A DNA stretch of 64,000 nt from an uncultured bacterium (GCA_964372275.1 CAYJRR010000006.1:1-64000), one strand, 5' to 3'. Positions 1 through 64,000 are shown, numbered from the stretch's first letter. Notes: generated by a model from the sequence alone, not told the origin. Made by a program: numbers and translations.

Positions 1-669
1 CTCGATCGTCCCCAGCTCCACCAGCTTCGCGCCGCGGTCGTAGTCGAGCATGTCGCGGAGCGCGTCGTAGAGCGGGCGCAGGTAGGGGTTCACCTTCTCG
101 GCGATGTCCCCCGGCAAGAAGCCGAGCTTTTCCCCCGCCTCCACCGCCGGCCGTACCAGCACGATCCGCAGCACCTCGCGGCGCAACAGGGCGGCGACCC
201 CCATCGCCATCGCCAGGTAGGTCTTTCCGGTGCCCGCGGGGCCGATCCCGAAGACGACGTCGTGGGTGCGGATCGCGTCGACGTAGATCTTCTGGGTGAG
301 GCTCTTGGGGGTCACCGGCCGGTTGTTGGCGCCGACGTGCAGGACGTCTCCGAAGATCTCCTGGATCCGGCCGGCGCCGCCCTCGCGCACGATCCGGACG
401 ACGTGGTCGACGTCGCTCGGGAACAGCGCGTGCCCGCGGGCGACGAGGCGCTCCAGTTCGCGGAGGGTTTCGGTCGCGATCCGGATCGCCTCCGTCCCGC
501 CGCGCAACGTCAGCTCGTTTCCTCGCCCCTCGATCCGCAGTCCGGCGGCCCGCTCCAGCGCCTTCACGTTCGCCTGTCGCTCGCCGAAGAGGCTCCTCGC
601 GACCGACAGGTCGGCGATCGAGATCGATTCGGAGGCCGTTCCTCCGTTTCCGGTGGTCGTCGTCTCCAC
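1..669 (-). CDS. phoH: PhoH family ATPase (3' end runs off the window)
   Basis: Manual translation (not in ORF track): GIGPAGTGKTYLA Walker A, RPAVEAGEKLGFLPGDIAEKVNPYLRPLYDAL PhoH signature; GTG at 669 is the inferred start. Confidence 0.92.
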   Translation of the reverse strand, partial: METTTTGNGGTASESISIADLSVARSLFGERQANVKALERAAGLRIEGRGNELTLRGGTEAIRIATETLRELERLVARGHALFPSDVDHVVRIVREGGAGRIQEIFGDVLHVGANNRPVTPKSLTQKIYVDAIRTHDVVFGIGPAGTGKTYLAMAMGVAALLRREVLRIVLVRPAVEAGEKLGFLPGDIAEKVNPYLRPLYDALRDMLDYDRGAKLVELGTIE

Positions 670-755
670 GCGCCGCGCACGCTAGCGTACGGCCCCGGCG
701 CGCGCCAGGGGACGGACCAACCGGGAAGACCCCGACGTCCGAAGGGCCCGGCGAA

Positions 756-1982
756 TCAGCGGAAGATGCGCGGCGCGGCCCCTGCCGATTCCGGCGGAGC
801 GACGCGCAGCGGGCGGCCGTCCATCGTCTCCAGGTCGTCTTCGGCCACCAGGTCGGCCTCGAGCAGCTCCTCCAACCCCTTCGGCCAGCGCCCGGTTCGC
901 AGGAAGAAGATCTCCGAGGCGCGCCGCGCGTGGCGCACGCGGTGCTGGTCGACGGCGTCGAAAAGCGTGCCGGCGCGGGACGGGACGAGGGAGCGGGACG
1001 TCTCCGGACCGCGTTCGCCCAACTTGAAGACGACGCGGGAGGTGGCGGCGAGCAGGAGCACCGCCAAGGTCAGCGAGACGCCCACCACCACCTCGGTCAG
1101 CTCGCGGCGGGGGCGCATCCATTCGCCCAGCCGCAGTCCTTCTCCCCGGGCCCGGCCGGAAATCCCCGCCACCTTCTTCTCCAGCAGCGAAGCGAGGGCG
1201 TGGCAGGTATTGAACTCCCCGAGCAGCGATCGGTGACAGATCTCCTGCACCGTGCGCTTCCCGTCGATCAGGTCGAAGACCACCGTTTCCGACGACGAGA
1301 GCTTGATCTTGATCGCCGCCGACCCGGCGCCGACCCCCTCGTCGAACGCGGAGAAGGCGGCGTCGAGGCCGTCGTCTTCCTCCTCCTCGTCACCCTCGGG
1401 TGCGCCGGACCCGCGCTCCTTGCGGGAGACCTGGTCGGCCATCCCCCGCGGAACCACCGGGATCGCGTCGAGACTGTGGATCGCCTTCAACACGCCGGGC
1501 CATTCGTCGACCATCCGGAAGCCGTCCATCAGGACGTGCTCCGGGTTGAGCGGCGTCGTCATCTCCTCGTCGAACTCGACCGGTTGCGGGACGAACTCGA
1601 ACGCCCCCGACCGCCAACGGAAGAGACGGTTGAGCGCCTCCCGCATCTGGAGGTCGAGGAAGCTCTTGAGACTCTCCTTCGAGATCGCCCGGTCGGCGAT
1701 CAGGAGGTCCCCCAGCTTCCGGAGGTTCTTCTGCTGCGCCGCCAGCGCCGCGTCGAGCTGGTCCTTCCTCACCAGTCCCGCGCGCAGCAGGAGCGTCCCC
1801 AGCGGGTCCTTCTCCCGTTTCGGTCCCAGCGCGTCGACGCCGACGATCTTCCCCCCGAGGAAGTAGACGCGGACCTCGGAGTCCGGACTCTTCAGCGTCA
1901 GCACGCCGGCCTTCTGCTGCTGCTGGATCAGCTGGAAGACGTCGGAGATCCCGAAATCGCGAAGGTTCCCCTGCAAGGCCAC
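756..1982 (-). CDS. DUF4388 domain protein with GspE/PilB N-terminal-like module and C-terminal TM segment
   Basis: MALQGNLRDFGISDVFQLI...GVLTL N-terminus typical of DUF4388; LGTLLLRAGLV...LDAALAAQ...KLGDLL motif; hydrophobic helix near the C-terminus. Confidence 0.75.
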   Translation of the reverse strand: MALQGNLRDFGISDVFQLIQQQQKAGVLTLKSPDSEVRVYFLGGKIVGVDALGPKREKDPLGTLLLRAGLVRKDQLDAALAAQQKNLRKLGDLLIADRAISKESLKSFLDLQMREALNRLFRWRSGAFEFVPQPVEFDEEMTTPLNPEHVLMDGFRMVDEWPGVLKAIHSLDAIPVVPRGMADQVSRKERGSGAPEGDEEEEDDGLDAAFSAFDEGVGAGSAAIKIKLSSSETVVFDLIDGKRTVQEICHRSLLGEFNTCHALASLLEKKVAGISGRARGEGLRLGEWMRPRRELTEVVVGVSLTLAVLLLAATSRVVFKLGERGPETSRSLVPSRAGTLFDAVDQHRVRHARRASEIFFLRTGRWPKGLEELLEADLVAEDDLETMDGRPLRVAPPESAGAAPRIFR

Positions 1983-4034
1983 CTAGCGGATCCTCCGTGG
2001 CGCCGCCGGGAGGCCGGCCGGCGCGCGCGTTCCGCCGCGAAGACCCAGGAGCCACAGCAGTCCGAGCACGACCGCGGCCACGGCGACGGCGAGCGACGCC
2101 GCCGATCCCGCCGAGGGATCGTCCGAGCGGAGAAGTCCTCGGCCGAACGCGATTCGGGCCGCGACCAGCGCCCCCGGCACGAGCAGGATCGCCCCCCGGA
2201 GCGTCTCCCCCGCATAGATCCGGCCACCGCCGGGCAGCAGCAACGAGAGCGCCCATCGCCACCGCCGCATCCGGGCGGCGTGGCGCTGCACCTCGGCCTC
2301 CTTGAGAGCGCGTTGCTTGGGGTCGACGCCGTCCCCTTTGACGAAGGCGTGGAAGCACTGGACGCAGAGGTCCTCGTCGAGCGGCGCGCCGTCGCACCGG
2401 ACGCACAGTCCACGTCCGCACCGGGGACAGGATCGCGCCGGCACGGCTCCGCGGGAGCCGATTCCGATGGCGAGGGCCGCCACCAGGAACGATCCGAACA
2501 GAACGGGGACGTTCGACAGCGGAACCGCAGGCGAGAGGTGCCGCCAGGTCTGCCGGGCGACCGCTTCGGCCGCGCCGCCGGCCGACGCCCGTTCCAGCAG
2601 CCGCGCGTCGGAGACCGAGTCGAGCATGAACAACCGGTTCAGGTAGTCGGCGGCGAACAGCGACTCCCCCTCCCCCACCTTCCGCTGGTGGGGCGCCAGG
2701 AGCTTCCGTCCCAGGAGCCGGTCGCACGCCTTGGCGTCGATCTTCCGCGCGGCGGCGATGTTCGAGGTCGACCGCTCGATCTCGGTCCGCTCGGCGTAGG
2801 CCCTCGAGAGGTTGAACATCGCTGCGACCCGGGACGGATCGTAGGAGAGCGCCTTCTCCCAGGCGCCGATGGCGTCGGCGATCGATCCGGAGGCGTAGCG
2901 CAGGATGCCGATCCCGACCCACGGGCGGGAATCCCCGGCCTTGAGCGCCCGCTCGTAGTGCTGCTCGGCGAGGTCGTAGCGGCCGGAGCGGAGGTGGGCG
3001 TTGCCGAGGATCAGCAGGCGGTCCGGATCCCGGTCCAGGTCCGGGATCGCGGCGAGTTCGGACAGCTCGTCGTCCGAGACGGCCCCCTCGTGCGCGGCGG
3101 CGAAGAGCGTGTTCGCCTCGCTCGTCTCGAAGGCCAGTCCGAAGCCGATCTGCCGGACGACGAGCGGCGAGACGATCCACGCCACGAGGAACAGCGCGCC
3201 CAGCAACCGTTCCCGTCTCGCGGAGGCGGGCCACAGGCACAACGTCAGCCAGCCGAGGAGGGGGATCGGGCCCAGCCCGAACAACAGCGGGAATCCGAGG
3301 AACGGCAGGAGCACCAGGGCGGCGGCCCACACCGGGATCCGGTCGGTGAGCGCGTGCCGGAAGTCGTGGACGATCGAGCGCCGATGTCGAAGCAGGAGCA
3401 GCGCCAAGGCCGCCGCGTGGGCGAGGAAGATCCCGCTGAACAGCGTCACCCAGGCGTTCGCGATCAGCCGCGTCCGCGACCGCAGGTTGCGCCAGGTCGC
3501 GGCGGCGGCGTCGGCCATCGACGTGGCGACATCGTCGTACCGTCCCGCCGCGAACTGCGCAGCGGCAAGCGCGAGATGCGCCTCGGCGCCGTCGGGGAAG
3601 AGCTCCGTCGCCGCCTTGGCGATCGGGATCGCCTGCGCCGCCTTGTCGGCGCGGACCAACTCCCGCGATTCGAGCGCGAGTGCCGCGGCGATCGTCGGGG
3701 CGTTCTCCAGGCCGGCGTCGTGGAGCACCTCGATCAGCGTGGAGAGCGAGGTCTCGGCGCTGACCGCGTCGCCACGCGCCCGGTGGTATTCGCGCACAAA
3801 CCAGGCGCGCTCGAGCGGTGTCCGCGCCCGGAAGAGCGCCTCGTTTCCGAGCGGCGTGTCCGCGGGACCGATGAAAGCAGGGAGCTTCAGCCCTCGAAGC
3901 CGACCCGGCTCCGGCGAGCGGAGACCGGCGGTCGGATCCCGCCATCCCACCTCCACCGGGAGGTGGACCTCCGGAGCGGAGGCTGCGGCAGACCGGGTGG
4001 CGAGAAGCAAGACGAACGGAATCGCGAACCCCAT
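1983..4034 (-). CDS. Multi-pass membrane tetratricopeptide-repeat protein with a Cys-rich putative Zn-binding module
   Basis: Signal peptide, TPR-like helices (LGNAHLRSGRYDLAEQHYERAL), several TM stretches, CPRC-x4-CVRC-x9-CVQC; abuts the DUF4388 gene. Confidence 0.7.
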   Translation of the reverse strand: MGFAIPFVLLLATRSAAASAPEVHLPVEVGWRDPTAGLRSPEPGRLRGLKLPAFIGPADTPLGNEALFRARTPLERAWFVREYHRARGDAVSAETSLSTLIEVLHDAGLENAPTIAAALALESRELVRADKAAQAIPIAKAATELFPDGAEAHLALAAAQFAAGRYDDVATSMADAAAATWRNLRSRTRLIANAWVTLFSGIFLAHAAALALLLLRHRRSIVHDFRHALTDRIPVWAAALVLLPFLGFPLLFGLGPIPLLGWLTLCLWPASARRERLLGALFLVAWIVSPLVVRQIGFGLAFETSEANTLFAAAHEGAVSDDELSELAAIPDLDRDPDRLLILGNAHLRSGRYDLAEQHYERALKAGDSRPWVGIGILRYASGSIADAIGAWEKALSYDPSRVAAMFNLSRAYAERTEIERSTSNIAAARKIDAKACDRLLGRKLLAPHQRKVGEGESLFAADYLNRLFMLDSVSDARLLERASAGGAAEAVARQTWRHLSPAVPLSNVPVLFGSFLVAALAIGIGSRGAVPARSCPRCGRGLCVRCDGAPLDEDLCVQCFHAFVKGDGVDPKQRALKEAEVQRHAARMRRWRWALSLLLPGGGRIYAGETLRGAILLVPGALVAARIAFGRGLLRSDDPSAGSAASLAVAVAAVVLGLLWLLGLRGGTRAPAGLPAAPRRIR

Positions 4035-4069
4035 CGCGCGATCGCAACGCTACCACGGGGACGGAGGGC

Positions 4070-5104
4070 ATGTTATCGAAGCGTTCGATGGCGTTCGGCC
4101 GGTCCACCCCCGCAGCCCACCCCGACGCGGTCCTGCGGGCGGCGATGGCGGCGACGCCGGGACCCGCCGTGCTCCTGACCGGAGCCCTCGACCGCGCCGG
4201 CGTCGAGCCCTGGTACGTCGAACACGCCCTCGAGCAGATCGCCGAGCGGGCGCTCGGCGAGGGCGCGCGCGATTTCAACCTCGACCGGATGCGTGCGGAC
4301 GAGGCGGGGGCCGATCGCGTCGTCGGACGTGCGGAGACGCTGCCCACCTTCGCCACGCGGCGCGTGGTCGCCGTTTCCGACGTCGATCGCTTTCGCGCCG
4401 CCGACCAGGAGCGGATCCTCGCCTACCTGGAACGGCCGGCTCCGACGACGACGTTGCTCCTGTCGTCGACGCGGCTCGACCGGCGCACGAGCTTCGGTAA
4501 GGCCCTCGAAAACCTTCCCCAGGTCTGGCGATTCCGCAAGCTGGACCCGCCGGAGCTTGCGTCGGCGCTGGTCGCCTACGCGCGGAGTCTGTCGAAGCGA
4601 CTGCTTCCGGCCGCTGCCGAGGAGATCGTCCGCCGGGCGGGGGAGGATCTGCGGCTGCTCCGCGTCGAGGTGCAGAAGCTCGCACTGTTCGTCGGAGACG
4701 GGCGCGAGTCGATCGACGAGCGCGACGTCGCGGAAGCGACCGCCGGGGCGGGGATCGCCGATGTCTTCGCCTATGCCGATCGCCTGGGGCGAGGCGATCT
4801 CGCGGGGGCCCTGGAGCGATTGGGGACCCTGCTCGAAGGCGGCGCGTCGGCCTACGAGCTGATCGGGGGGCTGGCCTGGCACTTCCGGTCGATGCTGCGG
4901 GCGAAGGGGGGCGGAAAGTCGGTCTGGATCCGGCCGGAGATCGCGGAGGCGGCGCGGTCGTTCCCGACGGCTTCGCTCCTCGTCGCCCATCGCGAGATCT
5001 ACCGCGCCGACGGAGCGCTCAAAGGGGCCCACGGCCCCAACGGTCTGCGCGACGAAGCGGTCATGGACCGCCTCACCCGCCGCATCTGCGCCCTGCGCGG
5101 ATAG
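4070..5104 (+). CDS. holA: DNA polymerase III delta subunit
   Basis: DFNLDRM...AETLPTFATRRVVAV, EVQKLALF, size 344 aa; usual holA-rpsT convergent arrangement. Confidence 0.85.
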   Translation: MLSKRSMAFGRSTPAAHPDAVLRAAMAATPGPAVLLTGALDRAGVEPWYVEHALEQIAERALGEGARDFNLDRMRADEAGADRVVGRAETLPTFATRRVVAVSDVDRFRAADQERILAYLERPAPTTTLLLSSTRLDRRTSFGKALENLPQVWRFRKLDPPELASALVAYARSLSKRLLPAAAEEIVRRAGEDLRLLRVEVQKLALFVGDGRESIDERDVAEATAGAGIADVFAYADRLGRGDLAGALERLGTLLEGGASAYELIGGLAWHFRSMLRAKGGGKSVWIRPEIAEAARSFPTASLLVAHREIYRADGALKGAHGPNGLRDEAVMDRLTRRICALRG

Positions 5105-5129
5105 GGAGGCAACTCCGCGGCGGCGTCCG

Positions 5130-5390
5130 TCAGCTCGCCGCTTTGGTGCGGTTGGCCGCCTTGGCCAGGCGCGAAACGAGGCGCGACGCCTTGCTCTTGT
5201 GGATGATCCCGGCCGACGCGATCCGGCCGATGTCGCGCACCGCCTGGGCGACCGCCTTGGCGTCCCCCTTGGCGGCGGCCGCTCGGCCGGCCTTGAGGCT
5301 CTCCTTCAACGCCTCCTTGGCGTTGCGGTTGCGGCTGCGGTGCTTCTCGTTCTGTCGCTGCTGCTTCTCGGCGTCTCGATGACGTGCCAA
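5130..5390 (-). CDS. rpsT: 30S ribosomal protein S20
   Basis: 86-aa basic protein, AEKQQRQNEKHRSRNR and GIIHKSKASRLVSRL; TTG start with GGAGG upstream. Confidence 0.92.
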   Translation of the reverse strand: MARHRDAEKQQRQNEKHRSRNRNAKEALKESLKAGRAAAAKGDAKAVAQAVRDIGRIASAGIIHKSKASRLVSRLAKAANRTKAAS

Positions 5391-5449
5391 AGGGGCCTCC
5401 GGAAAGCGCGCACTCTAGAGCCCCCGCGGCGAGCGCGTCAAGCGAGCGG

Positions 5450-6049
5450 TCACTTGAGGGTGAAGGTGAGCTGGTCGACGAAGTTGAGAACGTCGGCGGC
5501 GGTCCGCCGGTAGTCGACGTCCGGCGTCTGGATCAGGATCGTTCCGCTCGGATCGACCGTCCCTTGGCCGAGGTAGATCCGCTGGTAGTCGTCCTTCGAT
5601 TCGCTTTTCCGGCCTGCGCCGAAGTTCTTCCGCGCCGTGACCGTCACCGTGTTGGTGCCGGCGGCGACCAACCGGGAGACGTCCTCCACCACCGGCGGCT
5701 CGCCGGAACGGACCGTCTTCACCAGGTTTCCGTTCAAGAAGACGTCGAAGTCGTATTGGCTCGAGCCGAGGGCGCGCTCTTCGGAGATCAGGAAGAACCG
5801 TGCCTTGGGAAGGGCCGGCGTCGGCGCGGGGTTCGGAGGGGGAAGGGGGGTGACCTTCTCCACCTTGTAGGTATCGCTCTGGATGTGGACGTTGCCGTCG
5901 GCGTCGATGAAGACGTCGACCTTCTCGAAACGCTGGCCACGCACCGAGTCGATGCGTTCGCCGTTGAGGGTCACGCCGCGGTCCGCCTCCGCGGCGAGCG
6001 CCGTCGAAGGGGTCCCGGCCAGGAGGACTAGGCAGAGGAATCGACGCAT
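5450..6049 (-). CDS. Secreted hypothetical protein (beta-rich)
   Basis: Start reassigned to ATG 6049 giving signal peptide MRRFLCLVLLAGTPSTALA; coding-like composition. Confidence 0.7.
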   Translation of the reverse strand: MRRFLCLVLLAGTPSTALAAEADRGVTLNGERIDSVRGQRFEKVDVFIDADGNVHIQSDTYKVEKVTPLPPPNPAPTPALPKARFFLISEERALGSSQYDFDVFLNGNLVKTVRSGEPPVVEDVSRLVAAGTNTVTVTARKNFGAGRKSESKDDYQRIYLGQGTVDPSGTILIQTPDVDYRRTAADVLNFVDQLTFTLK

Positions 6050-6176
6050 TGTCGACCTCGCGGGTGATCCAGTACGATGACGAACGGAGGATATCACGGA
6101 ACCTTTCGAAAATAAAAGGGAACCGGCACTGCGACGCCGATCCGGCTGGGTCCGCCGCGGGTCGATCGCGGCGGCG

Positions 6177-8189
6177 GTGGGGATCGTCCTCGGGGCCTTG
6201 AGCGGAGTCGGATTCGCCGCGCTGTCGGACCTTCCGGCGCTCCGCCGCCTCGAGGAGTACCACCCGGCGACCTCGACGCGCATCCTCGACCGCGAAGGGC
6301 GCCTGCTCGACGAGATCTTCGTCGAGCGTCGCGAGCCGGTGGCGGCGGCGGAGATCCCGGAGGCGTTGAAACAGGCCCTGATCGCCACCGAGGACGCGCG
6401 GTTCTACCGCCACCACGGGATCGACGCGCGCGGACTGGTGCGCGCGGTCCTGCGCAGCCTCGTCTCCGGCGAGCGGATCAAGGCCACCAGCACCCTCACC
6501 CAGCAGCTGGCGAAAAACCTCTTCCTGACCCCCGAGCGTTCGCTCGTCCGCAAGCTGAAGGAGATGGCGCTCGCCTTCCAGATCGAGCGCACCTACACCA
6601 AGGCGCAGATCCTGACCCTCTACCTGAACCAGATCTACCTCGGAAGCGGCTCGTTCGGCGTGGAGGCGGCGGCGAAGCGCTACTTCGGCAAGGGGGTGCG
6701 GGAACTCGATCTCGGGCAGTGCGCGCTGCTCGCCGGCCTGCCCAAGTCGCCGGCCGGCTACGACCCGTTCCGCCACCCCGACAAGGCTCGGGCTCGCAGG
6801 GCGGTCGTCCTCTCCCGGATGCGCGATGAAGGCTTTCTGACCGAGGCCGAGGTGGAGCGCTGGCGGGAGGCGCCGCTGGCGCTGGTCCCCGAGGAGTCGC
6901 GCGCGTCGGGACGCGGACGGGCCCCCTACTTCGTCGCCGCGATCCGACCGGCCCTCGAGGCGCGGTTCGGAGAGGACGCCCTCTATCGGGGCGGGCTGCA
7001 GGTCTGGACGACCCTCGATCTCGATCTGCAGTCGGCCGCGGAGGAGTCGCTCCTCGGAGGGCTCGCCGCGGTGCGGGCGCGCCAGATCGACCACACGCGC
7101 CGGGCGGGCGGCGATCCCGGGACCGCCGAGGAGCCCGAGGGGGCGTTGATCGCGTTGCACCCCGCGACCGGTGACGTGCTGGCGTGGGTGGGCGGCCGTT
7201 CGTGGGCCAAGAGCCAGTTCGACCGCGCGTCGATGGCGCGGCGCCAACCGGGATCGGCCTTCAAGCCGATCGTGTTCGCGGCGGCGATCGAAGCGGGCTA
7301 CACGCAGGCCAGCCTGCTCTGGGATGCGCCGATCTCCTACCCCGACCGCCGCACCGGAAAGGAGTGGACGCCGAAGAACTACTATCCTGGATACCTGGGA
7401 CGCATCACGGTCCGCACCGCGCTGGAGCAGTCCTCGAACAGCGCCAGCATCTACCTCCTCGAGCGGATCGGCGTCGGGACGGTGGTCGACGAGGCTCGGC
7501 GGCTCGGCATCACCTCGCCCCTCGCCCCGAATCTCACCCTGGCGTTGGGAAGCTCCGATCTCACGTTGCTGGAGCTGACGCGCGCCTACGCGGCGATTGC
7601 CAACGGCGGCGTGAGGACCGAGGAGCGGACGATCCTGCGCGTGCTCGACCGGAACGGTCGCACGCTCTTCGAATCGCCCCCCAGCCCGGGACGCCCCGCG
7701 ATGTCGCCGGAGAACGCCTACGTGGTCGCCGACCTGCTTCGCGGCGTGACCACGCACGGGCTCTCGCGGCGCGTCGGGGATCTGCCGTTCTGGGTCGGCG
7801 GCAAGACCGGGACGACGAACCGCTCGACCGATTCGCTGTTCGTGGGCTTCACAAGCTCGCTGGCGGCCGGCGTCTGGGTCGGACTCGACAGCCACAAGCC
7901 GATGGCCTGGGGCGAGTCCGGCTCGCGCGCCGCCCAGCCGATCTTTCACGAGTTCGTGGCCAAGGCCGCCGCCAAGACGGCGCCGCTCGCCGCGCTGGCG
8001 GCGCCACGGGCGGTGAACACGGTGGAGGTCGACCCCGAGTCGGGCCAGCGCGCGACCGACGCCTGCGCCGAGCGGATCCCGGTCGCGTTCGTCGCCGGGA
8101 CGGAGCCGGCGCGAGACTGCGCCGAGGAGACGGCGCTTCCGGACCTGCGACATTCCCTCGAGCGTTCGGGCCCGGTCCTCTTCGAGTAG
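6177..8189 (+). CDS. Penicillin-binding protein 1A family (bifunctional transglycosylase/transpeptidase); true start may be CTG about 6129
   Basis: EDARFYRHHGID, STLTQQLAKNLFL, RKLKE TG motifs; SAFK (SxxK), SSN (SxN), KTG TP motifs. Confidence 0.93.
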   Translation: MGIVLGALSGVGFAALSDLPALRRLEEYHPATSTRILDREGRLLDEIFVERREPVAAAEIPEALKQALIATEDARFYRHHGIDARGLVRAVLRSLVSGERIKATSTLTQQLAKNLFLTPERSLVRKLKEMALAFQIERTYTKAQILTLYLNQIYLGSGSFGVEAAAKRYFGKGVRELDLGQCALLAGLPKSPAGYDPFRHPDKARARRAVVLSRMRDEGFLTEAEVERWREAPLALVPEESRASGRGRAPYFVAAIRPALEARFGEDALYRGGLQVWTTLDLDLQSAAEESLLGGLAAVRARQIDHTRRAGGDPGTAEEPEGALIALHPATGDVLAWVGGRSWAKSQFDRASMARRQPGSAFKPIVFAAAIEAGYTQASLLWDAPISYPDRRTGKEWTPKNYYPGYLGRITVRTALEQSSNSASIYLLERIGVGTVVDEARRLGITSPLAPNLTLALGSSDLTLLELTRAYAAIANGGVRTEERTILRVLDRNGRTLFESPPSPGRPAMSPENAYVVADLLRGVTTHGLSRRVGDLPFWVGGKTGTTNRSTDSLFVGFTSSLAAGVWVGLDSHKPMAWGESGSRAAQPIFHEFVAKAAAKTAPLAALAAPRAVNTVEVDPESGQRATDACAERIPVAFVAGTEPARDCAEETALPDLRHSLERSGPVLFE

Positions 8190-8232
8190 CGCCTGCCTGG
8201 ACCCTCGAAATCGGTGATAACGTAGTCGAGCA

Positions 8233-8925
8233 ATGTTCGCCCGTTCGGGCTTCACCGGGGATCGCTCCGCGCTCGCGCGCTCGTCGGGGGAGTCCCCCGC
8301 ACCCCCTGCCGGACCCCTGCCGTTCCTTCGTCGGGGTCTGCTACTCCTGCTCGTCGCCGTCGGATGGGCCTTCTTGCCGGCCGGGGCCAGCGCGGAGACG
8401 ATGTACGAGAACGACCCTCAGCGGGAGCTGAAGGAGTCGATCGAAGACCTCTACGGCGTTTACATCCTCAACCCCTCGCGCCGGCAGGCGCGCGAGAAGG
8501 TGGAGATCGATCCAACCGGCAAGAAGGCGACGCTCTGGCTCTACTACGATCCCCGCAAGCCCGACTTCGAGAAGATCAAGTGCGAGGCGCTGCGCTGGAT
8601 CCTGGTCGGCCGCTTCGGCAAGGGGGGAGCGCAGCCGTTCTTCCAGCAGCACAAGAAGTTCGAAACGGTCGAACTGGTCCTGTTCGAGCTGAAGTCGAAC
8701 CGGACGGTCGACAAGGACGGCAAGTACACCGTCACCAAGACGCCGTCCCCGATCGCGAAGCTCCGCCTCGATCGGAAGAAGTCCGAGAAGCACGACTGGG
8801 CGGCGGTGAAGAAGAAGATGGACATCGGACAGGCGCCGGACGCCGACGCGATCTCCGCCTGCGTCAAGAACGGGGAGTCGCTCGTCAGCGGAAAGCCCCT
8901 GTACAACAAGGACTACTTCAAGTGA
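8233..8925 (+). CDS. Exported Lys-rich hypothetical protein
   Basis: Hydrophobic signal-like segment ending AGASA; strong GC3 coding bias; overlaps the next gene (GTGA). Confidence 0.7.
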   Translation: MFARSGFTGDRSALARSSGESPAPPAGPLPFLRRGLLLLLVAVGWAFLPAGASAETMYENDPQRELKESIEDLYGVYILNPSRRQAREKVEIDPTGKKATLWLYYDPRKPDFEKIKCEALRWILVGRFGKGGAQPFFQQHKKFETVELVLFELKSNRTVDKDGKYTVTKTPSPIAKLRLDRKKSEKHDWAAVKKKMDIGQAPDADAISACVKNGESLVSGKPLYNKDYFK

Positions 8926-10439
8926 TCCGCCTCCGCGGTCGATCGGCCTGCGCGGTCGTGCTCCTGCCCCTCGCCGTCCTGCTGACGGCATCCGGCGCGC
9001 TGGCGCAGTCGGCCGAGTTCGTCGCCACGGTCATGGTCGGGCGGGCAAACGTCCACCGCGGCCCGAGTCGCGGTTCGCCGCAGATCCAGACGGTGACCAA
9101 GGGGACGAAACTGCCGGCGGCCGGGCTCTCCCCGGACAAGAAGTGGGTGCGGGTCAAGGCGCCGAACGGGAAGGTCGGCTGGATCTCGCGCGACGAAGTG
9201 GCGGTCGAGAAGAACAAGGGCGCGGCGGGGGGCGGCGCGACCGGAGGGGGCGCGGCGTCCGGCGGCGGCAGCGTCGGAGGCGGATCCGGGAAGAAGGAGG
9301 GCTCGTCCGGATCGGGATCGGAGGCGAGCGGCAAGAAGAAAAAGAAGAAGAGCGGATCGAAGAAAGGATCGGGGGGATCCTCCGCGTCCAAGTCTTCGGG
9401 CACGGGAAAGAGGACGGGGGGGACCGGAGGCCGGAAGGGCGCCTCGCCGGTCGCCAAGAAGTACGCGACGGTCACCGCGCCCCGCACCGAGCTTCACCTG
9501 AACCCCTCCACCTCCGCGCCGACGCTCGAGCTCGCGATGCGCGGCGATGTCCTCGAAGTGGGCGGCATCTCCCGCGACAAGCGGTGGGTCCGGGTCCGGA
9601 CCGAGGAGGGAACGGTCGGCTGGATCGTGAAGCAGGATCTGAAACCGGGGCGGAAGAAGGCGCTCGCCACCGATTCGGGCGGCGATCGTCCCCGCAGCGG
9701 CGGGATGACGACCCGAAAGAAGAAGAAGCGTTCCTACGCGACCGAGATCCTCGCGGAGTTCGGCCAGGTCGGGATCCAGGAGAAGATGACCTCCAACGAG
9801 GGGCTCGGCTACAAGCTCGACGCCGCCGGCAACGGCGGCGGCATCCGGTTCGAGCGGCGCCTGTTCGGCGGGTTGTGGGTCGAAGGCGGTTACTTCGGAA
9901 CCGCCAACCAACGCATCCCGCTCCAGGACGAGAAGGAGACGACGCTCTTCTCGACGCTCCATCGAGGCGATGCCTCGCTGCGCTACACGTTCGTGCTGGG
10001 CAACCCGGACGCGAACGTCGGTCTGACGGCGTCCGCCGGGTACCACGGCTACTTCTTCATCGTGCAACCCCAGACCGTGAGCCTCTTCTACAGCACCGCC
10101 TACCACGGCGGCACGTTCGGCGGCGGCGGGGAGGTCAACTTCGGCAAGGTCCGGGCCTACGGCGAGTACCGCACCTTCACCCCGCTGACCGTCGAGCAGA
10201 GCTTCGGCGAAGGCGGCGAGGGGGGCTACGGTCAGAACAACACCGCCACCGGGCACTACGTCGGCGCCGGGGTCCGTTACCGCTTCTTCAGCGGGAGCTC
10301 GCTCGGGCTGATCTACCGGGCCCACTACTACGAGACGACGTACACCGGCCAAGGGAAGCGCGGCGAGGACGACCTGACCGGCGTCGACGTCGACACCGGT
10401 TTCGAAGCGATCTCGCTCGTCTTCTCCCGCGGGTTCTAG
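8922..10439 (+). CDS. Tandem SH3b-domain protein with C-terminal outer-membrane beta-barrel
   Basis: Signal peptide (ALA); two repeats ANVHRGP...KWVRVKAPNGKVGWI / TELHLNP...RWVRVRTEEGTVGWI; G/S/K linker; amphipathic strands ending in terminal Phe. Confidence 0.75.
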   Translation: MIRLRGRSACAVVLLPLAVLLTASGALAQSAEFVATVMVGRANVHRGPSRGSPQIQTVTKGTKLPAAGLSPDKKWVRVKAPNGKVGWISRDEVAVEKNKGAAGGGATGGGAASGGGSVGGGSGKKEGSSGSGSEASGKKKKKKSGSKKGSGGSSASKSSGTGKRTGGTGGRKGASPVAKKYATVTAPRTELHLNPSTSAPTLELAMRGDVLEVGGISRDKRWVRVRTEEGTVGWIVKQDLKPGRKKALATDSGGDRPRSGGMTTRKKKKRSYATEILAEFGQVGIQEKMTSNEGLGYKLDAAGNGGGIRFERRLFGGLWVEGGYFGTANQRIPLQDEKETTLFSTLHRGDASLRYTFVLGNPDANVGLTASAGYHGYFFIVQPQTVSLFYSTAYHGGTFGGGGEVNFGKVRAYGEYRTFTPLTVEQSFGEGGEGGYGQNNTATGHYVGAGVRYRFFSGSSLGLIYRAHYYETTYTGQGKRGEDDLTGVDVDTGFEAISLVFSRGF

Positions 10440-11980
10440 AAGCGGTAGGTCACGCCGCCCAGCACGCCGATCTCGCGGCTGGCTTCCGAGGGGATGTACT
10501 TCCCCTCGACGTTGTCGAGGATCTCCACATCGTCGTTGGTGAGGTCGCGCCGCTGGTTGTAGAAGTCGGCCTGCAGGTAGTAGGTCCACCCCTTTCGGGC
10601 GACGTAGCGCACCTGTCCGGTCGCGGAGATGACCGACGCGCTCTTGACCGATCCGCTCCCGAGGAACTCGTCGGTGGTGTCGTATTCGGACTGGGCGAGA
10701 TCGCCGCCGCCGCCCACCGACACGTTCTCCGCCACTTCGCGCTCCACGTAGAGGCCGACGATGTTCGAGGTTGCGCCGAAACTCTGGCGGCGCTGGACCC
10801 TCAGCCGGGCGACGATCCCGGTGTCGTAGGGATCGTAGGTGTAGGCGCCGACCCCCGCGATGATCGCCGACTTGCCGTCGATCTCCCGCTGCCGGAAGGC
10901 GAGCGACACGAAGGGGGTGACGCTGTTTTCGGTGACGTAGTGGCCGATCAGCTTGCCCTGATTGATCGGTGACACCCGGACCTCTCGCGAGAGGACCTCC
11001 GGCGCCGTGTACGTGCGCTCGGCGAGCTCGACCTCGGTCCGGTAGTTCGACTCGGTGATGGTGCCGGGAATCGTCCCGTCGTCGAAGACGAACGGCTTCG
11101 TCCCGTGGTCGGTCGAGACGGCGAAATCGACGGGCCGATAGCGGGTCAATGCGAGGCGGATCCGGTACCGGCCCGAGGGCTTGTAGGTGAGGTTGACGAG
11201 CACGAAGCGATCCTCCGGGCCCGGCACGAGATCGAACTGCAGCAGATTGGTCAGCGTCAGCTTGGTCGAGAGCAGCAGGAAGCTCTGGTTGAACAGGCTG
11301 ATCCGGTCCGGCTCGAGCCCGAAGAGCTGGGCCGTCGCGCCCACACGAACGGCGCGGCTTTTCGAATCGTTGTAGGAGTAGTAGCCGCCGGCCGCCTGGT
11401 AGTCGGGCGAGACCATGCGGGTGATCGGGTGCGGGGCCAATCCGCCGAAGAGCCCGATCCGGGTCGCCGAGGAGAAGGTCTTTTCGTAGGTGACCCCGTC
11501 GACCGTCGCCAGCCCCGCCTCGTAGAAGGTCTTGCGGCCGATCGACACCGCCGAGTCGCCGGGTTCGAGCGACCCCAGCATCAGAAAGGCGTCGTTGATC
11601 CCGACCAGTTGCGAGAGCTGGCCGAAGGTCGCGGTGCGGATCGCGACCTTCTCGCAATCGGGATTCGCCTCGACCGAACCGCGGCAGTGTTCGGTGAACG
11701 GACCCGCCACCTCGTCGTTGTCGGCGTTTTCGTGCTTCTGGTCGGTCGAATTGAGCAACGGGACATCGCTGCGCGCATCGACGTGCAGCGACATGTTGCG
11801 TCCACCGATCTGTTCGGACACGAGCCAAAGCCGGAGGAGCGCCACGTCGAAGGTGGCGGTCGGGCCTTCCATCATGGTGTAGGCGTTGGAGACGGTGACC
11901 CGCCCGCGCGTCTCGGCGAGCGCCCGTGGACACGCGAAGACGATCCCGATCGCAACCGCGATGTGTGTCGACCGTTTCAT
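10436..11980 (-). CDS. Outer-membrane beta-barrel (porin-like), candidate porin of a porin-cytochrome complex
   Basis: Start ATG 11980 overlaps the cytochrome stop (ATGA); signal MKRSTHIAVAIGIVFACPRALA; alternating amphipathic strands; C-terminal GGVTYRF beta-signal. Confidence 0.78.
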   Translation of the reverse strand: MKRSTHIAVAIGIVFACPRALAETRGRVTVSNAYTMMEGPTATFDVALLRLWLVSEQIGGRNMSLHVDARSDVPLLNSTDQKHENADNDEVAGPFTEHCRGSVEANPDCEKVAIRTATFGQLSQLVGINDAFLMLGSLEPGDSAVSIGRKTFYEAGLATVDGVTYEKTFSSATRIGLFGGLAPHPITRMVSPDYQAAGGYYSYNDSKSRAVRVGATAQLFGLEPDRISLFNQSFLLLSTKLTLTNLLQFDLVPGPEDRFVLVNLTYKPSGRYRIRLALTRYRPVDFAVSTDHGTKPFVFDDGTIPGTITESNYRTEVELAERTYTAPEVLSREVRVSPINQGKLIGHYVTENSVTPFVSLAFRQREIDGKSAIIAGVGAYTYDPYDTGIVARLRVQRRQSFGATSNIVGLYVEREVAENVSVGGGGDLAQSEYDTTDEFLGSGSVKSASVISATGQVRYVARKGWTYYLQADFYNQRRDLTNDDVEILDNVEGKYIPSEASREIGVLGGVTYRF

Positions 11981-14226
11981 CCGCTCGAATGCTGATCCCA
12001 GCGCGTGGGCACGTGACAGGTTCCGCAGTCGATGCTCCGGATCAGGCGATGCGTTCCGGCCGGACTCTGCTGCAAGTCGTCGGCGTGGCAGAAGATGCAG
12101 TCGTCCGGCGTGCCGCTGTAGAGGTTCCCCTTGTGGCACTCGATGCAGGAGACGAGTCGGTGGGAGCCGATCAGCGGATAGCCGGTGGTGATGTGATTGA
12201 AGATCGCCGGTAGCCAGGTCGTCTGGCTGTGGCAATCGTGGCACTCGTGCCCGCGGCCTCCGAGGTGCGGGTCGGCGTGGCAGACGTTGCACTCGCCGCC
12301 GAAGCCGTTCATCAGCCAGCGCGGTTGCGGGGTGTGGCAGGTCTCGCAGGTGAGCGACTCGTGCGCACCCGCGAGGACCACCTCGCCGTAGTTGTGCAGC
12401 GTCTGGAAGATGAGCGTGTTCCGCTCCACCGCCCAGCGGCGCTCGTTGTGGCAGTTGCTGCAGTCGTTGCCGACCCCCCACGCCCCGCGGTGGTAGTCCC
12501 AGTGGCACTCGATGCAGGTCTGCGGGGTCCCCTTGAACCCCATGTCGAGATGGCAGTGGTAGCAGTCGACCTGTCCGTGCTTCCCCGCCAGCTTGAAGTC
12601 GCTCTGCTCGTTGTGGTTGAAGACCTCGTCCTCCCACGCCGCCGTCTTGTGGCAGTTGTCGCAGGCGTTCGGCAGCTTCCCGAGGTGCGGGGAGCCGTGG
12701 CACGAACCGCAGGTGGTGTCGTGCTTCCACTTGCCGGGGACCTTGTGGCACTGCTCGCAGCGGACGGTCGTGTGCTTTCCGGTGAGCGGGAAGCGCGTGT
12801 CGTCGTGGTTGAAGGTGGACCGGTCCCACCCCGCGGTGGTGTGGCAGTTGCTGGAGTCGCAGGTCTTGCCCCGCGTTCCCTTGTGGGCGTCGACGTGGCA
12901 GTAGCCGCAGTCCTTCCGCTGCGGGATCTCGATCAGGTCACGGTGGCAGCGGAAGCACTCGAGCTGAAGGTGTCGGCCCGTCAGGTCGAAGGTCGACCAG
13001 GTGCGGTGATCCTTGTTCTCGACCGTCAGCGGCACCCACCGGTTCTGGTCGTGGCACTTGAGGCACGGCTTCCCCTTCACCCAGCGGTCCTGGTGGATGT
13101 TGTTGTGGCAGGCCAGGCAGTCGCCGTCGGCGCCGGTGGTGGGGGACATCTTCAGTCCCTTGTGGCAGACGGCGCAGGCCAGCTTGGCGTGGGCGCCGAC
13201 GGCGTCGTACTTGGCGAACACCTTGTGCTCGGCGGTGGTGACCTTCTCCTTCTTCCAGGACGCCTCGGAGTGGCAGGTGATGCACGGCTTGGTGGTGAAC
13301 GCCTTTTCGTGCGGGCTGTCTTTCGTGTGGCAGCTCTCGCACGTTTCGAAGGCGAGAGGACCGAACGGCTTCCCCTTCGGGTGGCACTGCGCGCACTGGA
13401 CCTTCTGGTGGGCGAGGCGCAGCGGGAAGCGCGTCGTGTCGTGATCGAAGCCCTGCAGGTTGAACGTCTTGTTCCAGTTGAAGAAGGTGTGGCACAGCAG
13501 GCACTCCTCGAACGCGTTCCCCGGCTTGAACTTGTGGTAGTTGTCGTGACAGGAGAGGCACTCCTGGTCGGTTCCCAGGAAGGTGCGGCGGGTCGACTTG
13601 GGGCGTTTCGCCGCCGGCTTGTGGCACTTGTCGCAATCGATCTTGTGCCCGCCGATCAGCTTGTAGCCGGTCAGGTCGTGGTCGAAGTTTTTCTGCGATC
13701 CGTCGGCGCGGTTCATCGCCACGCCCCATGCGTTCGCCTTGGTCGTGACGCCGGCGATCTTCGCCTTGGGGTGGAGGCCGTCGATCATGTCGAAATCGAG
13801 TCCGGCGTGGTCGTAGTGGCAGGCCCCGCAGTCCTTGGAAAGGAACGCGGGCGATCCGTGCAGACCGGTCTTCTCCTTCTGGTTCTTTCCGATGTCGGGC
13901 CCGTGGCAGTCGGCGGAAGCGCACAGCGACGCCGGCGTGCTGGTCTTCCCCTTTCCGCCGGGATGGCACTTTTCGCAGTTGGCGGTGGTGTCGAAGCTGG
14001 CGTGCGACTTGGCGAGGTCGCCCGGCGAGATCGTCCTGCCCGGAAGGCCGAAGAGGACCGGCCCCGCCGCTCGGACCGCCGCCACGGCCGGCGCCGCGGC
14101 CACGACCGGGGCCTCGTGCGCGACGGCCCGATGCGAACCCAGCGCCAGGAAGGCTCCTGTGACGCCGAATACGGCGAGCAGACCGAAGGCCGTGTAGCTC
14201 CGGCGCCGAAGGGGCCGATCGAGCAT
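11977..14226 (-). CDS. 27-heme multiheme cytochrome c (nine triheme repeats)
   Basis: 25 CxxCH plus 2 CX4CH (CASADCH, CDSSNCH) counted by eye; repeated FxH-x4-5-F/YxLxGxH motif; N-terminal signal/TM segment. Confidence 0.95.
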   Translation of the reverse strand: MLDRPLRRRSYTAFGLLAVFGVTGAFLALGSHRAVAHEAPVVAAAPAVAAVRAAGPVLFGLPGRTISPGDLAKSHASFDTTANCEKCHPGGKGKTSTPASLCASADCHGPDIGKNQKEKTGLHGSPAFLSKDCGACHYDHAGLDFDMIDGLHPKAKIAGVTTKANAWGVAMNRADGSQKNFDHDLTGYKLIGGHKIDCDKCHKPAAKRPKSTRRTFLGTDQECLSCHDNYHKFKPGNAFEECLLCHTFFNWNKTFNLQGFDHDTTRFPLRLAHQKVQCAQCHPKGKPFGPLAFETCESCHTKDSPHEKAFTTKPCITCHSEASWKKEKVTTAEHKVFAKYDAVGAHAKLACAVCHKGLKMSPTTGADGDCLACHNNIHQDRWVKGKPCLKCHDQNRWVPLTVENKDHRTWSTFDLTGRHLQLECFRCHRDLIEIPQRKDCGYCHVDAHKGTRGKTCDSSNCHTTAGWDRSTFNHDDTRFPLTGKHTTVRCEQCHKVPGKWKHDTTCGSCHGSPHLGKLPNACDNCHKTAAWEDEVFNHNEQSDFKLAGKHGQVDCYHCHLDMGFKGTPQTCIECHWDYHRGAWGVGNDCSNCHNERRWAVERNTLIFQTLHNYGEVVLAGAHESLTCETCHTPQPRWLMNGFGGECNVCHADPHLGGRGHECHDCHSQTTWLPAIFNHITTGYPLIGSHRLVSCIECHKGNLYSGTPDDCIFCHADDLQQSPAGTHRLIRSIDCGTCHVPTRWDQHSSG

Positions 14227-14343
14227 CGGTGTCCTTGAGGATCCGGCAATTTGCTATGTCAGGTCAAGGAGATAGAAGACTTCGGCCGGCGCGGTGCGCG
14301 AGGCCTCGCGCGGGCGAACCGGGCCCGACCCGCATCCGGTGCG

Positions 14344-16527
14344 TCAGATCCAGCGTTCGCCGATCCAGCCGCTGAACTTCAAGCCGATGTAGATGTGCCA
14401 GGCGAGGACGCTGAACATGATCGTCGCGGCGACGATGTGGATCGCCAGCCAGACGCGGGCGATCTTCTGGCTCTTCTCGTAGAGCAGGATCCGTTGCTCG
14501 AGTCCCGCCTTGCGCTTGATCGTGTCGACGATCCCTTTGATCTCGGACGGCTTCTTCCCGAGCTTCTTCAGCCGGCGCGACAGTCCGGCGAGTCGGGCGT
14601 TTCGCCTGAAGTCGAGGGCGATCATCGTGAAGACGGTGCCGATCAGACCGCGCTGTCTCGCCTCTTCGGGCATCCCCCAGTCGAGGAACGGTTTCGACCT
14701 ATCCGAATCGCCGAGCAGCCCCTTTAGTTGCTGCTCGATCTGGAACGCCTCGGCCTTGGCGTCCTCCAGGCGCATCTCCTGGCCGGCGATGGTGCGCGGC
14801 ATCTGCCCGTAGAAGTAACGGCCGACGATCCCGGTGGCCACCACCAGCGCGCAGGAATAGAGGACGTACTTGAAGATGTTGGCGTCGAACCCGATCTCGA
14901 AGGTGGTGTGATAGGTGGCGAAGACGAAGCCCAACAGCCCCATGAAGACGTGGACGTCGAGGAACGCGGAGAGCGATCCGAACCGTCGGAAGATCCGGTC
15001 GAGCCGTTTCCGGGGGACGTAGATCAGCGTGCCGCTCAGGAGGAGCGATCCGATCCACCCCTCCCAGCGCCCGAGCCCCGTCTTCGCCTCGATGAAGATG
15101 ATCTCCTCGGTGTAGCCGAGCGCGCGCGCGATCTTGAACGAGAGCGACCAGTCGACGTGGTGGAGCCGCGACCAGTGCTCCCATCCCAGGATCGCGGCGC
15201 TGACCAGCGAGACGCTCCACAGCATGGCCTGCAGCCAGCTGCGATCGCCGGGTTTCACCTCGTTGTACACCGGGCGGAAGGTGGCGGCGACGTCGGCCGC
15301 CTCTTCGCCAGTCACGCCGTAGAGGTCGACGCGCTCGAACAGCTCCCGCTGCGAAAGGTCGAAGATGGCGGCGGTCGGGCAGGGGGTGACGCAGGCCATG
15401 TCCTCGTAGCCGAAGCAGTGGTCGCACTTGATTGCCATCTGCTTCTTCTTGTCCGATTTCGGCGCGTCGTCCTCATCCTTTCCCTTCTTTTTCCCTTTCT
15501 TCGGCTCGCCGTCGCCGTCGACCTCTTCGGCCCCGACTTCCGCCTTCTTGGTGCCGTCCTCCCGCTCCACCATCTTGATGACCCCGTAGGGGCAGTCGTT
15601 GGCGCAGTTGGTGCAGCCGGTGCAGGTGTCCTTGATCACCACTTCGCGAAAGTTCTCGTCGAAGTAGATGTGGTCGCCGGGGCAGTGCGCGGTGCAGTGC
15701 GTGTACTCGCAGGTCCGGCAGGCGTCGGGGAACATCAGCAGCCCGAACTTGTTCTTCGACTTCCAGATCCGGGCCTGTCCCCACCGCTTCTCGCAGCCCT
15801 GATAGCAGGCATCGCAGTCGATGCACTTGTCGAGCCGGATGACGCGGACGCGCTCTGAGTAGCTGTAGCCGTTCCGAACCAGGTAGTTCCAGATGCGGCC
15901 GATCTGCCCGTCGAATCGCTCCGCCCGCTTGTCCATGCGCAGCGAGACGGCCTTGAGACGCTTGCGTACGCCGGCCGAAACCTTGGCGATCTTGTTCAGC
16001 GTCTCCGCCGGGATGGTGATCACCTGGCTCGGCATCACCGCCGAGACCTGCACCGCCGGGATCCCCGCCCAGTTGAACTGACGGTCGAAGAAGAACTCCC
16101 CCTTCTTCAGGATGTTCACCACCCGGGTGCGGCCGGGCCCCTCCTCCCCCAGCACCATCAGCTGCCCTTCGACGACCAGATACATGTTCTCGAAGTGCGC
16201 CCGCTTCGAGATCTCCCGGATCACGTCCTTCGGCTCGTGCCGCTTGAACTTGAGCTCCTTCTCCAGGAAGAAGAGCGCCGTCTCGGGGAGGGTCTGCAGG
16301 AGCGGCACGCGCTGGATGGCGTCGATCAGCTCGATCTGTTTCTCGAGCGCGTCGACCTCCTCGGCGCTGTCGGCCGCGACGATCTGCTGGTAGATCCCGG
16401 TCTTGTCGAAGTCCCGGATGGTCGACGTAGGCTGGACGCCGGCCTCCGGGTCGTCCGAGACCTTCGGGGGGCGCCGTCGCTCGGCGGGGCTCGGGGACCG
16501 AACGGGGATTTTGGGGTCGGTCGCCAT
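14344..16527 (-). CDS. Fusion of cyclic-nucleotide-binding-like domain, 4x[4Fe-4S] ferredoxin (DmsB/NrfC type) and ferric-reductase-like transmembrane domain
   Basis: MYLVVEGQL...LKKGEFF cNMP fold; CIDCDACYQGC, CRTCEYTHCTAHC, CTGCTNCANDCP, CDHC-x7-CVTPCP; TM helices with LDVHVFMG, TYHT, LAIHIV, AWHIY His residues. Confidence 0.85.
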   Translation of the reverse strand: MATDPKIPVRSPSPAERRRPPKVSDDPEAGVQPTSTIRDFDKTGIYQQIVAADSAEEVDALEKQIELIDAIQRVPLLQTLPETALFFLEKELKFKRHEPKDVIREISKRAHFENMYLVVEGQLMVLGEEGPGRTRVVNILKKGEFFFDRQFNWAGIPAVQVSAVMPSQVITIPAETLNKIAKVSAGVRKRLKAVSLRMDKRAERFDGQIGRIWNYLVRNGYSYSERVRVIRLDKCIDCDACYQGCEKRWGQARIWKSKNKFGLLMFPDACRTCEYTHCTAHCPGDHIYFDENFREVVIKDTCTGCTNCANDCPYGVIKMVEREDGTKKAEVGAEEVDGDGEPKKGKKKGKDEDDAPKSDKKKQMAIKCDHCFGYEDMACVTPCPTAAIFDLSQRELFERVDLYGVTGEEAADVAATFRPVYNEVKPGDRSWLQAMLWSVSLVSAAILGWEHWSRLHHVDWSLSFKIARALGYTEEIIFIEAKTGLGRWEGWIGSLLLSGTLIYVPRKRLDRIFRRFGSLSAFLDVHVFMGLLGFVFATYHTTFEIGFDANIFKYVLYSCALVVATGIVGRYFYGQMPRTIAGQEMRLEDAKAEAFQIEQQLKGLLGDSDRSKPFLDWGMPEEARQRGLIGTVFTMIALDFRRNARLAGLSRRLKKLGKKPSEIKGIVDTIKRKAGLEQRILLYEKSQKIARVWLAIHIVAATIMFSVLAWHIYIGLKFSGWIGERWI

Positions 16528-16589
16528 TCGACGAGGCCGCGTCCATCTTAGCCTGGGTATGATGCCCCGGTCGAATACGGGGGCGCGCG

Positions 16590-17081
16590 GTGGGTCTGTT
16601 CCGAAGACGAAAGGCGGGTTCGGACGGCGGCGTCACGGTGCGTTCCGCCGACACGCGGGACCTCAACGCGATCGTGGAGCTGCTGGCGGAGCTGGTGAAG
16701 GGGCAGGTGCCGCGGCGCCGCCGCGCGGCCTACCTGGGATCGATCCGCGAGGAGCAGCGGGCGATGCTCCTCGATCCGTCCGCGGCGTGGTTCGTCGCCG
16801 CGGGGGCCGATCGGATCGTGGGCTGCGCGAGGGCGCAGATCCGCGAGGACCATCCGCAGCTCGCCTACCTGCCGAAGAACCGTTGGGGCTACGTCTACGG
16901 CGTCTTTGTCCACGCGCAGTCGCGCCGGACCGGCGTCGGGCGCCGGCTGCTCGGCGCGTGCGAGTCGTGGCTACGGGAGCGGGGCGCGGCCTTCGTCTTC
17001 CTCCACTCGACCCCCGACGGGATCGAGTTCTACGAATCGCTCGGCTATCTCCCGAGCCTGGAGTTCTCGAAGAAGCTCTGA
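16590..17081 (+). CDS. GNAT family N-acetyltransferase
   Basis: VFVHAQSRRTGVGRRLL acetyl-CoA motif and FYESLGY. Confidence 0.88.
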   Translation: MGLFRRRKAGSDGGVTVRSADTRDLNAIVELLAELVKGQVPRRRRAAYLGSIREEQRAMLLDPSAAWFVAAGADRIVGCARAQIREDHPQLAYLPKNRWGYVYGVFVHAQSRRTGVGRRLLGACESWLRERGAAFVFLHSTPDGIEFYESLGYLPSLEFSKKL

Positions 17082-17083
17082 CG

Positions 17084-18178
17084 CTACTCGCAGGTCATCT
17101 CGGTCACGACGCCGGCGGCGTCGAAGTCGTAGACGCAGGACTCGACGGGTCCGTCGGCGTCGTAGCGGGTCCATTGGCCGTAGCCGGAGCCGAACGGGGC
17201 GTAGTGGATCTGGCCGTCGATGTCGGGCGCGAACCCGGTCTGCACCTCGTCGAACCGGTAGACGGAGTCGGTCTCGCCGAGGACCGAGAACTCGTAGTCG
17301 ACGTGGAGCGTGCTCCCGTCCTCGTAGGACTGGTCGTAGACGCCATCGCCGGAGTAGTCGGCCGCGAAATGGTAGGACCCCAGTCCGTCCGGCTCCACCT
17401 CCGTGCCCGGGTCCTCGTAGACCAGCGTGCTGTCGTAGCCGCCTTCGCTGTTCAGCGCCACCTCGTAGACCTGGTAGATGCCGTGGTCGAAGTACCAGCG
17501 CAGCTGGCCACCGCCGGAGAAGTCCTTCTCGATCACGAACTCGGCCGCCCGGTCGGGCACGACCTCGGTTGCGAAGTCGTCGCGGGTCCACGCCTGCTCC
17601 AGCGCGATGTCCGACGACTCGCCGTAGTAGGTCGTCACGATCTCCTCGAGGTAGACGCTCGACAGCTTTCGTTCCTCCTCGATGCGAAGGTGGTCGATCA
17701 GCGGCGTGATCTCGCCGGCGACCCGCGTTCCGCGGTCCCGGTCCGTCGCCTCCAGCCGGACCCTGCCGTCCTCGACCCAGAAGACCGTCTCGTACCCTTC
17801 GGCGGTGTCGTCGGCGTAGCTCCGCCAGTCGACGAAGTCGGCGGCATAGACGTCCCCCGCCCCGTTGAAGCTCACGTACCCCTGCGCCTCGATCGATTCC
17901 AGGTATTCGCCCGTCGGGAACTCCTGGTAGGTCGAGAACGCGCCGGTGTCGCGGTCGACCGTTCCGCTCCAGACGGAACCGTCCTCGCGGGTCTCCTCGA
18001 ACTCGCCGTCCTTGCCGCTCAGGTCGAAGAAAATCAGGGCCCGCCCGGAGACCGTCTCCTCCAGCGCGGAGATCTGCGGCGCGGGATCGACCATCCGGCC
18101 GTTGACGTCGAGAAGGTCATCGCCGCAGCCCCCGGCCGACAGGAGCAGGCCGCCGGCGACGACCCGGATTCGGCTCAT
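17084..18178 (-). CDS. Acidic lipoprotein of unknown function (sigma54 target)
   Basis: Start reassigned to ATG 18178: MSRIRVVAGGLLLSAGGC lipobox-like; D/E/Y-rich. Confidence 0.72.
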   Translation of the reverse strand: MSRIRVVAGGLLLSAGGCGDDLLDVNGRMVDPAPQISALEETVSGRALIFFDLSGKDGEFEETREDGSVWSGTVDRDTGAFSTYQEFPTGEYLESIEAQGYVSFNGAGDVYAADFVDWRSYADDTAEGYETVFWVEDGRVRLEATDRDRGTRVAGEITPLIDHLRIEEERKLSSVYLEEIVTTYYGESSDIALEQAWTRDDFATEVVPDRAAEFVIEKDFSGGGQLRWYFDHGIYQVYEVALNSEGGYDSTLVYEDPGTEVEPDGLGSYHFAADYSGDGVYDQSYEDGSTLHVDYEFSVLGETDSVYRFDEVQTGFAPDIDGQIHYAPFGSGYGQWTRYDADGPVESCVYDFDAAGVVTEMTCE

Positions 18179-18191
18179 GTGAAAGGATCGA

Positions 18192-18206
18192 GCAACGGTC
18201 GTGCCA
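18192..18206 (-). promoter_or_regulatory. Sigma54 (-24/-12) promoter of the 17084-18178 lipoprotein
   Basis: Minus strand TGGCAC-GACCG-TTGC, exact consensus, 13 nt before ATG. Confidence 0.85.
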
Positions 18207-18263
18207 CGGACCGGCGCGGAAACCGCCCCGATGTCGGGCGGTTGCGCGCTCTCGCGGGCGGGT

Positions 18264-18282
18264 GGGTGGCGCAAATCAGCCA
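18264..18282. promoter_or_regulatory. Putative enhancer (UAS) for the adjacent sigma54 activator
   Basis: TGGC-GCAAATCA-GCCA dyad about 60 bp upstream of the -24 box; GGGTGGCGCAAAT repeated exactly at 24396-24408. Confidence 0.6.
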
Positions 18283-19649
18283 ATCTTGTACTTCTCAATT
18301 CGGTAACGAAGAGTCGCACGGGTCAGCCCCAACAGCCGCGCGGCGCGCGTCTGGTTGTAGCGGGTCCGATCGAGCGACTGGATCACCAGGTCCTTCTCCA
18401 GCTCGTCGAGGCTGATCCCTTCCTCGGGGAGGATGAACTTCCGCGTGCCGTCGGCGGCGCGCGGTCCCGGCGCGTCGGTCTCGTGCAGCTCGCCGGGGAG
18501 GGAGTCGGCGCCGATCGTGTCGCCGTCGGTCAGGATCAGCGCCCGTTCGATCACGTTTTCGAGCTCGCGGATGTTCCCGTTCCAGCGGTAGCGGAGCAGG
18601 AGAGCTTGCGCGTCGCGGCCGATCTGGGTGACCGGTTTGCCCATCTCGCGGGCGTACTTCTTCATGAAGTGGCGCGCGAGCAGGAGAATGTCGGTCCCGC
18701 GTTCGCGGAGCGGCGGCAGGCGAACCGGGAAGACGTTCACCCGGTAGAAGAGATCCTCGCGGAACGATCCATCCTTCACCGCCTTCGCCAGGTCGCGGTT
18801 GGTCGCGCACAGGAAACGCACGTCGGCTTTGATCGGCTCGCGGCCGCCGACGCGCTGGAACTCCCGCTCCTGCAGGAGCCGCAGGATCTTGGCCTGCAGC
18901 GGCGCCGGCATGTCGCCGATCTCGTCGAGGAACAACGTGCCGCCGTTCGCCGCCTCCACTCGCCCCTCCCGGCGCCGGTCGGCGCCGGTGAAAGCGCCTT
19001 TCTCATGTCCGAACAGTTCGCTTTCGAGGAGGTTTTCGGGGATGGCGGCGCAGTTGATCGGTACGAACGGACCGCGGGCGCGCGGACTGTTGAAGTGGAT
19101 CGCGCGCGCCACGAGCTCCTTGCCGGTTCCGCTCTCGCCGAGGATCAGCGCGGTGGTGTCGGTCTTCGCCACCTCGCCGACCATCTTCAGCGCCTTCATC
19201 ATTTCTGGCGCTTCGCCGATCAGCTGGTGGAAGTCGTAGCGACCCTCGAGCTCCCGGCGCAGCGCCCGGTTCTCGGCGAGCACGCCGGCGAAGGTGAGCC
19301 CTTTGCGGACGGTGAGGAGAAGCGTCTCTTCCTCCACCGGCTTGGTCACGTAGTCGAAGGCGCCGGCGCGCATCGCGGAGACCGCGCTTTCGATCGAGCC
19401 GAAGGCGGTCGCGACCACCACCGGCACGTCGGTCATCTCCTCGCGGATCGCCTTGAGCAGCCCCATCCCGTCCATCCCCGGCATGGCGAGGTCGGTGAGG
19501 ACCAGGTCGGGCCGCCGGCTTCGTGCCAGCGCCAGCGCCTCCTCGCCGCCGCCCGCGGTCGCGATCTCCGCGTCGAGATCGGCGAGCAGCATCGAGAAGA
19601 CCTCGCGGAAGCGGGGCTCGTCGTCGACGATCAGCAGGTGGGGGCGCAT
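18276..19649 (-). CDS. Sigma54-dependent response regulator (NtrC/AtoC family)
   Basis: Receiver IVDDE...[23 protein letters not shown]; Fis [13 protein letters not shown]. Confidence 0.95.
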
Positions 19650-19662
19650 GACAGACGAAAGT

Positions 19663-21180
19663 CTACAACGATCCCGAGTCGGACTCGGCGATCGGAAGGA
19701 GCACCGAGAAGGTGGTGCCGCGGCCGACCTCGGTATCCAGGAGCAATTCCCCCCCGTGCGCCCGGACGATCTGGTCGATCACCGCCAGCCCCAGACCCGA
19801 TCCGCGCTTCTTCGTCGTGAAGAACGGCTCGAAGAGGTGCGCGCGCACGTCGGGCGGGATGCCGGGACCGTCGTCTCGGACATCGAGCGCCAGCCTTCGA
19901 GCCGCGCGACGCACCCGGACCTCGATGCGGCCGGGCCGCGGCGGCACCTCGCCGCCGATCGCCTGCGAGGCGTTGTAGAGAAGGTTCAGAAGCAGCTGGT
20001 GGAGCTGGTCGGGGTCGGCGGCGGCCCGGGGCAGGGCGGGCTCCACCGCGAGCTCCGCCACGATCGCCGGGCGCCCCGATCCCGCCGCCGCGTCGCCGGC
20101 CGCGCCGTCCGCCGGGGTCGCGGCTGCCGCTGCGGCTCCCGCCGTCGTCTCCGGCGACGCGCGCCAGGCGTCGACGGCATGGCGCGCCACCTCTCCCAGG
20201 TCGGTCGGACGGATCTCGGGAGGTTTCGGGCGCGCGAAGTTGAGGAAATCGGTGACGTCGGCGTTGAGCCGGCGGACCTCTTCGACGATGAACTGCGCCG
20301 CCCGCTCCTTCATCTCCGGCGTACGCTTGGGGTTCGAAATCACCTGCGCGGAGGAGAGGATCACGCCGAGCGGATTGCGCAGCTCGTGGGCAATCACCGC
20401 GGTGAACTGTCCGAGCGTCGCCAGGCGCTCCTTGCGGCCCAGCTCGGCGTAGGTCTCGGCGAGCTTTCCGCGCGAGGCGCGAAGGGCATCGATCATCCGG
20501 TTGAACGAGCGTGCCAGCTCGGCGATCTCGTCGCCTCCGCCCTCCGGCACCTTCGTCTCCAGGTCTCCGGCCGCCACGGCGGCGGTGGCCCGGCCGAACG
20601 CCCGGAGCGGCCGCACGATGCGATCGGCGAGCCACATCGCCACCGCGGCGCCGAGCGCGGCGGCGGCCGCCGCCGCCCACCAGATCCGGCGCTGCACGTG
20701 CTCGAGCTCCCCTTCCAGCCGCCCGCGGCCGTACACCAGCCGCACGCGGCCGATCTCCCGTGGCGCCGCCGGCTCGACCGACGAGAGGAACGGCGCGAAG
20801 TCGTCGCTCACGGCGCGCTCCGTCGCCGCGTCGTAGACGACCGGCACGACGACCTCGCCGCCCAGGGCCTCGCGCGCGCCCACCGCCAGGACCGTCGCCC
20901 CTCGCGCGTTCACGATCTCGACCTTGCGCACGTCGGGCTCGGCCATCAGGTGCTCGGCCAGCTCCCGCAGCACCTCCCCGCTCTCGATGAAGACGCCGTG
21001 CGCCGCGTTGCGCGCGAGGTTGGCGGCGAGCGAGCCCATCGTCGACTCGAACTGCTCGGTCATCTCCCGCCGCGCCACCGCCGAGAAGATCGCCGCCCCC
21101 GCGACCGAGACCGCCGTGACCATCAAGGTCGCGGCCAGCGCCATCTGGAAGCGGAGGCTTCCGGCGGGAAGTCTCCTCAC
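19663..21180 (-). CDS. Membrane sensor histidine kinase with HAMP domain
   Basis: GTG 21180 overlaps the upstream stop; two TMs; IAHELRNPL H-box; NLLYNA, DDGPG, GSGLGL boxes. Confidence 0.93.
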   Translation of the reverse strand: MRRLPAGSLRFQMALAATLMVTAVSVAGAAIFSAVARREMTEQFESTMGSLAANLARNAAHGVFIESGEVLRELAEHLMAEPDVRKVEIVNARGATVLAVGAREALGGEVVVPVVYDAATERAVSDDFAPFLSSVEPAAPREIGRVRLVYGRGRLEGELEHVQRRIWWAAAAAAALGAAVAMWLADRIVRPLRAFGRATAAVAAGDLETKVPEGGGDEIAELARSFNRMIDALRASRGKLAETYAELGRKERLATLGQFTAVIAHELRNPLGVILSSAQVISNPKRTPEMKERAAQFIVEEVRRLNADVTDFLNFARPKPPEIRPTDLGEVARHAVDAWRASPETTAGAAAAAATPADGAAGDAAAGSGRPAIVAELAVEPALPRAAADPDQLHQLLLNLLYNASQAIGGEVPPRPGRIEVRVRRAARRLALDVRDDGPGIPPDVRAHLFEPFFTTKKRGSGLGLAVIDQIVRAHGGELLLDTEVGRGTTFSVLLPIAESDSGSL

Positions 21181-22157
21181 CGGATCTCCTGCACCTGGTC
21201 GGGGTCGTAGTCGGTGCGGATGCGGAGCTTCTGCGCCACGCGGTGGTTGACCCAGACCGTGACCTTCGCTGGAGGCTCGACGAACCCGAGACGCTCGACC
21301 TCCAGTCTGCGCGCGGCCTCCGCCGCCTGCCGTCCGGTCTGCGCGTAGTCGACTCCGAATGCCATCACCGCACCGTTGTCGACGAAGTACCAGTTGAAGC
21401 CGATCGCCGGGATCGCCGCCGCGAGCGACTCCTTGAGCAGGTAACCGATCGTTCCCTTGGTGATCACGGTGGCGTCCGGGACGAACAGCAGGGCCTGGAT
21501 CCGCGGCTTGGCCTTGCGGAAGGCCGACGGGACCTCCCCTTCGCCGCCGACCGGGATCGGAACGATCTTCAATCCCCGTTTCCGGCCCGGAAACTTCGCG
21601 GCGGCTGCGGCGACCAGGTCGTCGATCGCCGCCTGACCGGTGCGCGGGTCGAAGACCACGCCGACGCGCTCCACGTCGGGCAGCACCTCGGCGATCCACC
21701 GCAGTTGGACGCTTGCCGGGACGGCGGAGGCGAGCGTCACCACCGGCGCCGGCGCCGACTCGGGGCCCGAGTCGGGGGCGAGGGCCACCACGCGCGCGAC
21801 GTCGGGAAAGTGGTCCTTGGCGAATCGCGCCGCCTCCGATCCGATCGTCACCAGCACGCCCGGCTGCGCCCGGCGAACCGCCTCGATCGTCGACGGATCC
21901 GGCCGGGTCGTGATCGTCGCTTCGAGCGCAGGCGCGCGCCGTTCGCGGAAGCCGCGGGCCGCCTCTTCGTACGGTCCGATGGCGCCGGTCGCCGACGCGC
22001 TCTTGAGCAGGACGACGCGCTCTTCGGCGCGGACCGGTCCGGCGGACAGGAGCGCGGCGGTAGCGGTCAGGACGGCCGCGGCGATCCGGAGGGGTCCGGG
22101 GAGGCCCCCGGGAGAGCCCGAACGGGCGGACCGATGATTCGGCCGGCGGGCGCTCAA
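21177..22157 (-). CDS. Periplasmic ABC-type substrate-binding-like protein (orphan, no permease)
   Basis: Signal ending PVRA; LPDVERVGVVFDP and GAVMAFGVDYAQTGRQAA resemble the ABC_sub_bind family; start inferred (TTG overlapping the upstream TGA). Confidence 0.7.
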   Translation of the reverse strand: MSARRPNHRSARSGSPGGLPGPLRIAAAVLTATAALLSAGPVRAEERVVLLKSASATGAIGPYEEAARGFRERRAPALEATITTRPDPSTIEAVRRAQPGVLVTIGSEAARFAKDHFPDVARVVALAPDSGPESAPAPVVTLASAVPASVQLRWIAEVLPDVERVGVVFDPRTGQAAIDDLVAAAAAKFPGRKRGLKIVPIPVGGEGEVPSAFRKAKPRIQALLFVPDATVITKGTIGYLLKESLAAAIPAIGFNWYFVDNGAVMAFGVDYAQTGRQAAEAARRLEVERLGFVEPPAKVTVWVNHRVAQKLRIRTDYDPDQVQEIR

Positions 22158-24373
22158 AACCGCCCCTCCACCGTGACGGTGATCCGACGCCGATCGCCGG
22201 GAATCTCCACCGGGACGTTCCGGCCGGGCACGGCTTCGTTGCGATGCCAATAGTGGGTGTCGAACAGGTTGCGGACGTGGAGTCCGTACCCGAATCGCCA
22301 TCCCGGCGCGGAGACGCGAACGTTGGCATCGGTCACCACGTAGGCTCCGAGGCGCCCCTCGTGCGCCTCGCCTCGCGCCGCACGCCGGGAGACGGCGCGG
22401 TTCCCCGCGTAGAGGGAAAGCCAGCGTCGCGGCGAGACGGTCGCGCCGAGGACCGCCACGTGTTGCGGCGCGGACGGGAGCGGCCGGTCCCAGAGGTCCG
22501 GGATCTCCTCCGCCGTGCGGGCGAAGGTGTAGGCGCCATGGACCGAGAGGCGGGAGGTGGGGGCGAGGCTCCAGAGCGCTTCGATCCCCGCGGCATAGCG
22601 GCTGCCGCGGTTCACCGGACGGATCTCGCCTCCGGAGGCGGAGTCCTCGATCAGGTCCTCCGCCCGGCTGCCGAACAGCGCCATCGACACCGTCGCGATC
22701 GATCCGCGTCGGTAGTCGGCTCCGAGCTCGGCGGTGCGGATCTTCTCCGGGCGGAGATCCGGATTTCCGCGCACGGTGGAGACGTCGCCCGCCGCGCCGG
22801 CGCTCAAGCCGACGAGGTCGTAGGTGTCGGGGGTCCGTATCGCCTCGCCGTAGAGCGCCTTGGCGATCCAACCGGGCCTTACGCGGACGACCAGGCCCGC
22901 GCGTGGATTGACCGAGGGCTCGAACTCCGTCTGGTTGTCGTAGGAGGCGCCGACCGTCAGGCGCCATCGCTCCGCGAAGACGACGCGGTCCTCCGCGTGG
23001 ACCTGGATCACGCCGTTGACGAAGTGGCGGCGGAAGGCGTTGCTGCTCCGGGTTCCGGTCTGCGGATCGACGTAGTCGGTGGCCAGCGTGTTGCGGTTGC
23101 GCGCGAACAGGAGGCCGCCGGAGAGGGTGTGCCGGCCGACGGTACGCTCCAGGGTCGCGTCCACGCCGGCGTTCTCGCTCAACGCGCGGACGTCGATCTC
23201 GCCACCGAAGCGGTGGAGCGGCGCCCGGGCATAGAGAGGGTAGCGATCGTCGTGCAGGCTGCGCAGGTAGAACAGTCCGAAGCTCGCGCCACCGCGCTCG
23301 CGCGTCTCGGTCCAGGCGGCGCGGACCGACTGGACGGGCACGCGCCGGCGCTCGTTGCGATCCGGCTCCAGGAGGCTGTGCGAATAGCTGGAGAGACCGG
23401 AGCGGGAGTCGAAGTCGGACCATCGCCCCGTGACGGAGAACCGCTTCCAGCGGAACTTTCCGGTGGTCTCCACGAACCGCCGCGGTCCCGGCCGTCCGTC
23501 GCCGTCGACGCGTTCGGCGGAGGCGGGGATCGCCACCGGATCGATCCGGAGGTACTCGGCCGGCGTGCCGAGGTACCGGCGAGGCGGTCCGCTCTCGCTC
23601 GAGGCGCGTGCCGCAAGCGACCACTCGTGATCCGTTCCGCGGCTGCCGACGGCGGCCGCCGCGCCGCCGCGCACGGTCGTTTCGGTCGCGCCGACCTCGC
23701 CCCGAAGGCGCGCGCCGTCCAGGTCCCGTCCGTCTTCGGCGACGACGTTGACGATCCCGGTGAAGGCGTTCGCCCCCCACAGCGCCGTTCCCGGACCGCG
23801 GAGGACCTCCACGCGGCGCACGTTTTCGAGGGAGAGCTCCTCGCCGACCGGGAGGTCGTCACGCCCGGCATCGAAGACGAGCGGGACTCCGTCGTAGAGG
23901 ATCAGGATCGATTGCGGCAGACCCCGGGTGAGGACGACGTCGCGCCGCTCGTCGGGCTCCACGTAGAAGCCGGGGATGTCGGCGAGGAGCTCCGCGAGCG
24001 TGCGGTAGCCGCGGTCGCGGATCTCGCGCTCGCCGACGACCGCCACCAGGCCGGGGGCGTCTTCGATCCGCTCGGAGGAGCGGGTGATGCCGGCGATGGA
24101 GTCGTCGTCGGGGAGGAGGAGGAGTGGAGAGGTGGGGTCGAGGGTGGGGAAGGAGGGGAGAGTGGGCGGAGGGGGAGAAAGAGAAGGAGTAGGAGAAGGG
24201 GGAAGGGGAGAAGGAGAAGGAGAAGGAGAAGGAAAGGGAGAGGGAGTCGGAGTCGGAGTCGGAACGGAAGGTGAGGGGGGCGGGGGTGGGGCGGAGGTGG
24301 CGTGGGTGAGGGAGGGATCGGCGGACAGGCCGATCAGCGTGGCTAAAATCCCTGATCGGACGCGCAGTTTCAT
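22154..24373 (-). CDS. TonB-dependent outer-membrane receptor with Pro/Ser-rich N-terminal linker
   Basis: RVEVLRGPGTALWGANAFTGIVNV plug motif; NPDLRPEK; NLFD; C-terminal Phe. Confidence 0.93.
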   Translation of the reverse strand: MKLRVRSGILATLIGLSADPSLTHATSAPPPPPSPSVPTPTPTPSPFPSPSPSPSPLPPSPTPSLSPPPPTLPSFPTLDPTSPLLLLPDDDSIAGITRSSERIEDAPGLVAVVGEREIRDRGYRTLAELLADIPGFYVEPDERRDVVLTRGLPQSILILYDGVPLVFDAGRDDLPVGEELSLENVRRVEVLRGPGTALWGANAFTGIVNVVAEDGRDLDGARLRGEVGATETTVRGGAAAAVGSRGTDHEWSLAARASSESGPPRRYLGTPAEYLRIDPVAIPASAERVDGDGRPGPRRFVETTGKFRWKRFSVTGRWSDFDSRSGLSSYSHSLLEPDRNERRRVPVQSVRAAWTETRERGGASFGLFYLRSLHDDRYPLYARAPLHRFGGEIDVRALSENAGVDATLERTVGRHTLSGGLLFARNRNTLATDYVDPQTGTRSSNAFRRHFVNGVIQVHAEDRVVFAERWRLTVGASYDNQTEFEPSVNPRAGLVVRVRPGWIAKALYGEAIRTPDTYDLVGLSAGAAGDVSTVRGNPDLRPEKIRTAELGADYRRGSIATVSMALFGSRAEDLIEDSASGGEIRPVNRGSRYAAGIEALWSLAPTSRLSVHGAYTFARTAEEIPDLWDRPLPSAPQHVAVLGATVSPRRWLSLYAGNRAVSRRAARGEAHEGRLGAYVVTDANVRVSAPGWRFGYGLHVRNLFDTHYWHRNEAVPGRNVPVEIPGDRRRITVTVEGRF
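24110..24300. repeat. Purine-rich low-complexity tract (GGAGAA/GGAGTC units) encoding a (PS/PT)n linker
   Basis: Tandem ggagaa and ggagtc hexamers visible; in frame within the TonB receptor gene. Confidence 0.8.
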
Positions 24374-24395
24374 CCCCCTCGGAGCATATCATCCA

Positions 24396-24408
24396 GGGTG
24401 GCGCAAAT
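24396..24408. promoter_or_regulatory. Second copy of the GGGTGGCGCAAAT box, upstream of the TonB receptor operon
   Basis: Exact 13-bp match to 18264-18276; related GTGGCTAAAATC at 24339-24350. Confidence 0.55.
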
Positions 24409-24551
24409 GGAGCGGGGCGGGGCGGAGAATCGTCGGCTTCGGGAAGAGTTTGCAAGGGGCGGGCGAAGCGGACGGGGCGTCGCCGTGGGGGCGGGGGGAG
24501 GGCGGTCGGTTTCGTTGCGGGGGTGGGGGAAGTTCGATAGAGGTCGCGGGG

Positions 24552-25139
24552 ATGGGCGGGCGACTCCGAGTGTTGGACGACGACGGCGCGTCGGCGGACG
24601 AAGCGAGGCCGGCGCCGATCCCGCCGACGGTCGAGATCCTCGACGGTGACGTTCTCTATCGCGAGTGGGTGCCGGGCCCGGTGACGGCGGTCGGCTGGGC
24701 CCTTTCGGTTCTCCTCTCCGCCGTCCTCCTCGCGACGGGGGGCGCGCTGGCGACGCTCGGTGGCGGGTCGACGGTGCTCGGGCTTGCGCTGGCGGCCCTC
24801 GGAGTTGCGGGGCTCGTCACGGCGGTCTGCTTCCGCGGTCTGCGCATCGTCGTCGACCGACACGGGATCGCCTGGTGCTTCGGGCTTTTCCGACGGCGGT
24901 ATGCGCACGGCGAGATCACGATGTTCCGCGAGCGCGACTTCGCGTTCCATCGGGCCGGGGTCGGCGGATGGGGGATCGGCCGCGCCGTCGACGGCGTCGA
25001 CGAGTACCAGGTATGGGGGGCGAACGGAACGGCGCTCGACCTGGTCGTTCGGCGGAACGACGTCACCCGCCATTACCTGATCTCGACCGCCGCGCCCGGC
25101 CGGCTGACCGCCGCCCTCGTGCGCGCGCACCGGGGATAG
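24552..25139 (+). CDS. Small membrane protein (two TM helices plus cytoplasmic domain)
   Basis: Start reassigned to ATG 24552 with GAGG upstream; two hydrophobic helices; GGWGIG motif. Confidence 0.65.
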   Translation: MGGRLRVLDDDGASADEARPAPIPPTVEILDGDVLYREWVPGPVTAVGWALSVLLSAVLLATGGALATLGGGSTVLGLALAALGVAGLVTAVCFRGLRIVVDRHGIAWCFGLFRRRYAHGEITMFRERDFAFHRAGVGGWGIGRAVDGVDEYQVWGANGTALDLVVRRNDVTRHYLISTAAPGRLTAALVRAHRG

Positions 25140-25145
25140 GGCCCG

Positions 25146-27041
25146 CTACTCGCGCTTGCTCAGCACGGCGCGCACCGTGCGGGTCTGCCCGTCACGGACG
25201 AAGCCGACCTCGACTTCGTCTCCCGGCTTGAACTTGCGGAGCGCGAAGGTGAGGTCGTGGAGGTTGGCGACCGTCACGTCGCCGAACTTCACGATCCGAT
25301 CGCCGCCGGCCAGTCCCGCCTTCTCGGCCGGGCTGCCGGCGCGGACGCCGGTGATCGGCACGCCGGGCAGCTCGCTTTCGGTGAAATCGGGGACCGATCC
25401 GAAGTAGGCGCCGTAGCCGCCGGTCGATCCGGTCTGTCCGAAGGCGTGCGGGATCGAGGTGGAGGGGACGAACGTCGGCCGACCGTCGCGGTTGGCGAGG
25501 GCGATGGCCACCCGTTTCACCAGGCGCGCCACGGAGGCCAGACCGTCGGCGTCGATCCGATCGGCGTCGTCGGTGGTCCGGTGGTAGTCGGCGTGCGCGC
25601 CGGTGAAAAAGTGGAGGACCGGGATCCCTTTTCCGTAGAACGCCGTCTGATCGGAGGGTCCGTAGCCGTCCCCCCGCGCCGTGATCTCGAGCGTCTCGGT
25701 GTTGGCCGTCCGCAGGATCTCGGAGAACTCGGCGGCGGTGTCGGCGCCGAATGCGACCAGCTTCCGGTCGCGCATCCTCCCGACCATGTCCATGTTCAGC
25801 ATGGCGGCGATCCTCTCCAGCGGCCAGGTCGGGTGCCCGACGTACCAGGAGCTTCCTCCCAGGCCCGCCTCCTCCGCCGAGAAGGCGATGAAGACGATCG
25901 ACCTCCGCGTCGGGACGCCGGAAGACGCGATGGCGCGCGCGATGGCGAGAAGGGCGGAGGTGCCGGACGCGTTGTCGTCGGCCCCGTTGTGCGGCGTTCC
26001 GGCACGATTGGGGTCGAGAGAGTCGCGACCGCCCATCCCGATGTGGTCGTAGTGCGCGCCGATCACGATCGCCTCGTGTTGGAGCGACGCGTCCCGTCCG
26101 GCAAGCACACCGACGACGTTCCGCGTCGAGAGTCGCCGCTTGGCCAGGTCGACGGTGATGCCGATCGATCCGGGGAGGAGCTTCGACGACGGCCTCCCCC
26201 CCTCCGCGAGCACGCGCTCGGCCGCGAGAAGCCCGTCCGCACCGCCGAACAGCGCCGCCGCCGGCTCGCGGCGCAGGTGCACCGCCGGGATGCCGGCGAA
26301 GGAGACGCCGCCATCGGGGTCGAGCGCGAGGAGCAGGTCCTCGTCCCCCTCGTGCGGCAGCGCGTCGTTCACCAGCACCATCCCGACCGCGCCGTGGACT
26401 CGGGCGTTGATCGCCTTCACCCGCAGCTCCGCGTAGCGCGTCAGGTCGGCGCCGCCGAAGACGCTCTTCGGATCCTTCTCCCCGGGTTCGTGGCGGAGGA
26501 CGACGGCGATCTTCCCGGTGACGTCGACGCCGGCGTAGTCGTCCCAGCCGAGCTCCGGCGCCGTGATCCCGTACCCGACGAAGACGGCGGGGGCGTGCAC
26601 CGATCCGCTGTCGGAGAATTCGAGCGGTCGCCAGTCGCGGTCGATCGCCAGCACCGACGCCTTCCCCTCGAACGCGCTCCGTTTCGGGTCGGACACGTTC
26701 CGTGCCGCGCCGACCAGCGCCAGCGCATTCCGGCTGCCGAGCTGCACGCCGACCGTCATGTCGAACGGTTGGAACCAGGATCCGTCCGGTCCTCCGGGGG
26801 CCAGACCGGCGCGCCGCATCTCGTCGGCGACGTACTCCCCCGACGCATCGAGGCCGCGCGTGCCGAGACCGCGCCCTTCCATCAGATCCGACGCGAGGAT
26901 CCGGACGTGGTGCGCCACCTGGTCGGCGGAGATCCCCTCCGGCGACGCCGGCCGCGCCGGCCCGGCCGGCGGTCGGCAGCCCGGCGCGAGCGTGAGCGAC
27001 AGCGCGGCAGCGACGGCGATCCCGGGTCGGAGCGTCGCCAT
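25146..27041 (-). CDS. M28 family aminopeptidase lipoprotein with PA and PDZ domains
   Basis: Lipobox-like [42 protein letters not shown]-terminal [12 protein letters not shown]. Confidence 0.93.
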
Positions 27042-30000
27042 CAGAAGCTCGTGCCGAGGGTGAAGACGAAGCCGTACGGGTCGCCGAGCGGATAGCCGCG
27101 CTCGTCGCCGGTCGGGGCGAAGGCGTAGCCGAGCCGGATCGTGATCGGGAAGTAGTAGAACCAGATCGTGTCGGCCCGCAGCTCGGCGCCGACGCCGGTG
27201 TGGAATCCGTCGATCGACATCTCCTCGTCGACGTTCCATGCCTGGCCGCTGTCGGCGAAGACGGCGCCGTGGAGTGTCCGCAGATAGAACGGACCCGTCC
27301 CGATCCCCCGGTTCACCCGCCAGATCGGGAAGCGGTACTCCGCCGAGGCGAGGAGCAGGCGCTCGCCGCCGAAGGCGAAGAAGGGGAACCCGCGCAGCGA
27401 GTAGTAGTTCGGCGTCGCGAAGGAGAGGGCGCTCTCCCCGAGCGCGCCGCCGAGCCGGAAGGTGTTCGGACGGATGTCGTCTCCCTGCGCGTAGGAGGCG
27501 ACCGCGCGCAGTCCCAGGACGGAGTGTTTGACGACCGGGACCGGCAGGTAGGCGCGCGTCTCGAGGGTGCCGATCTCCTTGCGGTAGTCGGAGCCGAACA
27601 TCGGCTCGAGGGCTTCGACGGTCGCCGAGAGGCGGTAGCCCTTCGCCGGCGAGATCGACCAGCGGTACTGCTCGGTCCGGTCGAGCGTGACGGCGAAGCT
27701 CGGACCCGCGAAGTTTCCGGCCACCGGCAGGAAGGGGTCGTAGGTACGCGCGTTCAGCTCGGTCCAGGCGGTACGGTGGTCGAAGAGGTAGCGGAGCGAG
27801 AAGAAGTACTTCCGCCGCCAGTAGTAGTAGGCGCCCGCCTGTCCGACGACCCGCTGCTCGAAGTAGTGCTCGCCGGTGGAGTGGACGTTGTAGAGGTGGT
27901 TGCCCGATTCGCGGAAGTCGGCGAGCTCGTAGAGGCTCTGACCGTAGTCGACGACGTAGGTGTCGACGCCGGTGTAGAGGGTCGGCCGCCACCGGTCGTT
28001 GTAGTAGCGCGCCCCGCCGCCGACGAAGTTCGCCGCGCTGTTGTAGTTCACCCAGGCCGAATAGCCGTGGCGGAAGAGAGGATCGGTGCCGCCGGTGAAG
28101 GCGCCGACCGTGAGCCCGCTCTCGGTGATGTAGAGCTGCGCCGGAAGCCAATAGCGCGGAGGGAACAGCGTCTTCCACGGCCGGAACGGCTTCTGCGGGA
28201 CGTTCGAGAGGTCGACCCCCGCGTTCTTGTCGGGACGGTTCTTGGGTCGGCCGCCTTTTGCGGCGGCGTTTTCGTTGGCCTCACGGGCGTCGGGAACGGG
28301 CTCCTGGGCGGGATCCGCGGCGGAGGACGCGGCCGCGGTTGCGGTGGCGGCCGTGGCGGCCGCGATCGCGGTCGCGACCGTTCCCGTTCCCGCGTCCGCG
28401 TCCGAGGGATGACCCCGGTACGATCGCTCGGGTTTCGACGAGGCAAGTTCGGCGAGCACGCCGTCGGAGGGGTCATCCCACGGTCGCGGATTTGGCCTCG
28501 GCAGCGACCGCGACCCCGGACGCGGTTCGGTGCCATTCGACGCCGCGATCTCCGCCTCCTCGCCTGCATCCTCCGGCGCCCGGGTCTGGAATCCCGGCGG
28601 CGGTTTGCACGTGGCGTCGAACATCTCCGCGTCGAAGGTCCAGCCGATCTCCCGCCAGGTCTTCGGATCGAACGCGGTGCGGTAGACGTCGTAGCCGTCG
28701 GCGTCGTAGCCCTGGAAGACGATCCACGCTCCGTCGGGGGTGACCGAGGGCTGGAAGGCGCCGTGGAGCAGGTTGGTGACCTGGTAGTAGCGGCCTTCCG
28801 ACGGCTGGTAGGCGTAGAGGTTCGCGATCCCGGTGCGGTCGGAGGAGAAGAGCAGGTACTGGCCGTCGGCGGTCCAGGTCGGATCGCGGTCGATCGCGCG
28901 GTCGGCGGTGATGCGCTGGACGATCTTCCCCTTGGGATCGAGCAGCACCACGTCGCGATAGCCGCCCTGTGCCCAGGTGGAGACGGCGATCACGCTCCCG
29001 TCCGGTTTCCACCGGGGCGTCGAGTACTGGGTCCAGTCGGTGTGGTTGGTGATCCAGGTGATCGACTGGTCGACCTTGAGCGTCGCCAGATCGTTGTTCG
29101 AGACGTCGTTGGTGACGAACACCAACTCCGTTCCGTCCGGCTTGAACTCCGGCGTCCGGGCGCGGGCGCCGCGCGTCTTCCGCTCCACGCGCTTCTCGTC
29201 GAAGGAGTAGGTGTAGATGTCGCTCCAGAGGTAGAAGTCCTGCCAGAGCTTCTCGGCGCCGAACGCCACCACGGCGGAGTCGGGGCTCCAGCCGAATCCG
29301 TCGGCGGTGTACTTCTCCAGGAGCACCTTGTCGTTCTTGCCGTCGACGTCCATCACCCGGATCGCCGCCGGGCCCTGGCCGTTGGACGACGAATAGACGA
29401 CGCGCTTCCCGTCCGGCGATACGCGCGGCGCCATCACCAGGCCGCCGTGGCGCGTGAGACGCTCGATCGGCGTCAGACCGGATTGGGAGAGCCGCTCCCA
29501 TTCCTGGTTGTAACGGACGCGGAGCTCCTGGCCCCACTCGCGCCAGAGCGCGTAGAACGACTTGCCAAACGCCTTCTTCGCGTGGCCGTTGAGGCGCGGA
29601 TAGAACGGGAAGAAGGGGAAGACCTCGTTGCCCGTGCGGCGGGTGAACTCCTTGATCGCGGCGTCGCCGTACCGATCGCGGAGGTGCTGCCAGAACTGGA
29701 CGCCGAAGATGTACGGGACGTAGCCACCCGGCCACTGCTCGGTATCGCCGCCGGCCCGCGAGATCGGCGGAAACCGGTCCGCGAGGACGGCCGCGCGGAT
29801 CAGCATCTCGGCGAAGCTGGCGCGCCCGCGCCCCGCGCTGGTGAGCTGCGTCTCCTGGTAGGTCGCCAGACCTTCGACGATCCAGCGCGGCTCGACCTGG
29901 TTCGGATCGATCACCGATCCGAAGACCCCGCGCAGCAGCGACGGCATCCCCCCCACCTTGTCGATGTGGACGATGTGCGTCAGCTCGTGGGTGAACAGGA

Positions 30001-30418
30001 CGGTCAGCCAGTCGTCGTAGTTCTCGAGGCTGCTCCCTTCCTGGGGGGCGGTGACGAAGAGGCGGATGGTGTTGAACGGGACGGCGACGGCGAAGCCGTT
30101 GGCGGTGTCGGTGGTGTCGGTCAGCACCACGTGCGTCTTCGACTTCGGCGTCCAGCCCAAGGCGGTGGTGACCTTGTGGTGGATCGGCTCGGCGATCTGC
30201 AGCAGCCGCTGCGCCGCCAGCTCCTCTCCCTGGTACCAGTAGACGACGAAGTGGTCGGTCTCGGCCGTCGTCCACTTCAACGCGGGGTCGAGCGACGCGG
30301 CGAGCGCCGGCGCCGGCAGGAAGAGCGAGGCGGCGGCCGCGAGGCAGGCGAGGGCTCGACGCGAGCCTCGCAACAGGGATTCCAGAGGCGCCCCGGGAAC
30401 GCCCGAACCGGCGGACAT
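27041..30418 (-). CDS. Outer-membrane protein: Zn-metallopeptidase (HEXXH), TolB-like beta-propeller and Omp85-type barrel
   Basis: Start ATG 30418; HELTH and [11 protein letters not shown]40 repeats ([22 protein letters not shown]); LRGF Omp85 motif; terminal Phe. Confidence 0.85.
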
Positions 30419-30523
30419 GGCGGGGATGCTACCGGTTCGGCCGCGGCCGCTACAAGCGCGCGCTCGCGCGGTATCATGGCGCGGGAGGCTTGGGAGTCCC
30501 CGACAAGCCCGGAAGGCGAAACG

Positions 30524-31999
30524 ATGCGTGCGCCCGTGACTCCGTCCGATCGGCATTCGGTGTTGCGCGCCGTCGGGGAGTGGGTGCGGCGGGAGGTCGC
30601 GATCGACGAGATCCTCGACCGGCTCGTCGACGCGGTGGCGAAGGAGATGGACGCCGAGCGGGTGACGATCTACCTGGTCGATCCGGCGGCCGGCGAGATC
30701 TTCTCCAAGGCGGCGCGGCTCCCCGAACTGAAGGAGATCCGGCTCAAGATCGGGCAGGGGGTGGCCGGCAGCGTCGCGGCCGACGGCGGCGTCGTCAACC
30801 TGCCGGCGCCGTCCGCCGATCCGCGCCTGAACCGGGAGATCGACCGGGTCACGGGATTCGAGACGCGCTCGATGCTGTGCGGAGCGGTGAAGGACCGCGC
30901 GGGGCGGATCCTCGGCGTGATCCAGGTTCTCAACAAGCGCGACGGCGGATTCGGGCCCACCGACGAGTCGCTGATCGAGGCGCTCGGCGCCCAGATCGGG
31001 ACGGTGCTGGAGTCGACCAGCCTCTACGGCGAGCTGCGCGCGCCGGCCCTCCCGGGCTCCAAGCCGGTCGCGTACCACTACAACCGGATCGTCGGGGAGA
31101 GCCCGGCGATGGGGAAGGTCTACGCCCGTCTGGTGAAGGCGGCCGCGACCGACGCGACGGTGCTGATCACCGGCGAGACCGGCACTGGCAAGGGGCTCCT
31201 CGCCCGCGCCGTCCACTTCAACGGCGCGCGCGCCGAGCGGCCGTTCGTGTCGGTCGACTGCGCCGCGATCCCCGAGACCCTGCTCGAGAGCGAACTGTTC
31301 GGGCACGAGCGCGGCGCCTTCACCGGCGCCGACCGCCGCGCCGCGGGGAAGTTCGAGATCGCCGACGGAGGCACCGTCTTCCTCGACGAGATCGGGGATC
31401 TTCCGCCGGCGCTGCAAGGGAAGCTCCTGCGCGTCGTGCAGGAGCGCGCCTTCGAGCGCGTCGGCGGAACCGAGACCTGCAAGGTCGACGTGCGGATCGT
31501 CGCCGCCACCCACCGGGACCTGCAGCGCGAAGTGGAGAAGGGGCGCTTCCGCGAGGACCTCTACTACCGCCTGCGCGTGGTGTCGATCGAGATGCCGCCG
31601 CTGCGCGAGCGGGGCCGCGACGACCTCCTCCGCCTGATCCGCCACTTCCTGGTGGAGTTCGCGCGGCGCCACCGCAAGGAGATCGCCGGAATCGAGCCCG
31701 ATGCGCTGGAGCGCCTGGTCGCCCATCGCTGGCCCGGGAACATCCGCGAGCTGGAGAACTGCCTCGAAGGGGCGGTCGTCCTGGCCGAAGGCCCGACCCT
31801 TCGCGCGACCGACCTCCCGCTCGCGACGCGCACGCCGGCTCCGGGCGCCGATCTGGCGAACCTGACCTGGGACGAGATGGAACGCCGCTACCTGGAGCGC
31901 GTGCTGGAGGCGACCGGCGGGAATCGCGCGGAGGCGGCGCGGCGGATGGGGATCGGCCGGAACACCCTGTTGCGCGCCCTGAAACGCCACCGGCTGTAG
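30524..31999 (+). CDS. GAF-domain sigma54-dependent transcriptional activator
   Basis: GAF ([21 protein letters not shown]); [28 protein letters not shown]; alternative start 30476. Confidence 0.92.
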
Positions 32000-32128
32000 T
32001 CGACGGCCATCCGCAGGGCTGGCAGCGCGGCGTGCGGGCGATCACCGTGCGCGCCGGATGCGAGCGGACCGTCCGGAATCGGCGCATCGTTCGAGCGGCA
32101 TCTCCTCGGATTCATCTCCGTTTCATCG

Positions 32129-32144
32129 CGGCACGCGGACTGCA
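32129..32144 (+). promoter_or_regulatory. Sigma54 promoter of the SPFH gene
   Basis: CGGCAC-GCGGA-CTGCA (GG-N10-GC), directly downstream of a sigma54 activator gene. Confidence 0.7.
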
Positions 32145-32183
32145 CCGCCATTGCCCGAACCGACCGCCGGGGAGGGCACGACG

Positions 32184-33578
32184 ATGAACAACGCCGCGCA
32201 GAAGGGGAACGTCGAGAGGCTGGCCGATCGCCGCGAACGAAGCGCGCCCGAGGGCACGGGCCCGGGGCGGACTCGATACGCCGAGGGCTGGCGGGAGGGG
32301 AAGCCGGTCGAGGACCCGGAGAAGACGAAGAGCTGGGGCTTCATCACCGCCAAACCGTCCGAGTACCTGGTGCACGTCCGCCGCGGCCGGGTGATGGCGC
32401 GCACGTCGGGGCAAGGGGGCTCCTGCTTCAAGCTCCCGTGGGACTCGGTGGCGATCATCCCGACCACGCTCTCGAGGCTGCAGTTCCGGGCGGACCAGGT
32501 CACGCGCGAGAAGGTCGGGGTCGAAGTGGTCGGGCTCGCCGTCTATCGCATCACCAATCCGGAGCTGACCTACAAGATGCTCAACTTCTCCTTTGCCGAG
32601 CGAGCCGGGGAGAAGCTGGAGGAGACGCTCGGGGAGATGTTCGTCGGATCGGTGCGGCGCCTGGTCGCCAACATGTCGGTGGAGGAGGTCCTGACTCGCC
32701 GCAAGGAGGGGCTGGCCGCCGAGCTGATGCGCGAGATCGCCCCCGTCGTCCAGGGGAGCGGCCGGCCGGAGGACGCCACCGAGCGCGGATGGGGAGTGGT
32801 GATCGACACCATCGAGATCCAGGACGTGCGTGTCCTCTCGCACGAGGTCTTCTCCAACATGCAGGCCCTGTTCCGCAGCGACCTGGAGAGGCGCGCGCGA
32901 GAGGCCTGGATCGCCGCCGAAGCGGCGACGCGGGAGCGGAAGGCGCAGGCGGAGAGCCGGGCGGCGGAGATCGAGTACGGCGAGGCGATCAAGCGGGAGC
33001 GGATCCGCGCCGCCGCGGAACGGGTCAAGATCGAGGAGAAGGAGTCGCTCGACCAGCGCGCCATCGCCGCCCAGGCGCGCATCGCCTCCGAGCAACGGGC
33101 GCAGGAGCAGGCGGCCCGGCTCGCCGAGATCGAGCGCGAGCGCGAGGCGACGCTCGCGCGGAGGGCGGCGCTCGAGGCGAAGACGGAACTGGAGCGCGAG
33201 GAGACGGCCGCCCGGAACGAGCTCCAGCGGGCCGAACTCGCCGGGCGGATCGAGCGGGAGCGCACGCTGTCGGAGGCGCAGTCGGCGCAACGAGAGCGGG
33301 AGATCTCGCTCGACCGCCTCGCCGGGGAGACCGAGAACCTGGTCGCGCTGGGGCGCCGGCAGGTGGCGAACCTGGTGAGCGACGAGGCGATCCGACGCGA
33401 GCTCGTGGCGCAGACGATTCCCGCGGTCGCCGCGGCCTTCGCCAAGAACTTCGGGGAGATGCGCTTCACCCAGATCGGCGGGGTCGAAGGCGGCGATCCG
33501 ATGTCGTTCATGGCCAAGGCGTTCGCCCAGGTGGTCGAAGTGGCGCGCTCGGCCGGGTTCCTGGCGGAAAAGGAGTAA
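32184..33578 (+). CDS. SPFH/Band 7 (flotillin-like) protein
   Basis: ITAKPSEYLV, WGVVIDTIEIQDV SPFH core followed by a long AE/R-rich coiled coil; GGAGG RBS. Confidence 0.85.
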   Translation: MNNAAQKGNVERLADRRERSAPEGTGPGRTRYAEGWREGKPVEDPEKTKSWGFITAKPSEYLVHVRRGRVMARTSGQGGSCFKLPWDSVAIIPTTLSRLQFRADQVTREKVGVEVVGLAVYRITNPELTYKMLNFSFAERAGEKLEETLGEMFVGSVRRLVANMSVEEVLTRRKEGLAAELMREIAPVVQGSGRPEDATERGWGVVIDTIEIQDVRVLSHEVFSNMQALFRSDLERRAREAWIAAEAATRERKAQAESRAAEIEYGEAIKRERIRAAAERVKIEEKESLDQRAIAAQARIASEQRAQEQAARLAEIEREREATLARRAALEAKTELEREETAARNELQRAELAGRIERERTLSEAQSAQREREISLDRLAGETENLVALGRRQVANLVSDEAIRRELVAQTIPAVAAAFAKNFGEMRFTQIGGVEGGDPMSFMAKAFAQVVEVARSAGFLAEKE

Positions 33579-33641
33579 CCGGCGAGCGAAGTGACGTCGC
33601 GCGTCGGCGGCGACTACAATCGCCCGAGGATCGGAGGGGCG

Positions 33642-34055
33642 ATGCGGATCTGCGCGCGGCTCGTCGGAGTGGCCGGGTGCGCCATGGTGGCCACGGCCGT
33701 GGCGGCGTCGGACGGCGCGATATCCCGCGTCGCGGGGGCGCTGACCGCGCCCGACGGAGCACCCGGGTTCGAGCGCTTCCGGTTGAGCGCGGGGGACGGC
33801 TCGTCGGGCGCATCGCTGGAGCTGATCGCCGCCGGCGCCACCTGCCGGTACGCGCTCCAGCGGTTCGAATCGAACCCGCTCGCCCCGGCGCGAACGGTCG
33901 AGTTCGCGGGGACGCGGGTCGAGTGCGACCTTTCGCGCGGGGAGCGGGTGCGGGGGTACGTGAACGTCGACGCGCCGGAAGCGCCGGGGTTCGTCCAGCT
34001 GTTCGAGGGGAAGAAGCGGCTCGAATACGTGGTGAAGGCGGCGACGGCCGAATGA
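33642..34055 (+). CDS. Small secreted hypothetical protein
   Basis: GGAGG RBS, signal peptide ending AVAA, one Cys pair; ATGA-coupled to the PAD gene. Confidence 0.55.
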   Translation: MRICARLVGVAGCAMVATAVAASDGAISRVAGALTAPDGAPGFERFRLSAGDGSSGASLELIAAGATCRYALQRFESNPLAPARTVEFAGTRVECDLSRGERVRGYVNVDAPEAPGFVQLFEGKKRLEYVVKAATAE

Positions 34056-35551
34056 CGCACGCGAGGCTCGCCGTCCTGGCGGTCGGCCTCGCGATCGCGA
34101 GCCCGGCCGTCCGTCCCGTCCGCGCGGCGGGAAGCGGCGATTGCCCGCCGGGCGGCGCATGGGACGGAGCGCGCGCCCTCGTCGAGACCGCGCGCCACTG
34201 GTGGAGGCGCGTGCTCGGAACCGCGCCGACCGCGACCGGACCGGCCGCCACCGTTGCGCCGTCGAACGAACCGGCGGTCACGCCGCCGCCGCGGAGATGG
34301 CTCGCCTCGGGGCGCCTCGTCGAGTGTCCGCCCGGGAGCGGATTCCGGCCGCTGACGAGCGCGCACCCGCCGGCGGAGGTGTTCGTCGGCTACTACCAGA
34401 ACCCCGGCTACAACAACGGCGCCTACGTTCGCCGACTCGCGGAGATCGTCGAACGTGCCGCGCCGGGAACCCCGGTCCGCGTGCTGGCCAACCCCGGGGA
34501 CCGCGTCGGATTGGGATTCGCATCGGAGTCATCGCGCGTCGGCAACGTGACGGTCGTCGACACCGACGCCGAGGTCGTCATGTGGGCACAGGATCCGATG
34601 GAGATCGGCATCACCGGTGATCCGCCGCGACCGGCCGTGGCTCCGTCCACGCTCACGCGGTACGGCTCGACGGCTCGCCAGCTCGGCCTGCCGACGACGG
34701 CGGGGTTCGAGTGGCCGACGTTCATCGCGCCGATGCCGCCGGTNNNNNNNNNNGACGAGAAGGGTGGCAACCTCGAAGGCTTTCCCGGCGGGGTGCCGGT
34801 GGCCGGATCCAACATCGGATTTCCGCCGGGCGCCGAGCCTTCCGGACTCGTTCGCGTCGACACGTCGTTCCTGAACGTCGGACACGTCGACGAGCTCTAC
34901 GCCGTCGTGCCGACCGACCGTCCGGAGCCGTGCAACTTCGCCCTGCTCTACGCCTCGCCGGCGCTCGGGCTGGAGGTCGCCGGCCGCGCGCGCGATCGGG
35001 ACCGGACGGCAGCGGTGGAGCCGCCCTTCTTCGTTTCCGCGCCGCCCCGGGCGCCGCCGGGCGAACCGCTCGACTGTCTCGAGGCGCTGCCGCGGGCGTC
35101 GGTGATGGGCGGTGGAGCGACGATGGGAACACGCCCGATGCAGGCCGGCGAAGCGCTGGAGTGCGGGGAGCTGGTGCGCGCCAACCGCGCCTACGAGTCG
35201 ATCGTCCGGTCCGGCGCCGAGCGGATCGCCGGCGCGGTGGCGGCGCGGAGCGGTTGCCGGGAGCCGCCGCTGGTCCCGATGCCGCAGCTCTTCCGGCCGT
35301 CGAACGCCCGAGACACCTACGGCCGCGGCGACGGTGCGACCGCGATCAACCCGAACCCGGTCAACAGCCTGGTCCTCGACCGCACGGTCGTCGTCGCCGA
35401 ACAGCCCAATGCGGCGTTCCAGGAGGCGGTGAGCTCGCGTCTGACCGCGCTCGGGCTACGGCCGGAGTTCATCGACGCGAGCTTCTACCACTTCAATTGG
35501 GGCACCGTGCACTGCAGCACCAACGTGCGCCGCGGCTGCGTCCCGCGGTAG
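34052..35551 (+). CDS. Secreted protein-arginine deiminase (PAD family); spans an N gap
   Basis: WAQD, GGNLE, LNVGHVDE, NPVNSLV, YHxxxGTVHCSTNVRR match the PAD catalytic motifs; signal peptide. Confidence 0.85.
   Translation: MTHARLAVLAVGLAIASPAVRPVRAAGSGDCPPGGAWDGARALVETARHWWRRVLGTAPTATGPAATVAPSNEPAVTPPPRRWLASGRLVECPPGSGFRPLTSAHPPAEVFVGYYQNPGYNNGAYVRRLAEIVERAAPGTPVRVLANPGDRVGLGFASESSRVGNVTVVDTDAEVVMWAQDPMEIGITGDPPRPAVAPSTLTRYGSTARQLGLPTTAGFEWPTFIAPMPPXXXXDEKGGNLEGFPGGVPVAGSNIGFPPGAEPSGLVRVDTSFLNVGHVDELYAVVPTDRPEPCNFALLYASPALGLEVAGRARDRDRTAAVEPPFFVSAPPRAPPGEPLDCLEALPRASVMGGGATMGTRPMQAGEALECGELVRANRAYESIVRSGAERIAGAVAARSGCREPPLVPMPQLFRPSNARDTYGRGDGATAINPNPVNSLVLDRTVVVAEQPNAAFQEAVSSRLTALGLRPEFIDASFYHFNWGTVHCSTNVRRGCVPR
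34744..34753. other. Assembly gap (10 N)
   Basis: Run of n. Confidence 1.
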
Positions 35552-35552
35552 G

Positions 35553-37067
35553 TCACGGCTTCGTCCGGAGGTCGACCGTTGCGCGCTCGCCGGGGGTCAA
35601 GGTGACGCTGCGCTCGCGCCGGCCGTGTCGGGGATGGACGACGGCGAAGCGGTGCTCGCCGGCGTGGAGCTTGCGGCGGCCGACCGGCGCGCGTCCGATC
35701 TTCTTCCCGTCGACGTAGACGGTGGCGCCGTCGTCGGCGCGCAGGGTGACGATCGCCGGGATGCCACGCTTCCGAACCGCCGCGGTCCGCTCGCCACCCG
35801 ATCGCGGCGTGCCGGAGGGGCGGGCCGGACGGGCCCCGGCGGCGATCGTGGCGGAAGGCGTGGCGGAGAGTGGCGCGCCGGAGTGCGGCGGACGGTCGCG
35901 AACGGTCCCGATCGCCACGGCGATCCCCGCCGCCGCCAGGGCCAGCCCGATCGGCAGGTGTCCGAGGCGGCGGCGAAACGGATTCTCCGAGCCCGCGGTG
36001 GTGCGGGTCGCCGACGGCCGCTCCCCCCGGCCGACGATCGTCACCGCCTCGGCCGGGTCGGGAAGGGAGACCGAGACCGAGGCGGTCCCGGTCGCCTCGG
36101 TGACCTCGCCGGTACCGGTCGACACTCCGGGCCGCATCGCGTCGCGCAGCCGGGCGCTGATCGAGCGCTCCGGCGCCGTCGGAGTTTCGGCGGCGAGTCG
36201 CCGCACCCGGCGGCCCAGTTCCGGTGCCGGATCGCGCACGGCATCGGGGCCGAGCGCCAGGCGCTGGCAGCACTCGTCCAGGCGCGCGGAGAAGACCGAC
36301 GCCGAAGGAAGCCGTTCCTCCGGGGAGACGGCGAGCGCGTCCCGGGCGAGGAGGGTCAGCGCCTCCGGAACCTGGCCGACGACGCGCGACAGCGGCTCGA
36401 CGGCAACGTCCGGGTCGGGGGCGAACCCCGCCACCGCCTCGTAGAGGAGGGCCCCCAACGCGTAGACGTCGGTTCTCGCGTCGACCGTCCGCCCCTTGCG
36501 CTGCTCCGGGCTCATGTAGCGGCGCTTCCCCAGCACCGCCCCCGTGCCGGTGGCGATGCTGCGGGCGATCCCGGCGGCGACGGCGATCCCGAAGTCGCCG
36601 AGCTTCACGCCGCCGTCGACCGAGACCAGCACGTTCTGCGGCGAGATGTCGCGGTGGACGATCCCCTGGCGGTGCGCGTAGTCGACGGCGCGCGCCACCT
36701 CCAGGACGGCGAACAGCTCGAGCGCGAGCGGAAGCGGCTCCGACTTCGCCTTCGAACGCGCGTGGATCGTCGCCAGGTCGAGCCCGTCGATCCATTCCAG
36801 CGCGATGAAATACTGCTCGCCGACGCGTCCCAGCTCGTAGACCTGGACGATGTTGCGGTGGGAGAGCTGGACGGCGATCTTGGCTTCGGCGATCAGCCGC
36901 TCGATGAACTCCCGGTCGTCGGAGAGGTGCGGCAAGATCCGCTTGACGGCGCACGAACGCTCGAAGCCGGCCAGCCCCGCGAAGCTGGCGCGGAAGACCT
37001 CGCCCATCCCCCCCACGGCAATCTTCTCGTGCAGGACGTAGTTGCCGTATCGGTGCGGAAGCTCCAT
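35553..37067 (-). CDS. Membrane Ser/Thr protein kinase with C-terminal PEGA-like domain
   Basis: GGMGEVF, AVKRIL, HRDISPQN, DFG, YMSPEQ; TM; ATVYVDGKKIGRAP. Confidence 0.92.
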   Translation of the reverse strand: MELPHRYGNYVLHEKIAVGGMGEVFRASFAGLAGFERSCAVKRILPHLSDDREFIERLIAEAKIAVQLSHRNIVQVYELGRVGEQYFIALEWIDGLDLATIHARSKAKSEPLPLALELFAVLEVARAVDYAHRQGIVHRDISPQNVLVSVDGGVKLGDFGIAVAAGIARSIATGTGAVLGKRRYMSPEQRKGRTVDARTDVYALGALLYEAVAGFAPDPDVAVEPLSRVVGQVPEALTLLARDALAVSPEERLPSASVFSARLDECCQRLALGPDAVRDPAPELGRRVRRLAAETPTAPERSISARLRDAMRPGVSTGTGEVTEATGTASVSVSLPDPAEAVTIVGRGERPSATRTTAGSENPFRRRLGHLPIGLALAAAGIAVAIGTVRDRPPHSGAPLSATPSATIAAGARPARPSGTPRSGGERTAAVRKRGIPAIVTLRADDGATVYVDGKKIGRAPVGRRKLHAGEHRFAVVHPRHGRRERSVTLTPGERATVDLRTKP

Positions 37068-37123
37068 CGGCGGTACCGGTCGATCTTCCTCTCTCACGCG
37101 AAGCCGTGACAACATCGACCCGG

Positions 37124-38470
37124 ATGACCCGCCCGCTCGTGCCGACCGAGACGATCCTCGTCGACGGCAACGCCACCGCGGTCCGCTTCCGGCGCTGCAC
37201 GATGACGGTGCTGGAGGGTCCCGAGAAGGGGATGGAGGTCTCCCTCGGCAAGCGGACGATCCGCGTCGGATCGGCGCCGGAGAACGACCTGGTGCTCACC
37301 GACCGGGGCGTGAGCCGCTACCACTGCGAGATCGAGGCGCTCGACAGCGGCTATCGCCTGCGCGACCAGGCGAGTCGCAACGGCGTGTGGCTGGGTCGGG
37401 TGCGGGTGCGCGAGGCGATCCTCGGCGGGGAGGTGAAGCTGCGGCTCGGAAAGTCGACGCTGCTTTTCGCCCCCGCCGACGATTCGGTCGAGGTGACGCT
37501 CACCACGGCCGACCGGTTCGGCGAGGCGATCGGCGGCTCGGGTCCGATGCGCGAGCTGTTCGACGTCCTGGAGCGGGTCGCGCCGACCGACCTGACGGTG
37601 CTGATCGAGGGGGAGACCGGCACCGGCAAGGAGCTGCTCGCCGAGGCGATCCACCACCGGAGCCGGCGCGCCGCCGCGCCGTTCGTCGTCGTCGACTGCG
37701 GCTCGATCCCGCGCGACCTGATGGAGAGCGAGCTGTTCGGGCACGTGAAGGGATCGTTCACCGGGGCGATCGCCGACAAGCGCGGGCTGTTCGAGTCGGC
37801 CCACGGCGGCACGCTCTTCCTCGACGAGTTGGGGGAGCTCGACCTCGACCTGCAGCCGAAACTGCTCCGCGTCCTGGAGCGAGGCGAGATCCGCCGCGTC
37901 GGCGCCTCCACGCCGATCCCGATCGACGTGCGGATCGTCGCCGCCACGCACCGGGACATCCTCTCCGACGTGACGGCCGGTCGCTTCCGACAGGACCTCT
38001 ACTACCGCCTGTCGGTGGTCAAGGTTCGCGTCCCGCCGCTGCGCGAACGCCGCGAGGACATCCCCCGGATCGCCAGGGCCCTGGCCCACGCGATTGCGGA
38101 GGACTATCCCGAGATCGGCCCCCCCGATCTCGACGGGCTCGTCGCGGCGCTCGGGAGCCGCTATCGGGACTACGCCTGGCCCGGAAACGTCCGCGAGCTC
38201 CGCAACGTCGTCGAACGGGCGCTGCACATCGACGAGTCCGGCCTCCCCGCCGGTGGGGCGGGCCTTGGCGCCGACGGGGCGGCGTCCGGTTCCGCCGGGC
38301 GGAAGCCGACCTTCCGCGTCGCCAAGCACGAAGCGGTGGCGAAGTTCGAGCGCGACTTCCTCGAAGCGATCCTCTCGGAACACGGGCACAACGTCAGCCG
38401 CGCGGCGCGCGCCGCCGGCCTCGACCGGCGCAACTTCCAGAAGCTCCTCCGCAAGTACGACCTGCGCTGA
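37124..38470 (+). CDS. FHA-domain sigma54-dependent activator
   Basis: FHA (VSRYHC, SRNGVW); GETGTGKE; GSFTGA; HTH NVSRAARAAG; alternative start 37106. Confidence 0.92.
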   Translation: MTRPLVPTETILVDGNATAVRFRRCTMTVLEGPEKGMEVSLGKRTIRVGSAPENDLVLTDRGVSRYHCEIEALDSGYRLRDQASRNGVWLGRVRVREAILGGEVKLRLGKSTLLFAPADDSVEVTLTTADRFGEAIGGSGPMRELFDVLERVAPTDLTVLIEGETGTGKELLAEAIHHRSRRAAAPFVVVDCGSIPRDLMESELFGHVKGSFTGAIADKRGLFESAHGGTLFLDELGELDLDLQPKLLRVLERGEIRRVGASTPIPIDVRIVAATHRDILSDVTAGRFRQDLYYRLSVVKVRVPPLRERREDIPRIARALAHAIAEDYPEIGPPDLDGLVAALGSRYRDYAWPGNVRELRNVVERALHIDESGLPAGGAGLGADGAASGSAGRKPTFRVAKHEAVAKFERDFLEAILSEHGHNVSRAARAAGLDRRNFQKLLRKYDLR

Positions 38471-40501
38471 CTACTTCACGTCGATGGCGTGGACGCCGTC
38501 GAATCCGTCCGGCGCCGCGCGCGCGTACTGGAGGCAGCGGGCGTGCATCGCCGCCACCGGACCGTCGTCGGGAAACCGGTCGAGGAGACGCCGGAAGGCG
38601 CCGGCAGCGTCGTCGAAACGTCCGGCGGCGTAGGCATCCCACGCGGCGCGGTATTCCGGCTCCGCCGCGCGCGGCGGAAGATGGCCGCCCCGGGGGCCGA
38701 GCACCTCGTGGATCTCGACCGGCGCCTCGCGCCCCTTCACCCGCACCCGATCGACGAACCGCGCGACGACCGCCTCGCCGGCGAGACGCAAGGAGGACCC
38801 GGTGGTGAGGATGCGCGACCCGTAGATCTTGTTCGCCCCTTCGAGGCGGCTGGCGAGGTTGATCGTGTCGCCCACGGCGGTGTAGCTCTTCTGCTCCGAG
38901 CCGCCGACGTGTCCCGTGACCGCCTCTCCGGTGTGCACGCCGATCCGAGACGCGAGAAGGGCCCCCTTCGCTTCCCAGCCGCGCGCGAGTTCGCGCGTCG
39001 CGTCGGCCATCTCGATCGCGGCGGCGAGCGCGCGCGCGGCGTGCCCGTCGACCGCGACCGGCGCGTTCCAGAGGGCCATCACCGCGTCGCCGATGAACTT
39101 GTCGATCATGCCGTCGTGCTTCTCGATCACCTTCGCGCAGGTCGCGAAGTATTCGTTCAGGCGGCGCACGACGCGCTGCGGATCCTCCCCTTCCGAGAAA
39201 CGGGTGAACCCGGCGAGATCACAGAACAGGCAGGTGACGGTGCGCGTCGCCCCTTGGAGGCCGAGCTCCTCCGGATGCGCCAGGATGTAGTCGAAGTACT
39301 TCCGCGGGACCGAGAGCTTCATCGTCCTCTCGATCCGTTCCCCCTTCTCCAGCTCTCCGGCCATCCGGTTGAGCGCCTCTCCCACCGCCGCCAGCTCGTC
39401 GCGCGTGCCGACCTCCACCCGATGGCGGAAGTTCCGATCGCGCAGGGCGTCGGTCCCCTCCACCAGCCGGCGAACCGCCTCCCGCATCGGAGCGGAGACG
39501 CCGTGCGCGATCGCCAGTCCTCCGACCAGCGCCAGCCCGCCCACCGCGACCAGGCCCAGCCACAGCCGGCGCTTCACCGCCCGGTCGCGCGCGAGCGGAC
39601 GCAGGAGCACGGTGTCGACCCCGGCGACGCCTTGCGGGAGTCCGATCTTCATGCGCCGGTAGCGGAACGGCCGGCGGTCGATCGACACCTCTCCGGCGTC
39701 ACCGAGCCGGCGGACGATTTCCGGCGCGCCGGGAAACTCCGTCAGGAAGTCCGGTCGGGTGAGGATCGACGTGCGCGTCTGGAACAGGACCTCCATCCCG
39801 GTCGCCGCGGAGAGAACCTGGAGGTCGTCCCCGTGCAGGCGGTTTCCGATCAGGAACGCTCCCGGTCCGCCGTTCTCCTGGTCCTTCAGCGGCACCGCGC
39901 CCACGACGAACAGTCCGGTGGCCGCCTCGCCGAAGATCGGAGGGATCGCCGGGTCGCCGGGTCCCGCGACGACCGTTCCGAGGCGACCCTGCAGCGCATG
40001 TCGAACGATCTCGTACGCCGACCAGTCGGGACCGCCGGCGTCGTCGGGGTCGGCCCGGTTCCAGACGACTCGCCCGTCGGAGGCGATGGCCGCGAAGAGG
40101 TCGGCGCTCAGAACGGGATACCAGGAGAGGCTGGCGTTGATGTCGGCCAGCGATTGGATGCGGTCGTGCCATTCCGGAAGCGAGTCCCTGGCGGCGGTGC
40201 GGGCCGACCGGACGGTCGCCTCCAATACCGGTGCGGAGGAGATCGCTTCGTCCTGCGCGATGGTGAGGACCTGCGCCGCCTGGTCGGCGAGGAACTTCGG
40301 CAGCGCCGACCGGCGGACCTCCTCGAATCTCGCCTCCGCCGACTGGCCGATGCTCGACTCGATCAGCCGCGCGGCGACGACCGCGACCGCCGCCAGCGCC
40401 AGGGCGAGGACGACCGCGACGACGCGGATGATGCGCCGGCCGAAGCTGTCGGGGGGCCCGGCGGGGGCTCCGGCTGCGGCCATCTTCGACCCGGGCTCCA
40501 T
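38471..40501 (-). CDS. Membrane class III adenylate cyclase with periplasmic sensor and HAMP
   Basis: LFCDLAGFT, DKFIGDAVMA, YTAVGDTINLASRLE, VKGR; two TMs; start reassigned to ATG 40501. Confidence 0.92.
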   Translation of the reverse strand: MEPGSKMAAAGAPAGPPDSFGRRIIRVVAVVLALALAAVAVVAARLIESSIGQSAEARFEEVRRSALPKFLADQAAQVLTIAQDEAISSAPVLEATVRSARTAARDSLPEWHDRIQSLADINASLSWYPVLSADLFAAIASDGRVVWNRADPDDAGGPDWSAYEIVRHALQGRLGTVVAGPGDPAIPPIFGEAATGLFVVGAVPLKDQENGGPGAFLIGNRLHGDDLQVLSAATGMEVLFQTRTSILTRPDFLTEFPGAPEIVRRLGDAGEVSIDRRPFRYRRMKIGLPQGVAGVDTVLLRPLARDRAVKRRLWLGLVAVGGLALVGGLAIAHGVSAPMREAVRRLVEGTDALRDRNFRHRVEVGTRDELAAVGEALNRMAGELEKGERIERTMKLSVPRKYFDYILAHPEELGLQGATRTVTCLFCDLAGFTRFSEGEDPQRVVRRLNEYFATCAKVIEKHDGMIDKFIGDAVMALWNAPVAVDGHAARALAAAIEMADATRELARGWEAKGALLASRIGVHTGEAVTGHVGGSEQKSYTAVGDTINLASRLEGANKIYGSRILTTGSSLRLAGEAVVARFVDRVRVKGREAPVEIHEVLGPRGGHLPPRAAEPEYRAAWDAYAAGRFDDAAGAFRRLLDRFPDDGPVAAMHARCLQYARAAPDGFDGVHAIDVK

Positions 40502-40542
40502 CCGTTTCCATTTGTAATACGACCCGTTGCGCTTTTCGTGGC

Positions 40543-40570
40543 GGAATTGCGCGAAAGCCGAAATAGTCGA
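40543..40570 (+). promoter_or_regulatory. Putative autoregulatory ECF sigma promoter
   Basis: GGAATT-N17-GTCGA upstream of the ECF gene; same spacing recurs at 54344-54370. Confidence 0.6.
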
Positions 40571-40603
40571 CCGCCTCCGACCGTAGGGGAGCCGGGAACG
40601 TCC

Positions 40604-41197
40604 ATGCCCGAAACCGCCGACGACGAAACAGCGGCCGCGGCGGTCGTCCGGGGGAAGAGGGAGTGTTTCGCCGAGCTGGTTCGGCGGCACCAGGGGACGG
40701 TCTACCGCATCGCCCGCCGGATCCTGAACGACGACGGGGAGGCGGCCGATGCGGCGCAAGAGGCGTTCGTGAAGGCGTATCGCAACCTGCCGAGCTTCGA
40801 CACCAGCCGGGCGTTTGCGCCCTGGCTCTATCGCATCGCCCGCAACCACGCGCTCGACGTGTCGCGGAAGCGGGGCGCATCGCCGGAGCGGCTCGAGGCG
40901 GAGGAGATCGGGGAGGACGACGGGGGGGCCGGGGCGGTCGGCCGGGACGTGGCCGATCCCGAGGCCCCAAGCGCGCTCGACTCGCTCGAAGCGGCCGAAC
41001 GCGGGCGCCGGGTCGCCGAGGCGCTCGAGCGGCTCGATCCGAAGTACCGCGAGGTCGTCGAGCTCTACCATTTCGAGGAGCTCACCTACGCCGAGATCGC
41101 CGAAACGCTCGGGGTGCCGATCGGGACGGTGATGACGCGCCTGTTCCGTGCCCGCGGGCGTCTCGCCGAGTTGATGAAGGGGGCGATTGCGGCATGA
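40604..41197 (+). CDS. ECF RNA polymerase sigma factor (RpoE/SigW-like)
   Basis: DAAQEAFVKAY, FAPWLYRIARN, YAEIAETLGVPIGTVMTRLFRAR. Confidence 0.93.
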   Translation: MPETADDETAAAAVVRGKRECFAELVRRHQGTVYRIARRILNDDGEAADAAQEAFVKAYRNLPSFDTSRAFAPWLYRIARNHALDVSRKRGASPERLEAEEIGEDDGGAGAVGRDVADPEAPSALDSLEAAERGRRVAEALERLDPKYREVVELYHFEELTYAEIAETLGVPIGTVMTRLFRARGRLAELMKGAIAA

Positions 41198-41802
41198 CCT
41201 TCCTCACGCACCTCGAAGAGTCGACGGTCCAGCGGTTCGCCGAGGGGGCTCTCCCGGCGGCCGAGCGCTCGGCGGCCGAGGCGCATCTCGAGCACTGCGG
41301 CCACTGCCGGCGGCGCGTCTCGGATCTCTCGCGCGTCGCCGGCGCGCTCGCGTCGGTTCGTTCGGCCGCGCTCCTGCCCGAGCCCCCCGCCGACTTCGCC
41401 GCGCGGGTGATGGCGCGCGTGGCGTTGGAACCGGCGTTCGTGCCCTCGGCCCTGGAGGCGGCGCGCGACCGCGGGCCCTCCCCGGTGGAGCGGTTCCGTG
41501 CGCGGGACGCCCTTCCGGCGCTTCTCGCCGGCGTCGCGGCGATCGTCTGCGGAGTCGCGCTGGTCACCGTCGGCGGCGGTGCGCTTCCGCTCGCCGGCGA
41601 GGCGGCGCGCTCCGTGACGACGCTGGCCCACGCCGCCGGAAGGCTGGGGCTCGCCCTGACCGTCCTGCGCGCCGCGCTTCCGGTGCTCGCCGCCGCCGCC
41701 GTGGCGTCGCTCGTGGTGCTGTGGCCCCTGCTGGCGAAGGCGCTCACGCTTCCCCCCCGCCCCGCGCGCCGCGCGGCGCGAATCGGTTCCCGAGGTCGAT
41801 GA
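41194..41802 (+). CDS. Zinc-binding (ZAS, zf-HC2) transmembrane anti-sigma factor
   Basis: HLEHCGHC motif; TM helices; ATGA-coupled to the sigma gene. Confidence 0.88.
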   Translation: MTFLTHLEESTVQRFAEGALPAAERSAAEAHLEHCGHCRRRVSDLSRVAGALASVRSAALLPEPPADFAARVMARVALEPAFVPSALEAARDRGPSPVERFRARDALPALLAGVAAIVCGVALVTVGGGALPLAGEAARSVTTLAHAAGRLGLALTVLRAALPVLAAAAVASLVVLWPLLAKALTLPPRPARRAARIGSRGR

Positions 41803-43214
41803 TGAAGACGCTGCGATTCGTTCCCGTGATCCTGACCCTCACCGCGGCGCCCGCACTCGCCACGGCGGCCAAGCCACCGGCCGCAGGCCCGGCGGCCGCG
41901 CCGACGCCCGCAGACCCGACGCGCGCGCGAGCGACGTCGCTCGTCGGCGATCTTTCCGAAGAGGTCGTCTTCCGCTCGCAGCGCGCGCGGCGACTGTTCG
42001 AGCGGGGCGAGATCTCGCCGGCGAAGCGGGACGAGATCGGACGGGCAATGGAGCGCGGGATCGAGCAGGTGGTCGCGCAGTCGGACCGGGTGAAGGGGGC
42101 GCTCTCCACGATGGCGACCTTCGGGTCCGCCGAACGGAACGCGCTTCGCGACGAGCTTCGGGCGGTGGAGACGACCGCCTCGCGCGCGTCCGAGGACATC
42201 GCGAACGTCCGCACCCACGACGACGAGACGGAGGAGACGCTCCAGGAGATCGCGTCCGAGATCGAGGAGATCTCCGACCGCGCCGGCTCGCTCGCGGAGG
42301 AGGTGGAGGAGCTCGCATCCCCAGGGGCCGGCGGCGACTCCGGATCGCCGACGCTCGGGGACGGGGGGGCGCGCCGACACGGTGGCGTGCGGATCGATTC
42401 CGACGACCGGGTCGCCTTCGGCGGATCGGTGACCGTCGACCCGGGGACGGAGGTCAGCGACGCCGTCGCCTTCGGAGGGACGGTGACGGTCGCCGGCGAC
42501 GTCCGCGGGGATGCCGTGGCGTTCGGCGGCGACGTGCGCATCGCCGACGGCGGTCACGTGCGCGGCGACGCGGCGAGCTTCGGCGGACGGGTGGTGGTGG
42601 AGGACGGCGGCGTGATCGACGGCGAGACGATCCAGCTCGGGACGGCCGGTCTCGCCGGCAGCATTCTGGGCGCGCTCAACCGGCCGGCGGCGACCGTCTT
42701 CTCCTGGCCGACGCGGATGGGTTTCTGGTTCCTCGGAGCCGGCGCGCGGTTCCTCTGTTTCTTCCTCCTCGGCCTGCTCGTCCTCGGTCTGGCGCCGAGC
42801 CGGGTGCTCGCCGTGGCGTCGGCGGTCGAGCGCGAGCCGGCCAAGGCGGCGGGGGTCGGGTTGCTCGGCGCGCTCGCCTTCCTCCCGGTCACGCTGCTCC
42901 TGGTTTGCACCATCGTCGGGATCGCGGTCGTGCCGATCTTCTGGCTCGCGACCGTCCTCGCCGGCTTCTTCGGCTTCGTGGCGGTGGCGTTGGTGATCGC
43001 CCGCCGTCTCCCGACGAAGCGGAAGTTGACCCAGGCCGGACTCCTCGCGGTCGGATCGGCGGTGGTGGTCTCGGTCGGCCTGGTCCCGGTGATCGGAAAG
43101 CTCCTCTGGCTGGCGGGCGGGCTGATGGCGATCGGGGGCGTGCTGATGACGCGCTTCGGCCAGGACGGCTCGGGCGGAGACGTCGCCGTCCCGGCGTCTG
43201 CCGAGCCGGCCTGA
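41799..43214 (+). CDS. Membrane protein with coiled coil, bactofilin-like beta-helix repeats and multiple C-terminal TMs
   Basis: Signal peptide; repeats D-[AR]-[VA]-[AS]-FGG-x-V x4; several hydrophobic helices. Confidence 0.75.
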   Translation: MMKTLRFVPVILTLTAAPALATAAKPPAAGPAAAPTPADPTRARATSLVGDLSEEVVFRSQRARRLFERGEISPAKRDEIGRAMERGIEQVVAQSDRVKGALSTMATFGSAERNALRDELRAVETTASRASEDIANVRTHDDETEETLQEIASEIEEISDRAGSLAEEVEELASPGAGGDSGSPTLGDGGARRHGGVRIDSDDRVAFGGSVTVDPGTEVSDAVAFGGTVTVAGDVRGDAVAFGGDVRIADGGHVRGDAASFGGRVVVEDGGVIDGETIQLGTAGLAGSILGALNRPAATVFSWPTRMGFWFLGAGARFLCFFLLGLLVLGLAPSRVLAVASAVEREPAKAAGVGLLGALAFLPVTLLLVCTIVGIAVVPIFWLATVLAGFFGFVAVALVIARRLPTKRKLTQAGLLAVGSAVVVSVGLVPVIGKLLWLAGGLMAIGGVLMTRFGQDGSGGDVAVPASAEPA

Positions 43215-43242
43215 CGATTCGGCGCCGGGCGGCCGCCGGCCG

Positions 43243-45120
43243 TCAGTAGGGGGTGGCGATGACGACGCCGGCGAACACCCACGTCGAGCCGCCGGTCTCG
43301 CGCGCGCCTTCGAGGAGCGCGGCGGGCCTCGTCACCGCCACCCCGGCCCGGAGGCGCGCGAACTCCGGGCCGACGCGCAGTACGGCGAAGATCGACTCGG
43401 CGTCGTCGATCTCCGGAGCGGCCGGCGTGGCCCCGGGGATCCCGTCGGCACCGCCGGCCCACACGGCCCCTTCCGCGCCGAACCCGATTCCGAGCACCGG
43501 CCGGGGATAGGAGAGGACGTATTCCACGCGGCCGCGCGCATATCCGCGGCCGAAGGCGAGGTCACGGCTCCGTCCCGCGGGACCCCGGCCCCCTCCGATC
43601 TCGAACTCGCGCCAGAACGGGATCGACCCGCCGGAGAGCAGGCCCCCGTCGGCGGTGATCTCGATGCGCTGGCGTCGCGACGCCAGGAAGATGCTTTCGC
43701 CGCGGAAGGTGGCGTGGGTGACGGGGCTCTCCCCGCGGTCGAGCGAGATCCCCGCGCGCAGGTCGAGACGCGACGGCGTCTCGAGCCCCACCTGGTGGCG
43801 CAGTGTCAGTCCCAGCTCGCCGCCGAGCCAGGGGAGCTCGAGACGGCCGGCGCCGGCGGCGGGCGCTTCGCCGCTTGCAGCGGTGTCCCCGAGGGCGTCG
43901 ATCGAAAGCCACCGCGCTCCACCCCGCAAGGCCAGCATCCCCGTCGCCGCGCCGTCCTCCCGCAGCGGGAGATCGAGGCCGATCGTGCCGAGCAGCCGGT
44001 CCTCGCCCAGCCGCGCGCGGAGATCGGGCCGGTCGATCCCCGACGATCGACCGGCCTCGAGCGACAGGAATCCGCCGGGCGCGTCCCGGTCGCGGCGGAA
44101 GAGACTCATCTCGGCCTCCGCGCCGAATCGAAAGAACTCGTCGACCTCGCCCCGCGCGAGCGACGCCGCGTCGGCGCCGGCCAGATCGGCCCGGAGTTCC
44201 ACCGAACGCCCGCCTCCGACGTTGCGCAGCCGGTTCTCGATCGACGCGGCGGTGAACCCCTCGTCCGCGACGAGCTCCATCCGGGAGTCCGGGGCGTGGA
44301 CCTCGGCGACGGTGACCGTCAGGCGGAGCGCGCCATCGCGAAGCTCCGGCGGCAGATCCCCGGTCTCCGGCTCGACGCCGAATCCGACCGAGGAGAACAG
44401 CCCCGTGCGGTAGAGCGCGGCCTGTCCGTCGACGAGCGCGTCGCTGTCGTAGAGGTCGCCGGGACGGATCCCCAGCACCTCGCGAACCCGGCGCGCGCCG
44501 GTCCGCCGCGCCCCGATCACCGTCACGGCCGCGATGCGCCCTTCGACCACGCGGAAGGTGACGACCCCCTCGGCGATTCCGCCGCTGCGGACCTGGACCG
44601 CCTCGTGCCCGTCGCGGCGATAGCGCTCGGCGATGCGCCGCGCATCCCGCTCGACGGCGCGCGCGTTGGCCGCTCCACCCGCCTTCGTCTCGAGGACCCC
44701 GAGCAGCGCGCGTCCGCCGTCGAACGCGGTGGCCCCGTCGATCTCGACGCGCGCCACCGGCGGATGTTCGGTCAGCCGCACCTGCAGCGCGCAACCTCCG
44801 TCGCGCGGAACGATCAGGGCGCGGACGTCGGAGAACCAGCCGGTCTCCAGCACCGCCTGCTCCAGCCTCGCCAATCCGAGGATCGACGCCGACGATCCCT
44901 CGCCCGACGGCAGCACCGCCCGCACCTCGCGCTCGTCGGCGCGCTCGAGACCGACGAGCTCCACGCCGCCGATCGGCACCCCCTCCGGCCGATCGCAGGC
45001 CGGCTCGCGCGCGCGGGGGGCCGGCACCGCTGACATCGGCACGCCGACACCGAGCGCAAACGCGAGCGCCGCTCCGATTCGACAGACGACGACTGCGCGC
45101 ACCCGCCCGCCGCGGATCAC
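43243..45120 (-). CDS. POTRA-domain outer-membrane protein (Omp85/BamA-TamA-like, divergent)
   Basis: Repeated POTRA motifs (LETGWFSDV, YRRDGH, VVEGRIAAVTVIG, LYRTGLFSSV); beta-rich C-terminus ending in Tyr; GTG start overlaps the etfA stop. Confidence 0.72.
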   Translation of the reverse strand: MIRGGRVRAVVVCRIGAALAFALGVGVPMSAVPAPRAREPACDRPEGVPIGGVELVGLERADEREVRAVLPSGEGSSASILGLARLEQAVLETGWFSDVRALIVPRDGGCALQVRLTEHPPVARVEIDGATAFDGGRALLGVLETKAGGAANARAVERDARRIAERYRRDGHEAVQVRSGGIAEGVVTFRVVEGRIAAVTVIGARRTGARRVREVLGIRPGDLYDSDALVDGQAALYRTGLFSSVGFGVEPETGDLPPELRDGALRLTVTVAEVHAPDSRMELVADEGFTAASIENRLRNVGGGRSVELRADLAGADAASLARGEVDEFFRFGAEAEMSLFRRDRDAPGGFLSLEAGRSSGIDRPDLRARLGEDRLLGTIGLDLPLREDGAATGMLALRGGARWLSIDALGDTAASGEAPAAGAGRLELPWLGGELGLTLRHQVGLETPSRLDLRAGISLDRGESPVTHATFRGESIFLASRRQRIEITADGGLLSGGSIPFWREFEIGGGRGPAGRSRDLAFGRGYARGRVEYVLSYPRPVLGIGFGAEGAVWAGGADGIPGATPAAPEIDDAESIFAVLRVGPEFARLRAGVAVTRPAALLEGARETGGSTWVFAGVVIATPY

Positions 45121-46097
45121 TCCGCGAGGAGCTTCTTGATCTCCGCCTTCAGCGCCGGGACGACCTGGAACAGGTCGCCGACCACGCCGTAGTCGGCCTT
45201 CTGGAAGATCGGTGCGTCGGGATCCTTGTTCACCGCCACGATCACCTTCGAGGTCCGCATCCCGGCCAGGTGCTGGATCGCGCCGGAGATGCCGAACGCC
45301 AGGTAGAGCTTGGGGCTGACGGTCTTGCCGGTCTGACCGACCTGCATGGCGTGCGGCGCGTAGCCGGAGTCGACCGCCGCGCGCGACGCGCCGACCGTGG
45401 CCTGCGGGCCGATGGCGTCGGCCAGCTCCCACAGGAGCTTGAAGTTCGCCGCCTCCTTCATCGCCCGTCCGCCGGAGACGATGATCTCCGCTTCGGTCAG
45501 GTCGGGGCGGTCGGACTCCCCCTTCACCACTTCGCGCACCTTGTACTTCGCCGGGGCGAAGCTGCCGGCAAGCGACATCACCTCGGCCATCCCGGCCTCG
45601 GCCGCCGGGACCGGGAAGGTGTTTGGCCGGACCGTCGCCACCGCCGTCGTTCCGGCGAAGGTGACGAGCGCATAGCACTTGCCGGCGTAGAGCGGCCGTT
45701 TGGCGATGAGGCTTCCTTCCCAGCGCAGGTCGACGCAGTCGTTGGCGAAGCCGGCGCCGATCCGCGCCGCGACGCGCGGAAGGGTGTCCTTCCCGGCCGA
45801 CGAGGCGGTGCCGAGCACGATCGCCGGTCCGATCTCCTTCACTACCGCCGCCACGGCGGAAGACCAGCTCTCGGCGTTGTAGTGCTCGTGCGACGGATCG
45901 TCGACGACGTGCACCTTGGAGACGCCGTACTTCCCCAGCTCGGGGGCCGCCGCCTTGACGCCGTTCCCCACCAGCAGGGCGTGCACCTGTCCGCCGGTCC
46001 GCGCGGCGAGGGTCTTGGCCACCCCCGCCAGCTCGGCGCTGTACTTCTTGATCTTCCCGTTGGCGTGCTCCGCGAGGAGCAGGATCTCTTTGGCCAT
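45117..46097 (-). CDS. etfA: Electron transfer flavoprotein alpha subunit
   Basis: [34 protein letters not shown]. Confidence 0.96.
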
Positions 46098-46882
46098 CTA
46101 GAGCACCTTCGCTTCGTTGCGGAGTGCCTGCACCAGCTCGCGCGCCACGTCGGCCGGCTCCCCTTTGAACATCTTCACCGCTCCGCGCTCCGCCGGGAGG
46201 GAGAACCCTCCGACCGCGAGCCGCCCGCCGACCGTCGCCGCGTCGACCCCCAGGTCGGCGAGCGACTTCACCGCGAGCGGCTTGGTCTTCGCCTTCATGA
46301 TCCCGGGGAGGCTGGCGAACCGCGGCTCGTTCATCTTCCAGTCGCAGCCGACGATCGCCGGAAGCTGCGCCTCGACCACCTCGACCGCGCCGCCGGAGAC
46401 CTTGCGACGGACGACCACCGCCTTCTTGTCGGCGGAGAGCTCGATCCCGCCGGCGACCTGCACCGCCGCCCAGCCGAGGATCTCGGCCGTCATCGGCCCC
46501 ACCGCCTGCATGTCGTCGTCGACCGCGCGCGTCCCGGAGAGCACCAGGTCGACCGCCTCGGCCTTCAGCGCCGCCGCCAACGCCCGCGCGATCCCCAGCG
46601 AGTCGGCGCCGTCGAGCGCCGGATCCTGCACGTGGATGCCGCGGTCGGCCCCCATCGCCATCGCCGTCCGCATGTGGATCTGCACCGAGGCCGGCCCGGC
46701 GGCGAAGACCACCACCTCGGAGCCGGCATTCTGCTCCTTGGTCTTGACCGCCGCTTCGATGGCGAACTCGTCGTAGGGGTTGATGATGTACTTGATGTCG
46801 GCGCTCTCGATTCCAGAGGCGTCGGCCTTGATCTTGATCTTGGTCTCGGTGTCCGGGACCTGCTTCAGCAGGATTCCGATCT

Positions 46883-46886
<4 letters not shown>
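46098..46886 (-). CDS. etfB: Electron transfer flavoprotein beta subunit
   Basis: [42 protein letters not shown] start 46886. Confidence 0.96.
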
Positions 46887-48022
<1,136 letters not shown>

Positions 48023-48042
48023 GGAGGGCTCGCGGAAAAAGT

Positions 48043-48651
48043 CTAGGCGGCCAGACCGTCGATCAGCAGACTCGCGACGTTCTCCGCCACCGCCCCCATC
48101 TGGAAGCGGGGGTCGGCTCGCTTCTTACGCTGCAGCACGCGGTGCAGCGAGATCTCGTCGAGCGCGCCGAAGACCGCCCCCATCGCCACCCCGGTCGGGA
48201 TTTCGCGCTTGAAGACGCCGCGCCGCTGCCCTTCGGAGAGGATCGCCGCCAGCTGCTCCAGGTAGCGGTCGAGCATCGCGATCGGCTTGAACTCGGTGAG
48301 GAACTTGTCGGAGAAGCGCAGCTCGACGAGCAGCACCTCCGCCAGGTCCGGATCGCGGTCGGCGAACTCCAGGTGGTACTTGCAGAAGTAGCGCAGGCGG
48401 TCGCGCGGGTCGTCGAGCCCCTTCAGGCCCTTCTGCAACCCGTCGATGATCGCGTTCATCCCCTCCTCGATGATCGAGATGAGGATGGCGTCCTTGCTCG
48501 CGAAGTAGAGGTAGATCGTCCCGTCGGCGACCCCCGCCTCGCGCGCCACGTCGGAGACCCGCGCGCTGGCGAAACCCTTGCGCGCGAACACCTTCATGGC
48601 GGCGGAGAGGATCCTGCTTCGCTTCCCGGGGTCGGCTTTGGTGCGGGCCAT
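48043..48651 (-). CDS. TetR family regulator (fatty-acid metabolism FadR/YsiA-like)
   Basis: [22 protein letters not shown]; heads the acd-etfBA operon. Confidence 0.9.
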
Positions 48652-48703
48652 AGGAAGGGGCGGAGTACCACGGTGTGACGCAACTGTCAAAGCCCCGCCG
48701 GGC

Positions 48704-49471
48704 TTACTTCATCATGCAGGGGTCGCCCTCGAAGGTGAGGCAATCCTTCTGGCCCTTCTTGCAGGGGACCGGGTCGTCTCCACCCGTGTAGTAGCAATCG
48801 CTGGTGCAGGGCGAGCCGTCCGGGAGCACGCAGACCTCCTGCGGCGCGTCGGTTATCGCGGGCTCGTTCTCGCCGGAGTGGCATTGGCCGGTGGGGTCCT
48901 TCGTGTCGACGCATCCGCGGTCCCCCATGTCTTCGTTCGCGTAGCGGAGCAGGTTCGCACCCACCTTTCTCCGGATCTGGCCCCGGAGCGGCGGCAGCTT
49001 CATGGCGCGACCGCCGTTCGGGTCCACCTTCCACGCGCCGGCCTCGCGGCGTAGCCAGACGACCACGACGTTGACGAAGCGGTCCCCGTCCCAGCGGATC
49101 ACCTTCTTCGCGGCCGGGAGCTGGTCGGCGGGAAAGTACTCCGCCATCTCGGAGTCGTAGCGCTTCTTCATCGGCGCGGACTGCTTCGGGTCGACGATCC
49201 AGGTTCGCGGGATCACGGCCACGGCGTCGTCCCCCTCCTGGGCGACGGCCACGGGGTCTCCGAACTCCAGCTTCCTGGCGGGCGAGCGCGGCGTGTACAT
49301 CATGCGCTGCATCTCGCCGAGGGCCTTCTCGTCCAACTTCGTCGGCCCGCCGATCAGCTTCGCCGCCTCGGCCACCTTCGCCGACGCCATCAGGTCCACC
49401 CAGTTCTTGGCCACCTCGCCGGGACCCGCGGACGCGGAGAGGAACAGGACACCCAGAAGCGCACTCGTCAT
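48704..49471 (-). CDS. Exported hypothetical protein with 8-Cys C-terminal domain
   Basis: Start ATG 49471 with GGAGG RBS; signal-like N-terminus; Cys-rich tail. Confidence 0.65.
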   Translation of the reverse strand: MTSALLGVLFLSASAGPGEVAKNWVDLMASAKVAEAAKLIGGPTKLDEKALGEMQRMMYTPRSPARKLEFGDPVAVAQEGDDAVAVIPRTWIVDPKQSAPMKKRYDSEMAEYFPADQLPAAKKVIRWDGDRFVNVVVVWLRREAGAWKVDPNGGRAMKLPPLRGQIRRKVGANLLRYANEDMGDRGCVDTKDPTGQCHSGENEPAITDAPQEVCVLPDGSPCTSDCYYTGGDDPVPCKKGQKDCLTFEGDPCMMK

Positions 49472-49524
49472 GGGAACCTCCGGGAGGATTCCATCCCCGG
49501 CGCCGGGGGAACGCAAATCACGGA

Positions 49525-50520
49525 TCACTCCATCGGCGCCCAACACGTGGTGGATGCCGGGTCGGCGCAGCAATCGCGGACGGTCTGCGCCGCGAGGCCG
49601 TAGGTCGTCTCCCAGTCCGCGAGCGAAGGATAGGTCACGGTCAGCACCTCGGCGTCGAAGGCGTCCATCCAGTGCGAACGGGGCCACTCGGAGAAGCGCT
49701 GGCCAGTCGCGGTGATCTTCTCGCCGGTGGCATCGCGGGCCAACTCGCAGGTGAAACGGTCCGAGAGGCGATGGCAGTTGGTGCACATCCCCGCGTCGGG
49801 ATGGACGAGCTTTCTCGCCGGCGACCAGAGCTGCGTGGAGCCGCGCTCGTTCAGTGCCTCTTCCGCGACCGCGCGGTAGGGCGCGAGCGGATGGCGCGGA
49901 ACGATCCCGGCGCTTTCGATGATCGGGTCGTGGATGTAGGGGTCGTTGTCGTGGCAGCGCATGCACGTCGACTGCGCGAGGCCGTCCAGCGTGTACCAAA
50001 ACGGGCGGTCGTCGAAGAACGTCAGGTCTTCCGCGCTGCCCGGACGAGGAATGGACGAACCGTCGAACGTGGTGCCGTCGATCGGCACGGCCCAGAAGCA
50101 GGACGCTCCCGAGACCGGGTCGTGTCCGATCAAGCCCAGGTCGTCGAACAGAACCTGCGTGCGAAACTCATAGGCCCGGCAGATGAAGACGAAGGTCGAG
50201 CCGCGCGAGTTGGTTGTCTGGCCGATGCGTGTGTGCGGCGTGCAGCCACCGATGTAGAAGGGCCGATCGCAGTTCGATCCGTCCTCCAGATCGGAGAGCT
50301 CATCGACGACGGTACGGATCCCGCTTACGGGGTCCGTCACCGTGATCTCGAGCTCGGTCGCCTCTGCGCAGTCGAAGGCCGGCAGCTCGCCCAACGCCTC
50401 CTCGCATGCCGCGGTATAGCTCGCCATGTCCGTGACGACGATCGGCTCTGCCTCCGGCGCGGAGCCGGACGTGGCGGAGCAGCCTGCGAGCACTGCGAAC
50501 CACCACGCGATCCGTTTCAC
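49525..50520 (-). CDS. Diheme c-type cytochrome lipoprotein, Cys-rich
   Basis: Lipobox LAGC; CMRCH and CTNCH; start GTG 50520 preferred over ATG 50544, which lies inside the sigma54 box. Confidence 0.72.
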   Translation of the reverse strand: MKRIAWWFAVLAGCSATSGSAPEAEPIVVTDMASYTAACEEALGELPAFDCAEATELEITVTDPVSGIRTVVDELSDLEDGSNCDRPFYIGGCTPHTRIGQTTNSRGSTFVFICRAYEFRTQVLFDDLGLIGHDPVSGASCFWAVPIDGTTFDGSSIPRPGSAEDLTFFDDRPFWYTLDGLAQSTCMRCHDNDPYIHDPIIESAGIVPRHPLAPYRAVAEEALNERGSTQLWSPARKLVHPDAGMCTNCHRLSDRFTCELARDATGEKITATGQRFSEWPRSHWMDAFDAEVLTVTYPSLADWETTYGLAAQTVRDCCADPASTTCWAPME

Positions 50521-50532
50521 GACCGGTGCTGG

Positions 50533-50548
50533 TGCAAGCGCCATGCCC
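50533..50548 (-). promoter_or_regulatory. Sigma54 promoter of the diheme lipoprotein
   Basis: GGGCAT-GGCGC-TTGCA (GG-N10-GC), 13 nt before GTG. Confidence 0.6.
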
Positions 50549-50662
50549 TTCGCGATTCGAGGGAGATCACGGGCGAATGCGCCTGGGGCCGCGACAGCGT
50601 GTCGCGTGATGGATGAAATCGATGCTACCGCAACGGAAGTCCCGCGATGACGCGGCGCTTCG

Positions 50663-51100
50663 CTAGATCCGCGCGAGGACGTCCTGCGGATAGCTCTTGG
50701 CGTCGACCTTGGCGAGCCACTCGCGGATCTTGCCGTCGGCGCCGATCACCACCCCCGCCCGCCGCGCCGTCGCCTGCGTGGCGTCGTCGGCGGCGCCGTA
50801 GGCCACACCCATCGCCTTGGTCGTGTCGCATAGGAGCGGGAAGTTGAAGCCGTACTTCTCGGCAAACGCCTTGTTCGCGGCAGGGGCGTCGAAGCTGACG
50901 CCAAGGATGACGGCGTTCTTCTTCTCGAACTGGCTCTTTAGGTCGCGGAACCCGCAACCCTCGAGCGTTCACCCCGGGGTGTCGGCGACCGGGAAGAACC
51001 ACAAGACGGCGGTCTTCCCCTTCACCTTCGCCAGCGACCACTCGTTCCCGAGATGGTCCGCGACCTTGAACTCCGGTGCCGCGTCGCCTGCCTTCAACAT
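50663..51100 (-). CDS. bcp: Selenocysteine-containing peroxiredoxin (BCP/PrxQ type), UGA at codon 44
   Basis: FFPVADTPG-TGA-TLEGCGFRD is the PxxxTxxC motif with UGA at the peroxidatic Cys; frame continues ILGVSFD...FPLLCD to TAG 50663. Confidence 0.88.
50933..50968 (-). promoter_or_regulatory. Bacterial SECIS-like stem-loop
   Basis: Directly 3' of UGA: GCUC/GAGC lower stem and GGUUGCGG-GUU-CCGCGACC upper hairpin with a G-starting loop. Confidence 0.7.
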
Positions 51101-51144
51101 CGTCCCCTCCGTGACGGCCTCTCGCCGCCGGTGTCGAGTCGAAC

Positions 51145-51803
51145 CTAGTTCTTCGGAACCTTCTTCCACGCGTCGAGGAACTGCTTCACGCCGGCCTCCG
51201 TCAGCGGATGGTTCAGGAGCTGGCGGAAGATGGCGATCGGAACGGCGCAGGCGTCGGCCCCCATCACTGCGGCGTCGAGCACGTGCATCGGGGATGTGAC
51301 CTGGGCCACGACCACCTGCGTCGGGATGTCGTAGTTGTTGAAGATCGTCAGGATCTTCTCGGCGACGTCGCCGCCGCTCTCGCCGGTGGCGTCGATCGTT
51401 CCCATCGCCACCGAGACGTAGTTGGCGCCGGCCTTGGCGGCCAAGAGCGCCTGCACCGGCGAGAAGCACAAGGTGGCGTGGGTCTTCACCCCGTCCTGCG
51501 CCAATCGCCGGATCGCGCGCAGTCCGAACGCGGTGCACGGCACCTTCACCACCACGTTGCGGTGGAGGCGGGCGAGGCTGCGCCCCTCCTCGACCAGCTC
51601 CTCCCAGCCCTGGCTCACCGCCTCGACCGAGACCGGACCGTCGATCAGCGCGGCGACGTCGCGCACGATCTCNNNNNNNNNNCCTCGAAGCCGCGCCCCT
51701 CCTTGGCGATCAGCGCCTGGTCGGTGGTGATCCCGTCGACCAGGCCGGTGACCGTCGCCTCGCGGATGTGGGAGAGGTTGGCGGAGTCGCAGAACAGGCG
51801 CAT
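51145..51803 (-). CDS. Transaldolase/fructose-6-phosphate aldolase family protein with divergent active site (frame broken only by the N gap)
   Basis: MRLFCDSAN...[40 protein letters not shown]. Confidence 0.88.
51673..51682. other. Assembly gap (10 N)
   Basis: Run of n. Confidence 1.
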
Positions 51804-51905
51804 CGCCGGGTCGTTCTACCGCAGGGCCCCGGGGAAGGCCAAGCGCGCCGCCGGGGCCTCGAACCGGCCGGCCGGCTCCGCGCCGGCCCGAGGCGCCGCA
51901 CGGCT

Positions 51906-51933
51906 TTGACAGCATCGGGGGGAGTGTTATGGT
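51906..51933 (+). promoter_or_regulatory. Sigma70-type promoter of infA
   Basis: TTGACA-N16-TATGGT with extended TG. Confidence 0.7.
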
Positions 51934-51971
51934 CCGCCGTCAACGACCGCGGGCGCGGAGGATTCCGGAGA

Positions 51972-52190
51972 GTGCCGAAGGACGACGCAATCGAATTCGA
52001 CGGGAAGGTGAGCGAGGCCCTCTCGAACGGGATGTACCGCGTCGAGCTGGACAACGGCCACAAGGTCATCGCCTACCTCTCCGGAAAGATGCGGAAGTTC
52101 TACATCCGCATCGTCCTCGGCGACCGCGTGCGCGTCGCCGTGTCTCCGTACGATCTCCAGCGCGGTCGCATCGTCTACCGCGAGCGGTAG
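51972..52190 (+). CDS. infA: Translation initiation factor IF-1
   Basis: [13 protein letters not shown]...[17 protein letters not shown]...[16 protein letters not shown] start with GGAG. Confidence 0.97.
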
Positions 52191-52193
52191 GCC

Positions 52194-53051
52194 ATGCCGA
52201 ACCTCGCGCTGATCCCCAAGAAGGACGTCTCCAGCTTCCGCAAGATCGCCATCGGGACGTGGGCGAACGCCTACGACCCCTCGGTCTACGGGACGATGGA
52301 GCTCCGCATGGACGAGGCGATGCGCTACCTCGAGGAGTTCCGCGCGCGCACCGGACGGCGGCTGACCGTCTCCCACCTGATGGCCAAGGCGGCGGCGATG
52401 GTGCTCAAAGAGTGCCCGGACGCGAACAGCGTGCTGCGCTGGAACCGCGTCTACCTGCGGAAGCGGATCGGGATCTTCTTCCAGGTGGTGATGACCGACG
52501 AAGGGGAGGGGAAGGTCGACCTCTCCGGGGCGACGCTCTACGACGTCGAGCAGAAGAACCTGGTCGAGATCTGCGACGAGTTCGAGCAGAAGGTGGAGAT
52601 GGTGCGAAAGCGGAAGGACCCGGCGCTGGAGAAGACGCGCGGGACATTCCTCGCCATCCCCTATCTCGCCCTCAACGCCTTCCTCAAGACCCTCTCCTTC
52701 TTCAGCTTCACCCTGAACCTCGACCTGCGATGGGCGGGGATTCCGAGCGACCCGTTCGGCAGCATGATGATCACCAACATCGGAACGCTCGGGCTGGACC
52801 AGGCCTACGTGCCGCTCGTTCCGTATTCGCACGTGCCGATCCTCCTCGCCGTCGGCGCCGTGCGCGAGAAGGTGGTCGTGGACCAGGGGAAGCCGTCGGT
52901 CGCCAAGACGATGTCGGTCAACGCGACCTTCGACCACCGGATCATCGACGGCTTCCACGCCTCGGTGATGTCGAAGGTGCTCAAGAGCTGGATCGAGAAA
53001 CCGTACGAGCACTTCGACCGCCTGGACGGCGCCGTCTCCCGCCCGGCCTAG
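52194..53051 (+). CDS. Stand-alone 2-oxoacid dehydrogenase E2-type acyltransferase catalytic domain
   Basis: ITNIGTLG and FDHRIIDG motifs; no lipoyl or E3-binding domain. Confidence 0.85.
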   Translation: MPNLALIPKKDVSSFRKIAIGTWANAYDPSVYGTMELRMDEAMRYLEEFRARTGRRLTVSHLMAKAAAMVLKECPDANSVLRWNRVYLRKRIGIFFQVVMTDEGEGKVDLSGATLYDVEQKNLVEICDEFEQKVEMVRKRKDPALEKTRGTFLAIPYLALNAFLKTLSFFSFTLNLDLRWAGIPSDPFGSMMITNIGTLGLDQAYVPLVPYSHVPILLAVGAVREKVVVDQGKPSVAKTMSVNATFDHRIIDGFHASVMSKVLKSWIEKPYEHFDRLDGAVSRPA

Positions 53052-53229
53052 CCTGCATTTCTCACCAGGCGCCTACTGCGGCGCGCGATCCCGGGGCTGC
53101 GGCGGGCGGGCTCGTCGCTGCGCTGCTCTGCATACTGCAAGTATGCGTCCGCTGCTCGCTCCTCGCGCGCCCGCCTCGCCTCCGGTCTCGCGCGCCTCGC
53201 GACGGCGCCTGGTGAGAAATGCAGGCTAG
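53048..53229. mobile_element. 182-bp MITE-like element with perfect 26-bp terminal inverted repeats
   Basis: CTAGCCTGCATTTCTCACCAGGCGCC (53048-53073) and its reverse complement (53204-53229); central GCATAC-N5-GTATGC hairpin; no coding capacity. Confidence 0.85.
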
Positions 53230-53265
53230 AAGCCCCGGGGGCTCCTGCGTGCCCCCCGGCGGCGG

Positions 53266-54225
53266 CTACTCGTAGCAGTAGGAGTAGGACTCCTTCGTTC
53301 CGAACGTCAGGTTCGAGCCGGCGTAGAGGATCGTGACGGTGCCGGTCCCCGGCGTCGGCTCGGCCCCCTCGGAGAGGTCCGAGACGACGCCGGTGAAGGT
53401 GCCGCGGCCGTCGGTGGCGTTCGTCAGCTCGAAGTCGTCGTAGTTCGAGTAGATCTGCGGCTCGGTGTCGGTGAAGACGACTCCGCTCCCGGGATCGACG
53501 CCGTCGACCGCGAGCGTGAACTCGCCGCCGGAGGCCATCCCGGCGGCGATCCAGTCGTCGAGCTCCGGGTCGTAGCCGTAGGCGAAGATCCCCCAGTTGG
53601 CGCTCAGGTTGTAGTCGACCGTCCCGGTCGTCCAACTCGAGACCGGAACGTCGAGCACGTACCAGTTCTCCAGACCGGGGGACATGGCGGTGGAGATCCA
53701 CATCACCCGGCAGTAGTCGGGCGTGGAAGGCGGCGGGGGCGGCGGCGGCGGGATGTCCCCGGTGCGATCGAGGTCGAAGAGGAGCTCCGTCTCGCACGGG
53801 ATGGAGATCTCCAGGTCGTACAGCTCGTCGAGCGCCTGCGCGCAGGCCTCCCCCTCCGCGACCTCGAGCGTGTGGAGGCGGCGGGCGTCGACCCGGTCGT
53901 CGCCGGGGATCGTCCCTTCGAACGCGGTGCGGACGGTCAGCACGCAGTCGTATCCGAATCCCGTGAAGTCGGACTGCTGCTCCGTCTCGGCGTCGACGCG
54001 GTTCCGGGTCACCGTCCCCTCGAGTCCCATCAGGGAGATCGCCTCGTCGTCGACGACGACGTCGAACGAGCTGCCTTCGAGCGTGTAGTCGTCGTCGTAG
54101 GAGCGGCAGTCGTCGGCGGTCATGGTGAAGTCGGACACGGCGTAGACGCCGGTGGTGAGGGTCCCGCCGCTCGAACCTCCTCCGCCCCCGCAGCCGGTGA
54201 TCGACAGGAGGACGGCGCCCGCCAA
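53266..54225 (-). CDS. Acidic two-domain lipoprotein with poly-Pro hinge
   Basis: Lipobox ITGC followed by poly-Gly; Cys pairs; PPPPPPPP linker; start uncertain. Confidence 0.7.
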   Translation of the reverse strand: MAGAVLLSITGCGGGGGSSGGTLTTGVYAVSDFTMTADDCRSYDDDYTLEGSSFDVVVDDEAISLMGLEGTVTRNRVDAETEQQSDFTGFGYDCVLTVRTAFEGTIPGDDRVDARRLHTLEVAEGEACAQALDELYDLEISIPCETELLFDLDRTGDIPPPPPPPPSTPDYCRVMWISTAMSPGLENWYVLDVPVSSWTTGTVDYNLSANWGIFAYGYDPELDDWIAAGMASGGEFTLAVDGVDPGSGVVFTDTEPQIYSNYDDFELTNATDGRGTFTGVVSDLSEGAEPTPGTGTVTILYAGSNLTFGTKESYSYCYE

Positions 54226-54343
54226 GCCTCTACCCTGATTTCCTCACCCGCCTCCGGAGGCGGCCCGGGATCCCGGGGACGCCGGTGGACATCCCTTCAT
54301 TCTACCGCCGGCCGCCGGGCCGGAGCGCGCCGATTCGACGCCG

Positions 54344-54370
54344 GGAATTTTCGTGCGGCGCGAGGGGTCT
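54344..54370 (+). promoter_or_regulatory. Putative ECF promoter of the PDZ protein
   Basis: GGAATT-N17-GTCT, same as 40543-40570. Confidence 0.55.
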
Positions 54371-54394
54371 CGTGCGTCACCCAAGGAGGAGCTC

Positions 54395-54952
54395 ATGAGA
54401 TCGATCCTGTTCGTCGCCGCAAGCCTGTCGGGGATCGCCGCGTCCACGCTCGGGAGCGGCGCCGCCGACGCCCATCCGCATGCCGGTGCGGGCGAGATGC
54501 CGCCGTTCGAGCGCGAATTTCGCGTCCTGTTCGACCGCTTCGGACGTGGCGGCCGGCTCGGGGTGCAGGTCCAGTCGATGAGCCCGGAGCTGCGGGACTA
54601 CTTCGGGGCGCCGAACGACGCGGGAGTGCTGGTCAGCTCGGTCGTGGCCGGAAGCCCCGCCGAGAAGGCCGGCTTCAAGGCGGGGGACGTGATTCTCGAC
54701 GTCGACGGCGAGAAGGTCGCCGCCGCCGCCGACCTCCCCCGCGAGCGGGGGGGGCCGGAGGGGGGGGCGGAGGTGATGCTGACCGTCCTTCGCGATCGCA
54801 AGAAGAACTCCCTCACCGCCAAGATCGAGGAGCGCGGCGAGGTCCCGTACCTCCCCGGCACCTGGGGCGGCGACCGCAAGCGGATCGAAGGACTGGAGGA
54901 ACGGATCCGCACCCTCGAGCGCCGCCTCGACCGGCTGGACAAGAAGCGCTAG
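54395..54952 (+). CDS. Periplasmic PDZ-domain protein with C-terminal coiled coil
   Basis: AAGGAGG RBS; signal peptide; RLGVQVQ...[24 protein letters not shown]. Confidence 0.85.
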   Translation: MRSILFVAASLSGIAASTLGSGAADAHPHAGAGEMPPFEREFRVLFDRFGRGGRLGVQVQSMSPELRDYFGAPNDAGVLVSSVVAGSPAEKAGFKAGDVILDVDGEKVAAAADLPRERGGPEGGAEVMLTVLRDRKKNSLTAKIEERGEVPYLPGTWGGDRKRIEGLEERIRTLERRLDRLDKKR

Positions 54953-56424
54953 TCGATCTCGACGAAGACCTGGGTCACCTTGCCCAGGTCGTCGACCGTC
55001 GCTTCGGTGTAAAGGCCGTAGACGCGGCCGGTGAAGACCGTCCCGTGCGCGATCGGGTGCGCGCCGTAGCCGCCGGTGTTCTGGAAGTTCGCGACGTCCG
55101 CTTCGACGGCGGTCTTCACCTGGTTCCAGGTCTTTCCGAACGTCTCCTGCCACGCCGCGCTCTTCACCAGCTCGTCCTGCCAGTAGGCGAGAATCCCGAG
55201 CTTGGCTCGCGCCAGCTTCTGCGCCACCGTCTTCGACGGCACGAAGCTCAAGGCCCCCGCCGGGTAGTCGGTCTTCGCCGCCAGCTGCAGCCCCCGGGCG
55301 TAGCTGACGAAGGCGTCGCGCGCCGCGAACGACGAGGAGTAGGCGCGCCCGACCTCGGACGGCGCGTAGGCGTCGATTCGTTGGCGGATCCCGTGGACGA
55401 TCGCCGTCGCTGTCGACCCGGCGTAGGAGAGATCGCCGGTGACGTCGGTCAGCAGGTGGATCATCGAGAGGCGCCACGCCAGATCGTCGGAGACGATCCC
55501 CTTGGCGTGGGTGGCGAACGACTGCGCGGCCGGCGCGGTCACGACGTAGACGACGGCGTCGGCATAGGCCTCCCCCAGCGTCTTCAACCGGCTCATCGTG
55601 AGCGGGCCGATGCCGCCGGCCGCGGCGACCTGCGCCAGCGACGGCCACACCCGACCGTCGATCAGCAGCGTCGACTGGGGGCTAAAGATCCCGACCGACG
55701 ACAATGCGTCGAGGTTCGCGTCGTTCGCTGCCGCCAGGGCGCGCGCCGCTTCGAGGTGGGTGAAGCCGACGCCGTCGTAGACCTCGAGCGGCGTTCCGTT
55801 CTCCTGCCAGGTGGGAAGGAACGACCGGATCTTCCGCAGCGCCGACGGGCCGACGTAGGCGACCCCCGCCAGCGCGTTCATCGAGCCGATCGGCCGCGCC
55901 GAGACGACGTTCTGCGCCGCTCGCTGGTCGAGTCCGACGTCGTCGTCGAGAAGCGCCTCCGAGGCCGCGTTCGCCAGGTCGAGCGCCAGCGCCACCTGTC
56001 CCGCGGTGAAGGCCACCCCCTCGAAGGTCCCCCCTTGGTAGGCGAGCCATCCCTGCCGCTCGACGTAGTCGACGATCTTCTCCATCCCCGACGGACCGAC
56101 GTAGGGAACGGAATCGACCTCGCCGAGGGTGTCGAACGGGTCGTCGTCGGCGGTGCCGGCCAGGCCGTCGCCGCCATCGCGATGCGCGATCAACCCGTCG
56201 GCGGCCCGGCGGTCGAGCGCGACCTCCACGTCGAGTAACGCTGCATCGGTCGCGCGGTCGTTCAGGAACTCGAGGACGGCGTTCTCCGCCGGTGGGCCGG
56301 GTTCCACGTCCGCCACGTCGTCGTGCGCCGTCGTCGACGCGGGACCTGGCCCGCAGGCGGTGGCGAGGAGGGTGGAAACGACCAGGACGGCGGCGGGCGA
56401 CGGACGGCGAACGAACGACCTCAT
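54949..56424 (-). CDS. Lipoprotein with three ComEA-like helix-hairpin-helix repeats
   Basis: Lipobox-like ATAC; repeats FLN/LAN/AAN...LDxRAA...VPYVGPSG / VAYVGPSA / AGGIGPLT. Confidence 0.7.
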   Translation of the reverse strand: MRSFVRRPSPAAVLVVSTLLATACGPGPASTTAHDDVADVEPGPPAENAVLEFLNDRATDAALLDVEVALDRRAADGLIAHRDGGDGLAGTADDDPFDTLGEVDSVPYVGPSGMEKIVDYVERQGWLAYQGGTFEGVAFTAGQVALALDLANAASEALLDDDVGLDQRAAQNVVSARPIGSMNALAGVAYVGPSALRKIRSFLPTWQENGTPLEVYDGVGFTHLEAARALAAANDANLDALSSVGIFSPQSTLLIDGRVWPSLAQVAAAGGIGPLTMSRLKTLGEAYADAVVYVVTAPAAQSFATHAKGIVSDDLAWRLSMIHLLTDVTGDLSYAGSTATAIVHGIRQRIDAYAPSEVGRAYSSSFAARDAFVSYARGLQLAAKTDYPAGALSFVPSKTVAQKLARAKLGILAYWQDELVKSAAWQETFGKTWNQVKTAVEADVANFQNTGGYGAHPIAHGTVFTGRVYGLYTEATVDDLGKVTQVFVEID

Positions 56425-56471
56425 CGAGCTTTTTTCTCCAGACCGAAGAACGCGTGGATGCCGCGGCGACG

Positions 56472-56487
56472 AGCAGGGAACGTTCCA
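56472..56487 (-). promoter_or_regulatory. Possible sigma54 promoter of the HhH lipoprotein
   Basis: TGGAAC-GTTCC-CTGCT (GG-N10-GC). Confidence 0.5.
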
Positions 56488-56797
56488 ACCGCGCCGAAAC
56501 GCTTCGCCTTCGTTCGAACTCCCCGGATTTCCTCGCTTCCCTCCGAGCCCACCGGCCGGTCGTCGGCCCGATTCCATGTCGTCTCTACACGGGGTGTCTT
56601 CGGATTGGACGACAGGCAGAAAAAACAACACAAAATCATATCTCTGCAAATCCGAGGCGCCGTCTTGAACGGCGACGCTCGCCGCCGTGAGACCGCCGCG
56701 TTTTTTTGTGCGACCCCGGGCCAGCCCGTGCGTCCAGGGGTGAACGGCCGGCCCGGGACGATCCACCCACGGCAACCGGCCCGCGAAAGGGGCCTGC

Positions 56798-57583
56798 ATG
56801 AAACGCATTCGACTGCTTCTCGGCTTCGTCTGTTTGAGTATCTCGCCGATCGTGGCCGGTTGTGCCGCCGACGGAACCGGGAGCGACGGTGCCGAGTCGG
56901 ACGACACGGGGGATGACGACGACGTGGCCGGAGACGACGACGATTCGGCCGGCGACGACGACGACGATGACGTCGGTTCGGGCGTCGCGCTCGGACCGAT
57001 GTCGAACCTTCACCTCTGGAAGGACGGCTGCTCGTCCCAGCTCTGGGGCCGCTGGACCAGCGACGACGACTACCAGCTCGACTTCATCCAGTTGAAGGAC
57101 TCCGACGGGAACGTCGTCGCGTCCAAGACGTACTACGACCTGACGTTCAGCGCCGGCTTCGACGAGGCCTGGATGTTCTTCGACGACGCGACCTTTTCCG
57201 ACACGCAGTACAGCGTCTTCGTCGACTTCGCTTCGCAGCCGGACGCCACCGCGTCGATCACCCTCGATCCGGGTTTCTACACCGACGATTCGCGCTTCGA
57301 TCCCGGCGCGGTGTTGCAGAGCGGCCCGGACGGCGGGCTCGCGGTCTACGTCACGCCGTCGTTCAATGGCACCGTGCAGCGGGTGATGGTCTACGACGAT
57401 TCGTGGTGCCGGCAGTCGTGGAAGGTGTTCTACACCGAGCCGGCGTTGTCGAACGGCTCCAGCACGCGGCTCGACCTCGGAGGTTTCTACGAGTCGGGCA
57501 CGTCGCTGAACCTGACGATCGAAGGGGTGAACACGGGCACGAACTACACCTACTACGGGACGGCCGCGATCGTCGTACCGTGA
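56798..57583 (+). CDS. Acidic lipoprotein with (GDDDD)n linker
   Basis: Lipobox VAGC; Asp-rich repeats; aromatic-rich beta domain. Confidence 0.78.
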   Translation: MKRIRLLLGFVCLSISPIVAGCAADGTGSDGAESDDTGDDDDVAGDDDDSAGDDDDDDVGSGVALGPMSNLHLWKDGCSSQLWGRWTSDDDYQLDFIQLKDSDGNVVASKTYYDLTFSAGFDEAWMFFDDATFSDTQYSVFVDFASQPDATASITLDPGFYTDDSRFDPGAVLQSGPDGGLAVYVTPSFNGTVQRVMVYDDSWCRQSWKVFYTEPALSNGSSTRLDLGGFYESGTSLNLTIEGVNTGTNYTYYGTAAIVVP

Positions 57584-57602
57584 ACGCAGGAGCGGAGCGG
57601 GC

Positions 57603-60425
57603 TCACCAGGATTTCTGCCGCGCGAGCCAGTCCTCGATCCGGGTCTTTCGCGCGGCGCCCCGTTCGCCGGCGTGCGCGGCGTCGTCGAGCGCGCCCAAGG
57701 CCAGCGTCCGGGCCCGCGCGCGGTCGCGCCCGGACTCGACTTCGGCGCGGGCGAGCGCGAACCGGACGTCGGCCAGGTCGGTACGGTCGCTGCTCTTCCC
57801 CTCGCGAAGCAGGAGCGCGCGCTCGAGCGGTGGCAGCGCCTGCGCCGGCCGACCGAGGGCGAGCTCGCAGCGGCCGATCCCGGTGAGCGCATACGCGACC
57901 CGCGGATGGTCGGCGCCGAGGGTCTTCTCCCAGATCGCGCGCGCACGATGGAACGAATCGAGCGCGTCCTGGGGCCGTCCCAGCTCCAGCAGCGCTTCGG
58001 CCAGGTTGTTCAGCGACGATGCCGTCTGCGCGTGGTCCGGTCCGTAGGCCTTCTCCTTGATCGCCACGGCGCGGCGGTGGAGCTGGAGAGCCTCGGCGAA
58101 CCGTCCCTGTTCCTGGAGCACCGAGCCGACGTTCGTGAGCGCGCTCGCGACCAGCGCGTGCTCCGGCCCGAGCGCGGACTCGAGGATCGCCAGGGCGCGC
58201 CGATGGCACGCGAGCGACTCCTCCGCGCGCCCCATCGCCCAGTGCAGCGTTCCGAGGTTGGTGAGGGAGCGGCCGACCGCCGGGTGCTGGCCCCCGAGCA
58301 CGCGCTCGTTGATCTCGAGCGCGCGGCGGTGCGCCTCGAGCGCTTCGTCGAACCGGCCGAGGTCGTTGGCCACGATCCCGAGGTTGTTGAGCGCCTGCGC
58401 CACGCGCGGATGATCGGAACCGGCCACGGCCGTTCGCAGGTCGATGGAGCGTCGGATCCGCGGGAGCGCCTCCTCCGACTTGCCCTGATGCCAGAGAAGG
58501 ACCCCCCAGTGCTCCTCGAGAAGCGCGCGCAGCGACGGATCGCCGCCGCCCATCCGCTCCAGGATCGCGTCGGCGAGCTTCGCGTGCCGAACGCCCTCCT
58601 CCGCGCGGCCACGTCGATAGCCGGCGACCCATGCCAAGTCGGTGTGGATCTCCGCCAGCAGCTCGTCGTGGCGCCCGCGCTCGGCGGCCAGCAGGGCGTC
58701 GGAGAGCAGCCGCTCGGCGCGCTCGTACCCCCCCTGGTCGTCGGCGATGCGCGCTTCGAGGTGCGTCGACTCCGCGATCACCGGCGGCCAGCCCGCCGCG
58801 TTCGCCCTCCGCGACAGGTCCTCCGCCAGCGTCGACGCCTCTTCCGTCCGGTCGGTGGAGCGAACCGCGGCGGCGCGGGCCAGGCCTCGCCGGATCTCGT
58901 CGACCTCGAGGCGCGCCGCCGGATCCTCCGGGGGGGGCACGGGAGCGCGCAACGCGGCGAGGTCGGCGCAGCGCTCGATCGCGGGCAGGGCGTGTGCGGA
59001 GTCGACTGCCTTCTGCACCATCTTCGCGTCGGCGGCCGCGAACAGCTCGCTCAACGCGGCGAGCTGCGCGCGCCGCCGTTCGAGGCACCCCATTCGCAGG
59101 TCGAGCGCCTCCTCGGACTGCTCGCCCCGCACCCGCGTCGCCTCGCAGGCATCGCGATGCATGCGGATCCATTCGGCGGCGTAGGGATCGAGGGCGCGGG
59201 CGACGCCGTCGAACGCCGCCCCGGCGAACGACTTGCCCGTCGCGAGGAACGCCGCCCGGGTCTCCTCCTTCCGCTTCGGATCCCACACCCCTTCGAGCTT
59301 CCGTTCGGCGCCTCCACAGGTGAGGCCGGCGCTCGCGTAGTAGCGATCGACCGCGAGCGCGGAAAGGCCCGCCAACGCCAACGCCGCGGCGGCGACCCGG
59401 CGGCGGCGTCTCGACAGGTCCGGATCCCGGGCCAAGTCGGCGATCAGCGCGTCGATCGACGGGTACCGGTCGGCCGAAGACGGGGCGAGCCCTCGCGCGA
59501 CCACCGCCCGAAGCCATGCGGGAACGGCCGACTCCGCGGGCCAGGCCACGGTCGCGCCCGCCGCAGGGCCGGCGAACGGCCGAGACCCGGTGAGCGCCTC
59601 GTGGAGCGCGACGCAGAACGCGAACTGATCGCTGCGCGGATCGGGCGGCGCGCCGTCGAACTGCTCGGGGGCCATGTAGGCCGGCGTTCCGGCCAGGACG
59701 CCCGGCCGCGTCAGCGGGGTCGAGAGGCGGTCCTGCGGGGAGGTCGGCGCCGGGGCCGCGTCGTCGGACGGCTCCGCCGCCGCCCCCCTCGCCAGACCGA
59801 AATCGGTGACGCGGACCCGCCCGTCGGCGCCGACCAGGACGTTGGCCGGTTTGAAGTCGCGATGGACGAGCCCCGCGGCGTGGGCCGCGGAGAGTCCGCG
59901 AGCCGCCTGCAGGAAGACGCCTCGAACCTCGCGCCAATCGCGGGGCCGCGCGCCCAGCCACTCCTTCAGGGTCGTCCCTTCGACGAACCCCATCGCCAGG
60001 AAGACCCGATCGCCGGTCGTTCCGACGTCGTACACGGGGACGACGTTGTCGTGGGAGAGCTTCGCCAGCGCCTGCGCCTCCCGCAGGAGACGCGCGGCTC
60101 CGTCGGAGCCATCGCCCGCCAGCTCCGGATGGAGCAGCTTGAGGGCGACCTTTCGATCGAGCGCCGGATCGACGGCGGCGTACACCACCCCCATGCCGCC
60201 GGCGCCGACGCGCTCCAGGACGACGTAGCGTCCGAGCGTCGCGCCGCGGGCAAGCTCCTCCGGCTCCGTTTCCGCCGACGCCGGCGGGAGGGCCTCGGCG
60301 AGCGAGGCGACCAGGCGCCGGCAATCGGAGCAGGCGTCGAGGTGCGCCTCGATCGCCGCCATCTCGGCCGCCGGCAGTCGGCGCTCCGCGTATTCGACGA
60401 GCCGATTCTCGTCCGGATGATTCAC
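57603..60425 (-). CDS. Ser/Thr kinase with N-terminal zf-HC2 (anti-sigma-like) domain and C-terminal TPR array
   Basis: HLDACSDC; GAGGMGVV, VALK, HRDFKPAN, DFG, GTPAYMAPE; TM; 42-aa TPR repeats (GxDHP...LNNLG). Confidence 0.92.
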   Translation of the reverse strand: MNHPDENRLVEYAERRLPAAEMAAIEAHLDACSDCRRLVASLAEALPPASAETEPEELARGATLGRYVVLERVGAGGMGVVYAAVDPALDRKVALKLLHPELAGDGSDGAARLLREAQALAKLSHDNVVPVYDVGTTGDRVFLAMGFVEGTTLKEWLGARPRDWREVRGVFLQAARGLSAAHAAGLVHRDFKPANVLVGADGRVRVTDFGLARGAAAEPSDDAAPAPTSPQDRLSTPLTRPGVLAGTPAYMAPEQFDGAPPDPRSDQFAFCVALHEALTGSRPFAGPAAGATVAWPAESAVPAWLRAVVARGLAPSSADRYPSIDALIADLARDPDLSRRRRRVAAAALALAGLSALAVDRYYASAGLTCGGAERKLEGVWDPKRKEETRAAFLATGKSFAGAAFDGVARALDPYAAEWIRMHRDACEATRVRGEQSEEALDLRMGCLERRRAQLAALSELFAAADAKMVQKAVDSAHALPAIERCADLAALRAPVPPPEDPAARLEVDEIRRGLARAAAVRSTDRTEEASTLAEDLSRRANAAGWPPVIAESTHLEARIADDQGGYERAERLLSDALLAAERGRHDELLAEIHTDLAWVAGYRRGRAEEGVRHAKLADAILERMGGGDPSLRALLEEHWGVLLWHQGKSEEALPRIRRSIDLRTAVAGSDHPRVAQALNNLGIVANDLGRFDEALEAHRRALEINERVLGGQHPAVGRSLTNLGTLHWAMGRAEESLACHRRALAILESALGPEHALVASALTNVGSVLQEQGRFAEALQLHRRAVAIKEKAYGPDHAQTASSLNNLAEALLELGRPQDALDSFHRARAIWEKTLGADHPRVAYALTGIGRCELALGRPAQALPPLERALLLREGKSSDRTDLADVRFALARAEVESGRDRARARTLALGALDDAAHAGERGAARKTRIEDWLARQKSW

Positions 60426-61324
60426 CGTTCCTCGTGATCCGGACCGCTGCGGAGCAGCGCGGAGAGGGTGACGTCGATCCGGCTTTGGACCAGCCGCAAG
60501 AGACTCTCGAGCTCCGGTCCCGCGATACCGAGTCGACGAAGCAGCCGGCGTTTCGTCCCGGAAAGGATCTTCTCGCGCGCCTTCTCCAACCATCGCGCGG
60601 CCGTCGCCCGATGGACGTCGTGCAATGCGCCGATGGCGTCGATCCCCAGACCGTCGATCAGCTGGTAACGAAGAACGGTTCGCTCTCGCGGGGACAACGC
60701 CGCGAGCGACTCCTTGAACGCCTCCTGGAAGTCGACGCGGTATCGCTCCTTGATCCGTTCCATCTCCGGATCCGCGCCCATCCCGTCCGCCAACGGTCCG
60801 ACCTCCTCGATCGGACGCTCCCGCTGCTGGCGCCGGAGGAGGTCGACCGCCTCGCGGAACGCGCTGGCGCGGACCCACCCCGCCAGCGCCCCCCGCCCGC
60901 GGTACTCGGCGATGCGCGGCGGCCGGTCGCCGTCGGGGAGCAGGAGCTTGTGCCGGAGACGGGCGCGAATCTCGTCCGCGATGTCGGGGGCCACGCGAAG
61001 ACGGACCAACGCCGCATCGACCTCGTCACGATGCCGTTCCTCGAACGCTTCGACGGCGACCGCGTCACCAACGGCGCATGCGAAGGCGAGGAACAGGTCT
61101 CCGGCACGCACCGCCGCGAGCGATTCGGCGAGATCGCGGTCCCCGGGAAGAACGCGCGCGAGGTGCGCGACGAACCCTTCGGCCGACGCCGTGAGCGTCG
61201 GCCATTCGGACGTCGCCGCGGCGACGATCCGCACGAGCGTCGGTTCGAGCTCGCCGAATCCGGCCGCGCCCGTCCGGAGCGGCTCGTCCAGGGCGGCCAG
61301 GAAGGTCGGCGCGAGCGGTTGCAC
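60422..61324 (-). CDS. Myxococcales-type ECF-like sigma-70 factor
   Basis: DLFLAFAC, YRGRGALAGWVR, LGIDAIGALHDVHRATAARWL, SRIDVTLS; coupled to the kinase (GTGA). Confidence 0.85.
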   Translation of the reverse strand: MQPLAPTFLAALDEPLRTGAAGFGELEPTLVRIVAAATSEWPTLTASAEGFVAHLARVLPGDRDLAESLAAVRAGDLFLAFACAVGDAVAVEAFEERHRDEVDAALVRLRVAPDIADEIRARLRHKLLLPDGDRPPRIAEYRGRGALAGWVRASAFREAVDLLRRQQRERPIEEVGPLADGMGADPEMERIKERYRVDFQEAFKESLAALSPRERTVLRYQLIDGLGIDAIGALHDVHRATAARWLEKAREKILSGTKRRLLRRLGIAGPELESLLRLVQSRIDVTLSALLRSGPDHEER

Positions 61325-61394
61325 GGCGTCCGATCCTAGTCTCGCCCGGCCGAAGTCGTCACGGTACCGGGACGGCGCGTCCGGCGCTCCGCGG

Positions 61395-62672
61395 CTACGG
61401 CGCGGCCCGGGCGGGATCCCGGGCGCCGCTCCACTCGACGCGGCCGGTGATCTGCATCATCACGAACAGCGTCAGGATCGCGCCGACGGTGATCGAGAGT
61501 CCGGTGAACCCCTGCCAGAAGAAGGTGAACGAGAAGAGCACCAGGTAGAGCGCCTGGGCGGTTCCCATCTCGCGCAGGGCGAAGCGCCACCCGACGAAGA
61601 GACGCGCGTAGGTCACCACCAGGAAGACCGAGACGGCGGCGGCGGTGGCGAAGGCGGTGAAGAGCTCCAGGTGGTCGACGAGATAGGCGAACAGGAGGTG
61701 GAACGCGAAGAAGGCGCACCCGAGGAAGAAGAAGTGCATGGGATGGAGGCTCTTCCGTTGCACGGCCGCGAGCACGGCCACCGCGAAGAAGAAGAAGAGC
61801 AGGCCGACCGGCGCGAAGAAGGTGATGCGCGACGCGACCGGGCCGGGGTTGAGGCGCTGCGGCAGCTCGACGCCGACGGCCGCGCTGGCGATCAGACTCT
61901 TGAACTCCCACACGCCGCTCCAGCGCCCGGCGGAGGCCGCGTGGCGGGTCGGGGAGACGGTGCCGGCGGGGAAATCGATCGCCTCGGTGTCGGCCGTCAT
62001 CGCGAGCCGGAACTCCCGCACCTGGCCCGTACCGGCCGTGAGCGCGTAGTGCCAGGTGCTCGTGCCCCGCGTCCGATATCGCACCCGGTACTCCTTCCGT
62101 TCCTTCGGCGCGAAGGTCGCCTTCCACGAGGCGCCGTCGGGTGACACCGTCGTCGCGACCGAGGCGCCGTCCGGCGTGGTCACCTGGAAATCGTCGAAGC
62201 CGGCGTTGGTCGACGAGAGCGGGAACAGCAGTTCGACCGACCGCGCCTCGGCCGACGGGTTCTCGAAGGCGAAGCGGCCGCGGAAGTCGACGCCGTAGGT
62301 CGGGAACCAGAGCAGTCCCTTGCGGCGGTGCTCCAACGCGAGGTCGACCTCGACCTGGGATCCGGCGAGGGGGACCGGGATCTCGTCGACCACCTCCCGT
62401 TCGATGACCGCCTGCGCCGTCGGGGCCGGGATCGTGTTCCCTCGAGCGTCGGTCTGCAGCGGGAGAGAACGAACGACCTCTTTCGCCGTACGGGTCACCC
62501 GGTAGAATGCGCGCGGCGGATTCTGCGTCGCCGGCGCCCCCCAGAGCCGGTGCACTTCGTCGAGAAGGCGGTACGACTTCTCGCCGCTGCGCGTCACCAG
62601 CGTCGAGCCGAGCACCATCCACGCGACCAGGCAGCCGATCCAGACGAAGCCGATCGAGAGGAGTCTCATCAT
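61395..62672 (-). CDS. Inner-membrane CreD-like protein
   Basis: N-terminal TM, large periplasmic domain, six C-terminal TMs with LHPMH, FHLLFAYLVDH, LFVMMQITGRVEW. Confidence 0.75.
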   Translation of the reverse strand: MMRLLSIGFVWIGCLVAWMVLGSTLVTRSGEKSYRLLDEVHRLWGAPATQNPPRAFYRVTRTAKEVVRSLPLQTDARGNTIPAPTAQAVIEREVVDEIPVPLAGSQVEVDLALEHRRKGLLWFPTYGVDFRGRFAFENPSAEARSVELLFPLSSTNAGFDDFQVTTPDGASVATTVSPDGASWKATFAPKERKEYRVRYRTRGTSTWHYALTAGTGQVREFRLAMTADTEAIDFPAGTVSPTRHAASAGRWSGVWEFKSLIASAAVGVELPQRLNPGPVASRITFFAPVGLLFFFFAVAVLAAVQRKSLHPMHFFFLGCAFFAFHLLFAYLVDHLELFTAFATAAAVSVFLVVTYARLFVGWRFALREMGTAQALYLVLFSFTFFWQGFTGLSITVGAILTLFVMMQITGRVEWSGARDPARAAP

Positions 62673-62687
62673 GGTGCCCCCCGTCGG

Positions 62688-62703
62688 AGCAGCGATCGCG
62701 CCA
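62688..62703 (-). promoter_or_regulatory. Sigma54 promoter of the CreD-like gene
   Basis: TGGCGC-GATCG-CTGCT (GG-N10-GC); dyad GTGGC-N6-GCCAC further upstream. Confidence 0.6.
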
Positions 62704-62807
62704 ACATCGGGCCGTCGAACGCGCAGGGAAATTCCGGAAACTGTGTGGCACGCGGGCCACGCGACGTGGTCGGGTTGCCGCGGCGATCCGCGCGAGCGCC
62801 GGTGACC

Positions 62808-64000
62808 TCAGCCTCCGGCGGCGAGCGAGGCGAGCAGCGCCTCCGCGGCGCGCATGCCGTCGACCGCGGCGGAGGTGATCCCACCGGCATAGCCCGCCCC
62901 TTCGCCGACCGGATAGAGGCCGCGCACACCGACCGAATCCCCCTCCGGAGTGCGCGGGATCCGCACCGGCGCCGAGACGCGGCTCTCCACGCCCACCAGC
63001 ACCGCGTCATCGCCGGCGAAGCCCGGCATCGTCTTGTCGAACGCGCGGAGGCTCGACCGAAGGGCGCGCGTGACGAACGCCGGAAGACATCGGGAGAGGT
63101 CCCCCGGCGTCACCCCGGGGAGGTAGGTCGTCTCGAGGTCGACGTCGCTCGGCCGGCCGCGAAGGAAGTCGGAGGCGCGCTGCGCCGGGGCGCGGAAACC
63201 GCCGCCGCCGACCTCGAAGGCGAGCCGCTCGTAGTGGCGCTGGAACTCGATGCTGTCGAACGGGCCGGGCGCGCGTCCCTCCGGCGCGTAGTCCTCCGGA
63301 CGGACGCCGACCACCAGCCCGGCGTTCGCGCGGCGCCCGGGGCGGCCCGACGCGCTCATCCCGTTGGTGACGACCGTTCCCGGCTCGTGCGTCGAACCGA
63401 CGATCAGCCCGCCGGGACACATGCAGAAGGAGTAGGCGGCGCGACCGTCGTCGAGCGTGCGCGCCAGGCGGTAGGAGGCGGCGCCGATCCGTTTGTCGCC
63501 GGCCGCCGGTCCCAACTGGACGCGATCGATGAAACGCTGGTCGTGCTCGACCCGAACCCCGAGCGCGAACGGCATCGGCTCCAACCGCACGCCGGCGTCG
63601 ACGAGCGCGCGATAGGTGTCGCGCGCCGAGTGGCCGATCGCCAGGATCACGTGGCGGGTGCGGATCGTGGCGCCGTCGGCGAGCTCGATCGCGTCGACGC
63701 GTCCGTTCTCGACGCGGAAGCGGTCGACCCGCGCGTGGAACCGCACTTCGACCCCGGCGTCGGTGAGCCGTTCCCGCAGGCGGGGGATCACCGCGCGCAG
63801 CTTGTTGGTACCGACGTGCGGGTGGGCGTCGACGAGGATGCCGGGATCGGCGCCGTACTCGACGAACGCCTCCCAGACGGCGCGGATCCGAGGATCGCGC
63901 GTCCGCGTGTAGAGCTTGCCGTCGGAGAAGGTCCCGGCCCCGCCCTCGCCGAAGAGCGGATTGCTCTCCGGATCGAGCGCCCCCTCGCGCCAGAACCTCG
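62808..64000 (-). CDS. Uncharacterised FAD-dependent oxidoreductase (COG2509-like); 5' end off the window
   Basis: FGEGGAGTFSDGKL, PHVGT, GHSARD, SFCMCPGG, GEGAGYAGGITSAAVDG. Confidence 0.9.
   Translation of the reverse strand, partial: RFWREGALDPESNPLFGEGGAGTFSDGKLYTRTRDPRIRAVWEAFVEYGADPGILVDAHPHVGTNKLRAVIPRLRERLTDAGVEVRFHARVDRFRVENGRVDAIELADGATIRTRHVILAIGHSARDTYRALVDAGVRLEPMPFALGVRVEHDQRFIDRVQLGPAAGDKRIGAASYRLARTLDDGRAAYSFCMCPGGLIVGSTHEPGTVVTNGMSASGRPGRRANAGLVVGVRPEDYAPEGRAPGPFDSIEFQRHYERLAFEVGGGGFRAPAQRASDFLRGRPSDVDLETTYLPGVTPGDLSRCLPAFVTRALRSSLRAFDKTMPGFAGDDAVLVGVESRVSAPVRIPRTPEGDSVGVRGLYPVGEGAGYAGGITSAAVDGMRAAEALLASLAAGG

Follow-up and report, generated by a model that had tools for sequence, protein, structure and literature searches.

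The genes P0001, P0002 and P0004 of an uncultured bacterium probably encode a minimal electron conduit of the PCC3 family that crosses the whole cell envelope, takes up electrons through a cytoplasmic iron-sulfur (Fe-S) module and passes them outward. PCC3 is a predicted porin-cytochrome cluster (He et al. 2017, PMC5566968; Hoover et al. 2023, PMC10734462), described as functionally unverified as of 2025 (PMC12442390). The trio appears to be a compact, previously undescribed version of this predicted bacterial "electron cable".

Gene organisation of the locus

The window analysed is a stretch of 64,000 nucleotides, and the positions below are counted from its first letter. The features of the locus are:

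14344..16527, minus strand: P0001, inner-membrane input module, 727 aa (ORF and translation, ATG start)
15883..16356, minus strand: CNB-fold domain of P0001, residues ~58–215, without canonical phosphate-binding residues (fold alignment)
15352..15852, minus strand: HycB-like ferredoxin domain of P0001, residues ~226–392 (16 invariant Cys, four [4Fe-4S] motifs)
14347..15240, minus strand: PCC3-type inner-membrane domain of P0001, residues ~430–727 (hydropathy, motifs, invariant His)
14227..14343, minus strand: spacer of 117 nt between P0001 and the cytochrome gene (coordinates)
11977..14226, minus strand: P0002, exported cytochrome c, 749 aa, 27 hemes (ORF, heme motifs, Pfam)
11977..11980, minus strand: ATGA stop/start overlap of the cytochrome and barrel genes (junction sequence)
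10436..11980, minus strand: P0004, outer-membrane beta-barrel, 514 aa (ORF, AlphaFold2 model)

The initial annotation had described three co-oriented genes with these domains, and its coordinates proved exact, with all genes on the minus strand. The ATGA overlap that it saw as coupling the barrel to the cytochrome is confirmed by the junction sequence GGATGAAAC, in which the TGA stop of P0002 overlaps the ATG of P0004. Third-position GC (0.84–0.98) tracks the frames of P0001, P0002 and P0004 throughout the region, and no terminator-like site was found on the minus strand between positions 10000 and 17200. The trio is flanked by genes for an SH3 protein and a GNAT acetyltransferase. P0002 is the only ORF with heme motifs between 10436 and 16527; a gene for an extracellular multiheme cytochrome was not found in this interval or its flanks, nor a flavoprotein gene within or adjoining the window's trio.

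The input module

P0001 joins a CNB-fold domain, a four-cluster ferredoxin domain and a diheme-b-type domain with five transmembrane (TM) helices in a single chain. Eight of its homologues are 60–65% identical to it and the others are distant (26–29%). The ferredoxin domain contains four Cys motifs at residues 235–245 (Cys 235, 238, 241, 245), 270–282 (270, 273, 278, 282), 302–312 (302, 305, 308, 312) and 368–383 (368, 371, 379, 383), with a Lys/Glu-rich insert between the third and the fourth. None of the 16 Cys varies among 12 sequences, although identity between lineages is only 26–29%. Pfam Fer4_11 (PF13247) matches with 36.9 bits (cut-off 26.2), and the top PDB matches of the ferredoxin-domain profile are HycB3 (7qv7_A, 2.5e-16), HycB (7z0s_B) and ArrB (6cz7_B). 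The cytoplasmic Fe-S wire suggested in the initial annotation agrees with the predicted topology: since the Fe-S domain lacks an export signal and the positive-inside rule indicates an N-in orientation (Lys plus Arg counts of 6 and 23 in the cytoplasmic loops), the Fe-S domain is placed inside the cell. In the structural model the Fe-S region has a pLDDT below 50, and domain packing is not readable from it.

The membrane domain has five TM helices according to hydropathy and carries the motifs FLDVH-x13-H on TM3, TGIVG on TM4 and WLAIH-x13-H on TM5. His526, His540, His697 and His711 as well as T565-G566-x-x-G569 are invariant in the homologues. These two invariant His pairs are suitably spaced for a predicted binding of two b hemes across the inner membrane, as had been annotated. 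In NOX and FRE proteins two b hemes are held by His pairs of two helices and receive electrons from a cytoplasmic redox module; P0001 resembles them in its two His pairs, 13 residues apart on two TM helices, but its chain does not contain an FAD/NADPH domain. Pfam Ferric_reduct gave no match to P0001 at E<=0.1, and DUF4405 matched only below threshold and in a distant homologue (23.2 bits vs 26.7). Hmc, Tmc and Dsr are transmembrane redox complexes of sulfate reducers, and in Hmc and Tmc a membrane cytochrome b is paired with an Fe-S protein on the cytoplasmic side and a multiheme cytochrome on the periplasmic side; both differ from the trio in having no outer-membrane part.

The N-terminal domain clearly adopts a CNB fold (VIA-align Z 14.1 to 2k0g and 13.7 to 5bv6, model range 55–203), and Pfam cNMP_binding matches with 27.6 bits (cut-off 27.5). 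Functional cyclic-nucleotide-binding domains of the PKA/PKG/CRP type have a phosphate-binding cassette G-E ... R-(T/S)-A. In the alignment with PKG I, P0001 has F-D at the G-E and P-A-V at the R-T-A of PKG, which are the cNMP-contacting residues of that protein. With the fold present and the cassette residues absent, P0001 does not look like a canonical cNMP binder. The earlier idea that a ligand-sensing domain may gate the electron flux is unsupported because these residues are replaced. A docking or regulatory role, with binding of neither cAMP nor cGMP, is most likely for this domain.

The 27-heme cytochrome

P0002 contains 25 CXXCH and two CX4CH motifs, and the exported 27-heme cytochrome of the initial annotation is thereby counted correctly. 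It consists of nine c7-type triheme units with ~26 residues per heme, and Pfam Cytochrome_C7 matches it in 7 stretches (4.9e-31). In 11 sequences that share 35–38% identity, every one of the 27 heme motifs is conserved without exception, and so are 25 additional His; the conservation of these 25 His suggests that most hemes are bis-His ligated. In the PDB, the cytochrome profile A5 matched only 3ov0 and 1z1n at E<=1e-3, with no MtrA-type decaheme cytochrome among them; the match to GSU1996 (3ov0_A, 1.8e-7) extends over 289 residues.

GSU1996 (12 hemes, 3ov0), GSU0592 and GSU2210 (27 hemes) are c7-type polymers of Geobacter sulfurreducens and are discussed as free periplasmic capacitors (PMC10138318). 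They share with P0002 the tandem triheme units and the linear heme wire, and GSU2210 has the same heme total. Each unit of GSU1996 has one His-Met heme, whereas those of P0002 are suggested to be mostly bis-His. The discussion of GSU1996 and GSU2210 as capacitors, together with the profile match to GSU1996, would be consistent with P0002 being a periplasmic electron store or feeding a periplasmic reductase, and P0004 an ordinary porin that happens to share the operon. We consider this very improbable, since cytochrome and barrel genes adjoin in 13 of 13 assessable loci, overlapping or abutting, since the barrel has neither a plug nor a porin-family signature, and since modelling seats the cytochrome in the barrel lumen with controls scoring zero.

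The barrel and its predicted complex with the cytochrome

P0004 has a signal peptide ending in ALA before the E that follows, and a C-terminal YRF. It did not match any family in Pfam or NCBIfam, MtrB_PioB was absent from the Pfam matches at E<=0.1, and the barrel profile A2 found nothing in the PDB at E<=1; thus these searches did not place the barrel in an unrelated characterised family. The AlphaFold2 model (mean pLDDT 76.8, pTM 0.69) shows 22 long strands and no plug domain, a lumen that is predicted to be neither plugged nor too narrow for a heme chain. Two long loops of low confidence, residues 80–124 (with the invariant Cys99 and Cys109) and 292–331, are unmodelled and could occlude it. 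The closest folds are 22-strand barrels of TonB-dependent transporters minus their plugs, for instance FyuA (Z 18.8, rmsd 5.2, 358 aligned); the likeness to MtrB (Z 16.2, rmsd 5.2, 355 aligned) does not exceed that to unrelated 22-strand barrels.

When the proteins were co-folded, cytochrome residues 602–705 were placed inside the P0004 barrel with a score of 0.66 in three runs, and the best of 3 controls scored 0.00. The runs had at least 51% of contacts in common, the partner pLDDT was at least 70 and the contacts touch nearly all strands of P0004. Among solved complexes 116 of 157 reached this mark, as did 2 of 215 mismatched pairs; these counts apply only roughly here because we used custom alignments and submitted three chains. 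The co-fold was modelled without hemes, and part of its score could reflect likeness because a solved analogue, MtrAB, exists. The model thus favours the annotated view that the cytochrome enters the porin, with its C-terminal part in the lumen.

MtrA sits in MtrB with its C-terminal end facing outward, and the MtrB barrel has 26 strands, in contrast to the 22 modelled for P0004. The modelled trio is similar to MtrCAB, MtoAB and PioAB (structure 6r2q) in having a multiheme cytochrome within a barrel and the C-terminal end of the cytochrome outward. It differs from them in that it contains neither a barrel of the MtrB_PioB family nor an MtrA-type decaheme cytochrome. In addition, Mtr receives its electrons from periplasmic carriers and quinol oxidases, whereas the trio would be fed by a dedicated transmembrane Fe-S/heme-b module.

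Conservation of the trio

The full trio was found in identical order on a related GC-rich metagenome contig (barrel 43% identical, 26+1 heme motifs), and a very distant lineage of low GC content has it in this order as well. Wherever the cytochrome gene is intact, these recurring trios have 27 aligned heme motifs. The survey covered 14 loci with the barrel, drawn from two further lineages. In 13 of them the gene immediately upstream of the barrel encodes a cytochrome with 23 or more heme motifs; the 14th locus begins at a contig end. Exactly 27 motifs are present in 11 of these 13 cytochromes, and 24 and 23 in the remaining two. The fusion gene is located upstream on the same strand in 10 of the 14 loci; three of the other four have only 0–1.7 kb of upstream DNA, and in G048 the fusion is on another contig. 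Cytochrome-barrel junctions overlap or abut in the distant loci too, and the barrel was found in 13 of 17 genomes of the distant phylum. Since the same genes occur in the same order in unrelated genomes, the trio is more than a chance arrangement, and this co-occurrence bears out the proposal that it forms a module.

Two loci deviate: L042 contains the fusion without a large cytochrome or barrel within 5.8 kb, and in L046 the order is cytochrome before fusion, and a barrel was not detected. An extracellular cytochrome was absent from the distant trio loci, apart from a 6-heme ORF in L004, L025 and L042, and no conserved gene for a cytoplasmic donor was found adjoining the trio. The trio comes from GC-rich myxobacteria-like and Bdellovibrionota-labelled MAGs. 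Genome G000 has only 9 ORFs with at least three CXXCH motifs and is thus not a typical cytochrome-rich metal respirer.

Relation to PCC3 and other predicted systems

The PCC3 membrane protein is described as having ~300 aa, five TM helices, SGXXG on TM4 and WX3HX13H on TM3 and TM5, and the PCC3 periplasmic cytochrome as having 21, 24 or 27 hemes and being proposed to span the periplasm (PMC5566968). For comparison we used six PCC3 clusters found in the family to which a Sideroxydans-labelled MAG belongs. The order of membrane protein, long periplasmic cytochrome and porin genes is the same as in the trio. Profile A5 matches the 24- or 27-heme cytochromes of all six clusters at ~1e-130 and the L080 cytochrome at 1.1e-137. 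The stand-alone PCC3 membrane proteins match positions ~402–649 of the P0001 profile A4 with 1e-22 to 1e-31 (five of six), and they share with the C-terminal domain of P0001 the two His motifs, (S/T)GxxG and five TM helices; the window's copy is fused, has T for S, and F for W on TM3. By sequence, the P0001 membrane domain and P0002 are clear homologues of their PCC3 counterparts. The initial annotation had regarded the locus as an unrecognised, distinct architecture, which does not hold for these two components.

What is new in the trio is the single-chain fusion of the membrane protein to CNB and 4x[4Fe-4S] domains, the absence of an extracellular multiheme cytochrome, which PCC3 clusters do encode, the smaller and apparently unrelated barrel and the hosts, which are not Proteobacteria. 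The trio barrel has 514 aa, the PCC3 porins 709–764 aa, and no sequence relation is detectable: profile A2 matched none of the six PCC3 porins at E<=0.01, and hhalign gave a probability of 5.4%. A PCC3-like cluster from Haliangiales, however, encodes a barrel that A2 matches weakly (4.8e-4). A further difference is a flavoprotein gene (2x[4Fe-4S] and FAD/NAD(P)) that adjoins the membrane-protein gene in all six PCC3 clusters and that the trio does not have; G000 contains no close homologue of it (best 4.7e-9). In a Haliangiales MAG, a flavoprotein gene of this type lies directly upstream of an Fe-S and membrane fusion.

Similar combinations have been described elsewhere. In PCC4 subgroup II an Fe-S gene precedes such a membrane protein or is annotated as fused to it (PMC5566968). 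In ptdABCDEFG, a cluster with a porin, the CNB-domain protein PtdE, described with two 4Fe-4S clusters as opposed to the four Cys motifs of P0001, adjoins the ferric-reductase-like membrane protein PtdF (bioRxiv 10.1101/2023.11.21.568154). Both are predicted systems, as is PCC3. According to these descriptions the likeness, PF13247 and CNB together with a membrane domain, is one of domain content only; their clusters encode an FAD/NAD(P) oxidoreductase along with short cytochromes, three in number with 4, 5 and 10 hemes, whereas the trio has a single 27-heme cytochrome and lacks the oxidoreductase. Cytoplasmic Fe-S partners turn up repeatedly around such membrane proteins.

This recurrence bears on whether the membrane domain might instead be a quinone-reactive cytochrome b, linking the quinone pool to the surface, with the Fe-S and CNB domains being regulatory or auxiliary. 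He et al. liken the PCC3 membrane protein to cytochrome b of bc1 and of [NiFe] hydrogenase (PMC5566968), and homologous cytochromes are served by stand-alone membrane proteins without an Fe-S fusion. However, the 16 Cys are invariant across very large distances and an Fe-S module is fused or adjoining in all lineages examined (the fusion, PCC4 subgroup II, ptd and the six PCC3 clusters), which argues for an electron-carrying role of the Fe-S module and makes a quinone-linked function quite improbable.

Direction of electron flow

In the conduit that we favour, the ferredoxin domain of P0001 would accept electrons from a cytoplasmic donor and pass them to two b hemes, one ligated by His526/His697 on the cytoplasmic side and one by His540/His711 on the periplasmic side, within a ferric-reductase-like 5-helix domain. 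The 27-heme cytochrome would bridge the periplasm as one rigid wire, and its C-terminal part (~600–705) would be sheathed by the 22-strand barrel, as MtrA is in MtrB, so that the last hemes reach the cell surface. Cytoplasmic reducing power could thereby be discharged to external acceptors such as Fe(III), Mn(IV) or humics in a NOX/ferric-reductase-like manner, bypassing the quinone pool. If the trio is a conduit, we lean towards this outward direction.

The same apparatus could also run inward, from external Fe(II), a mineral, a cathode or a partner cell through the cytochrome, the b hemes and the Fe-S clusters to cytoplasmic acceptors. PCC3 homologues are present in 19 of 41 sampled genomes in the family of the Sideroxydans-labelled MAG (E<=1e-30). 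PCC3 hosts are described as mostly iron oxidisers, for which electron uptake to the quinone pool was proposed (PMC5566968), and the membrane-protein gene of PCC3 copy 2 is reported as significantly upregulated in the iron-oxidising Sideroxydans CL21 (PMC12442390). General bioenergetics, on the other hand, suggests that inward transfer along the transmembrane heme pair would oppose the inside-negative membrane potential and that a [4Fe-4S] endpoint would usually be uphill from Fe(II). Furthermore, the 25 invariant extra His point to mostly bis-His hemes, which are typically low-potential. Thus, inward flow seems unlikely for the trio.

Should the outward conduit be real, several consequences can be proposed tentatively, although taken together they may well not hold. 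The trio would provide a quinone-independent path with 33 cofactors (4 Fe-S clusters, 2 b hemes and 27 c hemes) in three polypeptides, and the invariant count of 27 hemes would serve as a molecular ruler whose length the periplasmic width dictates. The PCC3 family would be a bacterial, envelope-spanning counterpart of NOX and ferric reductases with interchangeable input modules, namely the fused CNB-ferredoxin found here and the separate Fe-S flavoprotein of iron oxidisers and Haliangiales.

Results

Layout of the locus

The three genes are arranged head to tail on the minus strand (10436-16527). The GC content of the window is about 70%, and genuine frames were picked out by their third-position GC.

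Table. The three genes and their flanks
14344-16527, minus strand: P0001, fusion protein with cyclic-nucleotide-binding (CNB), Fe-S and membrane domains, 727 aa
11977-14226, minus strand: P0002, 27-heme cytochrome, 749 aa
10436-11980, minus strand: P0004, barrel, 514 aa
8922-10439, plus strand: SH3-domain protein gene, convergent flank
16590-17081, plus strand: GNAT acetyltransferase gene, divergent flank

P0001 and P0002 are separated by 117 nt, and the ATGA in which P0002 stops also contains the start codon of P0004. Since the flanking genes for the SH3 protein and the acetyltransferase are unrelated, the trio is regarded as a unit of its own. A promoter scan of the trio region returned no promoter-like site, the terminator scan no more terminator-like sites than in shuffles, and a good match to the sigma-54 consensus was not found upstream of P0001. 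None of the three proteins scored above any NCBIfam cut-off.

The inner-membrane fusion protein

In P0001, Pfam detects several 4Fe-4S dicluster families, including Fer4_11 (PF13247, 36.9 bits, cut-off 26.2). Its 16 cysteines make up four ferredoxin motifs and are all invariant across 12 aligned homologues, with an identity between the two main lineages of only 26-29%. The solved proteins nearest to the fusion profile are the four-cluster subunits HycB3 (7qv7_A, 2.5e-16), HycB (7z0s_B) and ArrB (6cz7_B). A scan of the species genomes with the close fusion alignment returned just two Clostridium ferredoxin stretches.

The cNMP_binding family is barely over its cut-off (27.6 versus 27.5 bits); residues 58-215 model as a genuine CNB fold (Z 14.1 to 2k0g, rmsd 3.0, 133 residues aligned). 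Alignment to PKG I places F-D ... P-A-V of P0001 at the G-E ... R-T-A of the kinase, where these residues hold the cyclic phosphate. The ligand gating suggested in the initial annotation is thus unsupported. The full-length model has a mean pLDDT of 60 (below 50 in the Fe-S part), and a fold search with this low-confidence model matched essentially CNB domains only.

The C-terminal 300 residues contain five hydrophobic helices, and the protein has neither a signal nor a Tat peptide. Loops rich in K and R (6 and 23 K+R) lie on the Fe-S domain's side of the membrane, and this side is therefore assigned to the cytoplasm. Four histidines are invariant, His526 and His540 in helix 3 (FLDVH-x13-H) and His697 and His711 in helix 5 (WLAIH-x13-H), and helix 4 carries TGIVG. 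In the available text of He et al. 2017 (PMC5566968), the same His/GxxG signature is given for the inner-membrane proteins of the predicted porin-cytochrome gene clusters PCC3 and PCC4 and is related to the ferric reductase domain, a binder of two b hemes.

The cytochrome

P0002 has a signal peptide and contains 25 CXXCH and two CX4CH motifs, whose spacing gives nine triheme units; seven stretches match Cytochrome_C7 in Pfam. After removal of the signal peptide, there are about 26 residues for each heme. Across 11 homologues with 35-38% identity, each of the 27 heme motifs is aligned and invariant, the two CX4CH of the window being CXXCH in the others. A further 25 histidines are invariant in this alignment, which would be enough for mostly bis-His ligation. 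In PDB sequences, the cytochrome profile finds GSU1996, the dodecaheme "nanowire" (3ov0_A, 1.8e-7), as well as a 16-heme cytochrome; no MtrA-type protein was among its matches.

The barrel and its predicted complex with the cytochrome

P0004 has a signal peptide ending in ALA|E and the C-terminus YRF, and belongs to no Pfam or NCBIfam family. It is rare: only three relatives (41-43% identity) turned up in an index of 5.8 billion sequences, and an exhaustive search with the barrel profile gave eight representatives at E<=1e-30 and 110 at E<=1e-3. Pfam on 28 of these 110 matches found no family over the cut-off; sub-threshold hits were Porin_4, OMP_b-brl and BBP2_2, plus SPOR domains. No relative was detected among PDB sequences at E<=1, and when species genomes were scanned for close relatives of the barrel, 27 pattern matches came up, none of them a relative. 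In the Protein Atlas, the nearest clusters are unnamed and most frequent in Myxococcota and Acidobacteriota.

AlphaFold2 models P0004 as a barrel of 22 long strands (mean pLDDT 76.8, pTM 0.69). Since the modelled barrel begins at residue 23, the model has no plug domain. Two low-confidence loops, 80-124 (with the invariant Cys99 and Cys109) and 292-331, would face outwards according to strand parity. The nearest solved folds are plug-less 22-strand barrels of TonB-dependent transporters (FyuA, Z 18.8; BtuB, 17.8), followed by MtrB (Z 16.2); Foldseek against the PDB yielded generic barrels only (TM-score <=0.44).

Three chains were co-folded: barrel 23-514 as the scored partner and the N-terminal (58-258) and C-terminal (534-749) fragments of the cytochrome. 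Three runs scored 0.66 and shared at least 51% of their contacts, with a partner pLDDT of at least 70; none of three controls scored above 0.00. Of 157 solved complexes 116 attain a score of 0.66, as do two of 215 mismatched pairs; these figures are a rough guide only, since our runs used custom alignments and comprised three chains. The confident contacts lie between cytochrome residues 602-705 and alternating residues on nearly all barrel strands, suggesting that the cytochrome sits in the barrel lumen. Replacing the C-terminal fragment reduced the score to 0.00; the N-terminal fragment made no confident barrel contact, which is not evidence against such a contact. Since the model is heme-less and has a solved analogue in MtrAB, it supports insertion of the cytochrome into the barrel short of proof. 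Alternatively, the cytochrome might act as a periplasmic capacitor.

Conservation of the trio

The genome of the window (4.6 Mb, 225 contigs, 94.6% complete) contains the trio once and has no close relative among the genomes searched. Weak barrel matches in two distant genomes led to a low-GC phylum with 17 species genomes; their public records carry the label Bdellovibrionota, Bdellovibrionales or Deltaproteobacteria, and 13 of the genomes encode the barrel. Of 14 barrel loci examined, 13 have a large cytochrome gene immediately upstream, and the remaining one starts at the end of a contig; the number of motifs is exactly 27 in 11 of the cytochromes and 24 and 23 in the other two. The fusion is also found upstream, in the same orientation, in 10 of the 14 loci. 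In three of the remaining four, the DNA upstream extends for no more than 1.7 kb, and the last, in G048 from a different phylum, has the fusion on another contig (4.2e-155). All three genes are also present on a GC-rich metagenome contig that belongs to the clade of the window, with 26+1 motifs in the cytochrome. The proposal that the three genes belong together is thus borne out by their recurrence as neighbours. No further gene is kept beside them across lineages.

Locus L042 is an exception, with the fusion and a 6-heme ORF and no large cytochrome or barrel within 5.8 kb. In L046 and L049 the 27-heme gene precedes the fusion, and in L046 the barrel was not found at the locus. In L029/L052 (G073:C3) the fusion is split over three frames beside a cytochrome with 24 motifs, reflecting either decay or an assembly error in a MAG that is 58% complete.

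Several other genes were seen at these loci. In two low-GC loci, genes resembling type IV pilins (N_methyl motif) were seen within the trio or immediately behind it (L004:5754-6506, minus strand; L037:14222-14866, plus strand). A small 6-heme c7-type cytochrome is encoded at three loci, in L004 and L025 between fusion and 27-heme gene, in L042 behind the fusion. Throughout the low-GC lineage, divergent genes for an ABC ATPase, an ABC-2 permease, a GldG-like protein (ABC_transp_aux) and DUF4340 are located upstream of the fusion (L004, L037-L044). These genes are absent from the window and were taken as lineage synteny. In Chloroflexota-labelled MAGs (L053-L057, L060; two records are labelled 'Klebsiella'), the four-motif ferredoxin domain recurs in soluble proteins, preceded there by one or two CNB domains. 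These proteins were rejected as split forms of the system: the roughly 6 kb around their genes yielded neither a flagged multiheme ORF nor, in the motif scan, an ORF carrying two aromatic-x3-H-x13-H motifs.

Relation to PCC3 and similar clusters

In the available text, PCC3 is defined by a porin, an extracellular cytochrome, a periplasmic cytochrome and a conserved membrane protein, and a PCC4 subgroup II is also described (He et al. 2017, PMC5566968). The periplasmic cytochrome has 21, 24 or 27 hemes and possibly spans the periplasm (Hoover et al. 2023, PMC10734462, as far as accessible); PCC3 was still described as functionally unverified in 2025 (available text of PMC12442390). In the ptdABCDEFG operon, according to the accessible part of a 2024 preprint (bioRxiv 10.1101/2023.11.21.568154), a CNB-domain 4Fe-4S protein adjoins a ferric-reductase-like membrane protein, and a porin is encoded.

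A Sideroxydans-labelled MAG belongs to a family of which 41 genomes were sampled; the cytochrome profile found homologues in 19 of them (E<=1e-30). Six loci fetched from this family have the published PCC3 layout. All six encode a 24- or 27-heme cytochrome (match about 1e-130) and a 709-764-aa protein ending in (R/S)(W)DF; there are one or two extra cytochromes with 10-37 hemes. The membrane protein of about 300 aa has two Wx3Hx13H motifs and matches the transmembrane part of the P0001 profile in five of the six (1e-22 to 1e-31); L108 has a 1-kb gap with no ORF listed where it is expected. Two parts of the trio, the cytochrome and the membrane domain, are thus homologous to PCC3. In contrast to PCC3, the trio has no extracellular cytochrome, its membrane protein is fused in one chain with CNB and ferredoxin domains, and its barrel is smaller and without detectable relation to the PCC3 porin: the barrel profile detected none of the six 709-764-aa proteins at E<=0.01, and hhalign against PCC3-like porins gave probabilities of 5% and 14%.

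A Haliangiales-labelled MAG bridges the fused and stand-alone forms. One locus has an Fe-S and membrane fusion followed by a 29-heme cytochrome and a barrel related to P0004 (2.5e-19); a second has a stand-alone membrane protein, 23-heme and 10-heme cytochromes and a weakly related barrel (4.8e-4); a third has a stand-alone membrane protein and a 27-heme cytochrome. With 8.5 Mb, the Haliangiales-labelled MAG G078 holds four paralogous long-cytochrome systems of 23-29 hemes (L050/L068, L081, L082, L083), which differ in their fused or stand-alone inner-membrane module.

Beside the membrane-protein gene, on the opposite strand, all six PCC3 loci (L108-L113; e.g. L109:4590-5891, minus strand) carry a gene for a protein of about 435 aa, with a 2x[4Fe-4S] domain followed by an FAD/NAD(P) pyridine-nucleotide-disulfide oxidoreductase domain (Pyr_redox_3; Pfam was run on three, and all six match one another). 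Homologues are present in three Haliangiales loci (L050:6356-8602, L082:4367-5755, L083:9769-11952), one of them directly upstream of an Fe-S and membrane fusion. The flavoprotein was not found at the low-GC trio loci, and the genome of the window has no close homologue (best 4.7e-9). It is not mentioned for PCC3 in the accessible parts of the literature covered, and is possibly a cytoplasmic partner. PCC3-type systems are thus repeatedly paired with a cytoplasmic Fe-S input, with the module differing. By analogy with NOX and ferric reductases, this recurring input fits an electron exchange with the cytoplasm.

Discussion

Known outer-membrane conduits receive their electrons via the quinone pool and diffusible periplasmic carriers. 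For the trio another path is suggested by what the sequences show, namely domain content, invariant cofactor ligands, charge topology, gene order, heme number and the two-part homology to PCC3, and by the modelled barrel fold and cytochrome insertion. A cytoplasmic donor would reduce the four Fe-S clusters of P0001, electrons would then cross the inner membrane over two b hemes, and the 27 c hemes would carry them across the periplasm to exit through the barrel-sheathed C-terminal hemes. It might also be possible that the membrane protein is coupled to quinone.

On general bioenergetic grounds, outward flow is favoured, since the chain starts at ferredoxin-type clusters, outward electron movement goes with the membrane potential, and enzymes with a ferric reductase domain work outward. 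The alternative is inward flow, as proposed for iron oxidisers. The outward path would by itself conserve no energy and would be suited to the disposal of reducing equivalents. The genome is poor in other multiheme cytochromes (nine ORFs with at least three CXXCH).

A description of the trio was not found in the literature on porin-cytochrome systems, PCC3, PCC4 and Bdellovibrionota extracellular electron transfer; Bdellovibrio, Myxococc, Haliangi, Deltaproteobacteria and pfam13247 do not occur in the supplement text of He et al. 2017, which is possibly incomplete. The initial annotation had regarded the conduit as a distinct, unrecognised system. The kind of system is already known as a prediction from genome analyses; what is new is the single-chain CNB-ferredoxin-membrane fusion, the smaller barrel without detectable relation to the PCC3 porin, the strict number of 27 hemes, the lack of an extracellular cytochrome, and the host lineages, uncultured Bdellovibrionota-labelled and myxobacteria-like bacteria, in which genes for extracellular electron exchange are hereby placed.

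If the proposed path is true, no complete pathway from cytoplasm to cell surface would be known that is simpler than this three-protein wire with its start at cytoplasmic Fe-S clusters, and the wire would be an attractive part for engineering electroactive cells. The trio would also give a handle on the role of PCC3-type clusters, which are widespread in iron oxidisers, and the strict 27 hemes provide a way to test whether the length of the cytochrome is linked to the geometry of the envelope.

Other features of the window

A perfect sigma-54 promoter consensus (no mismatch to TGGCAC-N5-TTGCW) is located at 18191-18206 on the minus strand, just downstream of genes for a sigma-54 response regulator (18276-19649) and a histidine kinase (19663-22329). 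It falls at the 5' end of an ORF without Pfam family (17084-18319, minus strand), the true start of which is probably downstream of the consensus. Further along, a 1649-aa ORF (27041-31990, minus strand) encodes PD40 (WD40-like beta-propeller) repeats and, at the C-terminus, a domain of the Omp85 superfamily; it is adjoined by a gene for an M28 peptidase with PA and PDZ domains (25146-28178, minus strand).
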